From: a virus
Strand: one strand, 5' to 3'
IMG/VR virus record: IMGVR_UViG_3300047476_000577
Span: 1-64,000 of that record
Length of the DNA stretch: 64,000 bases
A program made the translations under genes and the position numbers. Of this stretch, positions 1-64,000 are shown one piece after another. The notes beneath the pieces were generated by a model, which saw nothing but the letters and a program-made list of their open reading frames with translations, ran no database searches and was not told where the DNA came from. Each line of letters opens with the position of its first letter. Position 1 is the stretch's first letter.

Positions 1-993
1 AGCACTAGCAATTTCGGCTAGCATAGTCTCTTGTTTAGCATCGTGTAAGTCTTGACCGCAAGCGTGACAAGTGTGTTCTTTCGTTTTAGATAGTGCAAGA
101 TTCAGTTCGCTTACTTGTTGCTCTAGCTTTTTCTTTGCAGAACTATGTACTGATAGGTCTTTGTTAAGTCGCTTTAGTTGCGACTCTAACTCTTTCCATC
201 GTGCAAGTTCTTTATGTGCAGCAAGTTCTGCATCAATGTCTATGTTTTCTAATTCTTTAATAGCAGCGTGTAGCTTTTCGATGTCAGTTTCTCTACTCTT
301 AAGCCATAATGCGCTACGGCGCTCTAAGTCTGCAATACTTTTTTCTATCTTAAGATTGCTTTCTTGTTGCGCCTTAATTTTAAATTCTTCTTCCTTAACA
401 CTGTCCTTGATAGTCTTGATAAGCTCTTTAAGAACAGTAGCCTTTTCGCTAAGTTGCGTGATACCTAGCAACTGCTCGATAATCTCACGCTGGTCGTTAG
501 CTTTAAGGCTGAGGAAAGGAGGAGTATAGGTATTAAGTGCAACAATATGCCTAAACATATCTGCACTTAATCCTAGTACACGTTCGATGTGCTCTTGTGT
601 TAGTTTGCTTTCGCCTTGTCCTTCATCAGTTCCACCATTGTTGACTTCGGAATCGTTAACAAGAAAGCGGAAGACGTTCGGCTTGCGCCCACGTTCGATT
701 TTATAGCTGTGTCCGTTCTTTTCGAACTCGACAGTAACGAGCATATTTTTTGCGTTGGTTTTGTTAACAAGATTGTCTTTCCTGATATCAGTAACGGCTG
801 TACCATACAAGCCGTAGCACAATGCGTTTAGCAGTGTTGTTTTACCAGTGCCGTTACGACTACCATCGCCGCCTTGGTCGAGGTTGTTGCCTAGCACTAG
901 TGTTAATCCGTGCTGGTCGAACTTTACAGCTTGGCTAACGTTGCCTACGCTCATAAAGTTCTTCACAGTTAAATTTTTAATCTTTAAGCTCAT
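1..993 (-). CDS. gp46: Recombination endonuclease ATPase subunit (T4 gp46/SbcC/Rad50-like), N-terminal part; runs off window start
   Basis: Not in ORF track; own translation from ATG at 993: MSLKIKNLTVKNFMSVGN, Walker A NGTGKTT, coiled coil, zinc-hook CHAC; directly downstream of gp47. Confidence 0.93.
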   Translation of the reverse strand, partial: MSLKIKNLTVKNFMSVGNVSQAVKFDQHGLTLVLGNNLDQGGDGSRNGTGKTTLLNALCYGLYGTAVTDIRKDNLVNKTNAKNMLVTVEFEKNGHSYKIERGRKPNVFRFLVNDSEVNNGGTDEGQGESKLTQEHIERVLGLSADMFRHIVALNTYTPPFLSLKANDQREIIEQLLGITQLSEKATVLKELIKTIKDSVKEEEFKIKAQQESNLKIEKSIADLERRSALWLKSRETDIEKLHAAIKELENIDIDAELAAHKELARWKELESQLKRLNKDLSVHSSAKKKLEQQVSELNLALSKTKEHTCHACGQDLHDAKQETMLAEIASA

Positions 994-1004
994 ATCTTGT
1001 TATT

Positions 1005-2024
1005 TTAATTTAAACTGTTGTAGATTTCAATCAGTGTTTGCTTGTTAATTACATCACTATCAATAGCTGCAAGCTGACTTAACACAATGCTATCGACGCT
1101 TTCGAATTTAATCTCGCCTTCGTCCCATTCCTGGGCGTGTTCGTCTTTCTTTGCAGGAATAAAGCTAATTTCACGAACTTTGTACACTTCTTGAAAGTTT
1201 TCTTTAAGAAAATTGCTTTCTTCGTAAGAAATGTCGATATCTACAGTAACTCTTGCAAATGTATTAGAGTCTAGGTAGTTCTCGGGATTTTCGATTAGCT
1301 TGGATAGTGCAATGGTACGGAATTTAGGAGCGTCTGGCCAAGCAACATATTTAGGTTCTCCTCCCCATTCTAGCATCATCATACCGCGATCGTCGTCCCA
1401 CGCATCTGCAAAAGTATGCGGGAATGGGTTTCCAATGTAGTGTACATTGCCTTGACTTTGGCGTTTATGGAAATGTCCGCTAAACACATAGTCTTGGTTA
1501 GGAAAGTTTTTACTATTAAGTCCACCGTGATCTGGCATCTGGACCATAGCATTCATATAAAAGTTCGGAAGCTCGAAGTGTCCAAAAACGTACTTAGACT
1601 TAAGAGTCTTCATTTGCTTCCACTCGTCTTCTACTAGCCAAGGCACAATAGATACGTTGCCATCTGTTAGGATATCATTAACAATGACTACGTTGTCGAT
1701 GTTCCTAGCAAAAGGCAAACTGCTAATTTCACGTTTCTCACGATAGTACAAATCGTGGTTGCCAGAAATCAAGTATACCTTTTCGAAGTTTCTGCTTAGT
1801 GTTTCTAGATTACTAACAGTATAGTTCAACGTGCTAACGTTAACGCTAGCACGATGATCGTGCCAATCACCTAAAAAGATAGCTGTCTCGCAGCCGTTTG
1901 CTTTAGCAGTCTCGCAAAACCAGTTAACGAAATTTTCGCAGTCCTGATTATGCGACCTGCTGTTGTTGCGTCTACCAAAATGGATATCAGTAAAGCACGC
2001 TACCTTCTTAAACAAATTACTCAT
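1005..2024 (-). CDS. gp47: Recombination endonuclease nuclease subunit (T4 gp47/SbcD/Mre11-like)
   Basis: Metallophosphoesterase motifs DIHFG, GDWHD, GNHD, GHF, SGHFH. Confidence 0.93.
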   Translation of the reverse strand: MSNLFKKVACFTDIHFGRRNNSRSHNQDCENFVNWFCETAKANGCETAIFLGDWHDHRASVNVSTLNYTVSNLETLSRNFEKVYLISGNHDLYYREKREISSLPFARNIDNVVIVNDILTDGNVSIVPWLVEDEWKQMKTLKSKYVFGHFELPNFYMNAMVQMPDHGGLNSKNFPNQDYVFSGHFHKRQSQGNVHYIGNPFPHTFADAWDDDRGMMMLEWGGEPKYVAWPDAPKFRTIALSKLIENPENYLDSNTFARVTVDIDISYEESNFLKENFQEVYKVREISFIPAKKDEHAQEWDEGEIKFESVDSIVLSQLAAIDSDVINKQTLIEIYNSLN

Positions 2025-2922
2025 CGATTGATCCTACATTATCTTTAAGGGCGAGAGCTCGCTCCTTCTCGATAATTGTAGCATACTCGTGTTCAAGTTG
2101 TCTAGTGAAACTGGGCATCTGTCCAGATTCCATTAGCAAGTCGTCTCTGATTAATTGGTTTTTCTTTTCGATGTTTACAATGCGAGTGAAGCTATTGGTT
2201 AGCACTGCGGTATAGTAAGCAAACGGATTGTCGGACTTTGATTCGTCAAACTGTAGACCAATTTGACTGAGTTGAAGTAATGCTTGTCCACGCATTTCCT
2301 CAATATAAGTGTATCCGCGCCAGTTGCTACGCATACTATATCGTTCTGCTAGCTTTAGATACATTTTTGCGAGATTATTAGTAGTTTTTCCGTGTTCTAC
2401 ACTAAATTCTCCGCTAGTTAAGTCGCCTTTCCAGTGGCTCCTGACTACTTCTGTTACTTTACCGTCGATGAATGAAAAGTGTTTAAATGGTGGAAAGTTA
2501 ACTTTGGTGTGATGGTCAGCAGTGCTTTTTGGTTTATTCTTTCGTCCTGGTTCTTCTGGAATATGGTCAAAAGTCATAATTCTAAACACAAGGTCTTCGT
2601 TTGGAATCGTTGTAGGGTCAATTTGGAACTGAGCCATTTTTGGCTTTTCGCCTTTGCTGTTACGTTCCTGCCATTGTGCTACTGCTGCTTCTAATAGTTC
2701 TGCTGCTCGTTTATCAGCACGTTTCTGTCTGGCATATTCGACGATACCCTCGGGGTACTGTTCGCTAACTGCATTAGATTCGATATCGGATATGCTAGCG
2801 ACAATAACGTCATAGTCTGCGTACTTCTTGTCGAGCAACCAACTATAAGTTAATTTACTTCTATGTATTTCCTTGAGCAATTCTTTATTACTCAAGTATA
2901 TTTTAGGTGCATTGGTTGTCAT
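2017..2922 (-). CDS. gp55: Late-transcription sigma factor (T4 gp55-like) with large insertion
   Basis: YLSNKELL N-terminus; NWRGYTY..EM..QA and FDESKSDNPFAYYT motifs; gp55-gp47-gp46 order as in T4-like phages. Confidence 0.85.
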   Translation of the reverse strand: MTTNAPKIYLSNKELLKEIHRSKLTYSWLLDKKYADYDVIVASISDIESNAVSEQYPEGIVEYARQKRADKRAAELLEAAVAQWQERNSKGEKPKMAQFQIDPTTIPNEDLVFRIMTFDHIPEEPGRKNKPKSTADHHTKVNFPPFKHFSFIDGKVTEVVRSHWKGDLTSGEFSVEHGKTTNNLAKMYLKLAERYSMRSNWRGYTYIEEMRGQALLQLSQIGLQFDESKSDNPFAYYTAVLTNSFTRIVNIEKKNQLIRDDLLMESGQMPSFTRQLEHEYATIIEKERALALKDNVGSIDE

Positions 2923-2928
2923 AGTGTT

Positions 2929-2958
2929 ACTGTAGCAAAAATACTACACTGTTGTCAA
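2929..2958 (-). promoter_or_regulatory. Sigma70-type promoter of the gp55-like gene (TTGACA-18-TACAGT), apparently leaderless
   Basis: -10 box ends 6 nt before the ATG at 2922; no SD. Confidence 0.5.
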
Positions 2959-2989
2959 CCGAATCATTAAAACTAGTGTTTTTGTTTTC

Positions 2990-2997
2990 AATAAATA
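2990..2997 (+). promoter_or_regulatory. T4-type late promoter motif AATAAATA
   Basis: TATAAATA-like motif, followed by AAGGA and ATG at 3015. Confidence 0.6.
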
Positions 2998-3014
2998 CAC
3001 TAAAGGATATTAGT

Positions 3015-3623
3015 ATGCGAGCCAACGAACTTTCTAGATTTTTAGTAATTTACCCTGGTAGATTCCAGCCCTTCCACTTGGGGCATAAAAGCGTCTACGA
3101 CTATTTGCTAAAAACATTTAAGTCTAGCCCAGTATACATTGCAACTAGCAACAAAGTAGAGCCACCTAAGAGCCCATTTAACTTTGAAGAAAAGTCATAT
3201 ATGATGGAATTAACAGGTGTGCCGTCGAGGGCTATTGTACAGTGCAAACAACCCTACAAAGCAGAAGAGATTACTGCTAACTACGATCCTGCTAAAACCG
3301 TACTAGTATTTGCAGTCAGCGAAAAGGATATGGCAGAAGATCCTCGATTTGCATTCAAACCGCTTAAAGACGGCCGCCCTAGCTATTTCCAAAGGTTTGA
3401 TCCACACGGACAATTAGCAGGATTTGACAAACACGGTTATGTAACTACTGTTCCTACTGTTAACTTTAACGTATTAGGTAAACCAGTTAAGAGTGCGAGC
3501 GAAATACGTGCACTGTATGCTGGTGCAGATGAACAGCAACGTAAGCAAATTGTAGAAAGTTTATACGGTAAATTTGATGCTGGCGCATACAACATACTAA
3601 ACAAAGGCTTATTAAATGGCTGA
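3015..3623 (+). CDS. Cytidylyltransferase-like (HxGH) nucleotidyltransferase
   Basis: YPGRFQPFHLGH and SASEIR motifs; start moved to ATG 3015 after an RBS. Confidence 0.8.
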   Translation: MRANELSRFLVIYPGRFQPFHLGHKSVYDYLLKTFKSSPVYIATSNKVEPPKSPFNFEEKSYMMELTGVPSRAIVQCKQPYKAEEITANYDPAKTVLVFAVSEKDMAEDPRFAFKPLKDGRPSYFQRFDPHGQLAGFDKHGYVTTVPTVNFNVLGKPVKSASEIRALYAGADEQQRKQIVESLYGKFDAGAYNILNKGLLNG

Positions 3624-4230
3624 TAATAGAGTTTACCTAAGGCTAAAAAGAGGGTCAGCTGATCCTATATTTGACTACCCTGTAATGGCACCGCTTAAGA
3701 AGTTCGGCGGTGTAATGTTCCCCTACACTCCTATCGTTCAGCACGTGCAGCAAGTGTCCTGGCAGCAAAATGCTCTAACCCATACTAACTATGCACCACA
3801 AGTCTACGGCCGTACCGAGAATCCTAAAATTAATATCAACGATGCTAAGTTTACTGCTACTACAGACGAAGATGCACAATACTTGTTGGGTGTGCTGTTC
3901 TTCTTTAAGTACATTACAAAAATGAATTTTGGTAAGCGTGACGGTAAAGCAGGCACGCCGCCTCCTGTGCTAGAGTTTAGCGGCTACGGACAAAGTCAAT
4001 ATAACAATGTACCTGTCGTTATAGCTAGCGTAAACTATCAATATCCTAACGACATAGATTATGTAAGAGTAAAGACTGCTTTCAGTGGCACTGGTCAAGA
4101 AGAACTAGTACCAGCAGTTATGTCGCTCAGTATAGATATGCTAGTTCAGTATAACGTTAAAGACATAAGAGATAATTTTAGTTTAAGTGATATGGCATCA
4201 GGCAAACTTGCAGGAAAAGGATATATTTAA
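3616..4230 (+). CDS. Baseplate/tail-tube initiator-like structural protein
   Basis: FPYTP and GTPPPVLEFSGYG motifs; lies before the gp53-like gene. Confidence 0.6.
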   Translation: MADNRVYLRLKRGSADPIFDYPVMAPLKKFGGVMFPYTPIVQHVQQVSWQQNALTHTNYAPQVYGRTENPKININDAKFTATTDEDAQYLLGVLFFFKYITKMNFGKRDGKAGTPPPVLEFSGYGQSQYNNVPVVIASVNYQYPNDIDYVRVKTAFSGTGQEELVPAVMSLSIDMLVQYNVKDIRDNFSLSDMASGKLAGKGYI

Positions 4231-4517
4231 TGGAATACAAATCATCTAGCCCTTATTACAATACACCTGTAACTAAATTTTATTTAGATGTAGGCATACC
4301 TGCTATTCCAAGAGATGGTTCTGAAGTTCCTGTAACTATAGAACCTAAATATCACCGCCGTCCGGATCTACTAGCATACGAGTTATATGGAACTAGCCGC
4401 CTATGGTGGCTGTTTGCCGCAGTTAACCCAGACGTACTACAGGACCCTGTATTTGATTTTACAACAGGTAAAGAGATAGTGCTGTTAAGTAAAGAACGAG
4501 CACAAGAATATCAATAA
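4230..4517 (+). CDS. gp53: Baseplate wedge LysM-like protein (gp53-like)
   Basis: RPDLLAYELYGTSRLWWLFAAVNP motif. Confidence 0.75.
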   Translation: MEYKSSSPYYNTPVTKFYLDVGIPAIPRDGSEVPVTIEPKYHRRPDLLAYELYGTSRLWWLFAAVNPDVLQDPVFDFTTGKEIVLLSKERAQEYQ

Positions 4518-4531
4518 TACAAAGACACACA

Positions 4532-6883
4532 ATGACAGCTAAACCGCCAATTGACCAAGTAGCAAATAAAGCTAAGGTAGTAAATGCTACACTAAGTAAA
4601 ACATCCGCGGTTAACTCTGCCGAGCAGCAACAAAAAGATTCCAGAGCAAGAGACACTGCGGTGGTACCTGTACAGGAACAATTAGCAGCAGGTGCAAAGT
4701 TTTTAGATAATGTGCTGCAAGGCTACGATAACGTTGCTTACAATTTTAAACTAGTGATGGTTAACCCTGCACTAGTTGAAAACTTTGACATAACGCAAGG
4801 CATTGTGCTAGCACAGTCCGGTGTCACAACTGACTTAGTTATTAAAGATTGTTCATTTACACATATTGTAGGTTGGACAAATAAAGCACAAGGCGCATTC
4901 GCCCACAGTGGCAAGATGACTATTGTCGAACCTTTAGGTGTTAAGTTTTTAGATAAGCTAGTTACTGCTGCTCGTGCTCTTCGTATTCCTAATCATACAC
5001 AGGCACGCTATCTATTAGAGCTAACATTTAATGGAAGAAACAAAGAAACTGGCGCAGAAGAAATGGGAATCACGCACCATATATGGAGTATCTTCTTTGT
5101 TAAAGTTCAAATGAAAGTAGGCGTAGAAGGCGGCCAGTACAACATTGAATTTAGAAATCAGTTAGAAGCAGCGCAAGAAAACATTGTAGAAAACTTAAAA
5201 GATATTGTTAACATCCCTGCTAATACCTTGCGTGATTACTTTGCAGGTTTAGAAAAAGCATTAAACGAACGAGAAGCAAAGAACGTGGGCATTACTAAGT
5301 TTGTTCCTAACGAATATAGATTTGTAATCGACCCGGAAATTGCAGGCTACTCTTTTGCTAACTTTAATCCTAGCCAAGTTTCTAAGTCAAAAAATCAACA
5401 CACCAAGGACGGCAAAGCAGTTGCTTCTTTTAGAGAAGGTACAGGCATATTAGGTTTAATTAACGTTATTATGTCTGGCACTGATCAGTTTCAACACTTC
5501 CAAAAACAGAAGTCAGGTGATACTAAAAAGACTAACGAAACATTGGCTACGAAGAAAGACAAAGAGCAGGCAGACGTTGCAGCCGATCTAGCTAAATTTT
5601 ATAGAGTACAGACTTGGTGCGAGTGCACTGACTTTGACTTCTTTACTAAGGACTACGGTAAGAAGCTAACATTTTTTGTGTTCCCCTCGCTAGCACCACA
5701 AATTATTACACCTAGTGAGCAAGATATTGCATCGTCTAAAGAATACGGCGAATACGTTTCTATGCAAAAGAAAGCAGCATTAGAAGCACAATCCTTGCTA
5801 GCTAAACGCTACGACTATATGTATACTGGTATGAACACTAGTGTAGAAGATTTTGATATTCAAATGAACTACTCGTTTTACCAGGCGCTACCTCCTAGTG
5901 ATGCAGGCTTCGTTGCAGATGCAAGTCAGTTAGGTAAGAAGATGGATCCTAACCTGACACCTGAGTTATTAAAGGATAAGCAAGAAGTAAGAAAACGCTG
6001 GGAAGCAAACAAAGTAGAAATTACACGTTTAGAAACCCAAGGCAAAGGCACGTCATCGGAAGCAGAAAAGCTAAAGAAGGAACAGCAACAACTAGCAGGC
6101 GCCTTAACAGAAGAACAAGCTCTTAAGAAACAAGCACTTGGCCCGTTACGAGTATTCGAGCAGAATCAAGGTAGAGGTTACAAGGAACCTAGACTACATT
6201 ATGTAGACGATGGCGAAGTCGCTTACATTAACGATAGCTCATTAGATCCTCAATTTATTGTCTACCGATTCCTAGAAGATGATGTAGGTACAGAATTAAC
6301 TAGCGGCGGCGTAGAGGGCCCGTATGCTAAAAACAGAGGTGCATTCGCCTACGTGTTTAACCAACTGCGCCAAAGTGGCGATTTAATTCAAATTAAAGTC
6401 AGGGTTGTAGGTGATCCGTATTGGTTTGGTAGAGACAACAAAATCTTAGCAGACCTAAAGAAAAACGTAGCAGGACAAAAAAGCATAATGACTGCACAAC
6501 AGTCTAGTGACTTGAAAAAGCAATACGCAGACTACGAAAAGGGTGCTAACTACTTTTACATCAAGTTTCAGGGACCTAACGACTATAACCCTGCAACAGG
6601 TTATGTTGAATTTGATACTAACGATGTTATTAGCGGTGTGTACCTTGTAAAAACAGTTACATCTACATTTGAAGGCGGCAAGTTTACGCAGACCTTAGAT
6701 GCAGTCAAGGATATGGTTATTATGCAACCGTTCATCGTTAAAACTGAGAAACAGTTTACTAAGGATAGAACAGATAAGCTAGTAACAGATAAAGAATTCG
6801 CACAAAAGAATAAAACAGAAGTTAAGCAACTAGCAGACGCAGGCGATCAACGTGCAAAAGATATGTTAAAGAAACTCAAATAA
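4532..6883 (+). CDS. Putative baseplate hub protein (gp27-like)
   Basis: C-terminal VVGDPYW...SGVYLVKTVTSTFEGGKFTQTL typical of hub proteins; between gp53 and gp5. Confidence 0.6.
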   Translation: MTAKPPIDQVANKAKVVNATLSKTSAVNSAEQQQKDSRARDTAVVPVQEQLAAGAKFLDNVLQGYDNVAYNFKLVMVNPALVENFDITQGIVLAQSGVTTDLVIKDCSFTHIVGWTNKAQGAFAHSGKMTIVEPLGVKFLDKLVTAARALRIPNHTQARYLLELTFNGRNKETGAEEMGITHHIWSIFFVKVQMKVGVEGGQYNIEFRNQLEAAQENIVENLKDIVNIPANTLRDYFAGLEKALNEREAKNVGITKFVPNEYRFVIDPEIAGYSFANFNPSQVSKSKNQHTKDGKAVASFREGTGILGLINVIMSGTDQFQHFQKQKSGDTKKTNETLATKKDKEQADVAADLAKFYRVQTWCECTDFDFFTKDYGKKLTFFVFPSLAPQIITPSEQDIASSKEYGEYVSMQKKAALEAQSLLAKRYDYMYTGMNTSVEDFDIQMNYSFYQALPPSDAGFVADASQLGKKMDPNLTPELLKDKQEVRKRWEANKVEITRLETQGKGTSSEAEKLKKEQQQLAGALTEEQALKKQALGPLRVFEQNQGRGYKEPRLHYVDDGEVAYINDSSLDPQFIVYRFLEDDVGTELTSGGVEGPYAKNRGAFAYVFNQLRQSGDLIQIKVRVVGDPYWFGRDNKILADLKKNVAGQKSIMTAQQSSDLKKQYADYEKGANYFYIKFQGPNDYNPATGYVEFDTNDVISGVYLVKTVTSTFEGGKFTQTLDAVKDMVIMQPFIVKTEKQFTKDRTDKLVTDKEFAQKNKTEVKQLADAGDQRAKDMLKKLK

Positions 6884-6891
6884 ATTAGTAT

Positions 6892-8865
6892 ATGGCAAAG
6901 TCTACATTAGCAGGTCAGGTAAGGGAACAGTATAAAGACGGATCAAGCGGCAGGATTAACCTAGCAGCAGGCCTCTACTTGGCTATTGTAAAAGATACAG
7001 TAGACGAGCAAAAACAAGGTCGCATACGTGTATGGGTTCCGGAATTTAAAAGCAATCCAGAAGATGAAACTAGTTGGCTAACTGTTAGCTATTGTAGTCC
7101 GTTTGCCGGCGCAACAGATCCATTCAAGCTAGGCAGCAACGTACAAGAGTTTAGTGACACACAAAAGTCGTACGGATTTTGGTTTACATTACCCGATGTT
7201 AACAACGAAGTTTTAGTAGCTTTCCCTAGTGGTGATTTAAGCAGGGGTGTATGGTTAGGCAGTTTATTTCAAGCAGCTAGTAGTTATGCTGTTCCTGGTA
7301 TTGCGTATGGTAATACATATGGAGAACAGAAGAACGAATACTATCCTAGCGCAGAAAAGAATAAGAAAGATACAGACGGTAACGATGATCTGCGCCCTAA
7401 GCATACTACACTAGGTACGGCACTAAACCGCCAAGGTCTACTGTCGGACTTAACTAGGGGCGCAGGCACTAGCAGTTCTATGCGAGAAAGTCCTAGTCGT
7501 GTGTTTGGTATTCTTACACCCGGCCAGCATCAGTTTGTTATGGATGACGGCGACGAAGCAGGCGGCAACAGTTTAATTCGTTTCCGTACAGCAAATGGCG
7601 CCCAGATATTAATTGATGATACACACGGTTTAATTTACTTTGTAAACAAAGACGGAACTGCTTGGTTAGAACTCAATCAAGAAGGACATATAGATGCTTA
7701 TGCTGCTCAAGGTATTAACTTAAATGCAGCAGGAGACTTCAACATACGTGCCGGCGGCAATGTTAACATAGAGGCAGCAGGAGACTTTAATGTAAAGTCC
7801 AATGAAATGCGTATGTTTGCTAATAATACTTTTAATCTAAGTTCAGTTAGCGGAACTAAGTTAAGCACAGGGGGCAATACTGAAATAGGTAGTAGCGGCG
7901 ATCACATCGAAACTGCGGCACACGTGCATATGAACGGACCGTTAGCAGCAGAAGCAACTCCACCTACAGTTAATCAATTACCAGTTAACGTTGTGGTAAG
8001 AAAGAGTATTGCAAGTAGAGTGCCGGAAGCAGAACCTTGGAAAGGTCACGAAGTTAGCGCCAGTACGTTAAGCAGAGGTCAGAGTAGTCAAACTGCGGCA
8101 GGCTCATTAGGCAGTGCAGGCGGCGAAGGCGAACCTAGTGGAGACGGTAAAGTGGTTGATACAAGCGATATTACTCCTACCGAAAATGTTGATACAAAGA
8201 CTTGCACCCCAGTAGGAACACTACACGTTAGTAAGAATATTGTAGATTACATTATTGCTAAAGAGCGCTGGCGTCCTGTAGAGTACTGGGACTTTAGAAG
8301 CAACAGTATCGGATTCGGACATTTACAGGATGGCAAGAGTTATGACAGCCCGACTGAGTTTGACAACGGCTTAGATTGGGATGCAGCTTATAACAAGTTT
8401 TTACAAGACATTAAGAGCTTTGAAAATGCAATTAAGAGTTTGTTTAAGTCTACAAAATGTATGACACAGAACCAGTTCGATGCTCTAGTGTCTGCTGCAT
8501 ATAATATGGGCCAAGGCAACTTAATGAAGTGCAACTCTAGCGGGAAGAAGATAACTGACTTGGCTGCGGCAGGAGAATGGGAAGGTGTTGCAAACGCTAT
8601 AGCAGGTTATCCGCACGAACAAGGCCGCCGCCAAGAAGAAGCAGTTATACTGAAGAAGGGTTACTATCCTCCTAACACTAAGCCTAAAGACGCACTAATA
8701 CAAGAAGGTCTTAAGATTTGCAAGAGCTGGATAGAAGGCAATAGGGCACAAATTAAAGGACCTGCTATAGAAGGCAGACCCGGCGCATTTAAGCCTATAT
8801 TCGGTGCTCCTACAGAACGTCAAAAGAAACAATGGGCAGCAATTAAAGGCAAGTACGGACTATGA
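6892..8865 (+). CDS. gp5: Baseplate central spike gp5/VgrG-like with C-terminal lysozyme domain
   Basis: N-terminal OB fold (GRIRVWVPE, PDVNNEVLVAF), beta-helix repeats, then GH24-like motifs E...D...SIGFGH, TQNQFDALVSAAYNMG, RRQEE. Confidence 0.8.
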   Translation: MAKSTLAGQVREQYKDGSSGRINLAAGLYLAIVKDTVDEQKQGRIRVWVPEFKSNPEDETSWLTVSYCSPFAGATDPFKLGSNVQEFSDTQKSYGFWFTLPDVNNEVLVAFPSGDLSRGVWLGSLFQAASSYAVPGIAYGNTYGEQKNEYYPSAEKNKKDTDGNDDLRPKHTTLGTALNRQGLLSDLTRGAGTSSSMRESPSRVFGILTPGQHQFVMDDGDEAGGNSLIRFRTANGAQILIDDTHGLIYFVNKDGTAWLELNQEGHIDAYAAQGINLNAAGDFNIRAGGNVNIEAAGDFNVKSNEMRMFANNTFNLSSVSGTKLSTGGNTEIGSSGDHIETAAHVHMNGPLAAEATPPTVNQLPVNVVVRKSIASRVPEAEPWKGHEVSASTLSRGQSSQTAAGSLGSAGGEGEPSGDGKVVDTSDITPTENVDTKTCTPVGTLHVSKNIVDYIIAKERWRPVEYWDFRSNSIGFGHLQDGKSYDSPTEFDNGLDWDAAYNKFLQDIKSFENAIKSLFKSTKCMTQNQFDALVSAAYNMGQGNLMKCNSSGKKITDLAAAGEWEGVANAIAGYPHEQGRRQEEAVILKKGYYPPNTKPKDALIQEGLKICKSWIEGNRAQIKGPAIEGRPGAFKPIFGAPTERQKKQWAAIKGKYGL

Positions 8866-9075
8866 TCGTGTCCCAAATCGTAGTCCTATAAACAGTGCAT
8901 CGTTCTCATTGGCAAAGTCTACGTAAACACCGTTAGGTTCGTATCTAACACTGTAGTCTTCTATTTTATTTTCTTTGAGAAATTTCCAAATATCTAACAA
9001 GTCTAGGGTATACGCAAGGTTACCCATAACAGTCTTGTCGCTTGCTAGTTCTTTTATCAAGACAGATGCGCTCAT
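8860..9075 (-). CDS. Small hypothetical protein, FxLRW family (isolated copy)
   Basis: C-terminus VDFANENDALFIGLRFG. Confidence 0.6.
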   Translation of the reverse strand: MSASVLIKELASDKTVMGNLAYTLDLLDIWKFLKENKIEDYSVRYEPNGVYVDFANENDALFIGLRFGTRS

Positions 9076-9314
9076 TTGCCTGCTAAGTCCTTCATAAACT
9101 TTTCTTTAAGTTTCTCGTCTAGCAAGTCCTGCTCGTTTTTAAGTAAGTTAATGAATACTAGTTGTGCAGTTTTCGTTAAGAGTGCAATACCTTCGTCTGT
9201 TAAGTGACTGTAGTCTGCTCCTACTGAGCTAACATACGACAGCTTTTTATCTAATGCAGCCTGTTTGAGTACACCTAACAGTAAGTTAGCACATTCTTTA
9301 TCGTTAAACCGCAT
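9072..9314 (-). CDS. Hypothetical protein
   Basis: Likely start MRFNDKEC at 9314, which removes the overlap with the upstream gene. Confidence 0.55.
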   Translation of the reverse strand: MRFNDKECANLLLGVLKQAALDKKLSYVSSVGADYSHLTDEGIALLTKTAQLVFINLLKNEQDLLDEKLKEKFMKDLAGK

Positions 9315-9330
9315 CTTATAACTCACTGTC

Positions 9331-9534
9331 TTACTTTTTATAATAGACTCGGCCGTCCGTTTCAAAGTCCAAGCCCGCCATACGTCCCTCATAGGCGCGA
9401 CCATTGTACTGCAATTTAATCTTAACTGACTTATTGATAACCAAAGTAATGCTCGAATTTTGCTGAAAGTCATAGACAACTGCTTCTGTTAGTTTGCCGC
9501 TAGGCACTGCTTTAATTGTGCAATATTGTTCCAT
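9331..9534 (-). CDS. Hypothetical protein
   Basis: 67-aa ORF in a tightly packed minus-strand operon. Confidence 0.6.
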   Translation of the reverse strand: MEQYCTIKAVPSGKLTEAVVYDFQQNSSITLVINKSVKIKLQYNGRAYEGRMAGLDFETDGRVYYKK

Positions 9535-9536
9535 AG

Positions 9537-9683
9537 TTACACCTTGTATTTTTCTTGGATCTGTTTAATTTGATCTTTGTACTCTTGTTCTATGCGCTGA
9601 TCCCGTTTGTATAGCTTATAGAAAACTATAGCCAAAGGCACATAGAACAAAAAGAACGCTAGTAATCCAGCTTCGTAGTTCAT
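9537..9683 (-). CDS. Small single-pass membrane protein (48 aa)
   Basis: Own translation MNYEAGLLAFFLFYVPLAIVFYKLYKRDQRIEQEYKDQIKQIQEKYKV; ATGA overlap with the ligase stop. Confidence 0.6.
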   Translation of the reverse strand: MNYEAGLLAFFLFYVPLAIVFYKLYKRDQRIEQEYKDQIKQIQEKYKV

Positions 9684-10981
9684 TTGTCATCCCGGAAACG
9701 CACAAAGCGAGGGAAGCGCAAGCTATAAGTACCGTCTTGGTTGCGAGTAACTGCGTCTGCTAACACTTCAGCAGTTTGCCCAAACAAATCGTTCTTATCG
9801 TTCCAGAACTCGATACGTTGTTCGTCTGTAAAGCCACTACCTACATTAACAGTAATGCTACGGCCGGCATCTTCGCCTTCGCAAATAATAGCGCCCATAC
9901 GACCTTCATTTTTACCAGTGCCTTCTTCTACACCAACTACAGTAAGGTCTAGTGTAATAGTAGGCTTAATCTTAAGCCAGGCGTGGCTACGTTTGCACTC
10001 GTATTTTGCTTCAAGGTCCTTGAGCATAATGCCCTCGTAACCCCCTGCAATAGCACGAGCATTAATTTCTTTAAACTGTTTTTGACCTTCCGGAGTATTA
10101 AGGTCTACAATTTCGTGCCCAACAATCTCGACGTTAGGGGTTTCTTCGGCCCACAAGTCTTTCCAAGCCTTTAGTTTGGCACTGCGATCTACTTGCTTGC
10201 GATCCCATACACCTTTGTTAAAAGCATCTAGCGTGACGAAGTCGAAGAGGTGCAGAACTGCATCGTCGGTTTCTGCGTCAGTCTTACGATGCACGTGCTT
10301 CATTAAGTCTTGGAAGCTACTAGACATAATTTCACCATCAAACACTACGGGTTCGGTGATGCCTATTACAGTCTTTGCAAACTGACGTTTGATGTTTTCG
10401 AAGTTAACTAGTTCTTTACCGTTACGGCTAAACTGATCTACTTGTCCGTTGGGGTAAACAATAGTAAGCACACGAACGCCGTCTAGCTTGACCTCGATCA
10501 TTTTCTTACCAGTACACTTCTTAGGATGGTCGGTACCATCGTGAGCCAGCTGGCAGCTAAACACGGGGATAGTTAGATCCGTGCGCCCTGCTTCCTTGAC
10601 CACAGTGTTAACAGTCTTTTCGGTAATACCGCAACGTAGATCCTTAATAAGGATTAGTCGATACCAATCATTCCACTGCTCTTGTGTAGCAACATCCATT
10701 GCAAGTTGGATAGCTTCACGAGCAGCATTACCGGTTAGCTCACGCTTACGCAGACTGTCTGCAAGTTGCACAAAAGCACGCCAAGGGAATCCTTGTCCGC
10801 CGGGGATGTCTTTAACAGGAACTTGCTTAACTCCAAACGTAATCAACGCATCGTATGCCATACGAGCGCCATCGAAAAATGTACTAGCTTCTTTATCATT
10901 CAGCACACTTGCAATAATAGCTTCTTTAGCCTTGCGGCCAGGCTCTGCATTCAGTGCTTGTACAATTTGCCACGGTGTCAT
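9680..10981 (-). CDS. lig: ATP-dependent DNA ligase
   Basis: KLDGVR, FDGEI, EGIMLK, WLKIK, VGSGF, SLRFPRF motifs. Confidence 0.95.
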   Translation of the reverse strand: MTPWQIVQALNAEPGRKAKEAIIASVLNDKEASTFFDGARMAYDALITFGVKQVPVKDIPGGQGFPWRAFVQLADSLRKRELTGNAAREAIQLAMDVATQEQWNDWYRLILIKDLRCGITEKTVNTVVKEAGRTDLTIPVFSCQLAHDGTDHPKKCTGKKMIEVKLDGVRVLTIVYPNGQVDQFSRNGKELVNFENIKRQFAKTVIGITEPVVFDGEIMSSSFQDLMKHVHRKTDAETDDAVLHLFDFVTLDAFNKGVWDRKQVDRSAKLKAWKDLWAEETPNVEIVGHEIVDLNTPEGQKQFKEINARAIAGGYEGIMLKDLEAKYECKRSHAWLKIKPTITLDLTVVGVEEGTGKNEGRMGAIICEGEDAGRSITVNVGSGFTDEQRIEFWNDKNDLFGQTAEVLADAVTRNQDGTYSLRFPRFVRFRDDK

Positions 10982-11151
10982 TGTTTGTCCTTAGATTGTA
11001 GATGTTTAAATTCACGCTTGAGCCAATACTTATACTTTGCAAAATATTCTTGCATTGCATAGTCCGGATCTTTGCCAGTCCATTCGTAAACTTCTTCTTT
11101 GTGTTCGTACCAGATGTTACGTACCCAATTTTTAAAAGCAGTGTTCTTCAT
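10978..11151 (-). CDS. Small hypothetical protein (57 aa)
   Basis: Own translation MKNTAFKNWVRNIWYEHKEE...YFAKYKYWLKREFKHLQSKDKQ; fills the gap with an ATGA overlap. Confidence 0.6.
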   Translation of the reverse strand: MKNTAFKNWVRNIWYEHKEEVYEWTGKDPDYAMQEYFAKYKYWLKREFKHLQSKDKQ

Positions 11152-11153
11152 AG

Positions 11154-11549
11154 TTAGTATAGCACAGGTTCGACTGCACGTTCGCCTTTGATAGTTTTTA
11201 ACATTTCATCTTCTTGAGAAAAGATTAAGTGTTGATCGGCTAAGATAGCGTAACGTTCTTCGCTTGTTTTACTTAGCCACTGCTCCACTGCTTCGTTACT
11301 ACCTCGAGCTTCTGCAGGGATATAGTCTAGAACCCATCCTACTAGGTTTTTAAGTGCAGGGATAGTATTTGCAGGATGACTGCACTGTACAGCTCTTGCA
11401 AAGTCGTTAGCAAGTAGTGCAGTAAAAAACGACCCCGGGCTAAAACCGTGCACTAGATAATTGTACATAGGTTCTGCATAGTCTCTGGCTACTGACCAAT
11501 GTGCAAAGGTGCCCATTAGTTTAGCTTTACTGTGTGCGCCGATATTCAT
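11154..11549 (-). CDS. Hypothetical phage protein
   Basis: YLVHGFSPGSFFTALLAND segment; GAGGT RBS before ATG 11549. Confidence 0.6.
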   Translation of the reverse strand: MNIGAHSKAKLMGTFAHWSVARDYAEPMYNYLVHGFSPGSFFTALLANDFARAVQCSHPANTIPALKNLVGWVLDYIPAEARGSNEAVEQWLSKTSEERYAILADQHLIFSQEDEMLKTIKGERAVEPVLY

Positions 11550-11878
11550 TTGCATACCTCTGCGATGTGCTTGCAGGCGCCGCGGAAAGTAAAGCCAGGA
11601 CAAGTGCAAGTCTTGGCTTCGGGGTCTACCCAATAGCTATTACCCTTGCTACCTTTTACTTCGACTAGGCTAGATTCTGCTTTAGCCTTAAACAGTTGTG
11701 CATCTGCCTTAACAAACTTGCGACCACGGCGGTCGATAGCCAAGGGCGTTTTAAAGTAGAACGGCTCGCCTTTTCCGAACTTAATGTAAGCTACAGCCTT
11801 TTGACCGTCGAACAAGTAGATGTGATTTACTTGCACATCTACGTTCTCCCAGACTGTAACTTCTTTAAGAGCTTCCAT
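11546..11878 (-). CDS. SWIM zinc-finger protein
   Basis: C-terminal CTCPGFTFRGACKH. Confidence 0.7.
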   Translation of the reverse strand: MEALKEVTVWENVDVQVNHIYLFDGQKAVAYIKFGKGEPFYFKTPLAIDRRGRKFVKADAQLFKAKAESSLVEVKGSKGNSYWVDPEAKTCTCPGFTFRGACKHIAEVCK

Positions 11879-11879
11879 A

Positions 11880-12290
11880 TTAAGCCTCGACAATGTAAGG
11901 CTTGTCCCACTTGCCAATGTTCACATCTACATACCAACCCACATCAAAGTAGTCAGTTTGAATGTCCGAGTTGTCGTGGTTGCCGTTGTTCATTGCAGGG
12001 ATAACTTCGCTCAAGAACTTCAAAGCCTTACCGTCGAAATGACGCTGGTAATGATACACGTTCACGTCGATGTCCTTGGTTGCAGGACGGAACGGCAGGT
12101 GTGCAGGACGAGGCTCAGCAGCACCCAAGCGGTTAAAGGATTCCAGGAAGTCAATCTTGCCCGACTTAATGTTGAGCACAAGAGTTGAATGATTGCGAAC
12201 TGCAAGACTAGCCTTAACGCCGTGCTTCTTGCAAATAGCCTTGATCTTTGGTGCCAACTTAGCTTTCAGTTCTTGGGAAACGTATGCCAT
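11880..12290 (-). CDS. Early hypothetical protein
   Basis: AGGAG RBS and own promoter; ends DNSDIQTDYFDVGWYVDVNIGKWDKPY. Confidence 0.7.
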   Translation of the reverse strand: MAYVSQELKAKLAPKIKAICKKHGVKASLAVRNHSTLVLNIKSGKIDFLESFNRLGAAEPRPAHLPFRPATKDIDVNVYHYQRHFDGKALKFLSEVIPAMNNGNHDNSDIQTDYFDVGWYVDVNIGKWDKPYIVEA

Positions 12291-12295
12291 CTTCA

Positions 12296-12354
12296 ACTCC
12301 TGTTTTGTTACGCTATGTATGTATTATATACGATTTGGATTTATTGGTCAAATC
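12296..12354 (-). promoter_or_regulatory. Early sigma70 promoter plus leader/RBS (TTGACC-17-TATAAT...AGGAG), copy 1
   Basis: -35 at 12346-12351, -10 at 12323-12328; near-duplicate of 12616-12674. Confidence 0.8.
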
Positions 12355-12610
12355 AGCGGCGATAGTGGTTTGCATAGCGGTCAAACAAGAACGCAACAAA
12401 CCCTTCGGGAACGAACCAACGTGCAAGGTTAATAATGCCTTCGTTTTTCTTGTCAAACGTAACAGCCTTTTTGGGCATAAAAAATGTGTACTCTTTTTCA
12501 GAATTTAGTACTTTAAACTTAAAGGCTTTTTCAGTTTCGCCTACAAGTTCTACGCCTAGGGCAGTGCAAACAGAGTAACCGGTTTTCCAAATGCTGTAAA
12601 TGTTTTCCAT
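12353..12610 (-). CDS. Early hypothetical protein
   Basis: Start MENIYSIW after AGGAG; flanked by the duplicated promoter. Confidence 0.7.
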   Translation of the reverse strand: MENIYSIWKTGYSVCTALGVELVGETEKAFKFKVLNSEKEYTFFMPKKAVTFDKKNEGIINLARWFVPEGFVAFLFDRYANHYRR

Positions 12611-12615
12611 TGTCG

Positions 12616-12674
12616 ACTCCTGTTTTGTTACGCTATGAATGTATTGTAGCACTTTTGGATTTTTCGGTCAAATC
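12616..12674 (-). promoter_or_regulatory. Early sigma70 promoter plus leader/RBS (TTGACC-17-TACAAT...AGGAG), copy 2
   Basis: -35 at 12666-12671, -10 at 12643-12648; shares 22 identical nt (actcctgttttgttacgctatg) with copy 1. Confidence 0.8.
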
Positions 12675-12684
12675 GTGTCAAAAG

Positions 12685-12713
12685 TTGACAATAAATACAT
12701 ACTTTGCTACAAT
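12685..12713 (+). promoter_or_regulatory. Promoter of the HNH gene (TTGACA-17-TACAAT) with nested ATAAATA late motif
   Basis: Direct motif match. Confidence 0.65.
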
Positions 12714-12745
12714 GGTAGCTTGTAGTAACTTACACGAGTTTTATA

Positions 12746-13303
12746 ATGTCAGACACACTAGTATTAAACGGCGACTTTCAGCCGCTTTGCATCTTTCCGT
12801 TAAGCACAATCGACTGGCAAACTGCTATTAAGGCAGTTTTTTCAGAAAAAGTCGTTGTGGTTAAAAATCACGACAATTGGATGGTGCATAGTCAGCGTCT
12901 AACAATGCCAGTTCCTAGCATTGTTGCAATGCGTGATTATGTAGATGCTACTCGCGGTGTTAACTTTAACCGCCGCAGTGTTTACATTCGTGACAACTAC
13001 ACTTGCCAATACTGCGGTAACAAGTTCCATTACGAAGACCTAACATTCGACCACGTTATCCCACGTTGCGATGGCGGGCAGACTACTTGGGAAAACGTTG
13101 TAACTGCTTGCCGTACTTGCAACTTCCTTAAAGGCAGCGACCTGATGGATCCGCTAACTAAGCCACGCAAGCCTACATATTGGGAAATGAGTAAGAAAGC
13201 TAAGGACCTTGTAATTATGATTAAAGATCCTGCTTGGCAAGATTACTTAAATTGGCCCGAGGACAAATTAATTGTTAGGCCAGAAGCTAGAATGGTAGCA
13301 TAA
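12746..13303 (+). CDS. HNH endonuclease (McrA-like)
   Basis: RDNYTCQYCG, TFDHVIPR..GG, WENVVTAC..CN..KG. Confidence 0.9.
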   Translation: MSDTLVLNGDFQPLCIFPLSTIDWQTAIKAVFSEKVVVVKNHDNWMVHSQRLTMPVPSIVAMRDYVDATRGVNFNRRSVYIRDNYTCQYCGNKFHYEDLTFDHVIPRCDGGQTTWENVVTACRTCNFLKGSDLMDPLTKPRKPTYWEMSKKAKDLVIMIKDPAWQDYLNWPEDKLIVRPEARMVA

Positions 13304-13327
13304 GAAAAGCCCCTAAGGGGCTTTTCT
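13303..13327. terminator. Bidirectional intrinsic terminator
   Basis: agaaaagcccc-taa-ggggcttttct between convergent genes. Confidence 0.85.
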
Positions 13328-13499
13328 ATTGTTGTTTAAAATCGCTAAAGTCTGGAGTATAGGATATGCGCTCGTTTACTTCGACGAAACCCCCGCACCT
13401 TCTGCAAATAACATCCGGTTCTCCGCTGGTTTGATCGAAACTGTGCCCACATTCGGGGTTAGTACAGTGTAATAGCCATTTGTGATATGTAGTGTCCAT
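13326..13499 (-). CDS. Small zinc-ribbon protein (57 aa)
   Basis: Own translation MDTTYHKWLLHCTNPECGHSFDQTSGEPDVICRRCGGFVEVNERISYTPDFSDFKQQ. Confidence 0.6.
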   Translation of the reverse strand: MDTTYHKWLLHCTNPECGHSFDQTSGEPDVICRRCGGFVEVNERISYTPDFSDFKQQ

Positions 13500-13507
13500 A
13501 TCACTAT

Positions 13508-13894
13508 TTAGCGCCGCATTGAGCTGATTTCCTTAGCTTCGTCATCACTAAAAATAGGAACAGCATTACTTTTGTGCATAGTACCGATGCCTTTAACCTT
13601 TGTACCTGTGTAGACTTTTTGTTGCCCTTGTGTACACGGCACCCAACCAGTATCGAGGCTTTGAATTTTCTCAGTTTGACGAACGTGAGGCTTACTGACA
13701 ACAGGAGAAGCTACTGTAGTTGCTACTTTTGCCTTGCTAAACTTTGGAGTAAGTTTAGCCCACTCTGCTTGCTTACGTTCCCATTCGGCTGCTAGCTCAC
13801 GGGCCTTGCGAGCCTCGGCTGCATTTCTAAACTTTTGTTTGCCTTTTTTCTTGCCGCTAGTAGACAGCCAAGGACCTTCAAGATGCATCGTCAT
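13508..13894 (-). CDS. Basic hypothetical protein of T4-like phages
   Basis: C-terminal YTGTKVKGIGTMHKSNAVP motif; GGAG RBS and promoter upstream. Confidence 0.7.
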   Translation of the reverse strand: MTMHLEGPWLSTSGKKKGKQKFRNAAEARKARELAAEWERKQAEWAKLTPKFSKAKVATTVASPVVSKPHVRQTEKIQSLDTGWVPCTQGQQKVYTGTKVKGIGTMHKSNAVPIFSDDEAKEISSMRR

Positions 13895-13922
13895 ATATGA
13901 TTCTCCAAAATCGTAGGTTGTT

Positions 13923-13951
13923 AGTGTAACACAAGTGCATTTTATGGTCAA
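13923..13951 (-). promoter_or_regulatory. Early sigma70 promoter TTGACC-17-TACACT
   Basis: Same consensus as the other early promoters in the window. Confidence 0.6.
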
Positions 13952-13977
13952 GTATTAAGTACGCTGATAATTTTACA

Positions 13978-13985
13978 AATAAATA
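13978..13985 (+). promoter_or_regulatory. Late promoter motif AATAAATA, 5 nt before the gp25 ATG
   Basis: aataaata-acagt-ATG. Confidence 0.65.
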
Positions 13986-13990
13986 ACAGT

Positions 13991-14371
13991 ATGGCAAATT
14001 CACTTGTATATAAAGGTTTTACTACACAATCTTCTGTAATTACGGGCTCTACATTGTATGATTTAGAGTTAGCTAAAACTGATTTAATGAATCATTTTAT
14101 GACACGTAAGGGCGAGCGTGTAATGGCACCTACATTCGGTTCTGAAATATGGGATTACTTATTTGATCCTATGAACGAGGATGTAATACAAATGATTAGA
14201 AACGATGTAGTTTCCATTGTAAGAACAGATCCACGCTTTGATGTACAAAGTGTTAATGTAACGCAATACGAACACGGAATCACTGTCACATTAGATTTAT
14301 ACTACTATCCAATGGACATATTAGATACATTAGCTATCACATTCGATCAAAGCGCAATAGAGGCAAAATAA
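13991..14371 (+). CDS. gp25: Baseplate wedge protein gp25-like
   Basis: TRKGERVMAPTFGSEIWDYLFDP...DPR motif. Confidence 0.88.
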   Translation: MANSLVYKGFTTQSSVITGSTLYDLELAKTDLMNHFMTRKGERVMAPTFGSEIWDYLFDPMNEDVIQMIRNDVVSIVRTDPRFDVQSVNVTQYEHGITVTLDLYYYPMDILDTLAITFDQSAIEAK

Positions 14372-17300
14372 ATGACACAGGCTGTACGACAAGACAACTT
14401 ATTCGCTAGTGAAAACTGGCAAGCGGTATATCAGAGTTTTAGAAATGCTGATTTTAAAGCATACGACTTTGATACATTACGCACCGCTATGATAGACTAT
14501 ATTCGTTTATCATACCCAGAAGATTTTAACGATTGGATTCAGTCTAGTGAGTTTGTTGCTCTAATTGACTTAATTGCTTTCTTAGGTCAAAACCTAGCAT
14601 TCCGTGTTGACTTAAACAGTCGCGAAAACTTTATTGACACCGCAGAACGTCGCGAAAGCATTTTACGCCTTGCACGTTTCGTAAACTACAACCCAAAGCG
14701 TAATATTGCAGCTAGCGGCTTATTAAAAGTTAAAGCAATTAAAACCACAGAACCTGTATATGATCCTTACGGCCTAGATTTAAGCAATAAAATGGTACAG
14801 TGGGTCAACGTAAATGATCCAGACAATTACGAAAAGTTTATTACTATTCTAAATGCTGCTCTTAACCCTGACCATAAGTTTGGCAATCCAGTTAAAACTG
14901 GTTCAGTCGGCGGTGTAGTCGCACAGCAATATGCACTAACTAATATACCCGGTGATATTGTTACTGTATCTTACAGCGCAAACACAGGCGGCAAAGAAGA
15001 CAATTTCGAAATCTGTAATACAGATTTCTTAGATTTAGGATTCTTCAAAGAAGCAACTCCTAATCCATACGGCGCATTTAACTTAGTATACCGCAATGAC
15101 AATGCCGGTAATACAAGTCCTAATACCGGTTTGTTTGTATTGTTCAAGCAAGGTAAGTTAATCAAACAAGACTTTAATATTGTTGATTACGTGGAAAATC
15201 GTGTAGTAGATATTGATATTCCTAATGTTAACGAAGCAGACGTTTATGTGCAAAGCATTTCAGCTGACGGTTCAGTGGTAGAAGATTGGAGTAAAGTACC
15301 TAACGTATCTGGCAACTCTGTAATCTATAACTCATATGCACGTGGTGTTAGAAAAGTATATAGCGTGATTACACGCCAGGACGATAAGATTAGTATTAAG
15401 TTCGGTGACGGCCTATTCTCTGAAGTTCCTGTTGGTTTAATTCGTGTTTGGGTACGTACAAGTAATGCCCAAGCATATACTATTAAACCTAGCGATATGA
15501 AGAATATCACTTGGGACGTAGGTTATTATGATGCACAAGGTCGTCAGCAATACCTGACCCTAGTAGCAGATTTAGAATACACTGTTAATAACAGTAGTCC
15601 TGCAGAATCATTAACTAGTATCAAAGCTAATGCACCGTTGGCATATACTACGCAAGACCGTATGGTTACTGCTAGCGACTATACAGTATACCCTTTAACA
15701 CAAAGCGCAGACGTATTAAAAGTTAAAGCAGTAAATCGAGTACACAGCGGCTTTAGTCGTTATACAGATCCGCTAGACCCGACAGGCACATATCAAAACA
15801 TTGATATGTTATCGGACGATTTCTACATCTACAAACAAACAGATACCGCAGCAGATGTGTTTAAAACATCTAACCAGCTATATGTTAACGACATATTAGA
15901 CACTTTACAAAAGCATTTAACTCGAGGCGGTGCAGTTAACTTATATTATGCTAATTACTCTGCGTTAGATTTTGCAAGCCAGGGTATTACTTGGAACAAT
16001 GTAAGTACAGTTGCAGGAATGTCTACAGGATATTTTACTGTAAATTCTCAAATTGTCGCAGTAGGCACAAACGAGCAATTAAGCAATAGAAAACAGTTAC
16101 ACGTAGGAGCATTAGTAGAATTTACTGTTAACGGGGCTACTGAATGGGCAGCAATAAATTCTGTTAGTTTAAAAGGACTAGGACTAGATAATGCAAGCGG
16201 CATAAGCACCGGCTTAAAAGTTAACGGTGAAGGTGCAATAACTATTAGTAAAAACATACCAACAGGTGCAACTATTACTAGAGTTATCCCTGCACTAAAG
16301 AAGAAATTCGACCAAAAAGAACGTGCAGACATTTTAAGTAACCTTGGAAATAAATTTAACTTCGGTATTAGATACAATTATCTAACTCAAAGCTATGTCA
16401 TAGTAACTGATGACAATGTTAATTCTACTGACTTCTTTAGTCTAAGCAACCAAGGTGATACATCTGGTCAAAATAAAGATGCTAGCTGGATTTATTACAT
16501 CTCATTTGCAGATGGACAATACCTAGTAAGACAGAAGTTATTAAAATATATTATTGGTTCTAACAAGAAGATCAAGTTCGGTAACATTAATTTCTTAGAA
16601 AATGCGAAAGACTCACTAACATCATTTAAAGCAGACGTTGTTAAATTCCTTAAGATTAACACAGTGCCTTCTGGCAATACTGTAATAGGCAAGCCTGTTG
16701 AATTTAGCGTGGCCAGTTATTTTGTAAGTGCAGACGGTTACACTGATACGAGTAAAGTAATTGTTAAGGTAGCCGATTCTGATAATAACTATCTTCCAGA
16801 CAACCCTTACACATTTGAAGAACTAGTAGGAAATACTAAAGTTAATGTGGCAATAACAAACGCTAGCGGTATCATTCAAACTACAGTAACAGAATCTACT
16901 AGTGGTACATTAGCTGGCCGCACAGATTTAATAGGACAATGGAAGCATTATGCAGAAAGTAACCAGCGTATCGATCCAGCAGTAGTAAACATTATTGACT
17001 TGTTTATATTAAGCTCTAACTACGATACAGATTTCAGACGTTGGATGAAAAACGACGGCAGGTTAGTTAATAAGCCGCTGCCTCCTACTACAGTTGCATT
17101 AAGCCAGCAATTTGCAGATTTAGAATTAGTTAAGACTAGCAGCGACACTATTGTATTCCGTCCAGCAAAGTATAAACTACTATTCGGCGCACTAGCTGAC
17201 CAAGAGCTACAGGCTAGATTTAAAGTAGTTAAGATGGCAGGTACCAGTTTAACTGACAACGAGATTAGAAGTAAAGTGCTAGCAGCTATTGACAGCTTCT

Positions 17301-17545
17301 TTGATATACGAAATTGGACATTCGGTGAAACATTCTATTTCACTGAAATGGCAGCGTATATACATACACAGTTAGCAGGCAGCATAAGTTCTATCGTTAT
17401 CGTTCCTACAAATGGCAGCAGCCAGTTCGGTAAATTATTCCAAGTAGGCAGTAACGCAGATGAACTTTTTGTTAGCTGTGCAACAGTAGCAGATATTGAA
17501 ATTATCTCACAGATTACAGATACAAACATTAGAATAGGTAAATGA
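14372..17545 (+). CDS. gp6: Baseplate wedge protein gp6-like
   Basis: DFDTLR..MIDY, ENFIDTAERRESILRLA, IKFGDG, TQDRMVTASDY motifs; follows gp25. Confidence 0.85.
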   Translation: MTQAVRQDNLFASENWQAVYQSFRNADFKAYDFDTLRTAMIDYIRLSYPEDFNDWIQSSEFVALIDLIAFLGQNLAFRVDLNSRENFIDTAERRESILRLARFVNYNPKRNIAASGLLKVKAIKTTEPVYDPYGLDLSNKMVQWVNVNDPDNYEKFITILNAALNPDHKFGNPVKTGSVGGVVAQQYALTNIPGDIVTVSYSANTGGKEDNFEICNTDFLDLGFFKEATPNPYGAFNLVYRNDNAGNTSPNTGLFVLFKQGKLIKQDFNIVDYVENRVVDIDIPNVNEADVYVQSISADGSVVEDWSKVPNVSGNSVIYNSYARGVRKVYSVITRQDDKISIKFGDGLFSEVPVGLIRVWVRTSNAQAYTIKPSDMKNITWDVGYYDAQGRQQYLTLVADLEYTVNNSSPAESLTSIKANAPLAYTTQDRMVTASDYTVYPLTQSADVLKVKAVNRVHSGFSRYTDPLDPTGTYQNIDMLSDDFYIYKQTDTAADVFKTSNQLYVNDILDTLQKHLTRGGAVNLYYANYSALDFASQGITWNNVSTVAGMSTGYFTVNSQIVAVGTNEQLSNRKQLHVGALVEFTVNGATEWAAINSVSLKGLGLDNASGISTGLKVNGEGAITISKNIPTGATITRVIPALKKKFDQKERADILSNLGNKFNFGIRYNYLTQSYVIVTDDNVNSTDFFSLSNQGDTSGQNKDASWIYYISFADGQYLVRQKLLKYIIGSNKKIKFGNINFLENAKDSLTSFKADVVKFLKINTVPSGNTVIGKPVEFSVASYFVSADGYTDTSKVIVKVADSDNNYLPDNPYTFEELVGNTKVNVAITNASGIIQTTVTESTSGTLAGRTDLIGQWKHYAESNQRIDPAVVNIIDLFILSSNYDTDFRRWMKNDGRLVNKPLPPTTVALSQQFADLELVKTSSDTIVFRPAKYKLLFGALADQELQARFKVVKMAGTSLTDNEIRSKVLAAIDSFFDIRNWTFGETFYFTEMAAYIHTQLAGSISSIVIVPTNGSSQFGKLFQVGSNADELFVSCATVADIEIISQITDTNIRIGK

Positions 17546-20500
17546 TGTCAAACAAGAAATTCAGCGCAGATCCAAATAGCGTAAAAAATTCAACAGTTCC
17601 TAATGATACTAATACAGAGTTCATTAATGCAGTTGACTTTTTACCTAAGTATCATCAAACTGCTACTAATAAAAAACTGTTTAACGTTACGCTAGATCCG
17701 CTAATCAGCAAAGGTACAGCAGAAGATATCAGTGCATACGTAGGCCGCAAAAGCGGTACAGTATACCGCCCGGCACGTGATCCGTATCTAACTGAAGTAA
17801 GGAAATCTCGAGAAGATACACAGTTAGACATCGGTGTTGTTAGCAAAGACAGTTCTGGTAATGTTACCGGTATGATTGCATACGGCGATTTGTTAGACAA
17901 GTTTAAAGCACAGTACAGCAACTTTACCGCGGACGATTTAGATGTCGACTACTTTACCTGGGCGCCTCCTATAGACGCAGATAAGTTTGTTAACTTCTCT
18001 CACTATTACTGGCTACCATATGGTATGCCTGCAATCGAAGTGTCAGGTGATATCGATATCGATGCAGACATTGTTAGTAAAGCTGTGTATGTAACACCGA
18101 CTCAACCTAATGGCAAGCGTTTAAATTTCCACAATGGTGCAAAAGTATTCTTTACTAACAACAATATTGCTGATAAGAAATATGTAACACTACCGGACGC
18201 ATCTCGAAAATTTGCTTATTCTACAGGCGCAGAATATAGTGTAGCAGACTTAATTTCTGCTAATTACATCCTACGTGTATCTCTAACTTACTCAACAGTC
18301 GAAAACTTTTACGGAGAACATACTGTTTCTAGAACAGTGATGCTACCCGAGTACAGCAAAGTTAACGGCGAAGCAGTGGGCGTAAATTGGAAACAAACAT
18401 CTGACGGCGTTTTAACTATATCAGATTCAGTGATACCAGCCGAAGCAATTAGCGGTTCAATTGAAGTTGAAGTTCAAGTCATTAACCGTCCTGTAATTTT
18501 TACAGTTGACGGAATTAGCAGAAGAATAACACTACTACCTCAACAAGCAACAGACCCTCGTACAAGTTATGTACTGTATCTCCCAGAAGGTTGGGACACA
18601 CAGAATTGGGACATTACTGCCTGGGATGCAACTACTCCTGGTCACTTGCTACCAGAGTATATTGTAATGTCTCGTGGATCGAATAACTGGAACGCTTGGA
18701 GCAGAATTAACCAATGGGTGCACATCGAAAGCATTCAAGAAACTTTTGAGTTCTTGGGCAAAGACTACAGTTACCTAACAACTCCCGAATTTAGAGGCAA
18801 GCGCCCTATCATCGAGTTCTATACAAATATTGCTTTAGTAAACCACGGCGACTGGGCAACTGGCCAAGTTGATGCAGTATTAGACGGAAAACAAGATGCT
18901 CTGTCTTCGGTACTAGGTCAAGTTGCAGCTAAAGTCGACGGCGTTAGCATCTACAATAAGAACAGAATACTAGTATTAAACACAGGATCAAACTTTGACA
19001 ATAAAATTGTCACAGTAACAGGTGTAGGCGAATCAATTGAATTTGCTTTCCCTGCTGACGCAGACCCTACTACAGAACGCACAGTATTTGTACGCTCAGG
19101 TACTAAGTACCAATTCATTGAATTATGGTACGATACCTATTTAGATACTCCTGTATGGAAGCTAGCACAACAAAAAACTAAGCGCAACCAATTCCCTCAG
19201 TTTGAATTGTATGATGCCAACGGCATTAAGCTAAGTGATACTAGCGTATATAAAAATTCCAACTTTACTGGTAGTACGTTATTTCAGTATAAGGCAGGGT
19301 CATTCGTTGATCCTGTACTAGGCTTCGGGGTTGAATACGAAGATAACAGCTATGACATAGTTTCTGCTAGCAGCCCGTATAGCAAAACTTTTGCTAACTT
19401 AAAATTCCTGTTTACACAAAATGCTAGTGACTTGTACTATGAAGTAGATGGCAAGCGCACAGCTATACCGGGATACTACTACCACAAAGTCTATAGAGAA
19501 TCAGAGTCTGATTACTCATTGAGCAACGGTTGGGTCCGTAATAGCCAAGAACCTATTACATTCCAACGTATTAGCAAAGTAGCTGCATCTTCTACAGAAT
19601 CTGTAGTAGTGCCTGCTGATATATTTGCTAGCTACGACTATCAGTTATTCCTAAACGCAGGAACTCCGTTCTTTAACATTATAACCAAGGAAAACAAGTT
19701 AAGTTTATTAGATCCTCTAGAAAAGCATTTAATTTTTCCTATCGGTAGAACAGCAACAATTTTTAACTACACAGGCATACCATTAACACTATTAGACAAG
19801 TACAACAATCCATTGTCTAATGTAACTAATAACGGCGCTGATTACGGGTTAATTACAGTCGATTTAGATAGTACAAACGTAGATGCAGGTGAATCCGGTT
19901 GCCACTATGCCTACTATACTATAAACGGATATACCAATGCGATTGAAATGATTGATCCTAAACAAGATCCTCGTTTCTTACAAGTAAGAGTAAATGGCAG
20001 AAAACTAAGTTCTAGTCAGTATATTCTAACACAAAACATTGATTCTACTTACACTGTACAAGTAGACAACTTGTCTAAAAATGATGTACTAGAAGTAATG
20101 TTTGTAAGCGAAGAACATTATGGTGTATATGCCACTCATAGCACACTAGAAGCTAATGCAAATAATGCAACAGTTTACGAAACAAGCTACAGCAAAGTAT
20201 TTGAACATTTCACTTCGGTTATATCTAGCCAGCTAGGATTTAAAGGTAGTGCATATGGTTCTAACACTTATCACGAGTCTGCAAGAAACATCGGTTTAGG
20301 ATATGTAATCCAACAGCAGCAAAACAGTTTACTACCTATTACCGCACTAGCTAACGCAGGCGCAGATGTATTAACAGTATTAGAAGCAAGTGGTACACGC
20401 TACGCTAACTTCAGAGCTAAGTTTATTACTAGACTACAGAACATCAACAACGTGCTAGACGTTAATGCAATGATGCCTGCTGATTTAGTAGATACAGTAC

Positions 20501-23500
20501 TCAAAGCAATGAATGTAGGCAAAGATGCATCATTTGTAGACGCATTTAGCAATGTTGCATACTACAGTGAATATTTAGAGTTTAACTATACTGGCGACGG
20601 CGTAACTAAATCTTTTGCACACAATAAGTCCGAATTGTTCAACGGCAACAAATATAATCACGTGTACTTCTATGTAAACGGATTAAGTATGCCTATCGGT
20701 ACTGCAACAATAGGAACAACTACAGTAAATTTTGCTGTAGCACCTGCACTAGGTGAAGCTATTAAAGTAAGGGTATACAGTGCAAACAGTTACTCTTTTA
20801 TTCCACATAGCCTGGCAACTTTAGGCATAAACAAGATGCACAACCCTGCGGTGTATACAGACACTACTAAAGGTTCAAGGAGATACATTCGTTGTCACGA
20901 TGGCACTGAAGTAACAATGTATGACGGTGTATATCAATATGTTAACAATGCTATATTAGAATTAGAACGTAGAATTTATCTAAACTCTATCAGAGCACAA
21001 TTATCTTTTACTGAATTTAGTACCACTAACATACCTGGATACTACCGCGTAACTAGCGAAAGTTTACAAGACTTAAATCGCTATCTAGAGCAGCACTATC
21101 TTGTTTGGGCATCTAACAACAATATCCTAACAATGGAGAATACAGGTTACGATGCAACTAATCCGTTTACTTGGAATTATTCTAGCCCGGAAAACGCACA
21201 CTTAGGCGGCGGCAGCTATAAGGCAATCTACCAGTATCTATTCGACACTTCGACTCCGCATTTAACTCCTTGGGAAATGTTAGGTTTTAATTCTAGTCCA
21301 CAATGGTGGGGAGAACATTATTCTTGGACTAACGCTACTAAGCGAGCAGCGTTAGAAAATGCGCTACGCAAAGGTATAACAAGTGATCCTAGCCAACCGG
21401 TATCTATAGAACCTAGACTTGCACGTGTGGGTGCAGTATTTCCGGTAGATGCAGCAGGCAATTTATTAGATCCTATTGCAGCAGGCATTGCCAATAACCC
21501 AGGAGCAGATATTGCAGCAAGTGACTGGAAATTTGGTGATATCGGCCAACAAGAATATGCTTGGAGGACAAGCCCTCATTTCCAATGGGCATTAGCAGCC
21601 TGGGAATATGTAGAGTGGCCAAGTAAATTTGTCGGGGCAAACTTTGATCCGTTTAACCTAGTGAGAGTCGCTAACAAAACACAAATTGTTAATGTGGACA
21701 CACAAGTTAGAAATTCACTGGCTTCTACTGTCTTACATCGCCAAACTTCTGAGTACAAGTATGGTTTAAATTACCTATGCACAGAATACGTTGTTTCTCA
21801 AAATAAAAACTTAACAGCATATTTTGATTCTGTACATAATTCTACTGTACAGCTAATACACAGAATCGGCGGCTTCGCAGACAAGAGAACATTAAAGTAC
21901 AAGGCAGATACATTAAAATCTTCTGCTAGCGGTTCATTTGTGCCTGAAGAAAACTTTAGCTTACACTTATACGAAAGCGCACCTATTGCAACTGTATTCT
22001 ACAGTGGTGTTAAAGTAACTTGGACTGGCACAGCATATAAGGTAACAGGCTACGACAAGATTAATCACAACTTTGTTGCTTATATGCCTAAGCAAGGTGG
22101 ACGCAGCCGTGCAGTGACATTCAACGGCATCACAATGCTAGATGTGTTAGACTACAGCGAAACTCCTAGCGTTATTCCATACGGTACAGAGTTTACTTCT
22201 AGACAAGATGTTTACAACTTCTTCGTAGGCCTTCACAAGTATATGACAGAAGTAGGCTTTGTGTTTGACCAATTCGACACCGAACAAGATGGCTTCTTGG
22301 ACTTTAAACTTGCAGGTAAGCAGTTTATGTTCTGGAGCGATAGCAAGTGGGAAGCAGGCAACTTTATTGCACTAAGCCCGTTAAGCAACGTAATTAAATT
22401 TAACTACAACTACGGCTGGGTGCAAGACTACAATAAAATTACGCAGTTCGATCCGGTAGTAGACATTGAAGGCAAGCGAGTATTAATTAACGACATCGAC
22501 GTCGACCGTGTAGAACAAGGTATTGTTACCATTTCTGCAAAGTCTACTCCTATATACGGAATTGCAATTAGAATTGTAGAGCTAGAACACGCAGCTATAT
22601 TTGACAACTTAACAATATTCGGTGACACAATATACAATCCGCTATACAGACTAAAGCAATACAGACTAAAGTACATCGGCCAGCGCACAAGAGATTGGGA
22701 CGGCAGCCCTCGTACACCTGGCTTTGTTATTAACGGTGATAAAATACTAGGTAACTTTGATAGAATAATTGCTGACATCAGCGACAAGTATTATTCTGTA
22801 GAAGGTTCTACACAGAACACTAGATTACAGGCGACAGCACGCCACTCTGTTGGTATGGATAGTGCTAGTGCGCTATCACGTATAATAGATAACCCTGCTA
22901 CACAGTTTGAATTCCAACGTCCGGCTGTTAGACAAAAAGGCACCCCTGCTGCATACAGCAAGCTACTACGTACCTCTTTAGTTGACGAGTACTCATCTGA
23001 TTCTATCCTTGCTGATGAAGAGTGGATGTTTAAACTAGGCGATTTTGGTAATATTGAAAGTATTAATAGCTGGGAATTTAAACTAGCACAGCAAGAAATT
23101 AAAGACGCAGTGCAGTTATTAGAGTTCGACGATAGCTACAAATTTAACCAAGTAGATAGGTCATATGCTAAGATATACGATAAGGCCACTGACACTGTAA
23201 TTACTATGCCAGCCGACGATGTGCGCTGGATCTACAAACCTTACGGTTCGGAACGTCTTCGTTTCCCTACTAGAAAGCACAGCGATGCCGGTTTAGAGAT
23301 TTTATATCCTTCCGACAACGTTACAGCAGGATATGCAGTAGTAGCAGATGCCGACTTTACTTGCAATAATTTAGATGATGTTGCGGTATTGTTTAGTTCT
23401 TTAACTGAGCTAACATCTATTCCGCAATGGACCAACATAGGCAACTATAAGCCAGGCGATCTAGTACGACACAACGGCCAACTATATAAGAAGAAGCCTA

Positions 23501-26500
23501 CTATTATTGCTAACTCAACTGAATTCGATGTAACGCAATGGGATACAGTAACCGAAAAGAGTTACAAGCTATGGATCAGTGACTATATTAGCAATCAAGA
23601 CGGGTTAAATGCCGTAAGAAGCACTAACCAATCTGTTCCGTTAGGCTGGAATATGTTAGTCCTACAAGATACTAAGCTAGCAGCAAAGAGTATCATCTCT
23701 TCTAACTACGATTTACCTACTGCCCCTGCTATAGTAGAATTTGAAGTAGCACACGGCTACACAGTAGGCGACTTCGTTGTTATAGTTAATAGCGGCACAG
23801 CAGACGGAATTTACCCTGTGCAAGAAGCAGACGAGTTTACTATTACAGTAGATGCACTAGTTCCTGCTGATATATTAGGCAAGGGCAAGGTTATGGGCCT
23901 ACAGCCTACACGCTTCGATAATTTAGCCCAATTAACTGCTACCTTAACATCTGCTAAGTACAACTGGCAAGAACGCCAACACGGTTATGTAGATAATGTA
24001 GCAGGTTCATATACAATTTACGAAGTGGATGCGAACGGCCAGCTGGTAGTAGATACAATGGACGCCGAGCCTGAGCAAGACTTAGTAGACACACGTTTAG
24101 TTAACTCTGTTAAAATATACGACAAAGTTTCAAACAGACTATTGGTCGATTTGGATATCTATGATCCGTACAAGGGTTTTATTCCACGTGCGGCTCAGAA
24201 CAACATTGATATTCGTAGTAACTACGATCCTGCGGTATACGACTTCACCTCTACAACAGACGACGACACTAGTGTTACGTCTAGCTGGGGCCTAGATCAA
24301 GTAGGTACAGTGTGGTGGGATATTAGCACTGCTAAGTTCTTAAACTACGAAACAATGACTACTGCATACCGTCGTGCAAACTGGGGTAAGTTATTCCCTG
24401 GCGCATCAATTGATGTATATCAATGGGTTGAAAGTCCAGTCGATCCTATAGCGTACAACAATGCCAGCCAATCTGGAACACCAATCGGTGATTATGTGCC
24501 AGTGGGCGTTGCAAAAGTACAGAATCTAGATCAGACTGATATTTACAGTTACAGTACTCGTGACGTTATTAATGCAGACGGTACTACAACTACAAAATAT
24601 TACTTCTGGGTTAAAGGCCTAGACACTGTTGCACAAAACAGAACAGACAAAACATTAAGTGTAGCAGCTATTGCAGCAATTATTAAGAATCCGTCTGAAG
24701 CAGGCATTGCTTGGGCTGCTCCTATTTCTGACAGCGCAATGCTAATATCCGGAGTAACAGGTTTCCTAAACAACGATTCTACTAGTGTACAACTACAGTT
24801 AGTAGACGTTAAAGAAGACAACCTAGACATTAGTCCTACTGTTCACAGTCAGTGGATGCTATTACGAGAAAACGATAGTGTTAACCGTGTTCCGGAATGG
24901 CTACACAACAGACTACGTGACAGCTTGGCGGGTTTTGACCGCAACATCGAAGTTGCCTTCTACGCAGACTACAGTAACACTAAGAAATATACAGCCGGTA
25001 GTGTATTCTATCGTCCTACTGACGGTAACTACTACAGAGTGTTTAGAAATATGTCATCTGCAGATTTGGCAGTAACATTCGATAAGCGTCCGTTCTATAA
25101 GCTATACGACTATACATTGCTACCAGCTGACTTCCAAAAGCGCAAGCGTATTGCTATTCAAGCCCGCCGCGATGTTCCTAACTTCAGGACTAGCGAATTC
25201 GACAGATTTGGTAATAGAATTCGCCCAGCGCAGCAAACCTGGATCAAGAATCGAGACGAAGCACGTAGAACATTTATTGCTAGTGCAAACAAACTACTAG
25301 CAACTATGGACCTATTTGACACTGTTCCAAATTGGAACAAGCACCTAGTTGAAATTACGTCAGGTACACTAAGCTACGACATTACTAAATTCTACACTGT
25401 AGTAGATTTTGTTGCAGTAGACTATAGTCCTACTAAGACTATCGTTAAAGAGTACGCAACTGAATTAGACATTATCGTAAGCGAGTTAAGTTCAGGCGAC
25501 TATGTACTAGTGCAAAATGCTACAAGATATGCAGTATATCAAATATCAGGTAGCGAGCGCATCTTAAAATTTAAGAGCAATGCAACTATACAGTTCACTG
25601 AAGACTTATTCAACAGCTTAAAACAACAATATAGCTGGGACCTTGCGCCGTGGGACTTTACTAAGTGGGATAACGAGCCGGGTGTAGAATTCGGCGAAAT
25701 TGTAACAGCACTACGAGAAGATATTTTTGTAGATAACTACGCAGTTAATTACAATAGATTATTCTTTGATATGGTACGTTACATATTCAGCGAAAATAAC
25801 AATGTTGATTGGATTGCCAAGAGCAGTTATATCTACATCGACAACCTAGACGTTGATAGCCTAAAGCAACAACCATACCTAGACTTAGACAAAGTACAGC
25901 AATATATTGATTACATTAACGAAGTTAAGCCTTATAGAACTAAGATTCGTCAAGTTATCGATACACGCAGCGTAACAGATACAGCGTCAGTTACTATAGA
26001 AGATAGCAACAGTCTAGAAATAGAAGTTAAGTTTGATAGAACTGACGTGCGTACAGTAGAAAGAAACTATATCTCAGGCGGCCGCTTTGGTGTAGAAAAT
26101 GTAGACAACATTTCGGGTGGTGTGTTTGGTGTAATAAACGAAGATATAATATCCGGCGGCACATTCGGTGCTAGCGAATTAATCGGCGACCAAGAAATTG
26201 CACTGTTAACAGTATCCGATGCTTTACAATTAGAAGTTGTAACCAAGTATGACACTGCAACATACAGTTATGCAGCTTATATTACTGATTCATTTGCTAA
26301 GTACTACGCATTGCACAATTCGTTAACTACTACTCTAGTTTCTGCAATTACTAGTGATACAACAGAGATTGAAGTAACCGACGGTAGCGTATTACCTGCC
26401 CCGGATCAGTTTACAAATACACCGGGTGTTATTTTAGTAAACGGTGAGTATATTGCTTATTTTGAAAAGCAAGGCAACATACTGCGTCAGCTAGTAAGAA

Positions 26501-26679
26501 CATACGGAACTATCGGGTTAAATTCTCACACAGCAGGATCTATTGTTTGCAGTGTGCAAGAATCTAACAAATTACTAAGCCCACTTAGTGGGCACATTGG
26601 GTACAATGCCCCTGGATTTACGCTATTGGAAACTACTTCGGGCGATGCAACTAGAATTGTAGAAGAGCAAGGTTTTTAA
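17542..26679 (+). CDS. Very large baseplate/virion structural protein (3045 aa, gp7-like position)
   Basis: Uninterrupted ORF after gp6; YINEVKPYRTKIR motif; WD-rich repeats; CBM5/12-like motifs. Confidence 0.7.
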   Translation: MMSNKKFSADPNSVKNSTVPNDTNTEFINAVDFLPKYHQTATNKKLFNVTLDPLISKGTAEDISAYVGRKSGTVYRPARDPYLTEVRKSREDTQLDIGVVSKDSSGNVTGMIAYGDLLDKFKAQYSNFTADDLDVDYFTWAPPIDADKFVNFSHYYWLPYGMPAIEVSGDIDIDADIVSKAVYVTPTQPNGKRLNFHNGAKVFFTNNNIADKKYVTLPDASRKFAYSTGAEYSVADLISANYILRVSLTYSTVENFYGEHTVSRTVMLPEYSKVNGEAVGVNWKQTSDGVLTISDSVIPAEAISGSIEVEVQVINRPVIFTVDGISRRITLLPQQATDPRTSYVLYLPEGWDTQNWDITAWDATTPGHLLPEYIVMSRGSNNWNAWSRINQWVHIESIQETFEFLGKDYSYLTTPEFRGKRPIIEFYTNIALVNHGDWATGQVDAVLDGKQDALSSVLGQVAAKVDGVSIYNKNRILVLNTGSNFDNKIVTVTGVGESIEFAFPADADPTTERTVFVRSGTKYQFIELWYDTYLDTPVWKLAQQKTKRNQFPQFELYDANGIKLSDTSVYKNSNFTGSTLFQYKAGSFVDPVLGFGVEYEDNSYDIVSASSPYSKTFANLKFLFTQNASDLYYEVDGKRTAIPGYYYHKVYRESESDYSLSNGWVRNSQEPITFQRISKVAASSTESVVVPADIFASYDYQLFLNAGTPFFNIITKENKLSLLDPLEKHLIFPIGRTATIFNYTGIPLTLLDKYNNPLSNVTNNGADYGLITVDLDSTNVDAGESGCHYAYYTINGYTNAIEMIDPKQDPRFLQVRVNGRKLSSSQYILTQNIDSTYTVQVDNLSKNDVLEVMFVSEEHYGVYATHSTLEANANNATVYETSYSKVFEHFTSVISSQLGFKGSAYGSNTYHESARNIGLGYVIQQQQNSLLPITALANAGADVLTVLEASGTRYANFRAKFITRLQNINNVLDVNAMMPADLVDTVLKAMNVGKDASFVDAFSNVAYYSEYLEFNYTGDGVTKSFAHNKSELFNGNKYNHVYFYVNGLSMPIGTATIGTTTVNFAVAPALGEAIKVRVYSANSYSFIPHSLATLGINKMHNPAVYTDTTKGSRRYIRCHDGTEVTMYDGVYQYVNNAILELERRIYLNSIRAQLSFTEFSTTNIPGYYRVTSESLQDLNRYLEQHYLVWASNNNILTMENTGYDATNPFTWNYSSPENAHLGGGSYKAIYQYLFDTSTPHLTPWEMLGFNSSPQWWGEHYSWTNATKRAALENALRKGITSDPSQPVSIEPRLARVGAVFPVDAAGNLLDPIAAGIANNPGADIAASDWKFGDIGQQEYAWRTSPHFQWALAAWEYVEWPSKFVGANFDPFNLVRVANKTQIVNVDTQVRNSLASTVLHRQTSEYKYGLNYLCTEYVVSQNKNLTAYFDSVHNSTVQLIHRIGGFADKRTLKYKADTLKSSASGSFVPEENFSLHLYESAPIATVFYSGVKVTWTGTAYKVTGYDKINHNFVAYMPKQGGRSRAVTFNGITMLDVLDYSETPSVIPYGTEFTSRQDVYNFFVGLHKYMTEVGFVFDQFDTEQDGFLDFKLAGKQFMFWSDSKWEAGNFIALSPLSNVIKFNYNYGWVQDYNKITQFDPVVDIEGKRVLINDIDVDRVEQGIVTISAKSTPIYGIAIRIVELEHAAIFDNLTIFGDTIYNPLYRLKQYRLKYIGQRTRDWDGSPRTPGFVINGDKILGNFDRIIADISDKYYSVEGSTQNTRLQATARHSVGMDSASALSRIIDNPATQFEFQRPAVRQKGTPAAYSKLLRTSLVDEYSSDSILADEEWMFKLGDFGNIESINSWEFKLAQQEIKDAVQLLEFDDSYKFNQVDRSYAKIYDKATDTVITMPADDVRWIYKPYGSERLRFPTRKHSDAGLEILYPSDNVTAGYAVVADADFTCNNLDDVAVLFSSLTELTSIPQWTNIGNYKPGDLVRHNGQLYKKKPTIIANSTEFDVTQWDTVTEKSYKLWISDYISNQDGLNAVRSTNQSVPLGWNMLVLQDTKLAAKSIISSNYDLPTAPAIVEFEVAHGYTVGDFVVIVNSGTADGIYPVQEADEFTITVDALVPADILGKGKVMGLQPTRFDNLAQLTATLTSAKYNWQERQHGYVDNVAGSYTIYEVDANGQLVVDTMDAEPEQDLVDTRLVNSVKIYDKVSNRLLVDLDIYDPYKGFIPRAAQNNIDIRSNYDPAVYDFTSTTDDDTSVTSSWGLDQVGTVWWDISTAKFLNYETMTTAYRRANWGKLFPGASIDVYQWVESPVDPIAYNNASQSGTPIGDYVPVGVAKVQNLDQTDIYSYSTRDVINADGTTTTKYYFWVKGLDTVAQNRTDKTLSVAAIAAIIKNPSEAGIAWAAPISDSAMLISGVTGFLNNDSTSVQLQLVDVKEDNLDISPTVHSQWMLLRENDSVNRVPEWLHNRLRDSLAGFDRNIEVAFYADYSNTKKYTAGSVFYRPTDGNYYRVFRNMSSADLAVTFDKRPFYKLYDYTLLPADFQKRKRIAIQARRDVPNFRTSEFDRFGNRIRPAQQTWIKNRDEARRTFIASANKLLATMDLFDTVPNWNKHLVEITSGTLSYDITKFYTVVDFVAVDYSPTKTIVKEYATELDIIVSELSSGDYVLVQNATRYAVYQISGSERILKFKSNATIQFTEDLFNSLKQQYSWDLAPWDFTKWDNEPGVEFGEIVTALREDIFVDNYAVNYNRLFFDMVRYIFSENNNVDWIAKSSYIYIDNLDVDSLKQQPYLDLDKVQQYIDYINEVKPYRTKIRQVIDTRSVTDTASVTIEDSNSLEIEVKFDRTDVRTVERNYISGGRFGVENVDNISGGVFGVINEDIISGGTFGASELIGDQEIALLTVSDALQLEVVTKYDTATYSYAAYITDSFAKYYALHNSLTTTLVSAITSDTTEIEVTDGSVLPAPDQFTNTPGVILVNGEYIAYFEKQGNILRQLVRTYGTIGLNSHTAGSIVCSVQESNKLLSPLSGHIGYNAPGFTLLETTSGDATRIVEEQGF

Positions 26680-26682
26680 AAG

Positions 26683-26690
26683 CATAAATA
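26683..26690 (+). promoter_or_regulatory. Late promoter motif CATAAATA
   Basis: Intergenic, upstream of 26712. Confidence 0.55.
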
Positions 26691-26711
26691 TGAATAGATA
26701 AAAGGTTTATT

Positions 26712-27341
26712 ATGTATACAGAAGATACAAACATTTCAATTGAAGGGCATCTTAAAATTTGGGACGATGCTCTCGGCGAAGACCAGGGAGTACTAGTCGA
26801 TAAGCGTAATGCAGTTAACCCCGAAAACCTAAGCGTAGCGTTGGCTAAGAGTTTAGGCAACGGCGGCGGCACTGTATACGAAATACATTTCGGCAACGGC
26901 GGTACTGTTATTAACGACCTAGGTGTTATCACATACAATTCCCCACGTGTAGCTAGTGAAGCGGCTGAACTGTATTCTCCTGCATACTATAAAGTAGTAG
27001 ACGCAAACGATACTGTTAACAACACTGATCCTACAAAAAATTACATTTCTGCACAGCACTTAACTGGCTTAAATTATACAGACATTGTTGTTAATGCAGT
27101 TTTAGACTACACTGAACCTAACATTTCTAGTCCGTTTAATCTAGCAAACGCTAGCCAAGATGCACTAGACAATGCAGCAGATTTTAACGGCGCATTTGTA
27201 TTTGACGAAATCGGCTTAAAAAGCAAGGGTGAAGAATTAAACAGCGGCCTACTGCTAACTCATATTACTTTCCATCCTGTACAGAAGTCAGCTAACAGAC
27301 TTTTCCGTGTTAGATATACACTAAGAATACGTGTTAATTGA
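26712..27341 (+). CDS. Virion structural protein (baseplate/tail-fibre attachment)
   Basis: FDEIGL...LLTHITFHPVQKSANR...YTLRI motif of baseplate-associated proteins. Confidence 0.65.
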   Translation: MYTEDTNISIEGHLKIWDDALGEDQGVLVDKRNAVNPENLSVALAKSLGNGGGTVYEIHFGNGGTVINDLGVITYNSPRVASEAAELYSPAYYKVVDANDTVNNTDPTKNYISAQHLTGLNYTDIVVNAVLDYTEPNISSPFNLANASQDALDNAADFNGAFVFDEIGLKSKGEELNSGLLLTHITFHPVQKSANRLFRVRYTLRIRVN

Positions 27342-27343
27342 AC

Positions 27344-27351
27344 TATAAATA
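27344..27351 (+). promoter_or_regulatory. Late promoter TATAAATA
   Basis: Exact T4 late consensus. Confidence 0.7.
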
Positions 27352-27369
27352 CAAGGCAAGGATTTAACA

Positions 27370-27912
27370 ATGGCATACGAAATTAACAAAACTAACGGGG
27401 AAGTGCTAGTATCTATTCCAGACGGTGAAGTAGATGTTTCTACTAGCATCCGTTTAGTTGGCAAGAACTATCCCGGTTACGGTGAAATTATGGCAGAGAA
27501 TCTAGTTAATATGCTAGAGAACTTTACTAACTCTGCTCCTCCTACTAATCCGATTGTAGGACAAATTTGGTACAACAGCGACGAAGACCAGTTATACTTT
27601 TTTGACAAGAATTACGTTTGGCGAGTAGTCGAAAGCTCTTACGTTGGTACACAAGTAAAGAGTATGAAAATCGTCGACACATCCGGCATCGAGCACTACG
27701 CAATGGTTCACTATGCCAATTTCATTCCTGTAATGATTGTTAGTAGCGATAGCGTATACCAGCCGGCTGTAAACACAGCCAATACAACAGCAGGTATTAC
27801 TAGCCAAGCGTTCCCTAGCATTGGCCCGGGTGCAAATATGAGCCAGGCTTCACGCACTGACGGCGATCAATACAAGGTTCGTGGTGTTGCAGTTTCTGCA
27901 CAGTTCTCTTAA
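27370..27912 (+). CDS. Tail-fibre/baseplate-associated structural protein
   Basis: MAYEINKTNG...LVGKNYPGYGE...ENF...PTNPIVGQIWY, typical of fibre-like N-termini. Confidence 0.65.
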   Translation: MAYEINKTNGEVLVSIPDGEVDVSTSIRLVGKNYPGYGEIMAENLVNMLENFTNSAPPTNPIVGQIWYNSDEDQLYFFDKNYVWRVVESSYVGTQVKSMKIVDTSGIEHYAMVHYANFIPVMIVSSDSVYQPAVNTANTTAGITSQAFPSIGPGANMSQASRTDGDQYKVRGVAVSAQFS

Positions 27913-27924
27913 AATATAAGGATT

Positions 27925-29130
27925 GTGCAAGTGACTATTCCATCAAACAAGATTGCAGGCGAACTTGTTGCAGCTAATGACTACAATCCATTAGCTGCAC
28001 ACGTTAATAAGATTTTCGGGGACGCTGTTCCTGGAAGTCAGCCGTCAACTGACCCTGCAATCATTGCAGCGATGAAGTACGGTTGGGGACAAACATCTCC
28101 TATTATGAACGTTACTGGCAATGGTACTGGACAAAACGGCGAGCTCATCACAGCAGAACAATGGAACAGCTTAGTTGACCGCTTACAAATTGGTTTAATC
28201 AACACTCAAAGCGCACCGCCTGCATTGATTAGATTTAAAGTAGGTAAAAACTATATTCCATCCGAAGGCGACATTAGATCAGATATCGTATACGCAAGCC
28301 ACTTTAACGATATTCTTAGCCTAACTCGTTTGCTAGACGAAAACAAAAATGTATTAGTGCCCGAAGAAACTTTAGTTATTAGTTCAGTAACTGACTTAAG
28401 GCCGAGCCCTTGGCGCAAGCATTTAACTGCATCAGTTGCGTACGATTTCGGAAGCTACGATAAGGCTAGATACTTTTTTAATAGTGGCGGTGCATTAACA
28501 TTAGAAATGGCAGCTAGCGCAGGTAGTACAGCAGGCTATACAATATTTGCCGGCATCTACGAAAAGCTAGGGCAGTTTTCTTTAGACTTAGATTCGTCTA
28601 ACTCAACAGGTACCGGAGCAATTAGCACTAACAAGGGCTTTTACGATATTGGATTAACTGAGACATTACTACTCACTGTTAGTAGCAACGGCGGCGGCTC
28701 CTATGGCGGATATGGAGGCTATGGCGGATATGGAGGCTATGGTGGTTATGGCGGATATGGAGGCTATGGTGGTTATGGCGGATATGGAGGCTATGGTGGC
28801 TATGGTGGCTATGGTGGCTATGGTGGCTATGGTGGCTATGGAGGCTATGGTGGTTATGGTAACACATTTAAACTAGAAGTATTTGGAACTGTAACACCAG
28901 CCGGCAAGTTAACCCTAACGGTTAAATTAACAAACGCTGCTCACATTAATGTTGACGGCATTACAGTCGCTTCGTTTGGTTACCGAAAAGCATCTGACTT
29001 CGATAACACGGCATTTCCTGAATGGAACGACGAGCACGGTGTAGACTTAACTCAAAATACAGTAGAGTTCAAAATACAAGACCCGGTAGTAACCAAGACT
29101 GCATCGTTTACAGATTCATCAAACGAGTAA
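27925..29130 (+). CDS. Putative virion structural protein with a (GGY)17 tract
   Basis: ARYFFNSGG motif; late structural context; SY(GGY)17G insert. Confidence 0.65.
   Translation: MQVTIPSNKIAGELVAANDYNPLAAHVNKIFGDAVPGSQPSTDPAIIAAMKYGWGQTSPIMNVTGNGTGQNGELITAEQWNSLVDRLQIGLINTQSAPPALIRFKVGKNYIPSEGDIRSDIVYASHFNDILSLTRLLDENKNVLVPEETLVISSVTDLRPSPWRKHLTASVAYDFGSYDKARYFFNSGGALTLEMAASAGSTAGYTIFAGIYEKLGQFSLDLDSSNSTGTGAISTNKGFYDIGLTETLLLTVSSNGGGSYGGYGGYGGYGGYGGYGGYGGYGGYGGYGGYGGYGGYGGYGGYGGYGGYGGYGNTFKLEVFGTVTPAGKLTLTVKLTNAAHINVDGITVASFGYRKASDFDNTAFPEWNDEHGVDLTQNTVEFKIQDPVVTKTASFTDSSNE
28702..28860 (+). repeat. 9-bp tandem repeat TATGGNGGN x17 encoding Tyr-Gly-Gly
   Basis: Unit order ABABCABCABDDDDDBC (A=tatggcgga, B=tatggaggc, C=tatggtggt, D=tatggtggc). 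Confidence 0.97.
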
Positions 29131-29135
29131 CCCAC

Positions 29136-29197
29136 TAAATACTCCGGTATGTTGACATAGTAGATGGACTGTGTTAAACTAAATTACCGGAGTATTT
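29136..29197 (+). promoter_or_regulatory. Dual promoter (TAAATA; TTGACA-17-TAAACT) enclosed by a 13-bp inverted repeat that covers the RBS
   Basis: aaatactccggta (29137-29149) / taccggagtattt (29185-29197); GGAG at 29189-29192; ATG 29200. Confidence 0.65.
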
Positions 29198-29199
29198 TT

Positions 29200-29550
29200 A
29201 TGGATAAAGCATTACAAGAAGCACTAGAGTTCTCAAACTACAGAACTACACTAGAAAATCAAAAAACTAATTTAAAGCACAGGCTTCAAGTTCAACGTAC
29301 TGTATCACACGCAGGCGGACTGTTTACTGCAACCCCCGAACTAATTGCATATACTAAATTCCTAGTAGATAGCAATTTCGAGCAGCAGGTTTTTATAGAC
29401 GAGAACAAGATTCCTGTTATGGTTCGTGACTTACCTAATTTCTTAAACAGGTTAAACGAAGCATATACTACTGCAATGAACGAGTACTTTGTAGAGTACG
29501 AAAAAACAAAACGCCAGCGCAACGTAAAAAGTCTAGTAGGAGTTGCCTAA
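29200..29550 (+). CDS. Hypothetical protein, tail-fibre-assembly (DUF4376)-like
   Basis: Start moved to ATG 29200; GGLFTATPELI...IDENKIPV pattern followed by a helix. Confidence 0.5.
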   Translation: MDKALQEALEFSNYRTTLENQKTNLKHRLQVQRTVSHAGGLFTATPELIAYTKFLVDSNFEQQVFIDENKIPVMVRDLPNFLNRLNEAYTTAMNEYFVEYEKTKRQRNVKSLVGVA

Positions 29551-30440
29551 TGGAAACTCGTGGCGTGGCAATGTTTGCCTACAATAACGACCAGCTGGAC
29601 TATTCTAAGCTAGCGGTAATGACTGCACTTGCAGTTAAGGCAAACTTAAAAAACAATAAGACTGCACTGCTAACAGATGCATCAACTGTTAAGTATGCAG
29701 AGACTGCTATTCCAAAAGATTTATTCGACTATGCTTTTGATACAGTAGTAGTCGAGGATATACGCCACGAGCGAAATATGCGTAGGCACTGGGACAGTCC
29801 TTGGGCAGAATTCAACAGCCAGTTCAGCAATGGAAATAAACACAATGTCTACAACCTAACACCGTTTGATAAGACACTGTTAATAGACGTAGACTACATT
29901 GTGGGGTGTGATGTGCTAGACCGAGTGTTTGACACCTCATATGATTTCTCGCTGTATCGTAACGCTCACGGCTTACGTAATCAAAGCCCGCACCACGAAG
30001 AACAACGCCTGCACCCATTAGGAATAGATATGTGGTGGAGTACTGTAATATACTGGCAAAAGACTCCTCGTGCAAAAATGTTTTTTGACTTGTGGCAGCA
30101 CGTTAAAGACAATTACGATTACTACAAGTTTTTATATAAGTTTCCTAACAACTTATTTAGAACAGATTATGCCAGCAGTATTGCTATTCATATTATGAAT
30201 GGTCAAGTAGAAAGCGAGAATGTACCTTGCTTACCGCCTGGCAGTATGCGGTATATGGATCAAAAAGATAATCTAGTAGATATTAGAGGTAAAAACGACT
30301 TCTTATTCTTATCTAATTACCCGCAAGAATCTTGGCGCAATCTCGCAGTAGCAACGAAAAACGAAGATATTCATATGATGAATAAACGTGCGTTACTACG
30401 CCACTATGACAAATTTTTAAAGCACTATTACTATGGATAA
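29550..30440 (+). CDS. Glycosyltransferase, GT-A fold (GT8-like)
   Basis: TPFDKTLLIDVDY (DxD) and WWSTVIYW motifs. Confidence 0.7.
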   Translation: METRGVAMFAYNNDQLDYSKLAVMTALAVKANLKNNKTALLTDASTVKYAETAIPKDLFDYAFDTVVVEDIRHERNMRRHWDSPWAEFNSQFSNGNKHNVYNLTPFDKTLLIDVDYIVGCDVLDRVFDTSYDFSLYRNAHGLRNQSPHHEEQRLHPLGIDMWWSTVIYWQKTPRAKMFFDLWQHVKDNYDYYKFLYKFPNNLFRTDYASSIAIHIMNGQVESENVPCLPPGSMRYMDQKDNLVDIRGKNDFLFLSNYPQESWRNLAVATKNEDIHMMNKRALLRHYDKFLKHYYYG

Positions 30441-31251
30441 TGGAATTGTAACGTTTGCAGATAAACGGGAGTATATAGAATCAGCAGTTGCGTTATCTGT
30501 TACTGCTAAAAAGTTTAACAGCCTTCCTGTATGTTTAATTACTACTAAAGATGTGATGCCTATCGCAGTAGAGTTTCAAGACTACTTTGATAAAATATTG
30601 GTATTAGATAATGCTGCTACTGATTTTAACTTAATCAGGTCACTAGAAGAAAGTCCATACAATAAGACTTTATTTGTATATAGTGACAGCATTATCACAA
30701 CTGACATTACACCTGCATTTGAATTACTAAACATATTTAAAATGGTGTTTCCTTCTGCACAAGATTTTAAAGGTTTAACAGTCCCGTCTGATTTGTATGA
30801 CAACAGAAAAATAATTACAAAAAATCAATTACCTGATATATGGACATCTGCAATATTGTTTGATAAATCAGAGAATACTAAACGGGTTATTGCACGTGCC
30901 AAGCACGTATATTCAAATTGGCAAATATATAAAAACAATATAGCAAAAGAGTATAATCTAGAGAACGGACTAAAGTTAGCATTCAATACTATAATGAGTA
31001 TGGCTGTATATTTGGAAGACGAACCGGTAGCACAAACTGCATTCGTGTTTAATAACCTATCACGACAGCCTAATAACTTGTTTATTAAAAGTAGTGCTAC
31101 TATGGATTGGTTTTCTTATTTAGGCTTTTGGGTAACAGACGAATCTAAATTTAAAGTAGAAAATTATATACAACAAGGTATTGTGCATTTAACTTCTGCT
31201 TTCCCTGCAAAAGAATATCTGCAAAGGATTAAAGAAGTATGTCGTCAATAA
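30433..31251 (+). CDS. Glycosyltransferase-like protein (GT8-like, degenerate DxD)
   Basis: SPYNKTLFVYSDS; paralogous to the preceding gene. Confidence 0.55.
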   Translation: MDNGIVTFADKREYIESAVALSVTAKKFNSLPVCLITTKDVMPIAVEFQDYFDKILVLDNAATDFNLIRSLEESPYNKTLFVYSDSIITTDITPAFELLNIFKMVFPSAQDFKGLTVPSDLYDNRKIITKNQLPDIWTSAILFDKSENTKRVIARAKHVYSNWQIYKNNIAKEYNLENGLKLAFNTIMSMAVYLEDEPVAQTAFVFNNLSRQPNNLFIKSSATMDWFSYLGFWVTDESKFKVENYIQQGIVHLTSAFPAKEYLQRIKEVCRQ

Positions 31252-32198
31252 TTAAAACAAGTGCTCGCAAATCTAAGCGAGTATACGTTTACTACAATTC
31301 TGATAATGGTGCAGTAACTGATGTAATATTTGCTCCTAAAGAAGCAGGAACATTTATTGAAGTAGATACTTCTCACCCTGTGATATCTGACATACAATCT
31401 AAAAAAATAAAATTAAATCATTGCATTGTTGCATATGATAAGAAAACAGAGGCAATGAATGTTACCTATAAAGGTAATGTTATACGTCAACTTAGAAACG
31501 ATAATGTATTACAGCAAATAGAAGAATTAGCTGAGTTTGACTCTAATGTTCAAGTACTGTTATCTATATTCAACTTAGATAAAACAGTTGAAATTAGCTT
31601 AAACCAATCAGCATTAGGTAGCATTGTTAATGCAACTGGTACATTAGCTAGCGATGTTTCTTATTTAGAAATATGGGCAGTAGACGTTAATGATCCTAAC
31701 AAGTTATATGGAAAATTAAAATGCTCAATGATAGAGTTATTACAAGTCGGCCACGTGCGTATACAAACCCCTTGGTGGTCAAGTGCATTAAAAAGTAAAA
31801 TCAAATTCCTAACTAAAAAAGTATTTGTTTCTTATGGATGGGTATTCAATGAGCTAGATACTAAGCCTCCGTATAAGTCTAACTCTAAATTGACTATTCA
31901 TTCTGCAAGGAAAGCAACGTCAAACGATTGCAATGTCAAAATTAAAATCACAAAAAATAGGGCGATAATAACTAGCTATATTAGCAACCCTGACAAGTTT
32001 AAAATTTTTGACAACTTGAACATTTACCTTATTAAGAACAACGACCCTAGCCAATATATTGGAAAAATATCTATTCCAAACTCTAGCATTTACAATGGTG
32101 CAGAGTTTAGTATAGGTTATGATAGCATACCGGATAATGTCGGATTGATTTACGACAACAGTTTTGTTACAATTAACTACTCTATAGAATCAATATGA
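31239..32198 (+). CDS. Hypothetical protein with an internally duplicated domain
   Basis: LEIWAVDVNDPNKLYGKL versus LNIYLIKNNDPSQYIGKI. Confidence 0.55.
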   Translation: MSSIIKTSARKSKRVYVYYNSDNGAVTDVIFAPKEAGTFIEVDTSHPVISDIQSKKIKLNHCIVAYDKKTEAMNVTYKGNVIRQLRNDNVLQQIEELAEFDSNVQVLLSIFNLDKTVEISLNQSALGSIVNATGTLASDVSYLEIWAVDVNDPNKLYGKLKCSMIELLQVGHVRIQTPWWSSALKSKIKFLTKKVFVSYGWVFNELDTKPPYKSNSKLTIHSARKATSNDCNVKIKITKNRAIITSYISNPDKFKIFDNLNIYLIKNNDPSQYIGKISIPNSSIYNGAEFSIGYDSIPDNVGLIYDNSFVTINYSIESI

Positions 32199-33181
32199 AA
32201 ATACCAATTACAGAATTTGACATAGTCTTTATGAGCTATGACGAGCCAAATGCAGATGAGAATTATGCAGACTTGCTAACTAAAGCTCCTTGGGCAAAAC
32301 GCAGTCACGGAGTTAAGGGCAGCGATGCTTGCCATAAAGCAGCAGCAGCCCTAGCTGAGACTGACCGATTTATTACTATTGATGCTGACAACATCGTACG
32401 AGATGACTTCTTTAATATAGAATTAGACGATAGGCACTTCGGCGAGCTTGATGTCATCAGCTGGGCAGGCAAAAACGTAATCAACGGACTAGTATACGGC
32501 AACGGTGGTATCAAGTGCTGGCCAAAGGTAGTTGTAGAGCAAATGAAAACTCACGAAGCCGCTAGCGGTAACAATCCTAGTTCGCAAGTAGACTTTTGCT
32601 GGGACATTAACTATCATCAGATGAACAACGTCTACAGCGATGTACACAACAATGCAAGTCCGTATCAAGCGTATCGAGCAGGATTCCGCGAAGGTGTTAA
32701 GTTGTCATTGTGGGATGGAGTAACAGTTGATTCTCGACAACTTAAAAAACAAGTACACCCTAAAAATTATCAACGACTGCTAGTATGGACTAGTGTTGGC
32801 CGTGATGCTAAACACGGTCTATGGGCAATGTACGGTGCTCGGCTAGGTTGTTACTTAGCTAACTTAAAACGTGATGAGTTTAACTTTGTTGATGTGCGAG
32901 ACTTTGATTGGCACGATCGATACTGGAACGATGTAATTGCAAAACGTTTCCAGGATAATACAGATAGTGCCTGCATCAAGACAGGACACAAGTGGAACAA
33001 ACATCAACTATGGCGTGCTACAGTAGACTTAGGAAATATTCTACGTCAGGAGTTGGATCTAGAAATCGCAGACTTAGACGATATGGGCAGTAAGTTCTTT
33101 AAGGCAACTTACGTTAATCCAAATCGCTTAGGTCCTATGATTAAAGAAAGCCAAGTAATCGAAGGCGTTATCGGTGAGTAA
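32195..33181 (+). CDS. Glycosyltransferase-like protein (GT-A)
   Basis: FMSYDEPNA, ITIDADN, NGLVYGNGGIKCW, AYRAGFREGVKL. Confidence 0.7.
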   Translation: MKIPITEFDIVFMSYDEPNADENYADLLTKAPWAKRSHGVKGSDACHKAAAALAETDRFITIDADNIVRDDFFNIELDDRHFGELDVISWAGKNVINGLVYGNGGIKCWPKVVVEQMKTHEAASGNNPSSQVDFCWDINYHQMNNVYSDVHNNASPYQAYRAGFREGVKLSLWDGVTVDSRQLKKQVHPKNYQRLLVWTSVGRDAKHGLWAMYGARLGCYLANLKRDEFNFVDVRDFDWHDRYWNDVIAKRFQDNTDSACIKTGHKWNKHQLWRATVDLGNILRQELDLEIADLDDMGSKFFKATYVNPNRLGPMIKESQVIEGVIGE

Positions 33182-34592
33182 GGGAATTTACCTGGAAAGG
33201 CTAGAGAAGTTAAAAGCTAGCCTCGACGCAATTAGTCCTAGCTTTTGTGCAGCCAAGTGGAAGCAAGTTACTATACACTTGCAAAACGGCTTGACGCATA
33301 GTTGCCATCATCCATCTACGCATAAAATTCCTATTGAGGAAATTAAAGTTAACCCTAGTGCACTGCACAATACTAACTTTAAAAAAGAACAACGAAAACT
33401 AATGCTAGAAGGCAAGCGCCCTAGCGAGTGCGATTACTGCTGGCGTGTAGAAGACACACCCGGCGAGCATTACAGTGACAGGATTTACAAAAGCACAGAA
33501 CCTTGGGCATATAAGACTATTCCTGACATACTTGCAGAACCTGCAGGCTTTAATACGATACCTACGTATGTAGAAGTAAGTTTCGGAAATACCTGTAACT
33601 TTAAGTGCAGCTATTGCAGCCCCGAGTATAGTAGTAAATGGGTCGAAGACATAGAGCGCCACGGCGCAGTACAAGTCTCTGGTTCTAAATTTAACGATAT
33701 ATCTTATATAAAGTCTAAGGGCTTTATGCCTATCCCCGCTAAGGATCACAATCCTTATATAGACGCTTGGTGGCAATGGTGGCCAGAACTGTACCCTACA
33801 CTGCATACATTTAGGATAACAGGCGGCGAGCCGCTACTTAACAAGAACACATTTAAAACATTGGATTGGATCATATCGCATCCTAATCCTGAACTAGACT
33901 TGGCTATCAACAGCAACCTAGTAGTGCCCGATAATTTAATGCAAGAGTTTATCGACAAGGTCAAGTTCATTGTTGACAATAAACTTGTCAAGCGTATAAC
34001 AGTTTACACTAGTGTAGACACTGCTGGCGAGCACGCAGAGTATATCCGAACAGGTTTAGACTATAACAAATGGTTGGCTAACGTTAATCGAGTAATAAGA
34101 GAGACTGGCGCTTTTATTACTATAATGTCTACGTTCAACTTGTTGAGCTTTACTAACTATAAACAACTGTTAGCCGACATTCTTGTTATTAAGACTGATC
34201 CTACATTGATAAGAACAGGGGCAGATAAGAGTGTAAAGGCGCCACTAACAATAGATATTCCTTATTTGCGTTATCCGGAATTCCTTAGTGCATTGATTGC
34301 CACGCCCGCTATAAAGCAAAAGTTTAGCGAACTAACTGAAATGGTTACTGCTAACCTAGGACATAACGTAGTGCACGGTCATCACTTGGGATTTTACAAA
34401 CACGAAGAGCAAAAGTTTGTTCGTTTACAGCATTTGCTATCTCGCGACGATCACTATAGCCCTACAGACTATGCACGCCATCGTCGTAGCTTTGCAATGT
34501 ATGTAGACGAGATGGATCGCCGCAACGGGACAGACTTTAAAGCAGTCTTTCCTGAATACATTGATTTTTATAATTACTGCAAAACACTATAA
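33174..34592 (+). CDS. Radical SAM enzyme with N-terminal auxiliary Cys (twitch/SPASM-like) domain
   Basis: CNFKCSYC, TGGEPLL; N-terminal CAAKW...SCHH...CDYCW. Confidence 0.88.
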   Translation: MSKGIYLERLEKLKASLDAISPSFCAAKWKQVTIHLQNGLTHSCHHPSTHKIPIEEIKVNPSALHNTNFKKEQRKLMLEGKRPSECDYCWRVEDTPGEHYSDRIYKSTEPWAYKTIPDILAEPAGFNTIPTYVEVSFGNTCNFKCSYCSPEYSSKWVEDIERHGAVQVSGSKFNDISYIKSKGFMPIPAKDHNPYIDAWWQWWPELYPTLHTFRITGGEPLLNKNTFKTLDWIISHPNPELDLAINSNLVVPDNLMQEFIDKVKFIVDNKLVKRITVYTSVDTAGEHAEYIRTGLDYNKWLANVNRVIRETGAFITIMSTFNLLSFTNYKQLLADILVIKTDPTLIRTGADKSVKAPLTIDIPYLRYPEFLSALIATPAIKQKFSELTEMVTANLGHNVVHGHHLGFYKHEEQKFVRLQHLLSRDDHYSPTDYARHRRSFAMYVDEMDRRNGTDFKAVFPEYIDFYNYCKTL

Positions 34593-35290
34593 TGCTTGAC
34601 GTAATATTTTTAAGCTACAACGAACCCTTTGCAGATGCAAACTTCGAGCACTTACTACAATTCGCACCACACGCTAAACGTGTAAGCGGAGTTAAAGGCA
34701 TTTTAAATGCACACAAAGCCGCTGCTGAAAAAGCAATGACTACTTATTTTTACGTAGTCGATGCAGACGCAGTGATTGTAGATGACTTTGAATTTAACTA
34801 TACGCCGACTAAGTTTGAAATGTATCACAACGTTCCGGCAACAGAGTGTATCACTTGCTGGTCAAGTAAGAATCCTATAAATGGTTTAGTATACGGATAC
34901 GGCGGCGTTAAGTTGTTCCCTAAGCACAAACTTTTGTCAGTTACTGAATGGCGAGTTGACTTAGCTACTAGTACAGGAATGCCATTTAGACCTATTAAGC
35001 GCATCAGTAACATAACCGCCTTTAACTATGATGCAGTTACTGCCTGGCGTAGTGCTTTCCGTGAATGTGCTAAATTGGCTAGCGGCCAAATGTACGGTAA
35101 CGATGAATCGAAATATAGACTAGACATATGGACTACACAAGGTGCAGATAAGCCTAACGGAAAGTTTGCTATTGCTGGCGCACTTGCTGGCAGAGAGTTC
35201 GGACTTGCTTGTGGCAACGATTTAAATAAGTTGCAACAAATTAACGATTTTGATTGGTTGAATAAGAAATACTATGAGTCTAATATTTGA
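34592..35290 (+). CDS. Glycosyltransferase-like protein (GT-A)
   Basis: FLSYNEP, VVDADA, NGLVYGYGGVKLF, AWRSAFRECAKL. Confidence 0.7.
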   Translation: MLDVIFLSYNEPFADANFEHLLQFAPHAKRVSGVKGILNAHKAAAEKAMTTYFYVVDADAVIVDDFEFNYTPTKFEMYHNVPATECITCWSSKNPINGLVYGYGGVKLFPKHKLLSVTEWRVDLATSTGMPFRPIKRISNITAFNYDAVTAWRSAFRECAKLASGQMYGNDESKYRLDIWTTQGADKPNGKFAIAGALAGREFGLACGNDLNKLQQINDFDWLNKKYYESNI

Positions 35291-37580
35291 CGTACCTGTA
35301 GTTTCCAGTAGAGAATTTTTACAGATTAAACGGCTTAACGATGCAGATGCGGTTAAAGAAGTAGCATCCTGGAACAAATACAAAAAGTTTGTCTGGATTA
35401 AAAACCACGATGTTGATCCTGCACTGTTTGAAAATTTCGATTTTAAATTTGTTCCTACTAAGCTAGAAGCAAATAGAATACATTTGTTTGTATACGAAGA
35501 CACTCCGCATTGGTTAGCTAAACTCGTTCCTTTAAACTGGAAAGAGTCTAGCTCATACGTACTACACGTTATAAATCAAAAACGCACTATAGTCTTTAAG
35601 AATCAATTTCTCAATCACGTGCCGGATGAGGTAGCTAATTACTTGCCTGCCCCGTACGATTTAAAATATACACACGTCTGGAGATTTGATACAGCAACAT
35701 CTGACAACAAGTCAATTGACGCAATACATATCAATTACTGCGAAAATCCGCAAGGTATCAAAGTAGTAAATGTTCCAGTCAAAAACAAGTATACGCTAGA
35801 ATGGAACACAGAGTTGCCCGATGTGACGTACCCTGGCCTGCAACAAGCATTAGACTCTGTTCACTATAGTGCAGGAAAATACACTACTGTCTTTTACTTA
35901 GATGACGAGCACAATACTACAAAATACAATGTATGGATTGCTAAACTTGTTCCTAGTAATAGCGTAGGGCTCAAAGTAGGCGGAAGATTTAAACCAGCAG
36001 TGCCGTTAACAGTAGGATGCAAGCTAACATTTAACCCGTTAGTAGTAGAGCAAGAATATGCTGCAATACCTGACAACTTTGTTCCGGCAGCAGACAAAGT
36101 AAAGTATGAGCACGTTTGGTACATCGAAGATGCACTGATTAGGTACGGCACTAACACTTGGGGCAAGACGTCGGAACGCACCTGGCTAGCTAAGTACGGT
36201 CCAGAAAATCCTATAGGTACAGTGGAAGTTAAGGTGTTGCCAGCACAAGTTCTAATAACTAACCCAGACATTCCTGACTGCGAGCTCAAAGGATTTAACT
36301 TTGATGCGCTAGCCGAAACTACAGGATACGAAAAAGTATGGTACTTGGATCCTAGTTTAACTAACGGCGAAGAAGGCATATGGGCAGTAAAATACGGCCA
36401 CGGTAGTCCTATTAATATGGGTATGCTTAAACCAGAGTTCTCTGCAAGTATAGAATACAATAGCGACTATGCACTGTGGGATTGGAGCGAAGTAAAAGAA
36501 ACATTTAAGCCCTCTTACAGCGAAATGTGGTACGAGCACGTCTGGTATAAATCCAAAACGTTAAAGGTATGGGGTGTAAAAGCCAAGTTCACTAAACGTA
36601 CTAAGGGCGTTATCCATCACGGTTACATAGAACCTAAAGTTCCTGCCTGGCCAGTTGACAAAGGAGATGCTCCTTTGTATTGGAAACTAGCACAGGGGTT
36701 TAGATTTGACGAACACTGGAACTCTAAGTTTATGCCAAGCATTGGTAACGAAAAGAAAGTACACGTATTCGGCCTGCGTGATCCTCGAGGCGAGTTTATA
36801 GACTACGGTGCTTGTTACCTGTTGCCTAATCGCACCATAACAGACACTGACATATTAAAGGCAGTTAAAGTGTCTAGTAGTGGTGCACAGGAAGATGACT
36901 TTGATGTAGTATTTTTAAGCAACAATGAACCTTACGCAGATGCACACTATGCAGAGTTATTAAAGATTGTTCCTACTGCTAAACGTGTTAACGGTGTTAA
37001 AGGTATTGCGGCAGCACATATAGAAGCAGCAAGACAAGCAACTTCTAATATGGTGTTTATTGTGGACGCTGACTGTCGTGTACTAGATGCTAAAGTATTT
37101 TTACATCACCCATTATGGGCAGATAGAAATAACGTGCACGTATGGAAAAGCCGCAACCCTGTTAACGGACTGGAGTACGGATATGGCGCTATCAAATTGT
37201 TTAATAGACATCAACTACTTGGCGCAACTACTTGGACAGTTGACTTCTCTACTACGTTCAACAACAAGTTTAAAGTCATTAACAAGCTAGTATGCGAAAC
37301 AGCATTTAACTACAATGAAGAAACAACCTGGCGCAGTGCTTTCCGTGAATGTGCTAAGTTAGCAGCTAAAGTAATTCCAAATCAAGTCGACAGCGAAACA
37401 GTGCGTAGACTAGAGGTGTGGACTACGCAAGGAGCCGATAAGCCGTACGGTGAGTGGGCAATTAAAGGTGCACTTGCAGGTAAAGAATGGGCACAAAATA
37501 ATCCGGAAGAGTTACACTTGCTAAATGACTACGATTGGCTAGCAGCAAAGTTTAAGGAAGCATATGACAACAACTGCTAA
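35274..37580 (+). CDS. Repeat-domain protein with C-terminal glycosyltransferase-like domain
   Basis: About 6 Y-x-H-V-W-type repeats; C-terminal domain (FIVDADC, WRSAFRECAKL) paralogous to 34592-35290. Confidence 0.65.
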   Translation: MSLIFDVPVVSSREFLQIKRLNDADAVKEVASWNKYKKFVWIKNHDVDPALFENFDFKFVPTKLEANRIHLFVYEDTPHWLAKLVPLNWKESSSYVLHVINQKRTIVFKNQFLNHVPDEVANYLPAPYDLKYTHVWRFDTATSDNKSIDAIHINYCENPQGIKVVNVPVKNKYTLEWNTELPDVTYPGLQQALDSVHYSAGKYTTVFYLDDEHNTTKYNVWIAKLVPSNSVGLKVGGRFKPAVPLTVGCKLTFNPLVVEQEYAAIPDNFVPAADKVKYEHVWYIEDALIRYGTNTWGKTSERTWLAKYGPENPIGTVEVKVLPAQVLITNPDIPDCELKGFNFDALAETTGYEKVWYLDPSLTNGEEGIWAVKYGHGSPINMGMLKPEFSASIEYNSDYALWDWSEVKETFKPSYSEMWYEHVWYKSKTLKVWGVKAKFTKRTKGVIHHGYIEPKVPAWPVDKGDAPLYWKLAQGFRFDEHWNSKFMPSIGNEKKVHVFGLRDPRGEFIDYGACYLLPNRTITDTDILKAVKVSSSGAQEDDFDVVFLSNNEPYADAHYAELLKIVPTAKRVNGVKGIAAAHIEAARQATSNMVFIVDADCRVLDAKVFLHHPLWADRNNVHVWKSRNPVNGLEYGYGAIKLFNRHQLLGATTWTVDFSTTFNNKFKVINKLVCETAFNYNEETTWRSAFRECAKLAAKVIPNQVDSETVRRLEVWTTQGADKPYGEWAIKGALAGKEWAQNNPEELHLLNDYDWLAAKFKEAYDNNC

Positions 37581-38577
37581 AGGCTTTGCTTATGGCCTAG
37601 AAGGATATACGCTAGGTATTAAAGATGTAGGACTGTTTAATGCTTTATCCAATTATGTAAATGATCCTGCTACCCATAGCTTAATTGCTCTATTGGCTAA
37701 GTTAGGAATATACAGTAAACATCGTACCGCAACACAAAACCTTCTTACTTTAGAAGATTATAACAACATATGCTATCTAGGCAACAATAAGAACTATGAC
37801 CACGTATTCTGGGTACTTATGGCCTTAATACCAGACGCAAAAGACTTGATTTATAACCTTAAGACGTCAATTGACAGCGATAAGTTATTCGACTTTATTT
37901 TAGACTATACTGATAGCGACCACGTTAAGCAACAGCTACTTAATATAAAGAATTTTGATTCTAGCCTAGATTACTTGAAACTACTAGAAAAGTTTGATGT
38001 AATTAACTCTGCGTTTGTATACGATTTGATTAAAGCAATAGAAGCCCATCCTAGTGTTAACTGGAAGGATGCAATAAGTAGATTCCAATTAGGTAGTAAA
38101 AATTGGATAGCCACCGAAATAGGTAAACTAAATGTAGACTTGGGCAATGTCGCTCTTATGGGAGGCTGGGTAGGAACACAGGCACGTATATTATACGATG
38201 CACAAATACACTGTGATTCTATTACTAGCTACGATTTAGATGTTGATGCAAACAGTGCAGCAATGATAGTAAATGCAAGGCATAACACATTTAAGTCTGT
38301 TATGGAAGATATCTACAATGTAGACTACAGCAACTACAACACTGTCATTAACGCAATATGTGAGCACATACCTGATTTTAATTCTTGGTATAGTAGAATA
38401 AACCCTGGCACATTAGTTATACTTCAAAATAACAATATGACAGAAGCACCCGACCATATTAACTGTGTGCACTCGTTAGAAGAGTTTAGTAAACAAGTTT
38501 CCTTATCTACTAAACTCTACGAGGGTGAGTACCAATTTATGAATTGGACTCGTTATATGATAATTGGTTACAAATAA
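37564..38577 (+). CDS. Class I SAM-dependent methyltransferase-like protein
   Basis: VALMGGWVG...SYDLD...INAICEH motifs. Confidence 0.6.
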   Translation: MTTTAKGFAYGLEGYTLGIKDVGLFNALSNYVNDPATHSLIALLAKLGIYSKHRTATQNLLTLEDYNNICYLGNNKNYDHVFWVLMALIPDAKDLIYNLKTSIDSDKLFDFILDYTDSDHVKQQLLNIKNFDSSLDYLKLLEKFDVINSAFVYDLIKAIEAHPSVNWKDAISRFQLGSKNWIATEIGKLNVDLGNVALMGGWVGTQARILYDAQIHCDSITSYDLDVDANSAAMIVNARHNTFKSVMEDIYNVDYSNYNTVINAICEHIPDFNSWYSRINPGTLVILQNNNMTEAPDHINCVHSLEEFSKQVSLSTKLYEGEYQFMNWTRYMIIGYK

Positions 38578-38883
38578 TTACGCTAAGTAAATGTCTTCAG
38601 TGCAACCGAACTTTGCCAGATACTCTTCTCTGTACATACTGCGAGCTTGAACATCTTGTTCGTTTTGTAGAACATATGTACGTAATGCAACGTCATCTGC
38701 AAATTCAATTGTTTTCTTACGTTGTAGAGGTGTAACATCCTCGGTTGTTAATGAAACAAAACCAGGCGAGGATTCTAACCTAGCTTGTATCTGTTGTATT
38801 CTTAAAGCATTTTCTTCGATATCTGTAAACCAAGGTACATCTGCACTTGGACGAGTGGTAACAATTACTAATTTAACTGACAT
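38578..38883 (-). CDS. Small alpha/beta protein, paralogue of 55751-56047
   Basis: Shared pattern LV..T.(R/K)P...W...PG.VS...I.F...Y...R..Y.A..G; own late motif and AGGAG. Confidence 0.7.
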   Translation of the reverse strand: MSVKLVIVTTRPSADVPWFTDIEENALRIQQIQARLESSPGFVSLTTEDVTPLQRKKTIEFADDVALRTYVLQNEQDVQARSMYREEYLAKFGCTEDIYLA

Positions 38884-38892
38884 AAGTATCTC

Positions 38893-39573
38893 CTATGATT
38901 GTATATTTATGTTAGACACCTGATCTACTCTTCGTCTCAGATTGTAGTCTAAATCTAAATCTCTATATCTATTTAGTAAAGACCATTTTCTTATCAGAAT
39001 AGGAACACTATTTTTTGTTTCTAGTATTCCTAGCATCTTGCTAAAATTAACATACTTGCTAGCAGAATACGGCTTAATTAGCTCTTCTACTGTTACAACA
39101 TATCTAGCAGAATCAGTCTCGAAGTCCCACATTAAAGAAGAATACTGTTTGTCTTTCTTATGCTGAAGATTAACCCCTTGCGCTCCTCTGGCCATTGCAG
39201 CATTAATCGTAACTGCACTGTAAATAGACGTTATATTAATAGATTCGGCATAGGAAATCATTCCGGCCATTAATTTACTAGTAATTTCGTCCGAGTGGAT
39301 ATAGCTTACATAGTTCTTGTCTACGAAAAATAAACCAATGGTAGCAAAAGGTAGTATAGCCCAAGTGCTTATTGTAGAAAATGCTATAAGATTCCCGCTA
39401 TCGTCAAAATTTCCAAATGCAGATACACCTATGTCATTTGCCAAATACAGAGGTAAAATTTTCTTATAATGCAAATCTATATGTTTTGTTTTTTTGACTT
39501 TTAATAAAGAAGGTTGTGAATCATAAACCCTCATCATTTGTTCTAAGTCGCTGCTAATTAGTTTGCGTATCAT
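38893..39573 (-). CDS. GNAT-like acyltransferase
   Basis: MIRKLISSDLEQM start, AFGNFDDSGNLIAF and IGLFFVDKNY beta pattern. Confidence 0.5.
   Translation of the reverse strand: MIRKLISSDLEQMMRVYDSQPSLLKVKKTKHIDLHYKKILPLYLANDIGVSAFGNFDDSGNLIAFSTISTWAILPFATIGLFFVDKNYVSYIHSDEITSKLMAGMISYAESINITSIYSAVTINAAMARGAQGVNLQHKKDKQYSSLMWDFETDSARYVVTVEELIKPYSASKYVNFSKMLGILETKNSVPILIRKWSLLNRYRDLDLDYNLRRRVDQVSNINIQS
38904..38911 (-). promoter_or_regulatory. Late promoter motif CATAAATA
   Basis: Upstream of AGGAG and ATG 38883. Confidence 0.55.
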
Positions 39574-40325
39574 AGCTTTAGGGTTTGTTTTAAGCCTGGA
39601 ATAAATTTGCCGTCTACTCTAAAACTAAAAGTAGTTTCGTCTGTAGATTCCGAACCGTGATAATCCCAAGTGTTAAAGAAGCAAGCCTTTGTATCTACTA
39701 TATGCTTTTCTTTTGTATCTTCATCGTATACAAAGAATTTTTTTCTTCCTGAAGGATTGAACCATATAAAATTCTGATTCTTGTATGCTTTTTTATTTTC
39801 TAATGGAGGGAATAAGTATTCTTGTGCAGTTGCAAGATCGCTGTGTATTTGCCCGTCGACAAATGGATTAGACACAAATATAACAATTCGTCCTATACTT
39901 TCAAACGGCAAAGTCTTAACAAACTGCATAAGTTCGGGAAACAAAGAAATAGCAGCCTTATTATCTTCGCACAGTGATTGTTCAAATATGTCTTTGTATC
40001 TTCTGCTCTTAGAATGCCTTAGCTCTATATACCCGCCGGCCGCGATTACTTTATTAGTGAGTTCTGCAAACCTGTATCTTTCCTGAGCAGTAAGCTGAGT
40101 TAAAGTATTAAGGTATTCGTCTTCTATAGACTTGTCGTCACAGACATCTAAGTCATTCATATCTTTATATGTCTGATCCTTAGTCTTTGGAGGAAAATAT
40201 GCAATAGGTAGTGGACCATACTTTGCAATACCTCTAGCGACAGGAACGAATAAAGATTCTAATTGCTTAGTATCTATATACGGGCTCATATCTATAAATG
40301 GTGCGCCGTTAATACCTTCTATCAT
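39570..40325 (-). CDS. Fe(II)/2-oxoglutarate dioxygenase-like protein
   Basis: GRIVIF...IHSD (HxD)...FNTWDYHG...SFRVDG. Confidence 0.65.
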   Translation of the reverse strand: MIEGINGAPFIDMSPYIDTKQLESLFVPVARGIAKYGPLPIAYFPPKTKDQTYKDMNDLDVCDDKSIEDEYLNTLTQLTAQERYRFAELTNKVIAAGGYIELRHSKSRRYKDIFEQSLCEDNKAAISLFPELMQFVKTLPFESIGRIVIFVSNPFVDGQIHSDLATAQEYLFPPLENKKAYKNQNFIWFNPSGRKKFFVYDEDTKEKHIVDTKACFFNTWDYHGSESTDETTFSFRVDGKFIPGLKQTLKL

Positions 40326-41398
40326 TTAATATACTCGTCTAAGTTTAGTTCATTTAGGAAATTAAGATCCTGGTCTATTGCCTTATACACTTTCCTATAC
40401 CTAAATACTCCGGGTAAGCTAGGGAACTTTGTTTTATTTACATAGTAGTCATAGTCCTTGGTTACTTTGTAAATTAGTTCTTTAGCAGGACCTTTATAAC
40501 TAGCCCAAGTATTGCCTATTTTCTTATCAGGATTATTAACTGCCCATTGTTGCCAATCTTCAGTTTGCCAGAAGTGAATTAAATTATTATTCAAGTAATC
40601 CCAATCTGGTTGAAACTCTGGTTGCTTGTGGCTTAATATCCTAAATTCAACAGCTTGCCATTTCATTGCAAAGTTGTGATACCATAAGTAATCTGCCCAA
40701 GTCTTAATTTCAAAAGGACAAGTTTTTACTAACTGCTCCAGTTGATCTAAGAACCATTTAGTCTGTGTATCGTTATTGATTTTTCTATTAAAGAAAAAAT
40801 GTGCGTAGTTTTGGTAAGGCTTGTTAATAATATCTTCTGTACCGAAGTAATCGATACTAAATTTTAAAGTTAAGCTACCGAATACATTATCACTAAATTC
40901 GCCTGTAATAACTTTGTACTTTTTGTTCAAGTATTGTTCGAATCTGTTGCTGCTAGCAAGTCTAAAATGACGCTTGATAAAATTTTCGTAAAAGTGTTTT
41001 GCTTCGTCTATGCTAGCATCATTTAATATTACCAACAGGCGTTCCTTAAACTCTTTACTGCAATATTGATGTATCAAGCAAGCAACCATAGTACTGTCGA
41101 TACCGCCGCTGTACATTAACACAGGTTGGGTGTCAGGGTCTGCTAGTATTTGTCGCTCTATTTCTAGAATACGCTCAATTGATAATTCTTCAAAAGACTT
41201 TGTAAATGTTTTCCACTTGGGGAATGGATATAAGTTAGTAGTCCTATACGGCAAATCAATAGTACCTGACCTATCTACTACTGCAATACCTGTGTTAATT
41301 GCCTGGGAAAACGTCTTGTAGTTTTCTAATTGAGGATACTTGCGTATATTCTCGTCTGTATAGATATCAGACTGATGATAGTATATTAGGCTTTTCAT
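40322..41398 (-). CDS. Asparagine-synthetase-like (PP-loop) ATP pyrophosphatase lacking the glutaminase domain
   Basis: MYSGGIDST and TGEFSDNVFG (cf. AsnB SGEGADELFG). Confidence 0.75.
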   Translation of the reverse strand: MKSLIYYHQSDIYTDENIRKYPQLENYKTFSQAINTGIAVVDRSGTIDLPYRTTNLYPFPKWKTFTKSFEELSIERILEIERQILADPDTQPVLMYSGGIDSTMVACLIHQYCSKEFKERLLVILNDASIDEAKHFYENFIKRHFRLASSNRFEQYLNKKYKVITGEFSDNVFGSLTLKFSIDYFGTEDIINKPYQNYAHFFFNRKINNDTQTKWFLDQLEQLVKTCPFEIKTWADYLWYHNFAMKWQAVEFRILSHKQPEFQPDWDYLNNNLIHFWQTEDWQQWAVNNPDKKIGNTWASYKGPAKELIYKVTKDYDYYVNKTKFPSLPGVFRYRKVYKAIDQDLNFLNELNLDEYIK

Positions 41399-42024
41399 AG
41401 CAGAATGTTTAAGAATGTGTCTCGGTGAATTTCATTTAGTAGACCCTTGATAGATTCTACATCATTTAATTCTTTTAGCTTACGCAAAAACTTCATTCTA
41501 AAGAACTCTGTTTTTGTTAGCATATCTATATATAGCTGGTGCTTCAGTATAATTTGTTCCGCTGCCTGCTTTACACTACAGTTATCTAGTTCTGCATAGT
41601 CTACTACCATCGGAGCATTGTTATATGCGCTAATGTCGTAATCATTCTTTTGTAAGAATACAGCTTGCTCGTACTTTATCCTATATGTTTCTAATTGTAG
41701 AATATTAAGTTCTTCGTATCGTGCACGTGCTAGATTAATTCTATTAAGTATTTCGAAATAAATCCAACGTTTGTGGTCAACTAGGTTTACTAATGCTTGA
41801 ATAGCAGTTAGCTCCTTGTCCACTAAAGGTCTATATTCTAGTTTATCTCCTACTAGAACCCAGTCATATGGCCTTGCAGTTACTTTGTCGTAGTCTGCAT
41901 CAGCTACATTAGACGTAAAGACGTTAGAGTCTACAAAACTCTCGTTAACAAAGTAAAGGTGTTTCTTTTCTTTGTGAACCATTAGCACTCTGTTTAGTGC
42001 ATTACATAGTACGTGTACCCACAT
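41395..42024 (-). CDS. Helical partner of the AsnB-like enzyme (tail-fibre-assembly-like C-terminus)
   Basis: INLARARY...YEQA...PMVVDYAE...VKQAAEQIILK; paralogue of 57189-57824. Confidence 0.55.
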   Translation of the reverse strand: MWVHVLCNALNRVLMVHKEKKHLYFVNESFVDSNVFTSNVADADYDKVTARPYDWVLVGDKLEYRPLVDKELTAIQALVNLVDHKRWIYFEILNRINLARARYEELNILQLETYRIKYEQAVFLQKNDYDISAYNNAPMVVDYAELDNCSVKQAAEQIILKHQLYIDMLTKTEFFRMKFLRKLKELNDVESIKGLLNEIHRDTFLNILL

Positions 42025-43556
42025 TATTTTAGTATCCTATTTTTGTATTCTGTAGTTAATTTAGTCTTAGAATCAATAACATATTTTGCATCTATCGTTG
42101 CCATTGGTTTGTTAATTAGATCTTTGCTTTCCCAGCCAGTTCCTTGTTGCCATAGCATAAATGCAAACCCGCTTAATTTGTTCCTACGATTAAACACACT
42201 GCCATTAGTATATCTATCTGCAATCGCCCAGGCATCGGCAAGACGCATATCTTTATTTTTCCAATCACTCCATCTAAAGAAAGAGTTGTTGAACTTAGCA
42301 GGTGTTATTTGATAACCGTGTTCATTGGCATTTTTCTCGAACGCACTTTTCCAAAGTTTCTTTGGGTGCATATTAAACCCTAATGCCTCTACGTTAAATC
42401 CGTGTAAAGGGAAATCTTCCGCCATTACTTGGTCTAACCATTCATTGGCAGTGTCTTCCGTTTCTCCCGGAAGCCCTATCACAAATCCACTATTAGTCAT
42501 TACCTGATCTTTCCACTTGTCGTTTCTTAGCCAATGTAATAATTCTATAGTTTTGTCGGGGTGAAAGCCTTTGCCAACTGCTTTTGCTGCTTGATGATTT
42601 AAAGTTTCTATACCAAATACACAAGTTCTGAGACCGGACTCTAGCAGCAGATCTGCCATCTCCCGGTTGTCCCATATTAAATCGTGTCTTAGATATGTTA
42701 CGAACTCTATTTTAAAAGGCAGTTTAGAAAATACTTCGTTGTATAGTGTTTCTACTTTGTAGATACTATCGTTAAATGTGTCATCGCAGAACACATACTT
42801 TGTTGTTCCGAACTTCTCGTAGTTGCGGATAAATTCTTCTCTTAAAGGACCGGGGTCTCTTATATAGTCAAACTTTTTCTTTCCGTTCATAGGAAAACCG
42901 CAATAGTCGCATTTGAATATGCAACCCCTGCTAATTTCTATAGGAAGAACTTCGCCCGGTAAAATATGGTCACTGTCTTGCCATAGTGTCTGGCATTGCC
43001 TGAAATTAAAAGGACTGTCTTCCCTCCAGGCAACCTGATTCTGCCGATCATTAATTTTTATTAGTTCTATGTCAGCGGGCTTGCCTGCTAGTAGATTAGC
43101 ATACTGTACAGTAGTGTAGTCTGCAAAGCCGTGAATGTAAGTGTCTACGAGCTTTGAGCTCATATACTGACTTTTGCCGCCTCCTAACACAATTTTAATG
43201 TTAGGGTTTTTTGATTTAATATGGCTTATTAGTTCGTGACTAGTTTCGGGCGTGAACGGAAAGTCTTCAGTATAACGTAAGTCTCTTCTGTTGTTATATG
43301 TTCTGTTCTCTCCACCTATAGGCTTGTCTTTAATAGCAAATAGAGTAGAGCTAAATCCTGCGAAAAGAGTGTTAGATCCTACGTATTTGTCTACTGCTAA
43401 TTTAAGCTCATCTAGTGTCCAGTCAGATAGAAAGTCTATCATCTGGACGCTATACCCTGCATTTCTTAATTCTGTGGCTATCCTGTAGCCGCCTATCATC
43501 CTAGTATAAACTAAGCTATTAGTAAACTCTGTGAATATTACAATGTCGGCAGTCAT
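42024..43556 (-). CDS. B12-binding radical SAM enzyme (class B methyltransferase-like)
   Basis: N-terminal cobalamin-binding-type domain (IVLGG), EISRGCIFKCDYC, DDTFN, FGIET, FVIGLPGET. Confidence 0.88.
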   Translation of the reverse strand: MTADIVIFTEFTNSLVYTRMIGGYRIATELRNAGYSVQMIDFLSDWTLDELKLAVDKYVGSNTLFAGFSSTLFAIKDKPIGGENRTYNNRRDLRYTEDFPFTPETSHELISHIKSKNPNIKIVLGGGKSQYMSSKLVDTYIHGFADYTTVQYANLLAGKPADIELIKINDRQNQVAWREDSPFNFRQCQTLWQDSDHILPGEVLPIEISRGCIFKCDYCGFPMNGKKKFDYIRDPGPLREEFIRNYEKFGTTKYVFCDDTFNDSIYKVETLYNEVFSKLPFKIEFVTYLRHDLIWDNREMADLLLESGLRTCVFGIETLNHQAAKAVGKGFHPDKTIELLHWLRNDKWKDQVMTNSGFVIGLPGETEDTANEWLDQVMAEDFPLHGFNVEALGFNMHPKKLWKSAFEKNANEHGYQITPAKFNNSFFRWSDWKNKDMRLADAWAIADRYTNGSVFNRRNKLSGFAFMLWQQGTGWESKDLINKPMATIDAKYVIDSKTKLTTEYKNRILK

Positions 43557-44320
43557 TAGATCCTCTTAAGGATAGGGTAAAAAATCATACAAGGGTCAAA
43601 TTCCCACCACTTCTCTCCAAAGTTGTAGTTACCTGGATGCTTGTGGTGATTGTTGTGCCAACCTTGTCCCCACGCGAAATAGCCTAGTAGAGGAACGTTT
43701 CTGCTTTGATCATTAATTTCGTGATTCCTGTAACCGAATTCTTTCATATGGCAGAATAAGTTAATGCAAGCTTCTTGGTGGATACCAGTAATCATCGGTA
43801 GTAGGATTAAGCAAGTTGCAATCTCCCAATTGATTAGCATTGCAACAGCGATAATAGCCCATACAATTTTGTAGTAATGTTTGTGTACGTTAACCTGGAA
43901 CGGGTCGCGTAATAGATCTACGGCATACTTGAAACTAATGTCTTCTGGCTTTAGCTTAAACATCCAGCCTAAGTAAGATACCCACTTGCCGTGAATAGGA
44001 CTATGGACATCGCGTGGCTTATCTGCGTGACTATGATGGTAACCGCGGTGTAATGCTACCCAGAAAATAGGGCTACCTTGCCCAGCCATACAGCCTAGGA
44101 TAGTTAGCACTTTTCTAGTAAAGTTACTCATTTCGGGTATACCTTTGTGACTTAATACCCGATGCAATCCAATAGCACTACCTAAGCCGCTAATCAACAC
44201 CCAGCCTACGGGCCATAGCCACAGATAACTTAAATTGCCGTAGTTCCATAATACTACGAACATAATAACTGCCAGTATGTGAACTGGCCAAAACATTTTT
44301 TCAGCGTGTCCTAATTTCAT
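43556..44320 (-). CDS. Membrane fatty-acid desaturase (Delta9-type)
   Basis: His boxes HRVLSH, HRGYHH, HNNHH and transmembrane helices. Confidence 0.92.
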   Translation of the reverse strand: MKLGHAEKMFWPVHILAVIMFVVLWNYGNLSYLWLWPVGWVLISGLGSAIGLHRVLSHKGIPEMSNFTRKVLTILGCMAGQGSPIFWVALHRGYHHSHADKPRDVHSPIHGKWVSYLGWMFKLKPEDISFKYAVDLLRDPFQVNVHKHYYKIVWAIIAVAMLINWEIATCLILLPMITGIHQEACINLFCHMKEFGYRNHEINDQSRNVPLLGYFAWGQGWHNNHHKHPGNYNFGEKWWEFDPCMIFYPILKRI

Positions 44321-44341
44321 ATGTTTTCCTCTTTATTTTGA

Positions 44342-44349
44342 TATTTAGT
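44342..44349 (-). promoter_or_regulatory. Late promoter motif ACTAAATA
   Basis: Upstream of GAGGA and the desaturase ATG. Confidence 0.45.
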
Positions 44350-44983
44350 TGTTATTCTTATCTTTGTTTGCACTAGGATCTAGACGGTATTCTGGTTTTA
44401 GGAACTGCATAGTTACGATTAAGTCAACAGGCCACGGCTGGCTGTTCATAAGCCACATCCATTGGTCCTGATACGGCGGGCGTGTCCACGCAGAAATCGT
44501 ATTTAAAATAATTCTGTCGTAGCGTTCTTGTCTTTGCTTAACGTGTTTGGGCCATATACGCTTGTGAACTTCCCAGTACTTTAAAGGATACGCCATAATA
44601 TATTGATACACATAGCGTTCTTCTGCATAACTAATGGCGTGCTCCATTACTTCTACTAGACCATTCATATTCCCTGCACTTTCGCATCTTTCTGCTCTAT
44701 TAGTAAGTGCTTTCTGGATGTACCACATATTAGTGTCGGGACTGAAATATTGTGTCATACAGCTATACAGTTTATCTGTATTTTCGTCAACGTAGCCCCA
44801 CATTTTAAAATGCGGGTTATCCTCCATTAGATAGTAATTCACCATAGTATGGCTTTTTGTTATTTCTAAGTGAGGCTTATACCACGGCATCTTATCTAAG
44901 TCTACACCTGCATATGTAGTCTTATCTTGATTCATTAAATTAATTTGATCAAGATAACTAATGTCTAATTGTTTAACTATCAT
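44345..44983 (-). CDS. GNAT-like protein
   Basis: MIVKQLDISYL start, MWGYVDE..KLYS and VMEHAISYAEE pattern; resembles 38893-39573. Confidence 0.45.
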   Translation of the reverse strand: MIVKQLDISYLDQINLMNQDKTTYAGVDLDKMPWYKPHLEITKSHTMVNYYLMEDNPHFKMWGYVDENTDKLYSCMTQYFSPDTNMWYIQKALTNRAERCESAGNMNGLVEVMEHAISYAEERYVYQYIMAYPLKYWEVHKRIWPKHVKQRQERYDRIILNTISAWTRPPYQDQWMWLMNSQPWPVDLIVTMQFLKPEYRLDPSANKDKNNN

Positions 44984-45909
44984 TTTAGGGACTCTATAAA
45001 ATCTTTTACATATATTTGAAATACATTATCGTTATAAGGAATAACTTTTTGCATTTCTTGTTTGGCATTAAAGTTTAATAACTTCAATGTTTCGTAACCG
45101 TGGTACTTAGGCCTGGGTTTCAATAAGAAATGTTGCCCGTATACTTCTTTTTTTATTGCCTGCACACTACGCTTTCCTACTAATTGATTAGTGACTAGTT
45201 TAGTTACTAATGGGTCTATAGCATAACTTAACATTATTTCCGGAGTATAACTAAAGAATTCACTAATTACTGGCCGTTGATTGATGTGTGCATACTTGGG
45301 AACGCTTAAATCGTTGTTTTCTCTAACATAGTAAAACCAACGATTATTTCTTTCCTTCGGATTTTTGAGGTATGCGGCATAGTCGAACTTTTGTTCAAAA
45401 AATACTTCACCGGTTCCTAATACAGGAATAGCATCGTCGATTTTATTCATCAGCCAGATTAATTGAATCTGTGCAATCTGGCTGCTTTGATATTTTATAC
45501 CAATTGGCAAGTATTCTTTGCTTTTATAAAACTCTACAATGTCAATCTCGTGTACTCTATATTGTACATTATAATACTCGCAAAAGTCTATAGCGTATTT
45601 GATATCGTGATCGTTGTATCCGTCTTTGAATCTTAAGATATCTGCTACAAAAGGTACACCTGCTAGTAAAAAACTTTGTGCCAATACTTCGCTATCGACA
45701 CCGCCGCTGAAAAATATACTGAATTTTTCATTAGGGTAAGCATCTTTTATTTTACTAACAACATCTAGGCACTCCGATTTAAAGTCAGCAGGGCGCCTTG
45801 TCACTTTATCCCAGTGCATTTTAAAAATATCCGAGTCGTGTGTTCTATTAGAAAATGGAACACCATTGTATGTCCAATGAAAATGATTATTTTGTGTTAG
45901 TGTTACCAT
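44980..45909 (-). CDS. PP-loop (AsnB-like) ATP pyrophosphatase
   Basis: FFSGGVDSE, LGTGE, terminal RPKYHGYE. Confidence 0.7.
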   Translation of the reverse strand: MVTLTQNNHFHWTYNGVPFSNRTHDSDIFKMHWDKVTRRPADFKSECLDVVSKIKDAYPNEKFSIFFSGGVDSEVLAQSFLLAGVPFVADILRFKDGYNDHDIKYAIDFCEYYNVQYRVHEIDIVEFYKSKEYLPIGIKYQSSQIAQIQLIWLMNKIDDAIPVLGTGEVFFEQKFDYAAYLKNPKERNNRWFYYVRENNDLSVPKYAHINQRPVISEFFSYTPEIMLSYAIDPLVTKLVTNQLVGKRSVQAIKKEVYGQHFLLKPRPKYHGYETLKLLNFNAKQEMQKVIPYNDNVFQIYVKDFIESLK

Positions 45910-46756
45910 AATTAAATTCTGGGTCTAGCTGGGTATCTATAGACACTCGAACGAACCTTCTATCTCCCACGCTATCGGAAAATATTTCTCCCTCGCCTTT
46001 GCGGTGCATAGTGGCCCAATTATCGAAAATAATTAAATCTCCTATTTCCCAGTTGTGTGAGTACTGATATTTATTGCCCAGGTCTTTAACAACATTTTTT
46101 AAAATTTCGTTATCTAAATATTTTTTCTCTGTTCCGTGCTGTTCATACCAGGAGCGAATCCACCCGTTGTCCTGACTAACAGCATTTAATCTTAGAAACT
46201 TTTCTTTAGTATATGGATGTTCTTCTATAGCAGGTAAATCTTTTATATTAGTTCCTACTCGTTGCCAGCTTTGGTATGTGAAATATCTACGACTGTATTT
46301 TTCTTTTTCTTCTTGACTGAGGTCAGAATAAGCTCTTGCCATATTTGAAACATCAGTGGTCATACCTTTAAATTTAGAAGGGAGATCGATGCAGTATAGC
46401 ATTCTACTAGGATATCTTGCAAAGCCGGGTTCATTGGCAATATCTACGTGCCAAGGAATTCCTGAAAATAATCTTGCGTAGCTTTTATTAGTATAGTCTG
46501 TATAAGATCTTCCTTGATTATCAAATCTTGCATCTTCTTTAATTGACTTATAATCTTTATACGCCCACGGCTTACCTAGCTTTTCCCCTAGATCTATTAT
46601 TTTTTTAGGACTAAGGTTGTGCCATCCTTTAAACACTAATACTTTATGGGTGAATAGCAGATGTCGTAAATCACTATTATCGACTGCCATTACTTCGTCG
46701 TATGATAGGTTTATTTTAATTCCTATAAAATCAGTGAGGGAAGTGTAGGGTATCAT
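45887..46756 (-). CDS. TauD/TfdA-family Fe/2OG dioxygenase
   Basis: WHVD...HNWEIGDLIIFDNWATMHR...RRFVR. Confidence 0.85.
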   Translation of the reverse strand: MIPYTSLTDFIGIKINLSYDEVMAVDNSDLRHLLFTHKVLVFKGWHNLSPKKIIDLGEKLGKPWAYKDYKSIKEDARFDNQGRSYTDYTNKSYARLFSGIPWHVDIANEPGFARYPSRMLYCIDLPSKFKGMTTDVSNMARAYSDLSQEEKEKYSRRYFTYQSWQRVGTNIKDLPAIEEHPYTKEKFLRLNAVSQDNGWIRSWYEQHGTEKKYLDNEILKNVVKDLGNKYQYSHNWEIGDLIIFDNWATMHRKGEGEIFSDSVGDRRFVRVSIDTQLDPEFNYGNTNTK

Positions 46757-47330
46757 TTCGTACGTCCATTATAATATGTATGCGATCACTGTCTCCTTTA
46801 TTAGATGCCCAGTGCATAGTTTTATTGTCAAACACCCATAATTCTCCTTGCTCGAAGCGGACAGTTTCTGTGTCTTCTTTACTACCACAACTAAAGCTAA
46901 CTCCGTTGTTAGTTTTAAGTACGATATGATATCTATCGTGCAAATCAAAGTATTTTCCTGGATCAATGTGAGGATATATGTTGCCGCCTGGGACCATTTT
47001 AGCAATATAGCATCTTCCTAATTTAGATCCCGGCAGCGCCAATAATAAGGCACTATTAATTAATTTTCTACAAGCAGGAAGTCTGTACATTGCCTCTGCG
47101 TCTACTGCTTCTAGCATTTTATCTGCTAGTTCTTTCGCTCCTCGGGCATCAGATATAGAATCGCTTTTATGATTCTTGTCGTGAATTCTTAGGTGAATAG
47201 ATTGCCCTTCCCTGAGAGGAGGGCTTTGCTCTGGCCTTGCTGTATGCGGCCCAAACAAGTGATAATTTTGCATAACCTCTTCTAAGGCTTCTGTTACATC
47301 AATGTTACCTATAAATTTAAAATATTTCAT
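46731..47330 (-). CDS. Aspartyl/asparaginyl beta-hydroxylase-family dioxygenase
   Basis: PGGNIYPHID, RYHIVL, GELWVFDNKTMH..N...DRIHIIMD. Confidence 0.85.
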   Translation of the reverse strand: MKYFKFIGNIDVTEALEEVMQNYHLFGPHTARPEQSPPLREGQSIHLRIHDKNHKSDSISDARGAKELADKMLEAVDAEAMYRLPACRKLINSALLLALPGSKLGRCYIAKMVPGGNIYPHIDPGKYFDLHDRYHIVLKTNNGVSFSCGSKEDTETVRFEQGELWVFDNKTMHWASNKGDSDRIHIIMDVRNDTLHFPH

Positions 47331-47902
47331 ATCGTGTCAAATAGTAAGTGTACCCGGTCATCCTGGCTAGCGTTCATTGCAGTGTGCATCGCAGTTGAAA
47401 CTAAACTGTAGAGTTTACCTTCAGTCTCCATAGTATATAACCCGTGTTCAGTTACAATGAAGCATCTAGGATTTGTAATAATGGGAACGTGATAACGTAT
47501 TAGATCATCGTCCTTGTGCCAGCTGTAGCAAGTTTTAGATCTAAGCATCATTAGCCTAATTCTGCCAATCGGTCTTGTGCTAAATTCTCTAACTTTGTTA
47601 ATTACAAATTCAAAATATGTATTCTTTACAGCAGGGTGCAAGTGGGTAAATTTTTCTTTTTCTTTACCCTCTTGATATACACGATTAAGTCTGTTGTCGA
47701 GTCCTGGCTTGATAATACTGCCTATACCATCGTATATTTGATCAGCAGGATCATCATACTCGCCTGTATGCACAAGGCTTAATTGATTGCTGTGCGGATG
47801 CCAGGGGTACTTTTTAAGCAAAAACCCTAGTTCCATTTTTAATTTCAGCTTGTCAAAAACTATAGGATAGGATTCGACATCTATTACGTTATCATTAAAC
47901 AT
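47327..47902 (-). CDS. Aspartyl/asparaginyl beta-hydroxylase-family dioxygenase
   Basis: RIRLM...YSWHKD, RYHVPIITN, HTAMN...DRVHLLFD. Confidence 0.82.
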   Translation of the reverse strand: MFNDNVIDVESYPIVFDKLKLKMELGFLLKKYPWHPHSNQLSLVHTGEYDDPADQIYDGIGSIIKPGLDNRLNRVYQEGKEKEKFTHLHPAVKNTYFEFVINKVREFSTRPIGRIRLMMLRSKTCYSWHKDDDLIRYHVPIITNPRCFIVTEHGLYTMETEGKLYSLVSTAMHTAMNASQDDRVHLLFDTI

Positions 47903-47907
47903 ACACT

Positions 47908-47915
47908 TATTTATA
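47908..47915 (-). promoter_or_regulatory. Late promoter TATAAATA heading enzyme cluster 1
   Basis: Exact consensus, 5 nt before ATG 47902. Confidence 0.7.
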
Positions 47916-47936
47916 GATGCAATACCTTGGCTTTTC

Positions 47937-48488
47937 TTAATCTAGAGCAAAAGTTATTGTCCATTGTAGTGTATGTTGAATCATTTCCGGTTCGTCGTTT
48001 ATTGTAGCGTTTTTATACCACTTGCTCATCGGGTGGTGCTCACTTTTCATTGCACGTTTGAATATAGTAAGCAAACCTCGATTGTACTCGTTAACAGTAA
48101 TCATTGCGCGAGTGGCACCATTTGCTTTAGCCCATTCTAGCTGCTTAGGTAACAAGTATTCGTGTAACAGGTATTGTGTTCTGAACTCTTTCAGCGTCCA
48201 AGTTCTAACTAAAAGAATTGCAGTGGAATCTTTTATGTATACGCCACTAGCAGATATAGTCTGCATATCGTTGCATAGTACAAAGTATTGCCCAGTTGGC
48301 GGGACAAGTCGCTGCTCGTTATAAAGCAAAAAAAGTACACTAGCGGGATTATTTTCCCAGTCAGTGTACTTCATATTAGAAGCAGCAGGATGTTTAGGCT
48401 CTGCTGCTTCTATGGTTTTACAGAATCCAGAAACTAGCCTATAGTGATCTGGATCTTCTTTGTTAATTGCAATTACGCTATAGGTCAT
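47937..48488 (-). CDS. GNAT-family acetyltransferase-like protein
   Basis: [12 protein letters not shown]...LEWAKANG...ITVNEYN. Confidence 0.65.
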
Positions 48489-49384
48489 ACTGCCATTGCA
48501 GCCTTGATAGCACCGTGAGATTGATAGCCCACTAGCTCGATGTCTGCCATAGTAAATCCGTCAATGTCTTTAATTGCAGGATTTAGTTTTAGCGTAGGTA
48601 AAGCCAGTGTCTCTCGTGACAGTTGTTCTTTAACTTGCTCTACGTGGTTGGAGTAGATATGGGCATCGCCGATAGTATGCACAAACTCGCCCACACCTAA
48701 ATCGCACACTTGAGCAATCATATGTGTAAACAGGCTGTAGCTAGCAATGTTAAATGGGACACCCAAGAAGAAGTCTGCACTACGCTGGTACATCTGGCAG
48801 CTTAATTTTCCGTTGCGTACATAGAATTGTGCAAAACTATGACAAGGAGGCAATGCCATTTGATCTAGTTCGCCGGGGTTCCACGCAGATATAATATGAC
48901 GCCTATCCTCGGGCTTTGACTTAATGCCAGCAATTAGATTTGCTAGCTGATCTACTTCTGTTCGATCAGCAGCTACCCTGACACCACCTAGGTGAGCATC
49001 TCCCATATCTTTACGTTCAGTATACTTGCGCCAGTGTCGCCACTGTACACCATATACACGGCCTAAGTCGCCTTCGTACTGTGCTTTAGGTGTCCAATAG
49101 TCTGCTTGTGCATTAGCAGTCCATATTGTAGATTTTGCATCATCTCGAGTACCGTGCAGAATTTCTGCTAGTCTACGTTCGTCGCCGCTGCCTTCAATGA
49201 ACCAAAGTAATTCCGACACCACACTTTTCCAGGCTAGCTTCTTTGTAGTGACAGCAGGAAAGCCTTTAGTTAGGTCATAACGGCTTTGCATACCAAACAC
49301 ACTGATAGTACCAGTGCCTGTACGGTCTTTTGATTCTACACCGTTATCTAATATAAATTGTAAATCTTTTAAGTATTGTTGCAT
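48485..49384 (-). CDS. thyA: Thymidylate synthase
   Basis: [46 protein letters not shown]. Confidence 0.97.
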
Positions 49385-49833
49385 CTTAACCAAGTCTCAA
49401 ATGCGAGCTCTGCTTTTACGGTACATTCATTAAACGTAAAATTATCTAGCAAAGCTTCTGTATCAATGAAAGTATCGCATTGATAGTCACTAGAAAAACG
49501 TGTAACGTACACAGTGTCTATCCTGTCGATAAACGACTGTATCAATTTAGCACCGCCTATTACTACTGCATCTGCAGGTATAGCAGGGTCGTCTATTGAT
49601 TGTACTGTAATAACACCGGGTATGTCAATAGGCTTGCTAGTGACTATAATGTTTGTTCTATTAGGTAATGGCTTAGGGAAAGCAGGATCGTCCCAAGTCT
49701 TGCGGCCCATTACTACTGTTTTGCCTAATGTGTGTTGTTTAAACCAAGCAAAGTCTTCTTTATTTTTTGGCCAAGGTAGTGTACCGTCTTTGCCGATCCC
49801 GCCATTAGAATCGACTGCAAATATAGCCTTCAT
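49369..49833 (-). CDS. folA: Dihydrofolate reductase
   Basis: [38 protein letters not shown]. Confidence 0.95.
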
Positions 49834-50135
49834 TTTTCCTCGCCGAAGTGTTTTGCTAGTAACCCTGCAACGTGCTTGGTTACGCTTTTCTTTAGTAAGT
49901 CGCTATCCATAGTTATTTGGACGTCGACAATCATATCTTTATATTCTTGGAGTTCTTCAGATTTTAGTATTGTGTCAATGTCGTCGAGACCTTCTAAGTC
50001 TGCGCCTTCGAACACAATTGAAGTGCCGTTGTTTAGGACCACGTTTATAGTTGCTATAAACCTTACAGGGAGATCATTCATAACAACATCGTTTAGGATG
50101 TCGTCAAAACTCCGGTCTCTCTTTATCAATGCCAT
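49830..50135 (-). CDS. Hypothetical protein
   Basis: Likely start MALIKRDRSF. Confidence 0.6.
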   Translation of the reverse strand: MALIKRDRSFDDILNDVVMNDLPVRFIATINVVLNNGTSIVFEGADLEGLDDIDTILKSEELQEYKDMIVDVQITMDSDLLKKSVTKHVAGLLAKHFGEEK

Positions 50136-50397
50136 CGTCTTTAACCAATTCTTTATTTCTGTATAACGAGTCTTCGTGTTCCAGTGCAGCAACTATAATA
50201 GCAGCGGCTTTGATTAAGTTGTCGCGAAACACTTCACGTTCTGGCTTAATGCCTTTTCTATTTACATCCTGTGCCAAATAATGGATTACGATGGCGATCC
50301 AATCATTTGAACTATATGTTAAGTCGTACTCGCTACCAGGTAAAGACTGCTGACGCAGTCTTTCCTGTTTAACTTTAGCTAGTATGTCGTCAAGCAA
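50104..50397 (-). CDS. MazG-like all-alpha NTP pyrophosphatase-fold protein (putative)
   Basis: VKQERLRQ...DWIAIV...RDNLIKAAAIIVAALE; probable TTG start at 50397. Confidence 0.45.
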   Translation of the reverse strand: MLDDILAKVKQERLRQQSLPGSEYDLTYSSNDWIAIVIHYLAQDVNRKGIKPEREVFRDNLIKAAAIIVAALEHEDSLYRNKELVKDDGIDKERPEF

Positions 50398-50956
50398 CGG
50401 CAACACTCTTCTTCCTACCGCGAGCTTTAGCTGCCTTAGGATCGATACTGTCTGCTTGTGCACGTAGCTCGGCTGCTTGTTTTTCAAACAATGCTGCTTG
50501 GTTACGCAAGTTTTGTGCAAGTGTAGCATCATCGATAACGCCGTCATCGTGTTTAGCAACTGGACCATCGCCGGGTTGTACAGCGGCTGGATCGATACCG
50601 GAGTCAAGTTGAGACAAGCTACGATTTAGTTCGGATAGATTGATCTCGACGTCGATACGTGGACGCATAATTACACGTTCTGCAGGCACCTTACGAAGGA
50701 AACCTTTGCTGTGAAGTGTAGTTAGCATATTGCTACCGTCATAGAAGAATTGACGGTTTGCATACTCATAAAACTCTAGTGTTTCTTGTGCAGTTAGGCT
50801 TTCTACTGCATCCATTAGGTTTTGATGATAGCGGTCGGGTAGACTATCTGTCTCCACGATTAGACAGCTTTGTGGCTCGTCTGGGAGTGAACGGAATACT
50901 ACGATAACACGGTGACCGGTATCGCGTAGTGTTCCTACGTGTTTTAGAAATTTCAT
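50390..50956 (-). CDS. Hypothetical phage protein
   Basis: MKFLKHVG...VVFRSLP...CLIV; C-terminal coiled coil. Confidence 0.7.
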   Translation of the reverse strand: MKFLKHVGTLRDTGHRVIVVFRSLPDEPQSCLIVETDSLPDRYHQNLMDAVESLTAQETLEFYEYANRQFFYDGSNMLTTLHSKGFLRKVPAERVIMRPRIDVEINLSELNRSLSQLDSGIDPAAVQPGDGPVAKHDDGVIDDATLAQNLRNQAALFEKQAAELRAQADSIDPKAAKARGRKKSVAVA

Positions 50957-50974
50957 CTCTGTGTGTCTTTCTAA

Positions 50975-51205
50975 TTAGGCGGCGTCTTCGCCAGTTGCAG
51001 TAGCGGCAGAAGACTCTGCTTGCTCTTGCTCGGCTTTGGCAGCAGCTTCTGCTTCGCGTTGAGCTTTAACAGCTTCAACAAAGGCAGTTAGCTTGTTATA
51101 TACTGCGCCTACTACTGTAGCTTCGGCTGCTTTAAAGGCACCACGCTGTACTGCGGCGTCAATAATTTGTGCCGCGGCTGCTAAGTCTTGATCAGTTAGT
51201 TCCAT
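50975..51205 (-). CDS. Small hypothetical protein
   Basis: LTDQDL...IIDAAVQRGAFKAAE..VG.VYNKL; GAGGT RBS; AATAAATA at 51234-51241. Confidence 0.7.
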   Translation of the reverse strand: MELTDQDLAAAAQIIDAAVQRGAFKAAEATVVGAVYNKLTAFVEAVKAQREAEAAAKAEQEQAESSAATATGEDAA

Positions 51206-51258
51206 TTTATACCTCTTAATTAAGTGTGTGTTTTATTTATTATGGTATCTTATTATAC

Positions 51259-51291
51259 AAAAAAGAAAGGCTACAGGTCAACTGTAGCCTT
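51259..51291 (-). terminator. Intrinsic terminator whose loop carries a -35 box of the next promoter
   Basis: Minus strand aaggctacag-ttgac-ctgtagcctt-tctttttt, then TATAAT 18 nt after TTGACC. Confidence 0.7.
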
Positions 51292-51308
51292 GTAATAAGT
51301 TCAAACTT

Positions 51309-52505
51309 TTATTTGTGCTTGAACTCGTAGTGTGCAGTTACGCCAAACGGTGCTTCAATGTTTGGGCCGCCGTGTACTACGAATAGTGTGTCGCAGTAGT
51401 CTGGGTCACCCCATTCGCCGCAAGGGTAACCGTCTGTAAACATAATGAACTGTTTGGGCTGGATATCCCGTTCTTTCATATATTCCCAGTTAGCTTCGAA
51501 CATAGTACCACCACCGCCTTGAGGCTCGTAGTCTGCAATGTCATCGCCTGCATCACTGCTAAAGTCGCGCTCTGCGTACACTTGAGTATCGAAACACCAA
51601 ATCTTAATGTTCCAACTATCAAAGGTACCCATAATGCCTTGAATCTCGCCAAGGAAGTCTTTAACCATATCGTTAGAGATACTACCTGAAGTGTCAATGG
51701 CAATACACACATCTACTTCTTCAGCAGGTAGCATACCCGGCAGCACTGCACCAGTATGCCAGCTCTTGCGGCTAGGACGAGTAAACGAGTAGTCGTTTTT
51801 AATCATACTAGTCAATTGGATGCGGCACAGTTCTTGCCAAGGCATTTTTGGATCTGTAATGTTCTTAACAATACGATCTACGCCAGTCGGCAAATTGCCT
51901 GCACCAGCAGCCTGTGCTGCCTGGATAACTGCATCTTTAAGCTCGTCACGCAGAGCTTTGCGCTCTTCTTCGGTTAGCTTCTTGCCAATGCCGGACTTGC
52001 CGTCGCCATCACCGTCTTCGCTGTCGCCGTCACCTTCTAAGTCCAAGTGAGTGTCGAGTGTCATCTTAATAGTGACAGCATTTTCCATTAGCTTGTCGTA
52101 GACTTCGTCAGTAGTCATACCATCATACTGTCGGTCTGCGAGGATAGGAACTACCTTAATTACATCGCCAATGCGGTCACGAATGAGGCCGTTGTTAATA
52201 ACATAGTCAGCCGCCATATTCCACACTTGGGGCTCACGCTCGCCTCGGCGTAGCATATGCTCGTAGACGCAGTGCATAACTTCGTGAGCAATTAGAAAGA
52301 TGAGCTCACCGTCTGACAACTTAGAAACAAATTCGTCGTTATAGAACAAATTACGACCATCTACTGCGGCAGTAGGAATACGGTCGCTGGCATCCACAAT
52401 CTTAAGACGAGTTGCAAGGTTACCAAAGAACGGGTGATGCAATAGCAGTTTTACACGGGCTTTGGTAATACGATCTCGTTGCTTAGAAGCAGTTACAGTA
52501 GTCAT
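51309..52505 (-). CDS. Metallopeptidase-vWA protein (DUF2201-like)
   Basis: HEVMH zinc motif, WNMAADY, MIDAS IDTSGS, GGGGTMF, FTDGY. Confidence 0.85.
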   Translation of the reverse strand: MTTVTASKQRDRITKARVKLLLHHPFFGNLATRLKIVDASDRIPTAAVDGRNLFYNDEFVSKLSDGELIFLIAHEVMHCVYEHMLRRGEREPQVWNMAADYVINNGLIRDRIGDVIKVVPILADRQYDGMTTDEVYDKLMENAVTIKMTLDTHLDLEGDGDSEDGDGDGKSGIGKKLTEEERKALRDELKDAVIQAAQAAGAGNLPTGVDRIVKNITDPKMPWQELCRIQLTSMIKNDYSFTRPSRKSWHTGAVLPGMLPAEEVDVCIAIDTSGSISNDMVKDFLGEIQGIMGTFDSWNIKIWCFDTQVYAERDFSSDAGDDIADYEPQGGGGTMFEANWEYMKERDIQPKQFIMFTDGYPCGEWGDPDYCDTLFVVHGGPNIEAPFGVTAHYEFKHK

Positions 52506-52528
52506 TGTCAATTCCTTATTAAGCCATT

Positions 52529-52557
52529 ATTATAGCACACTTGCATTTATCGGTCAA
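52529..52557 (-). promoter_or_regulatory. Early promoter TTGACC-17-TATAAT
   Basis: Consensus match upstream of the vWA gene. Confidence 0.75.
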
Positions 52558-52562
52558 ATAGT

Positions 52563-52588
52563 AAAAAAGCGCCTTGCGGCGCTTTTTT
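52563..52588. terminator. Intrinsic terminator
   Basis: aaaaaagcgcc-ttgc-ggcgctttttt. Confidence 0.85.
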
Positions 52589-53669
52589 AGGCAATGTCAA
52601 TTACCAAGTGAGCGTACTTCTTAAAGAACTCTGGGAAGTTCTTGAGCTTCTTGTGCTGGAAAGGCAGCTCGTGAATCTTAAGAGCAGTGTGAGCACCCAT
52701 AATAACCATTTCTGGTTCAAAGTTATCCATCATATACTGGATAAAGTTCTCACACATTGGATGCCAATCATCGAGCTTCTTCTCTTTAGAGAGATTCTCA
52801 AACGCAGCCTTGAGTTCGTAGCACAGACTAGTAGTCAGTGAGTACATTGCAGACACTTCCTTAACCTTCAGGTCCTTGACCTTGCCTGCAAGGATCTCAG
52901 TAGGGTCTGGCAGTTTAGCGGCAATCTTGCGATGCGCCATAAACTTAATAGCAGTGCCTTCACCTACGCAACCTGCAACGATGTCGCTCATAGTACCTTC
53001 GCTGAGCTCGTCGGTTAGCATTTCGCTAACGAAACTCCAAGAGCGAGGAGTAGCGAAGCTACGGTCGTGAACTTTGGGGTCAAAGTTGTTGAGGTCGTTC
53101 TTAGCAAAAGTTAGGTAACCAACAACGTCCGGATGGACACCATTCTTAAGAGCCCAGTTGGACCAGTCAGCAAAGTCCACACGCAGTTCCAAGTGAATGA
53201 AACGGTTAGCCAGTGGGCTAGGCATACGGAAAGTAACGCCCTTGTCTGACATACGGTTACCTGCGGCAACGATGCCAACATTCTTAGGTAGCTTGTAAGT
53301 GCCAACACGGCGGTTAAGGATCAGCTGATAAGCCGCAGCCTGAACAGCAGGAGCCGCAGACACAAGCTCGTCCAAGAACAGGATAGCGTCACTGTCTTCG
53401 TCCTGCGGCAGTTCTGCAGGAGGAGCCCAGCTCATATTGTTGTCAGTGGAATTGTAGTACGGGATACCCTTAATGTCGGTGGGCTCCCAGAGGTTAAGAC
53501 GAACGTCAATAACCTTACGACCAGTTGCAGAGCCGATTTGAGCAATAAGGTCGCTCTTGCCAACGCCGGGGCCACCCCACAGCATAATAGGACGATCGCG
53601 TTTAAGTGCGTGACGGATAATGACGTCAGCTTCGGAAATTTTAACAGTACGGGTGTCAGTTGCAGACAT
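52587..53669 (-). CDS. MoxR-like AAA+ ATPase
   Basis: GGPGVGKS, LFLDEL, AAGNR, PLANRF, TPRSW. Confidence 0.9.
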   Translation of the reverse strand: MSATDTRTVKISEADVIIRHALKRDRPIMLWGGPGVGKSDLIAQIGSATGRKVIDVRLNLWEPTDIKGIPYYNSTDNNMSWAPPAELPQDEDSDAILFLDELVSAAPAVQAAAYQLILNRRVGTYKLPKNVGIVAAGNRMSDKGVTFRMPSPLANRFIHLELRVDFADWSNWALKNGVHPDVVGYLTFAKNDLNNFDPKVHDRSFATPRSWSFVSEMLTDELSEGTMSDIVAGCVGEGTAIKFMAHRKIAAKLPDPTEILAGKVKDLKVKEVSAMYSLTTSLCYELKAAFENLSKEKKLDDWHPMCENFIQYMMDNFEPEMVIMGAHTALKIHELPFQHKKLKNFPEFFKKYAHLVIDIA

Positions 53670-53701
53670 TTGGTGCTCCAGAAAAACTAAGTTAGAAAGT
53701 A

Positions 53702-53730
53702 ATTGTATGCGATTTTGAATTTTGTGTCAA
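53702..53730 (-). promoter_or_regulatory. Early promoter TTGACA-17-TACAAT
   Basis: Consensus match. Confidence 0.75.
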
Positions 53731-53756
53731 ATTGCCTTGCAACTGACTGGAATTTG

Positions 53757-53786
53757 TGGCCCGGAGCAACCCGGGCCAGGTTGCTC
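53757..53786. other. GC-rich element of two interlocked 8-bp inverted repeats (pseudoknot or switch candidate)
   Basis: TGGCCCGG/CCGGGCCA interleaved with GAGCAACC/GGTTGCTC. Confidence 0.55.
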
Positions 53787-53789
53787 AAA

Positions 53790-54026
53790 TTAAGCAGCTT
53801 CGGAAGCGTCAGCCTCAACAACTTGACCTTCAGGCACAACCTTGGACAGGAAGCCTTCGGCCTCAATTTCAGCCTTGGTCATTGCACGGGGAAGCTCGAC
53901 AAATAGAACGTCCTTGTGACCGTTCTTGACAAGCACCTTAACACGGGTGTTGTCGTTGGTATAACGAACCTTGAATTTGCCGTTGAGGGTTGAAGAACCG
54001 ACGAAAGTGAAAGTCTTGTTAGACAT
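53790..54026 (-). CDS. Small early protein
   Basis: KVRYTND..RVKVLVKNGH...ELPRAMTK; AGGAG RBS. Confidence 0.75.
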   Translation of the reverse strand: MSNKTFTFVGSSTLNGKFKVRYTNDNTRVKVLVKNGHKDVLFVELPRAMTKAEIEAEGFLSKVVPEGQVVEADASEAA

Positions 54027-54091
54027 AATGAAACTCCTATTTCAAAAAAAGTTAAGTTTTTGAACTTGGCAGAATTGCTAGCTCAATTCAA

Positions 54092-54120
54092 ATTATATGA
54101 CCAATCGAATTATTCGTCAA
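54092..54120 (-). promoter_or_regulatory. Early promoter TTGACG-17-TATAAT
   Basis: Consensus match. Confidence 0.7.
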
Positions 54121-54262
54121 GTCCAGGCTTACCCAAACGCTTGCGGCTATAAACTTTTTTGCTTATTTCCTTCTTTTCGAAGAATCGTGTGTCAGCAAAC
54201 AGTTCAAAAGCACGGCGCTTAGGACGCTTAACTTGCAGTTGAATAACTTCTCGACGTTTCAT
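54110..54262 (-). CDS. Small basic protein, ArfA-like (50 aa)
   Basis: Own translation MKRREVIQLQVKRPKRRAFELFADTRFFEKKEISKKVYSRKRLGKPGLDE; own promoter. Confidence 0.5.
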   Translation of the reverse strand: MKRREVIQLQVKRPKRRAFELFADTRFFEKKEISKKVYSRKRLGKPGLDE

Positions 54263-54271
54263 AATAGTTGT

Positions 54272-54300
54272 ATTGTAGCTTGGATTGATTTATTAGTCAA
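54272..54300 (-). promoter_or_regulatory. Early promoter TTGACT-17-TACAAT
   Basis: Consensus match; ATG lies 9 nt past the -10 box. Confidence 0.7.
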
Positions 54301-54348
54301 CCGTTTTTGCAACACTTCCAAAATTCCCTGCATCATCGCAGTACCGTT

Positions 54349-54377
54349 AGTATAGCAGAACGGTATTTTCCGGTCAA
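54349..54377 (-). promoter_or_regulatory. Early promoter TTGACC-17-TATACT
   Basis: Consensus match; -10 box inside a taccgtt/aacggta inverted repeat. Confidence 0.65.
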
Positions 54378-54423
54378 ATCTTGAATAGGAGTACAACAAA
54401 GTGTTGTATTTTTGCAACACTAT

Positions 54424-54645
54424 TTAACTGTAACGCAGTGTCCACAGCAGTTTTTCATTCAAATCTGCAAATTTTATACGAATGCCTGCATACTGTGGTC
54501 TTGCATCTTTCGGGTCCCACTCTAGGGTGTACGGCCCCGGGCACTTGAGTTGAAAGTTATGAGTGATAGCGTCTAGCGTGATGTCGTCTAACGGCTCGTA
54601 CGCATAGTGTGACATTATTTCTGACAAGACTTTTCGGTACAGCAT
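54424..54645 (-). CDS. FxLRW-family small protein
   Basis: Ends KFADLNEKLLWTLRYS. Confidence 0.65.
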   Translation of the reverse strand: MLYRKVLSEIMSHYAYEPLDDITLDAITHNFQLKCPGPYTLEWDPKDARPQYAGIRIKFADLNEKLLWTLRYS

Positions 54646-54896
54646 TAGCTCCACCTCAATGCAAACATAGTAGCAACCTCTGGGTCTCTAAAGAAATAGA
54701 TAGTCCTGTGCCCCGGTGTTAGTAAATCGTCGTCAGGATAGCACCAAGCATCGTAGTCATCATCTGCGTTCGGGCAATGGTCTCTTAGCCAGCAAGGTAG
54801 GTATACGATTTTATCGTAAAACTCTATAGGAGAACGGATTATAACTGGATGCCAGCTTTCGACAGTCTCGTACAAATGTCCTTCGTATTCTTTCAT
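54645..54896 (-). CDS. FxLRW-family small protein
   Basis: Ends YFFRDPEVATMFALRWS. Confidence 0.7.
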   Translation of the reverse strand: MKEYEGHLYETVESWHPVIIRSPIEFYDKIVYLPCWLRDHCPNADDDYDAWCYPDDDLLTPGHRTIYFFRDPEVATMFALRWS

Positions 54897-55150
54897 ACCC
54901 ACCTTAATATAAACTTAAATGCTGCCTCGTCGTTGTCAAACCAAAACCTGCTGCCGGTCCACGCATAGTGGTCTTCTCCAATGTGTTCCCCGCACCACCT
55001 ATGTACTTCGGGCCATTTCTTGTGACCTTCCTCGCTTAACAGCGCACTGGGGTAACCTTTGCTATTAAAAGCGTGTCTCCAGTCATAGTCTTGCACTGGC
55101 TCAAACAGCAACTTTGCTTTGATACTAGCAACATACTCTTTTATAGTCAT
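54893..55150 (-). CDS. FxLRW-family small protein
   Basis: Ends FWFDNDEAAFKFILRWV. Confidence 0.7.
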   Translation of the reverse strand: MTIKEYVASIKAKLLFEPVQDYDWRHAFNSKGYPSALLSEEGHKKWPEVHRWCGEHIGEDHYAWTGSRFWFDNDEAAFKFILRWV

Positions 55151-55656
55151 AACCAACGCAAAGTAAAGTATGCTGCATCTTCCTGACGTTTGAACCAAAT
55201 TTGTCCGTCGGGCCAGCGACAATGGTACTCTACACCCGATTCATCTAACCAGTCTAGCATTAGCTGATGAAGCCCGCCTGATTCGTTAAACGATACTTTA
55301 TACTGCCAAGCACTATAGTTGACTATGGGGTCAACTACAAACTCGGTAGTTAACGTCATTTCGTCAAAGTAAGCCACGCTCCAATCGGGCAATTCTGCTT
55401 GCAAACGCTGGCTAATTTTACGACCCCAATGACTAAAATGCTCAACATTAAAAGCATTATATATGGTTTTATCGCCTATGTCATATGCGTTGGAGTGATT
55501 GTCGTAGTGATCTGTCCATTTTAGTAGCTCATTAAACAAGTCATCGGAAATAGGGATTCTACTAGTATCCATCATTGTATAATCGTAAGCCCATACACCC
55601 GTACTCATATAGTCTGCACAAAGTTTGATGCACTTATTAAGATTTAATTTGCCCAT
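55147..55656 (-). CDS. Two-domain protein with C-terminal FxLRW domain
   Basis: Ends IWFKRQEDAAYFTLRWL. Confidence 0.7.
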   Translation of the reverse strand: MGKLNLNKCIKLCADYMSTGVWAYDYTMMDTSRIPISDDLFNELLKWTDHYDNHSNAYDIGDKTIYNAFNVEHFSHWGRKISQRLQAELPDWSVAYFDEMTLTTEFVVDPIVNYSAWQYKVSFNESGGLHQLMLDWLDESGVEYHCRWPDGQIWFKRQEDAAYFTLRWL

Positions 55657-55702
55657 AATCTGCTTAGTTTGCTCGCGTATTTACATATGTTATCTGAAAT
55701 AG

Positions 55703-55710
55703 TATAAATA
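55703..55710 (+). promoter_or_regulatory. Late promoter TATAAATA
   Basis: Exact consensus; leader hairpin agcataa/ttatgct; AGGAG; ATG 55751. Confidence 0.72.
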
Positions 55711-55750
55711 CTGCAAGAGCATAAAAAGATTATGCTACAAGGAGAATAAT

Positions 55751-56047
55751 ATGGCATTTACACTAGTTTCTAAAACAGTCAAACCTGCAGAAGCAAAATG
55801 GTGGAACCAAGTCGATCCTGAAGCAGCAGCTCGTGTAGGTGAATTCGTAAAGGCATTCCCTGGCGTAGTTAGCGCAGATGCTAAGGAAATCGAACCAAAC
55901 GTATGGCAATCAGTCATTGTGTTTGAAAGCAAAGCAGTAGTAGAAGAATACAAAGTTGCTATGGCAGCTAATTCCGACAACGCACTACGCAAAGCATACA
56001 ACGCTACACACGGCATTGTAACTAAGTTCCAAGGTCAAGGCGAATAA
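55751..56047 (+). CDS. Small alpha/beta protein, paralogue of 38578-38883
   Basis: Late promoter, strong RBS, terminator; shared residue pattern with 38578-38883. Confidence 0.75.
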   Translation: MAFTLVSKTVKPAEAKWWNQVDPEAAARVGEFVKAFPGVVSADAKEIEPNVWQSVIVFESKAVVEEYKVAMAANSDNALRKAYNATHGIVTKFQGQGE

Positions 56048-56066
56048 TTTTTGCTCACTGTACAAT

Positions 56067-56093
56067 AAAAAGGACTCCCAGGAGTCCTTTTTT
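56067..56093. terminator. Bidirectional intrinsic terminator
   Basis: aaaaaggactcc-ca-ggagtcctttttt between convergent genes. Confidence 0.85.
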
Positions 56094-57192
56094 AATTCCT
56101 GAACGGATTGTCAGGATTGTACCACATATTAGGGTTAACTACTTCGACGGGCTTAAAGTCACTGTCTATGCCGTCTAGCAGCTTGCGCTGGCCAAATACA
56201 GTATACAAGCTAGCCCTTTTAATTTTGTTCTTGTAGTATTCATAGTCCTTGTCGAACTTGAATATATCGTCCTTGGCAGCTTGTTTGTAGTTTTTCCAGT
56301 CCGGAATGATACGCACTTCGGGATGATTAATGCTCCAAATTTGGAAGTCGTCCGAGTGGTAGAAATGGTGCATATAAGTATCGTTCCACTCTGTAGACAA
56401 GTTAGAGTAATACCTAGGAGCAATCAGTGCATACATTCTAAAGTAAACGCTTTGCCACTTAAAGCAGAAATTATACCACCAGAAGAAGTCCGAATTCTTC
56501 TCTATGCTAATTCCGTACTTTCTTGCAGATGCTTCTACGGCATCTACTAACAGTGTTGTCACAGCTTGATCTTTAATTTTACTATCAATGTAGTTGAACA
56601 CCGCAACCTTGCTGTAGTTATTGCTTAGGCTTTCTGCCCCTTTGTTAGCAATATACATCTTCATCAAATCACTACCGAACAGCTGGTCATTAAATTCACC
56701 ACTTACTAAAATCATCGATCCGTCGAATAGCCAAGGTGTGTGCTCTGCATTTACTAGTTCGAAGTTAGGAAGTATATAGTCTTTGTAGAAGTTAGGGTTT
56801 TCGTTTGCAGCTTCTGCACTTGTGATAATTTTAATTTTGTCTTTTAGCACAGACATAGGATAGTTACGCAAAAAGCTAACCATAATCATAGTACTGTCAA
56901 TACCACCGCTCCACATAACGCCTAGTGGTTTTCCTAGTGACTCGCTTAAATCGAATAACTCTTTCGCCCTAGCATCGCAGCAATCTGTATAGGTCATTGT
57001 AGTAGTACGCAATGCAGGCAGCTCACATTTACTGTAGATGCTTTGTGCAACAGGCTGCTTGAACAACTTCATACGGTCATTCATACCTACAGCGTGGCCG
57101 ATAAGTCCGTATACTTTGCTCCATTTTAGTACATCCTTTCTAAAAGAATGATGTACAAATGATAGTGGATTGAAATAATATAAATCGCTCAT
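56092..57192 (-). CDS. Asparagine-synthetase-like (PP-loop) ATP pyrophosphatase, paralogue of 40322-41398
   Basis: MWSGGIDST, SGEFNDQLFG, NFCFKWQ, YKQAAK. Confidence 0.78.
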   Translation of the reverse strand: MSDLYYFNPLSFVHHSFRKDVLKWSKVYGLIGHAVGMNDRMKLFKQPVAQSIYSKCELPALRTTTMTYTDCCDARAKELFDLSESLGKPLGVMWSGGIDSTMIMVSFLRNYPMSVLKDKIKIITSAEAANENPNFYKDYILPNFELVNAEHTPWLFDGSMILVSGEFNDQLFGSDLMKMYIANKGAESLSNNYSKVAVFNYIDSKIKDQAVTTLLVDAVEASARKYGISIEKNSDFFWWYNFCFKWQSVYFRMYALIAPRYYSNLSTEWNDTYMHHFYHSDDFQIWSINHPEVRIIPDWKNYKQAAKDDIFKFDKDYEYYKNKIKRASLYTVFGQRKLLDGIDSDFKPVEVVNPNMWYNPDNPFRN

Positions 57193-57824
57193 ATAGAACT
57201 GTTCTGCCAAAATTCGCGAGCCATTGCACGTCTAATAGACTCTACTTCTTCTTTTCTAGTTACGCCGTTGATGTAACCCTTCCATTTTTCGGCTAGAGCC
57301 TGGATGCGGAATTTAGTCATTAAGTCTGACTCTAAACGTAGCTTTAATTCTTTGTATGCTTGCTCAACTGGAACTTCTAAGATTCTGGCGTATTCTTCTA
57401 ACATCCAGGTATAGTTCCCTGTTGTAGGATCAGATTGTTGTATTTGTTCTAGTGCAACGTGATCAAACTCTGCCCACCTGTAGCGTGTTTGTCTAGCTAA
57501 AGCCTGTGCTTGAAATGCTTCCCATCGTCCGAATAGTTGTTGTCTGATATTAAGAATATCTCGCATCTGTTTCCAGGATTCGGTAACGTGCTCGTCCGGT
57601 AATAACTGCAACGCATTTCCGTTTGGCTGGTCTAGTGTATAGCAGCCTTGCTTAAAAATCTCAGGATTTAACTTCCCGAAATCAACTGTATTGAAAGGGG
57701 TTAGAACTTTGATAATTGCATCACCGTTGCCCATAACTAGTGCGTTAGCAGTTATGATGCTAGTAGTCATCGTGTAGATACTAGCGTTCTCTAAACTAGT
57801 AATTAAATATCGTTCCTGGATCAT
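57189..57824 (-). CDS. Helical partner of the AsnB-like enzyme, paralogue of 41395-42024
   Basis: MLEEYARILEVPVEQAYKELKLR; ATGA overlap with the AsnB-like gene. Confidence 0.6.
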   Translation of the reverse strand: MIQERYLITSLENASIYTMTTSIITANALVMGNGDAIIKVLTPFNTVDFGKLNPEIFKQGCYTLDQPNGNALQLLPDEHVTESWKQMRDILNIRQQLFGRWEAFQAQALARQTRYRWAEFDHVALEQIQQSDPTTGNYTWMLEEYARILEVPVEQAYKELKLRLESDLMTKFRIQALAEKWKGYINGVTRKEEVESIRRAMAREFWQNSSI

Positions 57825-58741
57825 ATAATAAACTCCGCTGTCCATTCATAAAGCAGCTCTCTGCTTTTTTCCCAAACACATAAATGAGTTGCATTGGGCA
57901 ACACCTTAAAGTACGATGTACTGACAGGCAATAACTTATATAGTCTGTTAGTCACAAAGTAAGGATTCTCGATATCGTACTGAGATGTAGTAATCAGTAC
58001 TCGAGATTTTAACTCTGCAAACTTGAATGTCTTTAAGTGTTGAATGATGTTAGGGATTTTGCCCAACTTCCAATTGCCAGTAGCAGTGTCGAAACTTCTA
58101 TGATCTCTTGCAAGAGCTTCAAACGCTTGCTCTTTCCACAACGGTTCTCTGAAGTCTTTGCCGGCAGGTTGAGCCGCAGAAAATCGTTTGTCAATCGAAT
58201 CCATACCCACCATTGTATACGGCAACTTCTCGTCGACTTCGACGTAAAAGTTATAACCGCTTGGAGGATCGTCTTTTGCTTTAATCCATTTAGGGTTGAT
58301 GCTGATAATGTTGTCAACAAGTCCGGGATTGAGGACAGAGTACGTTATACACAGCGATCCTAAGTAGCTGAACCCTACTAGCGAAATCTTAGTGGTAGCG
58401 CCTAGTTTATTTTTAATGTAATTGATGGCTGATGTAATGTCCTGGTAGTAGTCCTCGATTGTTAAAGGACTTTTGACTAGTGATATATCTTCTACTAGTT
58501 GTTCTTCTACTGGACTACTTTGTCCGTAACCGCGAAGGTCTATTAGGAAAGCATCTACTCCGGCATCTGCCATATAATCGCCGTAGCTTTTGCTACCCAT
58601 TGCAATACCCATCGTAGACTCTACACACAGGCTTCTGCTATTAAACAATAAGATTGCATTACCCGTGTTAAACTTAGCAGGTATGTGCCGTATATAAAGG
58701 CTAGCAGTACCCGATTCTATAAAATTAATATTTTCTTGCAT
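57821..58741 (-). CDS. Alpha/beta hydrolase
   Basis: IDLRGYGQS, nucleophile elbow VGFSYLG, QYD and NATH (Ser-Asp-His triad). Confidence 0.8.
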   Translation of the reverse strand: MQENINFIESGTASLYIRHIPAKFNTGNAILLFNSRSLCVESTMGIAMGSKSYGDYMADAGVDAFLIDLRGYGQSSPVEEQLVEDISLVKSPLTIEDYYQDITSAINYIKNKLGATTKISLVGFSYLGSLCITYSVLNPGLVDNIISINPKWIKAKDDPPSGYNFYVEVDEKLPYTMVGMDSIDKRFSAAQPAGKDFREPLWKEQAFEALARDHRSFDTATGNWKLGKIPNIIQHLKTFKFAELKSRVLITTSQYDIENPYFVTNRLYKLLPVSTSYFKVLPNATHLCVWEKSRELLYEWTAEFII

Positions 58742-60197
58742 ATATAGTTGAGAACATATATCTAGAGTTGATGACTTGGATGTCAGAGAAGCCAGCAGAC
58801 TCTAGTGTTTCAAGGTACCATTTTAATGGTTTTGTAGTTAACACTCCTATTAGTGCTTTTTTCTTTTGCTGTATAACTTCTTCCGAAACTCCATTAGCAC
58901 GTTTGAAATCATAATACATTTCTTCCGTTTCCATACTATGATCCATTTTGTCTGAGATGATAACAAAGCCGCCAGTTTGTAAGTTGTCGTAGATGTCTTG
59001 TATATATTGTGCTCGTTCTTGAACAAAGTGCAGAGTCCAGTTAGCTAGTACAACGTTATATGACCCTTGCGGTAGCGTATTGCTTACGGTAACCAATTCA
59101 GGGTACTTGCTTCTGTCAACCATTGCTTGACTATTGTCTACGCCAACAACATCAGTGTATCCACGTTGAATAAATTTATCCATTGTGTTACCTAGAGCAG
59201 AGCCTACATCGATGACTTTAATGTCCTTTTTGCTTTTAAACACTTTACTAGTATAGTCGATGCAAAGGTCGATTACCCTGTTGTAATCGGGAATATGTGT
59301 TTCGGCTTCTTGTTGGAACCTATTAGCAACTGAACCATCGAACACCCAATGTTTATCGACTGGCATAACGTTAGGCATATCTTTCATACGCTCTTTTGCA
59401 GCGTTAATATTAGCCTTAACTAAGTCTCCTACTTGCCTTACGCCTGACTTCTCTGTTTTGTAGAATCTTAGCATATATCTGCTAGGTAATGGATATGTAG
59501 TAGGGCCCGGACGATTGACTAGTGTAGAGTACGAATCGTGTACTGTTTTATCTTCTAGCTGTTCTGGATAAATTAAACCTTCTTTGCTTTGGAAACCTAA
59601 CGACCCTAGGATAATTTTCATTGCATTAGGACTAGGTCTTGACCCAGCACCAGAGAACGCAGTGTTGGCATCTGAGCTGTTGATGTGCTGCTTCTTGATA
59701 ACGTCAATGATAGCAATGTCGGGAGATATCATTGGCCAAGGATAGATGCTGTCTGCAACAATAGAGTAGTCGCAAACCTTAGCTACCCGTTCAAGGAATC
59801 CGTAAGTGTCGAGGAAAGCATATATAACGCCAATCATAACTACAACGTCGTACTTTTTGCCCGCTGCAATCTCATTGTCCAGAAACTCTCTAATATCCCG
59901 TTCTACTATAGAAAACTTATCAGATGACCAATATTTTCCTAGCAACTCTCTACTAGTTGCAGCCATCTGCGGTTGCACTTCGACTCCGGTGTAGTGCTTA
60001 CAGCCTTGAGATAAGACCCACTGTCCAGTAGCGCCCAGGCAGCTACCTAAGTCTAAAACTGTCATTCCGTCTACTAGCCAATCTGGCGCCATTGCTTTAT
60101 GGCGTTTGTCTAGTGATTCTATGGTTACTCTACTGTAGCCTCGGTCTTTGCGTGTATCGTTCTCTACGAACTCTGGATATTGGCTAAAAAAGCTCAT
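58725..60197 (-). CDS. Two-domain protein: class I methyltransferase fused to a CmoA-like (carboxy-SAM synthase) domain
   Basis: N-terminal VLDLGSCLG; C-terminal WVFDGSVANRF, DVGSALG, GVDNSQAM, NWTLHFV, DFKRANGVSEEVIQQKK match CmoA motifs. Confidence 0.78.
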   Translation of the reverse strand: MSFFSQYPEFVENDTRKDRGYSRVTIESLDKRHKAMAPDWLVDGMTVLDLGSCLGATGQWVLSQGCKHYTGVEVQPQMAATSRELLGKYWSSDKFSIVERDIREFLDNEIAAGKKYDVVVMIGVIYAFLDTYGFLERVAKVCDYSIVADSIYPWPMISPDIAIIDVIKKQHINSSDANTAFSGAGSRPSPNAMKIILGSLGFQSKEGLIYPEQLEDKTVHDSYSTLVNRPGPTTYPLPSRYMLRFYKTEKSGVRQVGDLVKANINAAKERMKDMPNVMPVDKHWVFDGSVANRFQQEAETHIPDYNRVIDLCIDYTSKVFKSKKDIKVIDVGSALGNTMDKFIQRGYTDVVGVDNSQAMVDRSKYPELVTVSNTLPQGSYNVVLANWTLHFVQERAQYIQDIYDNLQTGGFVIISDKMDHSMETEEMYYDFKRANGVSEEVIQQKKKALIGVLTTKPLKWYLETLESAGFSDIQVINSRYMFSTIYARKY

Positions 60198-60220
60198 ATA
60201 TACGTCCTCTATTATGTACG

Positions 60221-60228
60221 TATTTATT
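60221..60228 (-). promoter_or_regulatory. Late promoter motif AATAAATA heading enzyme cluster 2
   Basis: Followed by GAGGA and ATG 60197. Confidence 0.6.
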
Positions 60229-60234
60229 GAGCAG

Positions 60235-60540
60235 TCAACTGAACTTCAATGCAAATTCAAATAGCAATTCATCGTCAGTGTCATCATTAAAGTCAACCCA
60301 TTGGTCAACAATGATATTAGATACTCCGTCTGTTCGTTTTGGTTCTGCAAAACTGCATACTCCGCCCATAGCCCAACCGCTGCCGTGTATCCATTCATTG
60401 CCACCCGGCTTCCAGTTTTTACTAATAGGGCCTATGTTTGTACTAAGCCAGACTAGTATAGGCGTGTCTGTATATTTGAGCTTTCTGGAATTATTGTTCC
60501 AAGGCTCCCATACATTTCTATTGTACCTAACTCTTTTCAT
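60235..60540 (-). CDS. FxLRW-family small protein
   Basis: Ends VDFNDDTDDELLFEFALKFS. Confidence 0.65.
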   Translation of the reverse strand: MKRVRYNRNVWEPWNNNSRKLKYTDTPILVWLSTNIGPISKNWKPGGNEWIHGSGWAMGGVCSFAEPKRTDGVSNIIVDQWVDFNDDTDDELLFEFALKFS

Positions 60541-60767
60541 AAGTCAAGTAAAAATTGTTCTTCTGTAGTCAAGTTAAGTATAAGATTTATCTTACCTTCT
60601 TGCAGCCATCTGTTGATGGTTAATGATATGTATTCGGCTTCGTCGCAGTCGTTAACCTTTACACCTATGCGTTTAAATGTCATACCGTCTGGTCCTTTGA
60701 CCCACGGGTTAACAACTGATATTAGTTTCTTTGGATCAGGTATTCGTACTATAGGTCGTATACTCAT
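60537..60767 (-). CDS. Small hypothetical protein
   Basis: ATGA overlaps on both sides within the array. Confidence 0.55.
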   Translation of the reverse strand: MSIRPIVRIPDPKKLISVVNPWVKGPDGMTFKRIGVKVNDCDEAEYISLTINRWLQEGKINLILNLTTEEQFLLDL

Positions 60768-61036
60768 TTTCCTGCCCACCTTAATTTAAACATCACTGCA
60801 TCTTCTGCAAGCTCGAATGCAACACTGTGGTGTAAGTTAACGTGATTGCCAGTTAAGTTACTGTCCAGCCAAGTGTATATGTCAACTAGTTCAACAATGT
60901 TGGGCTCTTTTTTGTATTCTACTAAATGCCAGCCTTGGCTAACTAGTACCTTACTTAATACTTCTCGGTCGATTTCGTTTTTAATTTCTTCTGCAAGAAT
61001 TTCTGCAAAATCTTGCGACACTGAATCACCGTCCAT
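60764..61036 (-). CDS. FxLRW-family small protein with capsid-like N-terminal helix
   Basis: AEILAEEIKNEIDREVL; ends VAFELAEDAVMFKLRWAGK. Confidence 0.7.
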   Translation of the reverse strand: MDGDSVSQDFAEILAEEIKNEIDREVLSKVLVSQGWHLVEYKKEPNIVELVDIYTWLDSNLTGNHVNLHHSVAFELAEDAVMFKLRWAGK

Positions 61037-61037
61037 A

Positions 61038-61265
61038 TTAGCTCCACCTTAATAAAAATAGCAGCATATCAGATTCTTCTTTGAACTTGATCCAGCCACC
61101 GTGACTATCCCATCCGCTGTGCACGCCAGTATCCGGGTCTGTCCCAGGATGCCCAAATGTATCCCATAGCCAGCCGTATACACTAAGAAACTCTTTTCCT
61201 TGAGGACTATAATACCATTCCCACTTATAATCTCTGTCAGGCCTGTGCTTAAATTTTATGTCCAT
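61038..61265 (-). CDS. FxLRW-family small protein
   Basis: Ends IKFKEESDMLLFLLRWS. Confidence 0.7.
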   Translation of the reverse strand: MDIKFKHRPDRDYKWEWYYSPQGKEFLSVYGWLWDTFGHPGTDPDTGVHSGWDSHGGWIKFKEESDMLLFLLRWS

Positions 61266-61449
61266 TACAATGTCCCCATTTTAGCGTAAACATTAGCGCA
61301 TCTCGTTCTTCTAAGCAAACATATATGTATGCTTGTCCTATTTGCCACAGGCCCCAGTTTGTTTCGTCTACGTAACCAGGGCAATGGTCATTGATCCACA
61401 TAAGTTGATCGTGCCACGTAGTAGGACAAGTAATCTCAACACGATTCAT
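61249..61449 (-). CDS. FxLRW-family small protein
   Basis: LEERDALMFTLKWG near the C-terminus. Confidence 0.68.
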   Translation of the reverse strand: MNRVEITCPTTWHDQLMWINDHCPGYVDETNWGLWQIGQAYIYVCLEERDALMFTLKWGHCNGHKI

Positions 61450-61706
61450 AACCACCGTAGCTTGAACATTACTGCTTCGTTGTCGTCTTTGATGCTAACA
61501 GTATACATAGGATCTCCGCTGTTAAAGCGATGCGTACAGTCTGCTGTTGGACAATTTGTCTCCATCCACATTTCAAACTCTCTGTCGTCTGCGGGATATA
61601 CCCAGCAGGTCCAACTACGAGGCGGCACCATCGGCCATTGAGACCCGGGGTTGATTGGATCTACACCATTATGGAATTCCCAATGATGCACTATAGTTTT
61701 TCTCAT
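61446..61706 (-). CDS. FxLRW-family small protein
   Basis: Ends IKDDNEAVMFKLRWL. Confidence 0.7.
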   Translation of the reverse strand: MRKTIVHHWEFHNGVDPINPGSQWPMVPPRSWTCWVYPADDREFEMWMETNCPTADCTHRFNSGDPMYTVSIKDDNEAVMFKLRWL

Positions 61707-61942
61707 CAAGCAGCCCACCTTAATCTAAATAGCATAATACTTTCTTTACTGTCGAGCAACCACCTGTCATATGCAACTCTTTTACCGCATCCAGTTGTTT
61801 TTACCCAAGCGTCAATTTCTTCAGCTTGCTCGTCCGTTAGCTCAACAAAAGAGTTCCATACCTTACTATACAGACCGTGATATGTTATGGCCTGTTTGAC
61901 CCATATTTTCCTGCGTAACAGTTTAAATGTAAAACGACTCAC
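61706..61942 (-). CDS. FxLRW-family small protein
   Basis: Probable GTG start; ends LDSKESIMLFRLRWAA. Confidence 0.65.
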   Translation of the reverse strand: MSRFTFKLLRRKIWVKQAITYHGLYSKVWNSFVELTDEQAEEIDAWVKTTGCGKRVAYDRWLLDSKESIMLFRLRWAA

Positions 61943-62397
61943 GCCTTGCCCTTGCCGCCGTAGTTTAGTTTTTCCCAAAACTCAAACTTGTGTTCTGCTT
62001 CTTCCCGCAACTTCTTTTCGTGCTCTGCAATACGGCGTGCCCTGCCTTCTTCCATTTTAGCAGTTTCTAATGTTTGTTGCACATCTGCAATAAAGCTAAC
62101 AAGACTTGTAGTAGACAACCGGTTTATTTCTTTGTTCAAGTTATAAATTTCAGTGTCCTTGTCGTCTATATCTCGTTTGTAATAGTCAATGTCATCTCTA
62201 AGTTTGCGGATATAGTCAGCAGGATACAAGTGTTCCCACTCGTATTCGAATGTACAGTCTACTGGATCCATTCCTGCTTCTTCTAACTCTACACGAATAG
62301 TATCATCGTTAATGATAGCAAGTAGGCGCCGAATGACAGGGTCAGTTGACTCTAAGTCAAGTTGGTTGATAAACTCTTTGTTGCTTAGTCCGAGCAT
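61939..62397 (-). CDS. Coiled-coil hypothetical protein
   Basis: 152-aa heptad-rich ORF within the array. Confidence 0.65.
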   Translation of the reverse strand: MLGLSNKEFINQLDLESTDPVIRRLLAIINDDTIRVELEEAGMDPVDCTFEYEWEHLYPADYIRKLRDDIDYYKRDIDDKDTEIYNLNKEINRLSTTSLVSFIADVQQTLETAKMEEGRARRIAEHEKKLREEAEHKFEFWEKLNYGGKGKA

Positions 62398-62747
62398 TAG
62401 TGTTTCCCCCAGCGTAATACAAAGTTAAAATAATCTTCTTGGTCGCGAATAAGAATACTGTTTTCAAATTTGTGCCACCAACGACTCCACGCATCGGGGC
62501 GTTTGGGGTGCGGCCCGAATTGTTCTTCGCACCACTTGTCTACTGCAAAATAATCAGCAGGATCAAATTCTGCCTGATACCAGTTCCTGCTGAACTTGTA
62601 TTTTGGTTCTTGCTGATTAAGTTTTATTTGCATTTCTTTAAGTATCTTATTTGCCAGGCGTTGAATCTCATCTAACAGTTGTTGGTCCAATGGCGGTATA
62701 GTTTGCCAGGCGTACATACTGTTAATGTCTAAATCTATGTGTTGCAT
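62397..62747 (-). CDS. FxLRW-family small protein
   Basis: WCEEQFG...IRDQEDYFNFVLRWGKH. Confidence 0.7.
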   Translation of the reverse strand: MQHIDLDINSMYAWQTIPPLDQQLLDEIQRLANKILKEMQIKLNQQEPKYKFSRNWYQAEFDPADYFAVDKWCEEQFGPHPKRPDAWSRWWHKFENSILIRDQEDYFNFVLRWGKH

Positions 62748-62965
62748 TATACACCTTGTGCAAGTTTAAACAAAAACATATCGTGCTCGTCTTTGAAGCA
62801 AAATGTAATATAGCAAGCATCGTATCCGCTGTACAATACCTTGCAGGATTCTTTTGGCATATTAATTTTGATCCAGTTACAGTAGTCATCAACTGTTGCA
62901 ACTTTCTTACCATTTGTCTTGACAGATAGTTGATACGGCCAATATTTTTTGTTAAGCACTCGCAT
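62747..62965 (-). CDS. FxLRW-family small protein (variant end)
   Basis: Ends FCFKDEHDMFLFKLAQGV. Confidence 0.68.
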   Translation of the reverse strand: MRVLNKKYWPYQLSVKTNGKKVATVDDYCNWIKINMPKESCKVLYSGYDACYITFCFKDEHDMFLFKLAQGV

Positions 62966-63200
62966 TGCTATATCTCAATTTAAAAATTAAATATGCTTCT
63001 CGATCAAGTAATTCAAAGCCTGCTAAGTTGTCGCCTACATACCAACAGCGAACGCCACTTTCCTTGAGTAGATCTATAGTTGATATTTTAGCATAGTTAG
63101 GATTAGTTTTGTATCGCTTAGTAACCAAAGCAATGAACTCATCACGAGCTTTGAACTGCTCGTATATGCTACAATTTTTTGGGATTAAACTTATTGCCAT
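62952..63200 (-). CDS. FxLRW-family small protein
   Basis: LLDREAYLIFKLRYS near the C-terminus. Confidence 0.65.
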   Translation of the reverse strand: MAISLIPKNCSIYEQFKARDEFIALVTKRYKTNPNYAKISTIDLLKESGVRCWYVGDNLAGFELLDREAYLIFKLRYSNASA

Positions 63201-63475
63201 CGCAGTAAAAACATTAATAAATCATCGTGGTCGCGAAACCAAAACGAACTGTTGTTAACAAACCACCTGTCTGACGAAGCAGGCCATTCATTGAGTGGGC
63301 GTTTTCCAAAAGTACTGTAGCACCAGTCTTCCAATTTCAACCAGTCACGCTGTAATTCTTGTTTACTGACCCCGTACGGCACCCACCAGTTTGTACCGCT
63401 AATGTAACTTACATTAGCAACATAATACCTTGCACCGTTTAATCGTTTTTCTTCTGTAGTGAATGTTAAATTCAT
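63191..63475 (-). CDS. FxLRW-family small protein
   Basis: WCYSTFG...FWFRDHDDLLMFLLRWQ. Confidence 0.7.
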   Translation of the reverse strand: MNLTFTTEEKRLNGARYYVANVSYISGTNWWVPYGVSKQELQRDWLKLEDWCYSTFGKRPLNEWPASSDRWFVNNSSFWFRDHDDLLMFLLRWQ

Positions 63476-63726
63476 TAGCTCCACTTCAGCTTCCATAACA
63501 TAAAAGCCTCGGGCTCGACAACTTCGATTTGGTTGATTTTATAACCTGCTTGGGTACCTTTAATCTCAACTTCAAAGTCCAATTTAAGACCTGCTTCTTG
63601 TTCAAGATAATATTTAAAAGCACGAACGAGGTTAGCATTGCCAATGTTATATTGCCAGTTTGGATCCCAGGCATCGTAGCAGTTGTTTAGCTGATTTTTA
63701 ATTTCTTTTTGATCAACGGTAATCAT
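63475..63726 (-). CDS. FxLRW-family small protein
   Basis: Ends VVEPEAFMLWKLKWS. Confidence 0.68.
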   Translation of the reverse strand: MITVDQKEIKNQLNNCYDAWDPNWQYNIGNANLVRAFKYYLEQEAGLKLDFEVEIKGTQAGYKINQIEVVEPEAFMLWKLKWS

Positions 63727-63911
63727 TGTGCCCACCTTAGTGCAAATAGTAACGCATCTTCTTGTTTATCGAAATTAAATGTAACGTGTTGGATTTTATT
63801 AACTACTTCCCAAGTCCGGTTAACGAGATTCATATCGTGTTCAGCCGCCCGATCTGAGCGAGCAGTGCACTCTACTATGTTGTTACATTTAACAGTTACA
63901 GGATACATCAT
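63723..63911 (-). CDS. FxLRW-family small protein
   Basis: Ends FNFDKQEDALLFALRWAQ. Confidence 0.68.
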   Translation of the reverse strand: MMYPVTVKCNNIVECTARSDRAAEHDMNLVNRTWEVVNKIQHVTFNFDKQEDALLFALRWAQ

Positions 63912-64000
63912 ACGTACCTCAATTCAAACATCATTGCATCTTCTGCTTTTTCAAACCAAAAATCCAATCTAGTACCTTGACTGTGGATTTGATAACTATA
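63908..64000 (-). CDS. FxLRW-family small protein, C-terminal part (runs off window end)
   Basis: Own translation YSYQIHSQGTRLDFWFEKAEDAMMFELRYV-stop. Confidence 0.65.
   Translation of the reverse strand, partial: YSYQIHSQGTRLDFWFEKAEDAMMFELRYV

Follow-up and report, generated by a model that had tools for sequence, protein, structure and literature searches.

Gene content and promoter motif of the operon

In an uncultured giant phage, 12 co-oriented and mostly overlapping minus-strand genes were found to extend from a TATAAATA box (47908-47915) to position 38578 of the window, the 64,000-nt stretch of phage DNA that was analysed. The features, with predicted products, are as follows.

47937..48488, minus strand: u183, just outside the operon, present in 21 of 32 loci
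47908..47915, minus strand: TATAAATA, T4-type late-promoter-like box, its end 5 nt from the g01 ATG
47327..47902, minus strand: g01, AspH-type Fe/2OG oxygenase, 191 aa (Pfam Asp_Arg_Hydrox, E = 2.9e-9)
46731..47330, minus strand: g02, second AspH-type oxygenase, accessory, 199 aa (Pfam Asp_Arg_Hydrox, E = 6.5e-18)
45887..46756, minus strand: g03, TauD/TfdA-family Fe/2OG oxygenase, accessory, 289 aa (Pfam TauD, E = 4.3e-27)
44980..45909, minus strand: g04, PP-loop ATP pyrophosphatase A, core, 309 aa (SGGVDS motif)
44345..44983, minus strand: g05, GNAT-fold protein, core, 212 aa (AF2 model, pLDDT 84.5)
43556..44320, minus strand: g06, membrane di-iron stearoyl-CoA (delta-9) type desaturase, core, 254 aa (Pfam FA_desaturase)
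42024..43556, minus strand: g07, B12-type (class B) radical SAM enzyme, accessory, 510 aa (Radical_SAM, E = 2.1e-15)
41395..42024, minus strand: g08, helical partner of g09, core, 209 aa, overlapping the g09 start by 4 nt
40322..41398, minus strand: g09, AsnB-class synthetase domain, core, 358 aa (SGGIDS motif; AF2 model, pLDDT 93.9)
39570..40325, minus strand: g10, possible Fe/2OG oxygenase, 251 aa (HxD..H..R motif)
38893..39573, minus strand: g11, remote relative of the g05 GNAT family, 226 aa (hhalign 93%)
38904..38910, minus strand: second ATAAATA box, within the end of g11, 20 nt upstream of g12 and followed by AGGAG
38578..38883, minus strand: g12, small conserved protein, 101 aa, conserved over its whole length
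35274..38577, plus strand: p768 (C-terminal GT-A-like domain, DxD motif) and p337 (C-terminal methyltransferase-like domain), folds read by eye

An earlier note on this DNA had described a co-oriented, mostly overlapping 12-gene operon under an exact late promoter, and the arrangement was borne out: all 12 ORFs were present on the minus strand where it had placed them, joined by overlaps of 1-26 nt or else by gaps of 9 and 24 nt, and the box was found at the head of the operon. The ATAAATA core was depleted in the window (11 copies versus 24 expected), and 8 of the 11 copies were positioned within 50 nt upstream of a same-strand ORF start compared with a random expectation of 3.6%; together, the depletion and the placement make it credible that TATAAATA serves as a late-type promoter motif. 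The box upstream of g01 was not conserved in the closest relatives (L004-L010). The AT-richness previously judged by eye proved real but modest, with a GC content of 36.8% in the operon versus 40.9% in the remaining window and a lower value in only 2 of 110 windows of the same size.

Enzyme families encoded by the operon

Gene occurrence was counted in the 32 phage loci with enough flanking sequence, scoring genes within 8 kb of the AsnB-like gene. Pfam, motifs and an alignment to SCD1 agree with the earlier assignment of two AspH hydroxylases, a TauD dioxygenase, a PP-loop enzyme and a Delta9-type desaturase. Residues H128, D130 and H172 of g01 were invariant (family alignment A13), and the gene was detected in 24 of the 32 loci, compared with 6 for g02, 4 for g03 and 12 for g10. 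NCBIfam returned a weak match of g03 to the ScoE model (2.3e-12). A fourth Fe/2OG oxygenase had also been proposed; g10 retains H160, D162, H222 and R235 among 12 homologues, while Pfam, PDB profile search and hhalign returned no family support, such that g10 is a weaker call, a possible Fe/2OG oxygenase with the invariant HxD..H..R motif as its basis.

The two PP-loop proteins, g04 and g09, were related to one another only in the PP-loop region, and neither matched an NCBIfam model. The g04 family profile matched NAD synthetase (3fiu, 5.5e-7) in this N-terminal region only, and g04 was found in 27 of the 32 loci. By comparison, the g09 model aligned with TsnB9, beta-lactam synthetase, asparagine synthetase and carbapenam synthetase at VIA Z scores of 10.7-12.8 versus 8.5 or less for other PP-loop families, in keeping with the AsnB-like ligase originally called. 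Relatives of g09 were detected on at least 313 viral contigs and at 138 bacterial places; g09 itself had no match to Pfam Asn_synthase. Based on the model, g09 is assigned to the AsnB class, grouping with carboxylate-adenylating amide formers. Beta-lactam synthetase, the carbapenam synthetase CarA and the hydroxyamidotransferase TsnB9 are glutaminase-less or non-canonical members of this class. Like the class, g09 combines a PP-loop motif with the complete synthetase-domain fold (200-265 aligned residues), and adenylation of a carboxylate followed by amide formation would be expected of it by analogy. Unlike the class, g09 is only 358 aa, has no N-terminal glutaminase domain or glutaminase-like domain, shares 9-15% identity, and is always accompanied by a small upstream partner. 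This partner, g08, had no match in Pfam or PHROG; its homologue was immediately upstream of the g09 homologue in 31 phage and 23 bacterial loci.

The GNAT-like assignment of g05 was upheld by its AlphaFold model, which had 279 PDB matches at E ≤ 1e-3, all of them GNAT acetyltransferases among the matches listed (Foldseek best E 6.4e-7; VIA-align Z 15.4, rmsd 2.7 over 155 residues). Thus, although Pfam gave no match, the modelled fold of g05 is GNAT. The gene was always immediately after g04 and was homologous to the same-slot gene of distant loci (hhalign 98.4%). A second GNAT-like protein had been noted, and g11 was indeed found to be a remote relative of the g05-like family (E 3.3e-7, 177 columns), with a weak Autoind_synth match (2.7e-4) under the cut-off; in L004-L010 it lies directly behind g09. 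Specific analogies to LpxO, OlsC and OlsB were not supported, as (i) g02 scored 36.9 bits against the NCBIfam LpxO model, far under the cut-off of 500; and (ii) the g05 model was nearest to small N-acetyltransferases such as RimI, Naa10 and EctA.

The g06 protein matched FA_desaturase in Pfam (E 2.2e-12; 47.7 bits versus a cut-off of 29.7) and human SCD1 (4zyo, E 7.5e-15) with the HX4H, HXXHH and HXXHH boxes aligned, and it contains two hydrophobic stretches of 28-29 residues each. From these features, g06 is predicted with confidence to be a membrane-embedded desaturase with an intact di-iron site. For g07, the proposed B12 radical SAM identity was upheld, given the Radical_SAM match and the CX3CX2C motif; the B12-binding domain scored 21.9 bits, under the Pfam cut-off of 32.1, but the best NCBIfam matches were to B12-rSAM families, namely PhpK-family and lipid-biosynthesis B12/rSAM models, all far under their cut-offs. 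This gene was present in 4 of the 32 loci. The small g12 protein has 22 invariant columns over its full length among 5 homologues and lacks the variable tail expected of a precursor peptide.

Conservation of the module

Scattering of the genes in relatives had been named as evidence that would count against a common pathway; the genes were instead found to travel together in related and distant phages. The whole gene order was kept in four related contigs (L004, L005, L007 and L010; 25-78% identity, with g06 at 76-78% in L004-L010), while a nearer lineage relative, L009, had g04-g05-g06-g08-g09 only. In 27 of the 32 loci, PP-loop A, GNAT and desaturase genes all lay no more than 8 kb from the AsnB-like gene, and the helical partner had a BLAST match in 17 loci. 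This core set was kept between loci of only 30-35% identity and in both orientations, with accessory genes gained or lost between relatives. Judged from this conservation, the gene set is no chance collection. Its core consists of g04, g05, g06, g09 and the small upstream partner g08, and these five genes turn up again in numerous uncultured phages as well as in some bacteria.

Parts of the module were also detected in Duganella, Bdellovibrionota and CPR bacteria. Duganella sacchari encodes PP-loop A, the desaturase (54% identity), a Pfam GNAT, PP-loop B and a cupin, with two unassigned ORFs at the g05 and g08 positions, and no phage structural genes were seen in the annotated part of this locus. 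A Pseudobdellovibrionaceae contig carries g10, desaturase, g10, u183 and PP-loop B. At about 11 loci of CPR bacteria, YcaO and nitroreductase genes were found close to the g08-g09 pair, an arrangement that, by gene content, is a peptide-modification signature. None of the 50,697 deposited phage records searched contained the PP-loop pair, and g06 matches in the phage collection were limited to pelagiphage Mosig and two contigs labelled Acinetobacter phage MD-2021a, with no cyanophage.

Neighbouring genes were examined similarly. In most other loci u183 lies between an AspH gene and PP-loop A, and by this position it is considered part of the same conserved module in other phages; as a GNAT candidate, its best PDB match had an E-value of 0.23. 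Convergent with the operon, p768 and p337 had no match in PDB or Pfam searches but were within 8 kb of the module in 25 and 27 of the 32 loci, respectively, and in most loci the GT-A-like and methyltransferase-like genes shared a strand with the majority of the module genes. Just 2 of 39 records had an ACP gene inside the module: in L037 it immediately precedes PP-loop A, and in L024 it is flanked by g10 and an AspH gene. No ketosynthase was found among 40 records. At 80.5-81.6 kb of the same phage record, a second desaturase (32% identical to g06) overlaps an ACP gene with a DSL motif.

Relationship to known systems

Viral delta-9 desaturases have been described as stand-alone auxiliary genes, including vFAD/desC of cyanophages (PMC5776448) and a stearoyl-CoA desaturase of freshwater pelagimyophages (PMC7029224). 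Like these, g06 is a phage-encoded membrane protein of SCD/DesC type with intact His boxes; unlike them, it has a fixed place in a module of several enzymes that also includes two PP-loop enzymes and GNAT proteins. Islands have also been described as the Syn9 dioxygenase array and beta-hydroxylase operons (PMC2938197) and as the host recognition cluster, or hyperplastic region, of pelagimyophages and cyanomyophages (PMC7029224). There, as here, tailoring enzymes of putative function (AspH-type and other 2OG oxygenases, radical SAM, acetyltransferases and glycosyltransferases) adjoin T4-like tail-fibre genes, as in phage Mosig with AspH, desaturase, TauD, methylase, GNAT and AspH genes beside fibres. 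Whereas those islands are described as non-syntenic and hypervariable, the present module has a defined, conserved core. Thienamycin and carbapenem clusters combine an AsnB-like beta-lactam synthetase, B12 radical SAM methylases, 2OG oxygenases and a GNAT, with the crotonase CarB/ThnE building the carbapenam precursor. The mix of enzyme families is the same, a resemblance only; the desaturase and second PP-loop enzyme of the operon have no counterpart there.

Proposed pathway and alternatives

We tentatively favour a reading, short of an even chance, in which the operon is a conserved enzyme pathway making or remodelling a tailored lipid-like N-acyl amide. From the observed folds, families, motifs and gene-set conservation, we infer the following substrates and order of steps. 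The AsnB-class g09 would turn a carboxylate into an acyl-adenylate and close an amide bond, and g04 may act likewise; the GNAT proteins would move an acyl group onto an amine; the desaturase would introduce a double bond into a fatty acyl chain embedded in the membrane; and in this phage hydroxyl and methyl groups would come from the accessory AspH, TauD and g10 oxygenases and the B12 radical SAM enzyme. A tailored fatty-acyl amide would result, made from host precursors late in infection. The hydroxylation, desaturation, C-methylation, acyl transfer and amide formation foreseen in the earlier note match the confirmed families. An acyl or lipid substrate gains some support because of the membrane desaturase, the ACP genes of L037 and L024 and the second desaturase-ACP pair; the product may act on the virion or in the host envelope or be released as a free molecule, the three targets named in the note. 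Family-level NCBIfam pointers to lipids (LpxO, ScoE, the lipid-biosynthesis B12/rSAM model and DesA) are weak. Counter to the lipid reading, all lipid-specific NCBIfam matches were far under their cut-offs, and the g05 model was nearest to small-molecule and protein N-terminal acetyltransferases rather than long-chain acyltransferases. The rarity of ACP genes in the module, the lack of a ketosynthase in 40 records and the YcaO and nitroreductase neighbours in CPR bacteria weigh the same way.

A possible though less probable explanation is that the enzymes decorate a particle protein or peptide, in a RiPP- or collagen-like manner, by hydroxylation, acylation, side-chain amidation or isopeptide formation, and C-methylation. 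The late-type motif at the operon head and the module's convergence with the tail and fibre operon, a linkage kept with the glycosyltransferase-like neighbours in 25-27 of 32 loci, are at least equally compatible with particle decoration. Proteins are the classical substrates of AspH enzymes, RimI, Naa10 and Naa60 are among the structures closest to g05, AsnB homologues catalyse lasso peptide cyclisation, and the CPR g08-g09 homologues near YcaO and nitroreductase genes point the same way. Beta-hydroxylase operons were similarly predicted to modify tail-collar and collagen-like proteins (Iyer et al. 2010; PMC2938197). However, the core includes a membrane fatty-acid desaturase, this core is also found in a Duganella locus whose annotated part shows no phage structural genes, the operon has no room for a precursor-peptide ORF and g12 does not supply one, and YcaO was present in 0 of 40 phage records. 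We know of no peptide substrate for a membrane fatty-acid desaturase.

Tailoring of a sugar or glycolipid together with the glycosyltransferase-like and methyltransferase-like neighbours, directed at host LPS or capsule or at a particle glycan, is unlikely. Here the GNATs would first acetylate sugar substituents, which the PP-loop enzymes would then amidate. The co-occurrence and shared strand of these neighbours are consistent with such a role, as are a comparable island in phage Mosig with sugar aminotransferase and carbamoyltransferase genes and the host-recognition clusters of pelagimyophages and cyanomyophages, where tail fibres, glycosyltransferases and radical SAM genes were read as O-chain modification (PMC7029224). 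Yet the glycosyltransferase and methyltransferase folds were confirmed by no search, nucleotide-sugar enzymes are absent from the operon, p337 and p768 had no match in the Duganella and Pseudobdellovibrionaceae versions, and, with neither g04 nor g09 matching NCBIfam, no sugar-amidotransferase model was matched.

Nucleotide or DNA modification, with base hypermodification from a thymidylate-synthase product, is very improbable. Bases are substrates of PP-loop enzymes and 2OG oxygenases in other systems, about 30 loci of one clade have ThyX inside the module, between the desaturase gene and g10, and ThyA and DHFR are just upstream of the operon in this phage; against this, the membrane desaturase and ACP do not fit, ThyA is absent from that slot in L004-L010 and stands beside DHFR as expected for ordinary dTMP synthesis, and g09 groups with carboxylate-amidating enzymes rather than TilS, QueC or ThiI. 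Equally improbable is a set of independent auxiliary genes held together by phage synteny alone: accessory genes do come and go among relatives, and T4-like phages are known to carry hypervariable islands of this sort (PMC7029224), but the core is kept at such low identity, in both orientations and in bacteria of different phyla, and start and stop codons in the operon overlap.

Operon layout and source phage

The operon was found to consist of twelve co-oriented ORFs that occupy positions 38578-47902 of the minus strand. Its genes mostly overlap, as the earlier note had described from the sequence alone, with adjacent ORFs sharing 1-26 nt or separated by gaps of 9 and 24 nt. The AT-richness that had been judged by eye was borne out by measurement, as the GC content of the cluster is 36.8% compared with 40.9% in the remaining window, and only 2 of 110 windows of the same size were lower in GC than the cluster. 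The genes of the operon and its neighbors are as follows.

38578-47902 (-), operon, from g01 (first gene, 47902) to g12 (last gene, 38578): g01 and g02, AspH-type; g03, TauD; g04, PP-loop A; g05, GNAT-fold; g06, desaturase; g07, B12-type radical SAM; g08, small partner; g09, AsnB-class (PP-loop B); g10, possible Fe/2OG oxygenase; g11, GNAT-like; g12, small protein
47937-48488 (-), u183, just upstream of the operon
35274-38577 (+), convergent neighbors p768 (with a GT-A-like C-terminal domain) and p337 (methyltransferase-like)

The IMG/VR virus record behind the window, which covers its first 64 kb, is 104 kb in length and rated 29% complete, implying a genome of roughly 350 kb. The baseplate wedge protein of this record displayed 37-43% identity to those of jumbo myophages such as Atu_ph07, GAP32, and PA5oct. 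Among 50,697 phages, no match to the DNA of the whole cluster was detected by megablast and none to g07 or g09 by tblastn; g07 used alone as a query against viral contigs also returned nothing. Searches of viral contigs yielded at least 313 matches to the g09 family.

Conservation of the module in phages

The genes of the operon were not found to be scattered in related genomes, a possibility the earlier note had raised; instead, gene order was kept in four contigs, and g04, g05, and g06 were found near the g09-type gene in 27 of 32 loci. The four contigs (L004, L005, L007, and L010) retain the order g01-g09, g11, g12 along with the convergent neighbors at 25-78% identity, and none has a g10 homolog. 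In a further related locus (L009), the flanking genes are 47-84% identical to those of the window, and only g04-g05-g06-g08-g09 are kept, together with a third PP-loop gene. This reduced set defines a five-gene core of g04, g05, g06, g08, and g09, to which the oxygenases, radical SAM, g10, g11, and g12 are accessory. Co-occurrence was counted across the g09-type loci with adequate flanks, and u183, present in 21 of these loci, belongs to the module even though it lies just upstream of the operon.

Co-occurrence of genes with g09-type genes in 32 loci having at least 5 kb on both sides; a gene was scored when within 8 kb
g04, g05, and g06: 27/32 loci each
p337: 27/32 loci
p768 domain: 25/32 loci
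g01: 24/32 loci
u183: 21/32 loci
g08: 17/32 loci
g10: 12/32 loci
g02: 6/32 loci
g03 and g07: 4/32 loci each

A compact variant operon was observed at 2608-11056 of L037, with genes in the order unknown, ACP, PP-loop A, GNAT-like, desaturase, unknown, and AspH, followed by a radical SAM with an N-terminal SPASM-type domain, unknown, Pfam GNAT, partner, and PP-loop B. The window itself carries a second tailoring unit, with its own ATAAATA box at 60221.

56092-60227 (-), second tailoring unit
58725-60197 (-), protein with two methyltransferase domains
57821-58741 (-), alpha/beta hydrolase
57189-57845 (-), g08-like partner
56092-57210 (-), g09 paralog

These four genes recur in two related loci (L064 and L027), and a set of methyltransferase, partner, and PP-loop genes occurs in Bdellovibrionota.

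Relatives in bacteria

The g09 family was detected at 138 places in bacterial genomes. The g08-g09 pair is kept in CPR bacteria and Bdellovibrionota, often with a g04-like gene, and 16 loci of Bacteroidota carry the pair with a cupin and a 128-aa protein. Duganella sacchari has g04-like, desaturase (54% identity), Pfam GNAT, g09-like, and cupin genes, with two ORFs lacking a family match at the g05 and g08 positions, and a contig of Pseudobdellovibrionaceae displays the series g10, desaturase, g10, u183, and g09. In about 11 CPR loci, the pair was found near a YcaO, a nitroreductase, a PRTase-propeller protein, and a sodium:solute symporter. Across the CPR loci L086-L109 and L116, the genes for YcaO, nitroreductase, a PRTase-beta-propeller fusion, a TPR protein, g08-g09, the symporter, and a g04-like protein recur in varying order, which suggests a functional link. 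YcaO was not detected in any of the 40 module-bearing phage records.

Predicted amide ligase and acyltransferase-like proteins

Both PP-loop proteins carry the expected signature: g04 has SGGVDS, in agreement with the PP-loop ligase proposed earlier, and the SGGIDS ATP-pyrophosphatase motif of g09 is invariant in 29 homologs. The likeness between g04 and g09 is confined to the PP-loop region, and the profiles of the two families match known structures in this region only. PDB sequence and profile searches with g04, g09, the g05 family, the GT-like domain, p337, u183, and g10 returned matches to the PP-loop region or nothing. Structures of g05 and g09 were then predicted from alignments of their relatives. 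The predicted fold of g09 (pLDDT 93.9) was closest to the class that the earlier note had named, AsnB-like ligases, since the best 12 VIA-align entries (Z 10.7-12.8) were all TsnB9, beta-lactam synthetase (BLS), asparagine synthetase (AsnB), or carbapenam synthetase (CarA), and GMP synthetase, NAD synthetase, LarE, and TilS reached a Z of 8.5 at most. With g09 only 358 aa long and its model aligning with target residues only from about 130-190 onward, there is no space for an N-terminal Ntn glutaminase domain, vestigial or otherwise. By this model, g09 is an AsnB-class synthetase domain without the glutaminase domain. No Pfam match was obtained for g09, Asn_synthase (PF00733) included, and PF00733 was present in one homolog (P0016); longer fused forms of g09 were searched for and none were found. 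An ESM Atlas lead for the g08 partner was to a helical family (HI1402_helical, on 13%).

The two GNAT-like proteins of the earlier note were upheld by structure and by remote homology, respectively. The g05 model (pLDDT 84.5) has a predicted GNAT fold with 279 PDB matches at E ≤ 1e-3 by Foldseek, and small N-acetyltransferases are the structures closest to it (VIA Z 15.4, rmsd 2.7 across 155 residues). No Pfam match was found for g05, and its family has W87, E121, and Y155 as its only invariant residues, with no clear Q/RxxGxG/A motif seen. In the ESM Atlas, a GNAT family is assigned to 20% of the members of a g05-resembling cluster. In distant loci, the gene occupying the position of g05 proved to be its homolog (hhalign 98.4%), and g11 is a remote homolog of the g05 family (hhalign 93%). 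In the closest relatives g11 comes directly after g09, such that a GNAT-like follower stands behind each PP-loop gene. No kinship of u183 was detectable, whether with g05, with g11, or with either of two true GNATs.

Desaturase and possible acyl carrier link

The assignment of g06 to the family of Delta9-type (SCD/DesC-type) membrane desaturases was found to hold, with g06 scoring 47.7 bits against Pfam FA_desaturase (cut-off 29.7) and its three His boxes (HX4H, HX2HH, HX2HH) aligning with those of human SCD1 (E 7.5e-15). The protein has two hydrophobic stretches and scored 56.9 bits against the NCBIfam DesA equivalog, for which the cut-off is 400. A second desaturase is encoded in the same phage record, 16 kb past the window.

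Contig 1 of the record, about 80500-81591 (8500-9592 of L165, minus strand), outside the window: second SCD-type desaturase and ACP gene

This second desaturase is 32% identical to g06 with its His boxes intact, and its coding sequence overlaps that of a canonical ACP bearing a DSL motif. On the same strand, downstream and past an intervening plus-strand ORF, lies the gene for a protein of 684 aa whose N-terminal part is subtilisin-like. PP-binding (ACP) genes were detected in 3 of 39 module-bearing records, two of them inside the module; the one in L037 immediately precedes PP-loop A, and the one in L024 is flanked by g10 and an AspH gene. No ketosynthase was found in the 40 module-bearing phage records.

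Oxygenases and radical SAM

Two AspH-family hydroxylases and a TauD dioxygenase had been proposed, and the Pfam matches agree: both g01 and g02 score above the Asp_Arg_Hydrox threshold, and TauD is matched as well. The analogy drawn with LpxO failed at the equivalog level, with g02 at 36.9 bits against a cut-off of 500 and g01 giving no match. Assignment of g07 as a B12 radical SAM stood in part. The radical SAM core is supported (Radical_SAM 57.8 bits, with CX3CX2C in the sequence), and the best NCBIfam matches are B12-rSAM families over residues 103-377, but the B12-binding score of 21.9 bits falls under the Pfam cut-off of 32.1. In g10, the candidate fourth Fe/2OG oxygenase, residues H160, D162, H222, and R235 are invariant, corresponding to an HxD..H triad and a 2OG-binding Arg, but no Pfam or PDB profile search supported the call; hhalign against the AspH family gave 1% probability, with a top alignment in which the H-x-D and distal His of the two families coincide.

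Promoter motif

The exact late-promoter-like box TATAAATA noted earlier was confirmed at the head of the operon (47908-47915, minus strand), and only three copies occur within the window. Its ATAAATA core was found to be depleted and placed upstream of genes. The window has 11 copies of the core compared with 24 expected, a more than two-fold depletion, and at least 11 copies were present in all 100 shuffles. For eight of these copies, a same-strand ORF of at least 90 aa starts within 50 nt downstream, as opposed to 3.6% of random positions, and a ninth is upstream of a 76-aa ORF. Examples of these 11 sites are 12691, 13979, 26684, 27345, 38904, 47908, 51234, 55704, and 60221, with one heading g01, one before g12, and one (60221) heading the second PP-loop unit. 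The depletion and the position just upstream of gene starts mark ATAAATA as a candidate promoter element, and the motif appears to behave as a real one. The boxes at 13979 and 47908 (g01) both end 5 nt before the ATG, with no room for a leader; leaderless or nearly leaderless messages would result. The box upstream of g01 was not conserved in L004-L010, and read-through into the operon from upstream co-oriented genes could occur.

A candidate small protein of the duplicated module was also considered, a 93-aa minus-strand ORF at 55735-56016. It overlaps a 98-aa plus-strand ORF (55751-56047) that is preceded by an exact TATAAATA and an AAGGAG ribosome site (region 55703-56047, plus strand), and the minus-strand ORF is thus probably not a gene.

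Possible products of the operon

Judging from sequence and models, the confirmed families suggest that carboxylates are activated and amides formed, that acyl groups are transferred, that a membrane-bound acyl chain is desaturated, and that hydroxyl and methyl groups are optionally added. We tentatively favor a lipid-like N-acyl amide as the product, because this reading uses all core members. Decoration of a particle protein or peptide is a less likely outcome; it would suit the late motif, the linkage to tail genes, and the setting in CPR bacteria, but not the desaturase. No RiPP precursor gene with a variable core was found in the operon, which has no spare intergenic space, and g12, conserved over its full length, does not look like a precursor peptide judging by its sequence. 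Tailoring of a sugar or glycolipid in concert with the neighboring transferase-like genes seems improbable. Modification of DNA would be in keeping with the ThyA gene near this operon and with the ThyX thymidylate synthase gene encoded within the module operon of one large clade of uncultured phages, where it sits between the desaturase and a g10 homolog (L052 11838-12503 and about 30 similar loci). Hypermodification was judged very unlikely, however, since the adjacency to ThyA is not kept in the closest relatives, in which other genes occupy the slots of u183, ThyA, and DHFR. That these are independent auxiliary genes held together by synteny alone is equally remote.

To return to the N-acyl amide, a broader and rather speculative proposal is that a self-contained pathway for a new class of amide-linked, unsaturated, hydroxylated or methylated lipid is encoded by a widespread clade of giant phages, so far uncultured, and also by certain bacteria with a predatory or epibiotic lifestyle. 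The lipid would be made late in infection and either be incorporated into the particle or be released to act on other cells. If true, this would represent a genuine phage-borne natural-product pathway with a new PP-loop/GNAT ligation logic. More generally, a product that proved to be a new lipid, or a particle protein carrying a lipid, would provide phages with a new route to alter membranes or their own surface and would give a function to two large uncharacterized PP-loop families.

For fifteen years, islands of tailoring enzymes have been known from T4-like aquatic phages, in which they adjoin the tail genes, and to our knowledge no product has been assigned to them. One such island is now reduced to a five-gene core present in dozens of sampled phage contigs and a few bacteria, and two formerly unannotated proteins have gained confident predicted folds. 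The island of pelagiphage Mosig is comparable to the operon of the window. Hypervariable islands of pelagimyophages and cyanomyophages include fibers, glycosyltransferases, radical SAM, and AspH genes, and freshwater members encode a stearoyl-CoA desaturase (PMC7029224). Work on viral desaturases has dealt with single genes (PMC5776448). For the dioxygenase arrays of phages, a role in peptide or metabolite modification was predicted by Iyer et al. (PMC2938197). The literature searched, with most subscription journals outside the search, was not found to describe the PP-loop/GNAT/desaturase core.

Other features of the phage record

Two more radical SAM genes were observed in the phage record, at 33174-34592 (+) of the window and at 94325-94789 of the record, one of which is within the convergent transferase-like operon. 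Within the N-terminal 530 residues of p768 (window 35274-36860, plus strand), a unit bearing a conserved Trp-containing motif is repeated about four times. This repeat extension is present in the closest relatives only; elsewhere, three separate genes are found, with one GT-A-like domain each.

Follow-up and report, generated by a model that had tools for sequence, protein, structure and literature searches.

What does a phage do with a protein that joins, in a single chain, relatives of the enzyme that makes carboxy-SAM and of the enzyme that uses it, and on which molecule would such a protein act? Carboxy-SAM serves CmoA and CmoB in tRNA modification, TglE and TglF in modification of a peptide, MccS and MccB in a nucleotide antibiotic and, since 2025, CmoA, CmoX and CmoY in modification of phage DNA. 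The fusion considered here comes from a giant freshwater phage and lies within 64,000 nucleotides of a 104-kb virus record, the stretch that was analyzed and that we call the window. Its operon also encodes an AsnB-type synthetase (Table 1), and a reading made from the sequence alone had proposed that a self-sufficient carboxymethylase creates the carboxylate that this enzyme then amidates.

Architecture and spread of the fusion

That sequence-only reading had described a two-domain protein with an N-terminal class I SAM-dependent transferase, and the description holds. In the 490-residue open frame, Methyltransf_12 matches the N-terminal half and CmoA the C-terminal half, and the AF2 model of the whole chain has a mean pLDDT of 92. 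The C-terminal half is a divergent CmoA relative, and the N-terminal half is a class I methyltransferase that, of the proteins it was compared with, comes nearest to CmoB. Over 120 clusters (at 90% identity) have this architecture; their proteins nearly all measure 450–530 residues and most span the whole query. An alignment-based search found it at 37 IMG/VR loci (a locus search with the single protein returned none). The fusion is thus not a product of chance or of assembly, and its family is large and phage-borne. The two halves occur as separate adjoining genes in 7 loci, and longer proteins of 716–769 residues that bear the N-domain family are also found. A megablast search of the region against isolated phages gave no match. 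The promoter match upstream of the fusion gene overlaps AATAAATA, a late-promoter-like motif; across the window, promoter and terminator scans gave matches not above those in shuffled sequence, and the exact T4 late motif TATAAATA was not enriched.

Table 1. Positions in the window of the fusion gene, its domains and the related genes
Feature	Position	Strand	Remarks
Fusion gene, 490 aa	58725..60197	(-)	CmoB-like then CmoA-like; open frame, no internal stops
CmoB-like class I methyltransferase N-domain	aa 1 to ~270, nt 59388-60197	(-)	Methyltransf_12 and others
CmoA-like C-domain	aa ~280-490, nt 58725-59360	(-)	TIGR00740, PDB 4gek
Sigma-70-like promoter match, TTGACT-16-CATAAT	60211..60238	(-)	14-40 nt 5' of the fusion start codon; consensus match only
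Alpha/beta-hydrolase, 306 aa	57821..58741	(-)	Abhydrolase_1 E 2e-12; start overlaps the fusion end by 17 nt
Mostly helical partner protein, 218 aa	57189..57845	(-)	Same position in L002, L004
AsnB-type synthetase domain, PP-loop SGGIDST, 372 aa	56092..57210	(-)	Likely start 57192
Second PP-loop family protein, 309 aa	44980..45909	(-)	Homologue fused to the N-domain family in P0259
Paralogous pair: AsnB-type PP-loop gene (40322-41398) and helical partner (41395-42024)	40322..42024	(-)	

The C-terminal domain and CmoA

HMM comparison bears out the proposed tie to the CmoA family. The C-terminal domain matches TIGR00740 over essentially the full model (positions 8–239 of 239, E 6e-26), and CmoA is by far its best family (92.7 bits over model positions 11–239, versus 39 for the next), at a score below the curated equivalog cut-off of 193.3 bits. 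For calibration, the S-B05 CmoA, which is identical to the assayed enzyme SpCmoA, scores 115.6 bits and the Erwinia phage Y3 protein 142, both also below that cut-off. The domain matches PDB 4gek with E 6e-16 and, when the family profile is used, CmoA with E 8e-28, and CmoA (4gek) is its top structural match (Z 25.0, rmsd 2.3 Å over 204 residues), with BelI (Z 24.1) and MM_2633 (Z 23.9) nearly tied. All four motifs from which the kinship had originally been read align to E. coli CmoA: W284-x-F-D..V-A..F, DNSQAM, NWTLHF (NFTLQF in E. coli) and DFKRANGVSEEVIQQKK (DFKRANGYSELEISQKR in E. coli). The motifs specific to CmoA, W-x-F-D..V-A..F on the N-terminal side and F-K-R-x-N-G-x-S..E-I..K on the C-terminal side, vary little or not at all across 26–30 family members.

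It had been cautioned that replacement of a CmoA arginine by lysine might alter the activity. The replacement is real: Arg199 of E. coli CmoA corresponds to Lys446 of the fusion, in a family column occupied by K, E, Q or A, and in the E. coli enzyme Arg199 is the sole side chain that touches the carboxylate of carboxy-SAM (PMC4482062). The caution nevertheless loses its force, because in SpCmoA, a phage enzyme that was assayed and is active, this column holds Glu, so that Arg199 is not required; the neighboring Lys198 is invariant in all aligned sequences. Against the synthase reading, the cofactor site carries further family-specific changes next to it (Phe133 to Trp, Gln136 to His and Gly38 to Asp), and a loop is shortened where CmoA has Asp117-Ile118.

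The N-terminal domain and CmoB

Of the proteins compared with the N-terminal domain, CmoB is the nearest by profile alignment: hhalign pairs the domain with E. coli CmoB at 96.4% probability (E 1e-9, 148 columns) versus 74% over 73 columns for CmoA. The Pfam model PF08003 is matched by 8 of 26 family members (best E 8e-7), and P0256 scores 37.5 bits against it, above the 23.8 cut-off. The fusion protein itself reaches the NCBIfam CmoB models NF011650 and TIGR00452 only marginally (E 0.003), and FtsJ and CpaM models score about as well on this domain as the CmoB models do; generic methyltransferase models match both halves of the protein. Structural match lists for the whole model were filled by the C-terminal domain, and the absence of CmoB from them is uninformative for the N-terminal one.

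The carboxylate-binding triad of CmoB (Lys91, Tyr200 and Arg315) points both ways. Tyr200 of CmoB corresponds to Tyr126, kept in 24 of 26 sequences, and Arg315 to Arg240, kept in 25 of 26 and situated in a shared HD...YPxPxR tail. The domain begins, however, at about CmoB residue 91–94, so that the N-terminal 90–100 residues of CmoB are absent, and Lys91 has no aligned residue, the invariant Arg16 and Arg19 being close in sequence. In CmoB, Lys91 is essential for choosing carboxy-SAM over SAM, and an enzyme with the K91A change behaves as a methyltransferase (PMC4482062). The proposal of a self-sufficient carboxymethylase is in this sense partly sustained: homology, the adjoining-gene pairs and the equivalents of Tyr200 and Arg315 argue for it, whereas the missing Lys91 and CmoB N-terminal domain argue against it. 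Carboxy-SAM synthesis and its use by the N-terminal domain are both predicted from homology.

The downstream genes and two PP-loop families

The hydrolase and AsnB-like genes that had been reported downstream of the fusion are indeed there and tightly packed, the four operon genes (fusion, hydrolase, helical protein and AsnB-type synthetase) overlapping or abutting. The gene for the helical protein was absent from the earlier account, and its product has no significant family match. The hydrolase has an intact catalytic set, with Ser125, Asp256 and His286 invariant in 9 homologues, and 9 of 38 loci have it close to the fusion.

Classical AsnB-family enzymes carry an N-terminal glutaminase domain. 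The AsnB-type protein of the operon (AF2 pLDDT 92.4) does not, and its structural matches, of which the top five are TsnB9, human ASNS, beta-lactam synthetase, carbapenam synthetase and AsnB (Z 11.8–8.8), cover chain residues from about 170 on. The PP-loop and the synthetase-domain fold are present, and SGGIDST is invariant in the family; such a fold implies adenylation of a carboxylate followed by attack of an amine. The family comprises at least 608 clusters and has no Pfam model, and because tblastn found nothing in 50,697 phage records, it is known only from uncultured viruses. The paralogous pair elsewhere in the window repeats the arrangement, its AsnB-type member being 30% identical to that of the operon (E 5e-44) and its helical member weakly similar (E 6e-4). 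Although its fold is of the AsnB type, the protein aligns with the S-B05 and Y3 homologues of CmoY over only 16–17 PP-loop columns, and orthology to CmoY was rejected on this ground.

A second PP-loop family bears on the same question. Homologues of its 309-residue representative in the window adjoin the fusion in five loci (L005, L013, L016, L022 and L035), and in the protein P0259 the N-domain is joined to a PP-loop enzyme instead of to a CmoA-like half; comparisons of P0259 and this family gave 29% identity (E 9e-28) and 37% identity (E 2e-51). By its domain composition, P0259 supports, independently, a reading in which carboxymethylation is followed by amidation. The route from carboxymethyl to amide that had been proposed for the operon thus gains from P0259 and from the CmoA/CmoX/CmoY precedent, and loses from the PP-loop-only likeness to CmoY and from the distribution of the AsnB-type gene, which only 10 of 38 loci have within 10 kb of the fusion. 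Amidation would then be at most a lineage-specific add-on.

Genome context

The phage encodes 42 tRNAs, including 8 U34 family-box species, and four complete relatives encode 24–33 each. In 13 of 28 lineages the fusion has a tRNA gene no more than 10 kb away, versus an expected fraction of about 0.15–0.2 (binomial P about 0.0015), a proximity that may be inflated because the lineages are interdependent and the arrays lie in accessory-gene islands. In three lineages it sits inside such an array. At L012/L014 the fusion is embedded co-directionally in a tRNA array, 6 bp from a tRNA, and at L004 an array encloses the whole four-gene operon, 16 bp from a tRNA. The other genes embedded in these arrays are RNA-related and encode a cytidine/deoxycytidylate-family deaminase, a Ro60-like protein and a kinase with phosphatases. 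Against a link to tRNA, in the window the operon is 29 kb from the tRNA array, within an array of small paralogous proteins and close to structural genes. Small proteins with a ...DA..F.LRW tail flank the operon there, and in L032/L033 and L018 they come after the fusion; the small-protein array was not found around the same operon in L004.

No neighbor of the fusion is universal, and neighbors vary strongly between the IMG/VR lineages. They include 2OG oxygenases (one lies directly upstream of the fusion in 13 loci), a class IV aminotransferase, alpha/beta-hydrolases and PP-loop enzymes. A second cluster of enzymes in the window comprises a B12 radical SAM enzyme, TauD, AspH-like oxygenases and a desaturase-like protein, and the phage also has a canonical ThyA–DHFR pair. 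No TrhO or TrhP hydroxylase was found in the phage, which tells against wobble carboxymethylation. CmoX is a homologue of the C5-cytosine methyltransferases (PF00145, with an SPPC motif and Arg350); no PF00145 match was found in the 104-kb record, nor in four complete fusion-bearing genomes, and a CmoX-based reading was rejected for this reason, so that this is not the published CmoA/CmoX/CmoY DNA system. Taken as a whole, the gene context favors tRNA as the target, and the proximity to tRNA arrays suggests that the phage probably decorates wobble bases itself.

Discussion

We favor, with a probability of roughly 0.45, the view that the fusion is a self-contained carboxymethylation enzyme acting at the wobble-position uridine in tRNAs, with amidation possibly following in this lineage. 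The C-terminal domain would convert SAM to carboxy-SAM with prephenate as carboxyl donor, and the fused CmoB-like domain would pass the carboxymethyl group to a nucleophile. Its targets would be the phage Ala(UGC), Pro(UGG), Thr(UGU), Val(UAC) and Leu(UAG) tRNAs and their host counterparts, and the products would be bases of the cmo5U type with widened codon reading. In this lineage the carboxylate so formed may be processed further by the three genes that follow, the AsnB-type enzyme adenylating it and joining an amine to give an amide. From the comparisons above we infer carboxy-SAM synthesis, its use by the N-terminal domain, the tRNA target and the amidation alike. Carboxy-SAM is present at about 0.5 μM in E. 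coli, against about 200 μM SAM (PMC4482062), and because it is scarce, fusion would keep the cofactor beside its user. That a CmoA-like half is fused to, or paired with, one transferase family is what a cofactor-maker/cofactor-user pair would predict.

The closest comparison is with CmoA and CmoB themselves (4GEK and 4QNV). The C-terminal domain is homologous to CmoA over its full length, and the N-terminal domain aligns with the catalytic domain of CmoB. The two are genetically coupled in both cases, as cmoA and cmoB adjoin and overlap in E. coli, and the context of the fusion is rich in tRNA genes. In contrast, the phage protein is one polypeptide with the CmoB-like domain first, lacks the CmoB N-terminal domain and Lys91, and has the replaced Arg199 and the family-specific cofactor-site changes. 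The CmoA/CmoX/CmoY system of Synechococcus phage S-B43, which places 5-carboxymethylcytosine and its glycine amide in phage DNA (PMC12783734), likewise pairs a phage CmoA relative with an ATP-dependent AsnB-like amide ligase, with the same logic of installing a carboxylate and then amidating it. The fusion lineage differs in having no CmoX, in its fused transferase from another class I family, in its position in tRNA arrays or accessory islands rather than a replication module, and in a ligase that resembles CmoY in the PP-loop only. TglE/TglF (3-thiaglutamate) and MccS with the MccB C-terminal domain (microcin C-like) resemble it at the pathway level, as a CmoA homologue is coupled to a dedicated carboxy-SAM transferase working away from tRNA U34, with a hydrolase following in the Tgl case; those are unfused proteins of bacterial natural-product clusters with defined peptide or nucleotide substrates (PMC10491745), and no such substrate gene was identified at the fusion loci. 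Finally, AsnB, beta-lactam synthetase, carbapenam synthetase and TsnB9 share with the operon's ligase the PP-loop and the helical synthetase-domain fold, whereas the phage protein has no glutaminase, resembles them in sequence only at the PP-loop and in every case goes together with a helical partner protein of about 210 residues.

Several other readings must be weighed against tRNA carboxymethylation. If carboxy-SAM is made and used, its acceptor could be a peptide, a protein or a small molecule, much as for TglE/TglF, with the downstream genes serving as tailoring enzymes, a reading that we regard as possible, if doubtful. TglE/TglF and MccS/MccB do use carboxy-SAM outside tRNA (PMC10491745), and the oxygenases, aminotransferase, hydrolases and PP-loop enzymes among the neighbors, the second enzyme cluster of the window, the LRW-tailed small proteins around the operon and in L032/L033 and L018, and the longer 716–769-residue forms would all suit such a role. 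Yet no precursor peptide or scaffold was identified, the neighbors vary with none universal, the small-protein array is missing at L004, and the placement in tRNA arrays would go unexplained. The carboxy-SAM chemistry may itself be doubted, in that one or both domains could be plain SAM methyltransferases, for example of RNA, whose likeness to CmoA is ancestral. This is unlikely in our view, since the CmoA-specific motifs are invariant outside the Rossmann core, the CmoA-like half and the transferase are lastingly paired or fused, and the Tyr200 and Arg315 equivalents are kept. A C-terminal score well below the equivalog cut-off and a variable Arg199 column both speak for plain methyltransferases, although the active SpCmoA too scores below that cut-off and lacks Arg199. 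On the same side stand the near-ties with BelI and MM_2633, the generic models that match both halves and the missing Lys91, whose loss turns CmoB into a methyltransferase (PMC4482062).

Carboxymethylation and then amidation of phage DNA, in a CmoX-independent version of the S-B43 pathway, is quite improbable. The published system does couple CmoA to an AsnB-like ligase on DNA (PMC12783734), the operon here includes an AsnB-type enzyme, and the 2OG oxygenase that many loci have beside the fusion could furnish a base with a hydroxymethyl acceptor. But the N-terminal domain has neither a PF00145 match nor a DPPY or SPPC motif, C5-methyltransferases are absent from the record and the four complete genomes, the fusion lies outside the replication module, unlike its counterparts in S-B05 and Erwinia phage Y3, the ligase shares only its PP-loop with CmoY, and the canonical ThyA–DHFR pair suggests ordinary thymidine supply.

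Returning to tRNA, a more elaborate form of the preferred reading, which we think distinctly unlikely, is that the four-gene operon builds an undescribed wobble base, first cmo5U and then its amide or amino-acid conjugate. The hydrolase and helical partner would assist the AsnB-type ligase in converting the carboxylate of cmo5U, and in sister lineages the adjoining 2OG oxygenase would supply the 5-hydroxyl without the host TrhO or TrhP. If true, the altered base would change the decoding of the phage tRNA set or confer resistance to host anticodon nucleases.

Set beside the known uses of carboxy-SAM, the fusion family would be a fifth arrangement, in which synthase and transferase are fused across large, tRNA-rich phages. 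As such an enzyme would make its own cofactor, it is a compact candidate tool for biocatalytic carboxymethylation. If an amide follows, it would be a new nucleoside. And if the target is tRNA, the phage brings a wobble-modification enzyme along with its tRNA genes, which would matter for the working of phage tRNA sets in foreign hosts and for how such sets fare against defenses that target anticodons.

Results

The CmoA-like domain

The sequence-only reading, that a methyltransferase–CmoA fusion would carboxymethylate a target for later amidation, is confirmed in its observation and partly supported in its interpretation. The open reading frame is real and encodes 490 amino acids, in which Pfam recognizes two domains of the class I methyltransferase type (N-domain and C-domain below). 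The C-domain is of the CmoA type: TIGR00740 is its top NCBIfam match (residues 279-489, E 6e-26, nearly the whole model), and E. coli CmoA and H. influenzae YecO are the closest solved structures by sequence (E 8e-28 with the family profile). In the AlphaFold2 model (mean pLDDT 92), CmoA ranks first (Z 25.0, rmsd 2.3 Å over 204 residues), with BelI (Z 24.1) and MM_2633 (Z 23.9) so close behind that the fold by itself is non-discriminating. It is the motifs, rather than the fold, that set the C-domain apart as a CmoA relative; those named from the sequence match E. coli CmoA column for column and are invariant or nearly so across the family. Three changes from E. coli CmoA are family-invariant (Phe133 to Trp, Gln136 to His and Gly38 to Asp), and the loop with CmoA Asp117-Ile118 is shorter.

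A Lys at the position of CmoA Arg199 had raised the concern that activity might differ. Arg199 is the sole side chain contacting the carboxy-SAM carboxylate in E. coli CmoA (PMC4482062); its column holds Lys446 in the 490-residue protein and Lys, Glu, Gln or Ala across the family, whereas Lys198, one residue earlier, is the same in every aligned sequence. The same column is Glu in CmoA of Synechococcus phage S-B05, which is 100% identical to CmoA of phage S-B43, an enzyme that synthesizes carboxy-SAM faster than its E. coli counterpart (PMC12783734). TIGR00740 scores for the C-domain (92.7 bits), S-B05 CmoA (115.6) and Erwinia phage Y3 (142) all lie below the curated cut-off of 193. Because an active phage CmoA carries Glu here and scores below the cut-off, neither Lys446 nor the low score counts against synthase activity, and the concern weighs little; the substitutions and shortened loop named above are nevertheless real differences from E. 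coli CmoA.

The CmoB-like domain and its pairing

The N-domain family is narrow (329 representatives among 1.84 billion at E <= 0.001) and occurs fused (~480-500 residues), stand-alone (~230-300) and in a few longer forms. A 40-sequence N-domain profile matches E. coli CmoB with 96.4% probability (E 1e-9, 148 columns), versus 74% over 73 columns for CmoA, an arbitrary class I control. The CmoB family model PF08003 matches 8 of 26 fused members, FtsJ equally often; a 716-residue homologue (P0256) exceeds the PF08003 cut-off. Short "tRNA mo5U34 methyltransferase" clusters are among the nearest named ones in a feature-based look-up, which is a lead only.

Three residues, Lys91, Tyr200 and Arg315, hold the carboxymethyl carboxylate in CmoB, and Lys91 is proven essential for its choice of carboxy-SAM (PMC4482062). 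In a MAFFT alignment, Tyr200 corresponds to Tyr126 (24/26) and Arg315 to Arg240 (25/26), within an HD...YPxPxR tail common to CmoB and the N-domain. Lys91 has no aligned counterpart, because the N-domain begins near CmoB residue 91-94 and lacks the CmoB-specific N-terminal domain; we therefore call it CmoB-like, not CmoB.

The two-domain architecture is kept in >120 clusters and 37 viral loci, and at seven loci two overlapping genes, likewise ordered, encode the halves separately. Such persistent pairing is the pattern expected of a cofactor-making and a cofactor-using enzyme. E. coli contains ~400 times less carboxy-SAM than SAM (PMC4482062), a scarcity that gives a reason for fusing synthase to transferase. 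A self-sufficient carboxymethylase is a candidate reading, favored by the synthase-type C-domain and conserved pairing, with the absent Lys91 against it.

Genomic context

The window covers positions 1-64,000 of a 104-kb record (CheckV completeness 29%). Among its products are a T4-type late sigma factor, an SbcD-like nuclease, baseplate hub and wedge proteins and a DNA ligase, which mark it as a fragment of a very large T4-like phage. Thymidylate synthase beside dihydrofolate reductase suggests dTMP supply of the ordinary kind.

Features of the window and of related phages (L numbers, IMG/VR loci)
Feature	Location	Strand	Remark
Fusion gene	window 58725-60197	(-)	N-domain, C-domain
Alpha/beta-hydrolase	window 57821-58741	(-)	Ser-Asp-His triad kept
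Helical partner	window 57189-57845	(-)	
AsnB-type ligase	window 56092-57210	(-)	372 residues; no glutaminase domain
Enzyme cluster	window 38578-48488	(-)	co-oriented; also two PP-loop enzymes, autoinducer-synthase/GNAT-like protein
Paralogous ligase + partner pair	window 40322-42024		
B12-binding radical SAM enzyme	window 42024-43556	(-)	in enzyme cluster
Fatty-acid-desaturase-like membrane protein	window 43556-44320	(-)	in enzyme cluster
Second PP-loop family	window 44980-45909		
TauD dioxygenase	window 45887-46756	(-)	in enzyme cluster
Two AspH-like oxygenases	window 46731-47902	(-)	in enzyme cluster
Thymidylate synthase, dihydrofolate reductase	window 48485-49833	(-)	canonical synthase (362 bits)
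DUF2201 metallopeptidase/VWA protein	window 51309-52511	(-)	pair with next spans 51309-53669
MoxR-like AAA+ ATPase	window 52587-53669	(-)	paired with DUF2201 protein
Small proteins, ...[DE]A..F.L[RK]W tail	window 54424-55656, 60235-64000	(-)	flank operon
Same tail	L032 3900-5000		directly after fusion in L032/L033
Same tail	L018 ~8870; L050 ~1100-1700		
2OG-Fe(II) oxygenase	L008 6981-7661		PF13759-like, E 8e-5
Acb1-like (anti-CBASS) 2H phosphoesterase	L007 13313-13810		few genes downstream of fusion in several 170-kb relatives
Array-embedded genes	L004 1-13000; L012 1-7000; L014 6500-16000		deaminase (PF00383/PF14437, cytidine/deoxycytidylate family); DUF2828/DUF7788 Ro60-like protein; AspH-like oxygenase; P-loop (AAA_33) kinase; dual-specificity phosphatase; metallophosphoesterase
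tRNA, two-base "tg" anticodon loop call	L051 14219-14290		ARAGORN; phage's own array
CUA (amber-reading) tRNAs	L007 2228-2303; L028 1796-1872		ARAGORN
tRNA-Ile(UAU), 92-95 nt	L012 142-233; L024; L028		ARAGORN; unusually long

Sequence comparison of the 372-residue PP-loop protein with Pfam and PDB gives no match beyond its SGGIDST motif. Its model (pLDDT 92.4) best matches five AsnB-family synthetase domains (Z 11.8-8.8, versus at most 7.9 for other PP-loop enzymes), which bears out its description as AsnB-like. The family is large (at least 608 clusters, the nearest viral) and multi-copy: the closest relative has four, and each 160-170-kb genome a single copy well away from the fusion. The ligase is found at most 10 kb from the fusion in 10/38 loci and the hydrolase in 9/38; L002 and L004 repeat all four genes in the same order. 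One homologue, P0259, joins an N-domain relative (37% identity, E 2e-51) to a PP-loop domain related to the second PP-loop family of the window (29% identity, E 9e-28), which lends independent support to a methyltransferase-to-PP-loop link; in several lineages members of that family adjoin both the fusion and a 2OG oxygenase. Carboxymethylation followed by amidation is consistent with the AsnB-type fold and P0259; as the ligase is near the fusion in so few loci, amidation would at most be confined to some lineages.

Several families of the enzyme cluster adjoin the fusion or tRNA arrays in other phages. The commonest immediate upstream neighbor (13 loci) is a 2OG-Fe(II) oxygenase, which could provide the hydroxyl group that acts as acceptor. 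The sequenced part of the window's phage yielded no homologue.

The remainder of the record carries 42 tRNA genes (~89.3-103.7 kb), including Ala(UGC) x2, Pro(UGG) x2, Thr(UGU) x2, Val(UAC) and Leu(UAG); in E. coli these are the tRNAs that bear cmo5U. Ala and Pro have no G34 partner among the 42. Each of four complete fusion-bearing genomes has 24-33 tRNAs. With at most 10 kb scanned either side of the gene, 17 of 37 loci have a tRNA in the flank, 12 of these at least eight. By lineage (loci clustered at 70% identity), tRNAs are nearby in 13/28, versus ~15-20% expected from array span (binomial P ~0.0015, the lineages being non-independent). In L012 and L014 the fusion lies inside an array, in the same orientation and with 6 bp to the next tRNA; L004 has the entire operon (fusion, hydrolase, partner and ligase) within its array, 16 bp after tRNA-Gly. 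Among the other array-embedded genes, those for the deaminase, the Ro60-like protein, the kinase and the phosphatases are RNA-related; together the embedded genes look like an RNA-care tool kit, and their deaminase could be TadA-like.

Discussion

The genomic context points to tRNA as the target. Against this stand the position of the window operon, 29 kb from the array amid small paralogous proteins, the location of tRNA arrays in accessory islands, and the lack of an encoded TrhO or TrhP hydroxylase. A peptide, protein or small-molecule acceptor, by analogy with TglE/TglF (PMC10491745), would also fit, given the many oxygenases, the aminotransferase and the hydrolases near the fusion and the longer forms of the family. 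It is possible, too, that one or both domains are plain methyltransferases, because Lys91 is missing and cofactor-site residues differ.

DNA is the least likely target. Besides CmoA, the S-B43 system has CmoX, which is homologous to C5-cytosine methyltransferases, and CmoY, an AsnS-like ligase that attaches glycine (PMC12783734), and in S-B05 the three genes lie together in the replication module. In contrast, no CmoX-type gene was found with the fusion: PF00145 has no match in the 104-kb record or in four complete 160-170-kb genomes with the fusion, which rules out identity with the published system. The 372-residue ligase, moreover, shares only its PP-loop with CmoY homologues.

Thus, judged from sequence and gene neighborhood, the fusion most likely provides a self-contained, carboxy-SAM-dependent carboxymethylation of the tRNA wobble uridine, which may be followed in some lineages by amidation.
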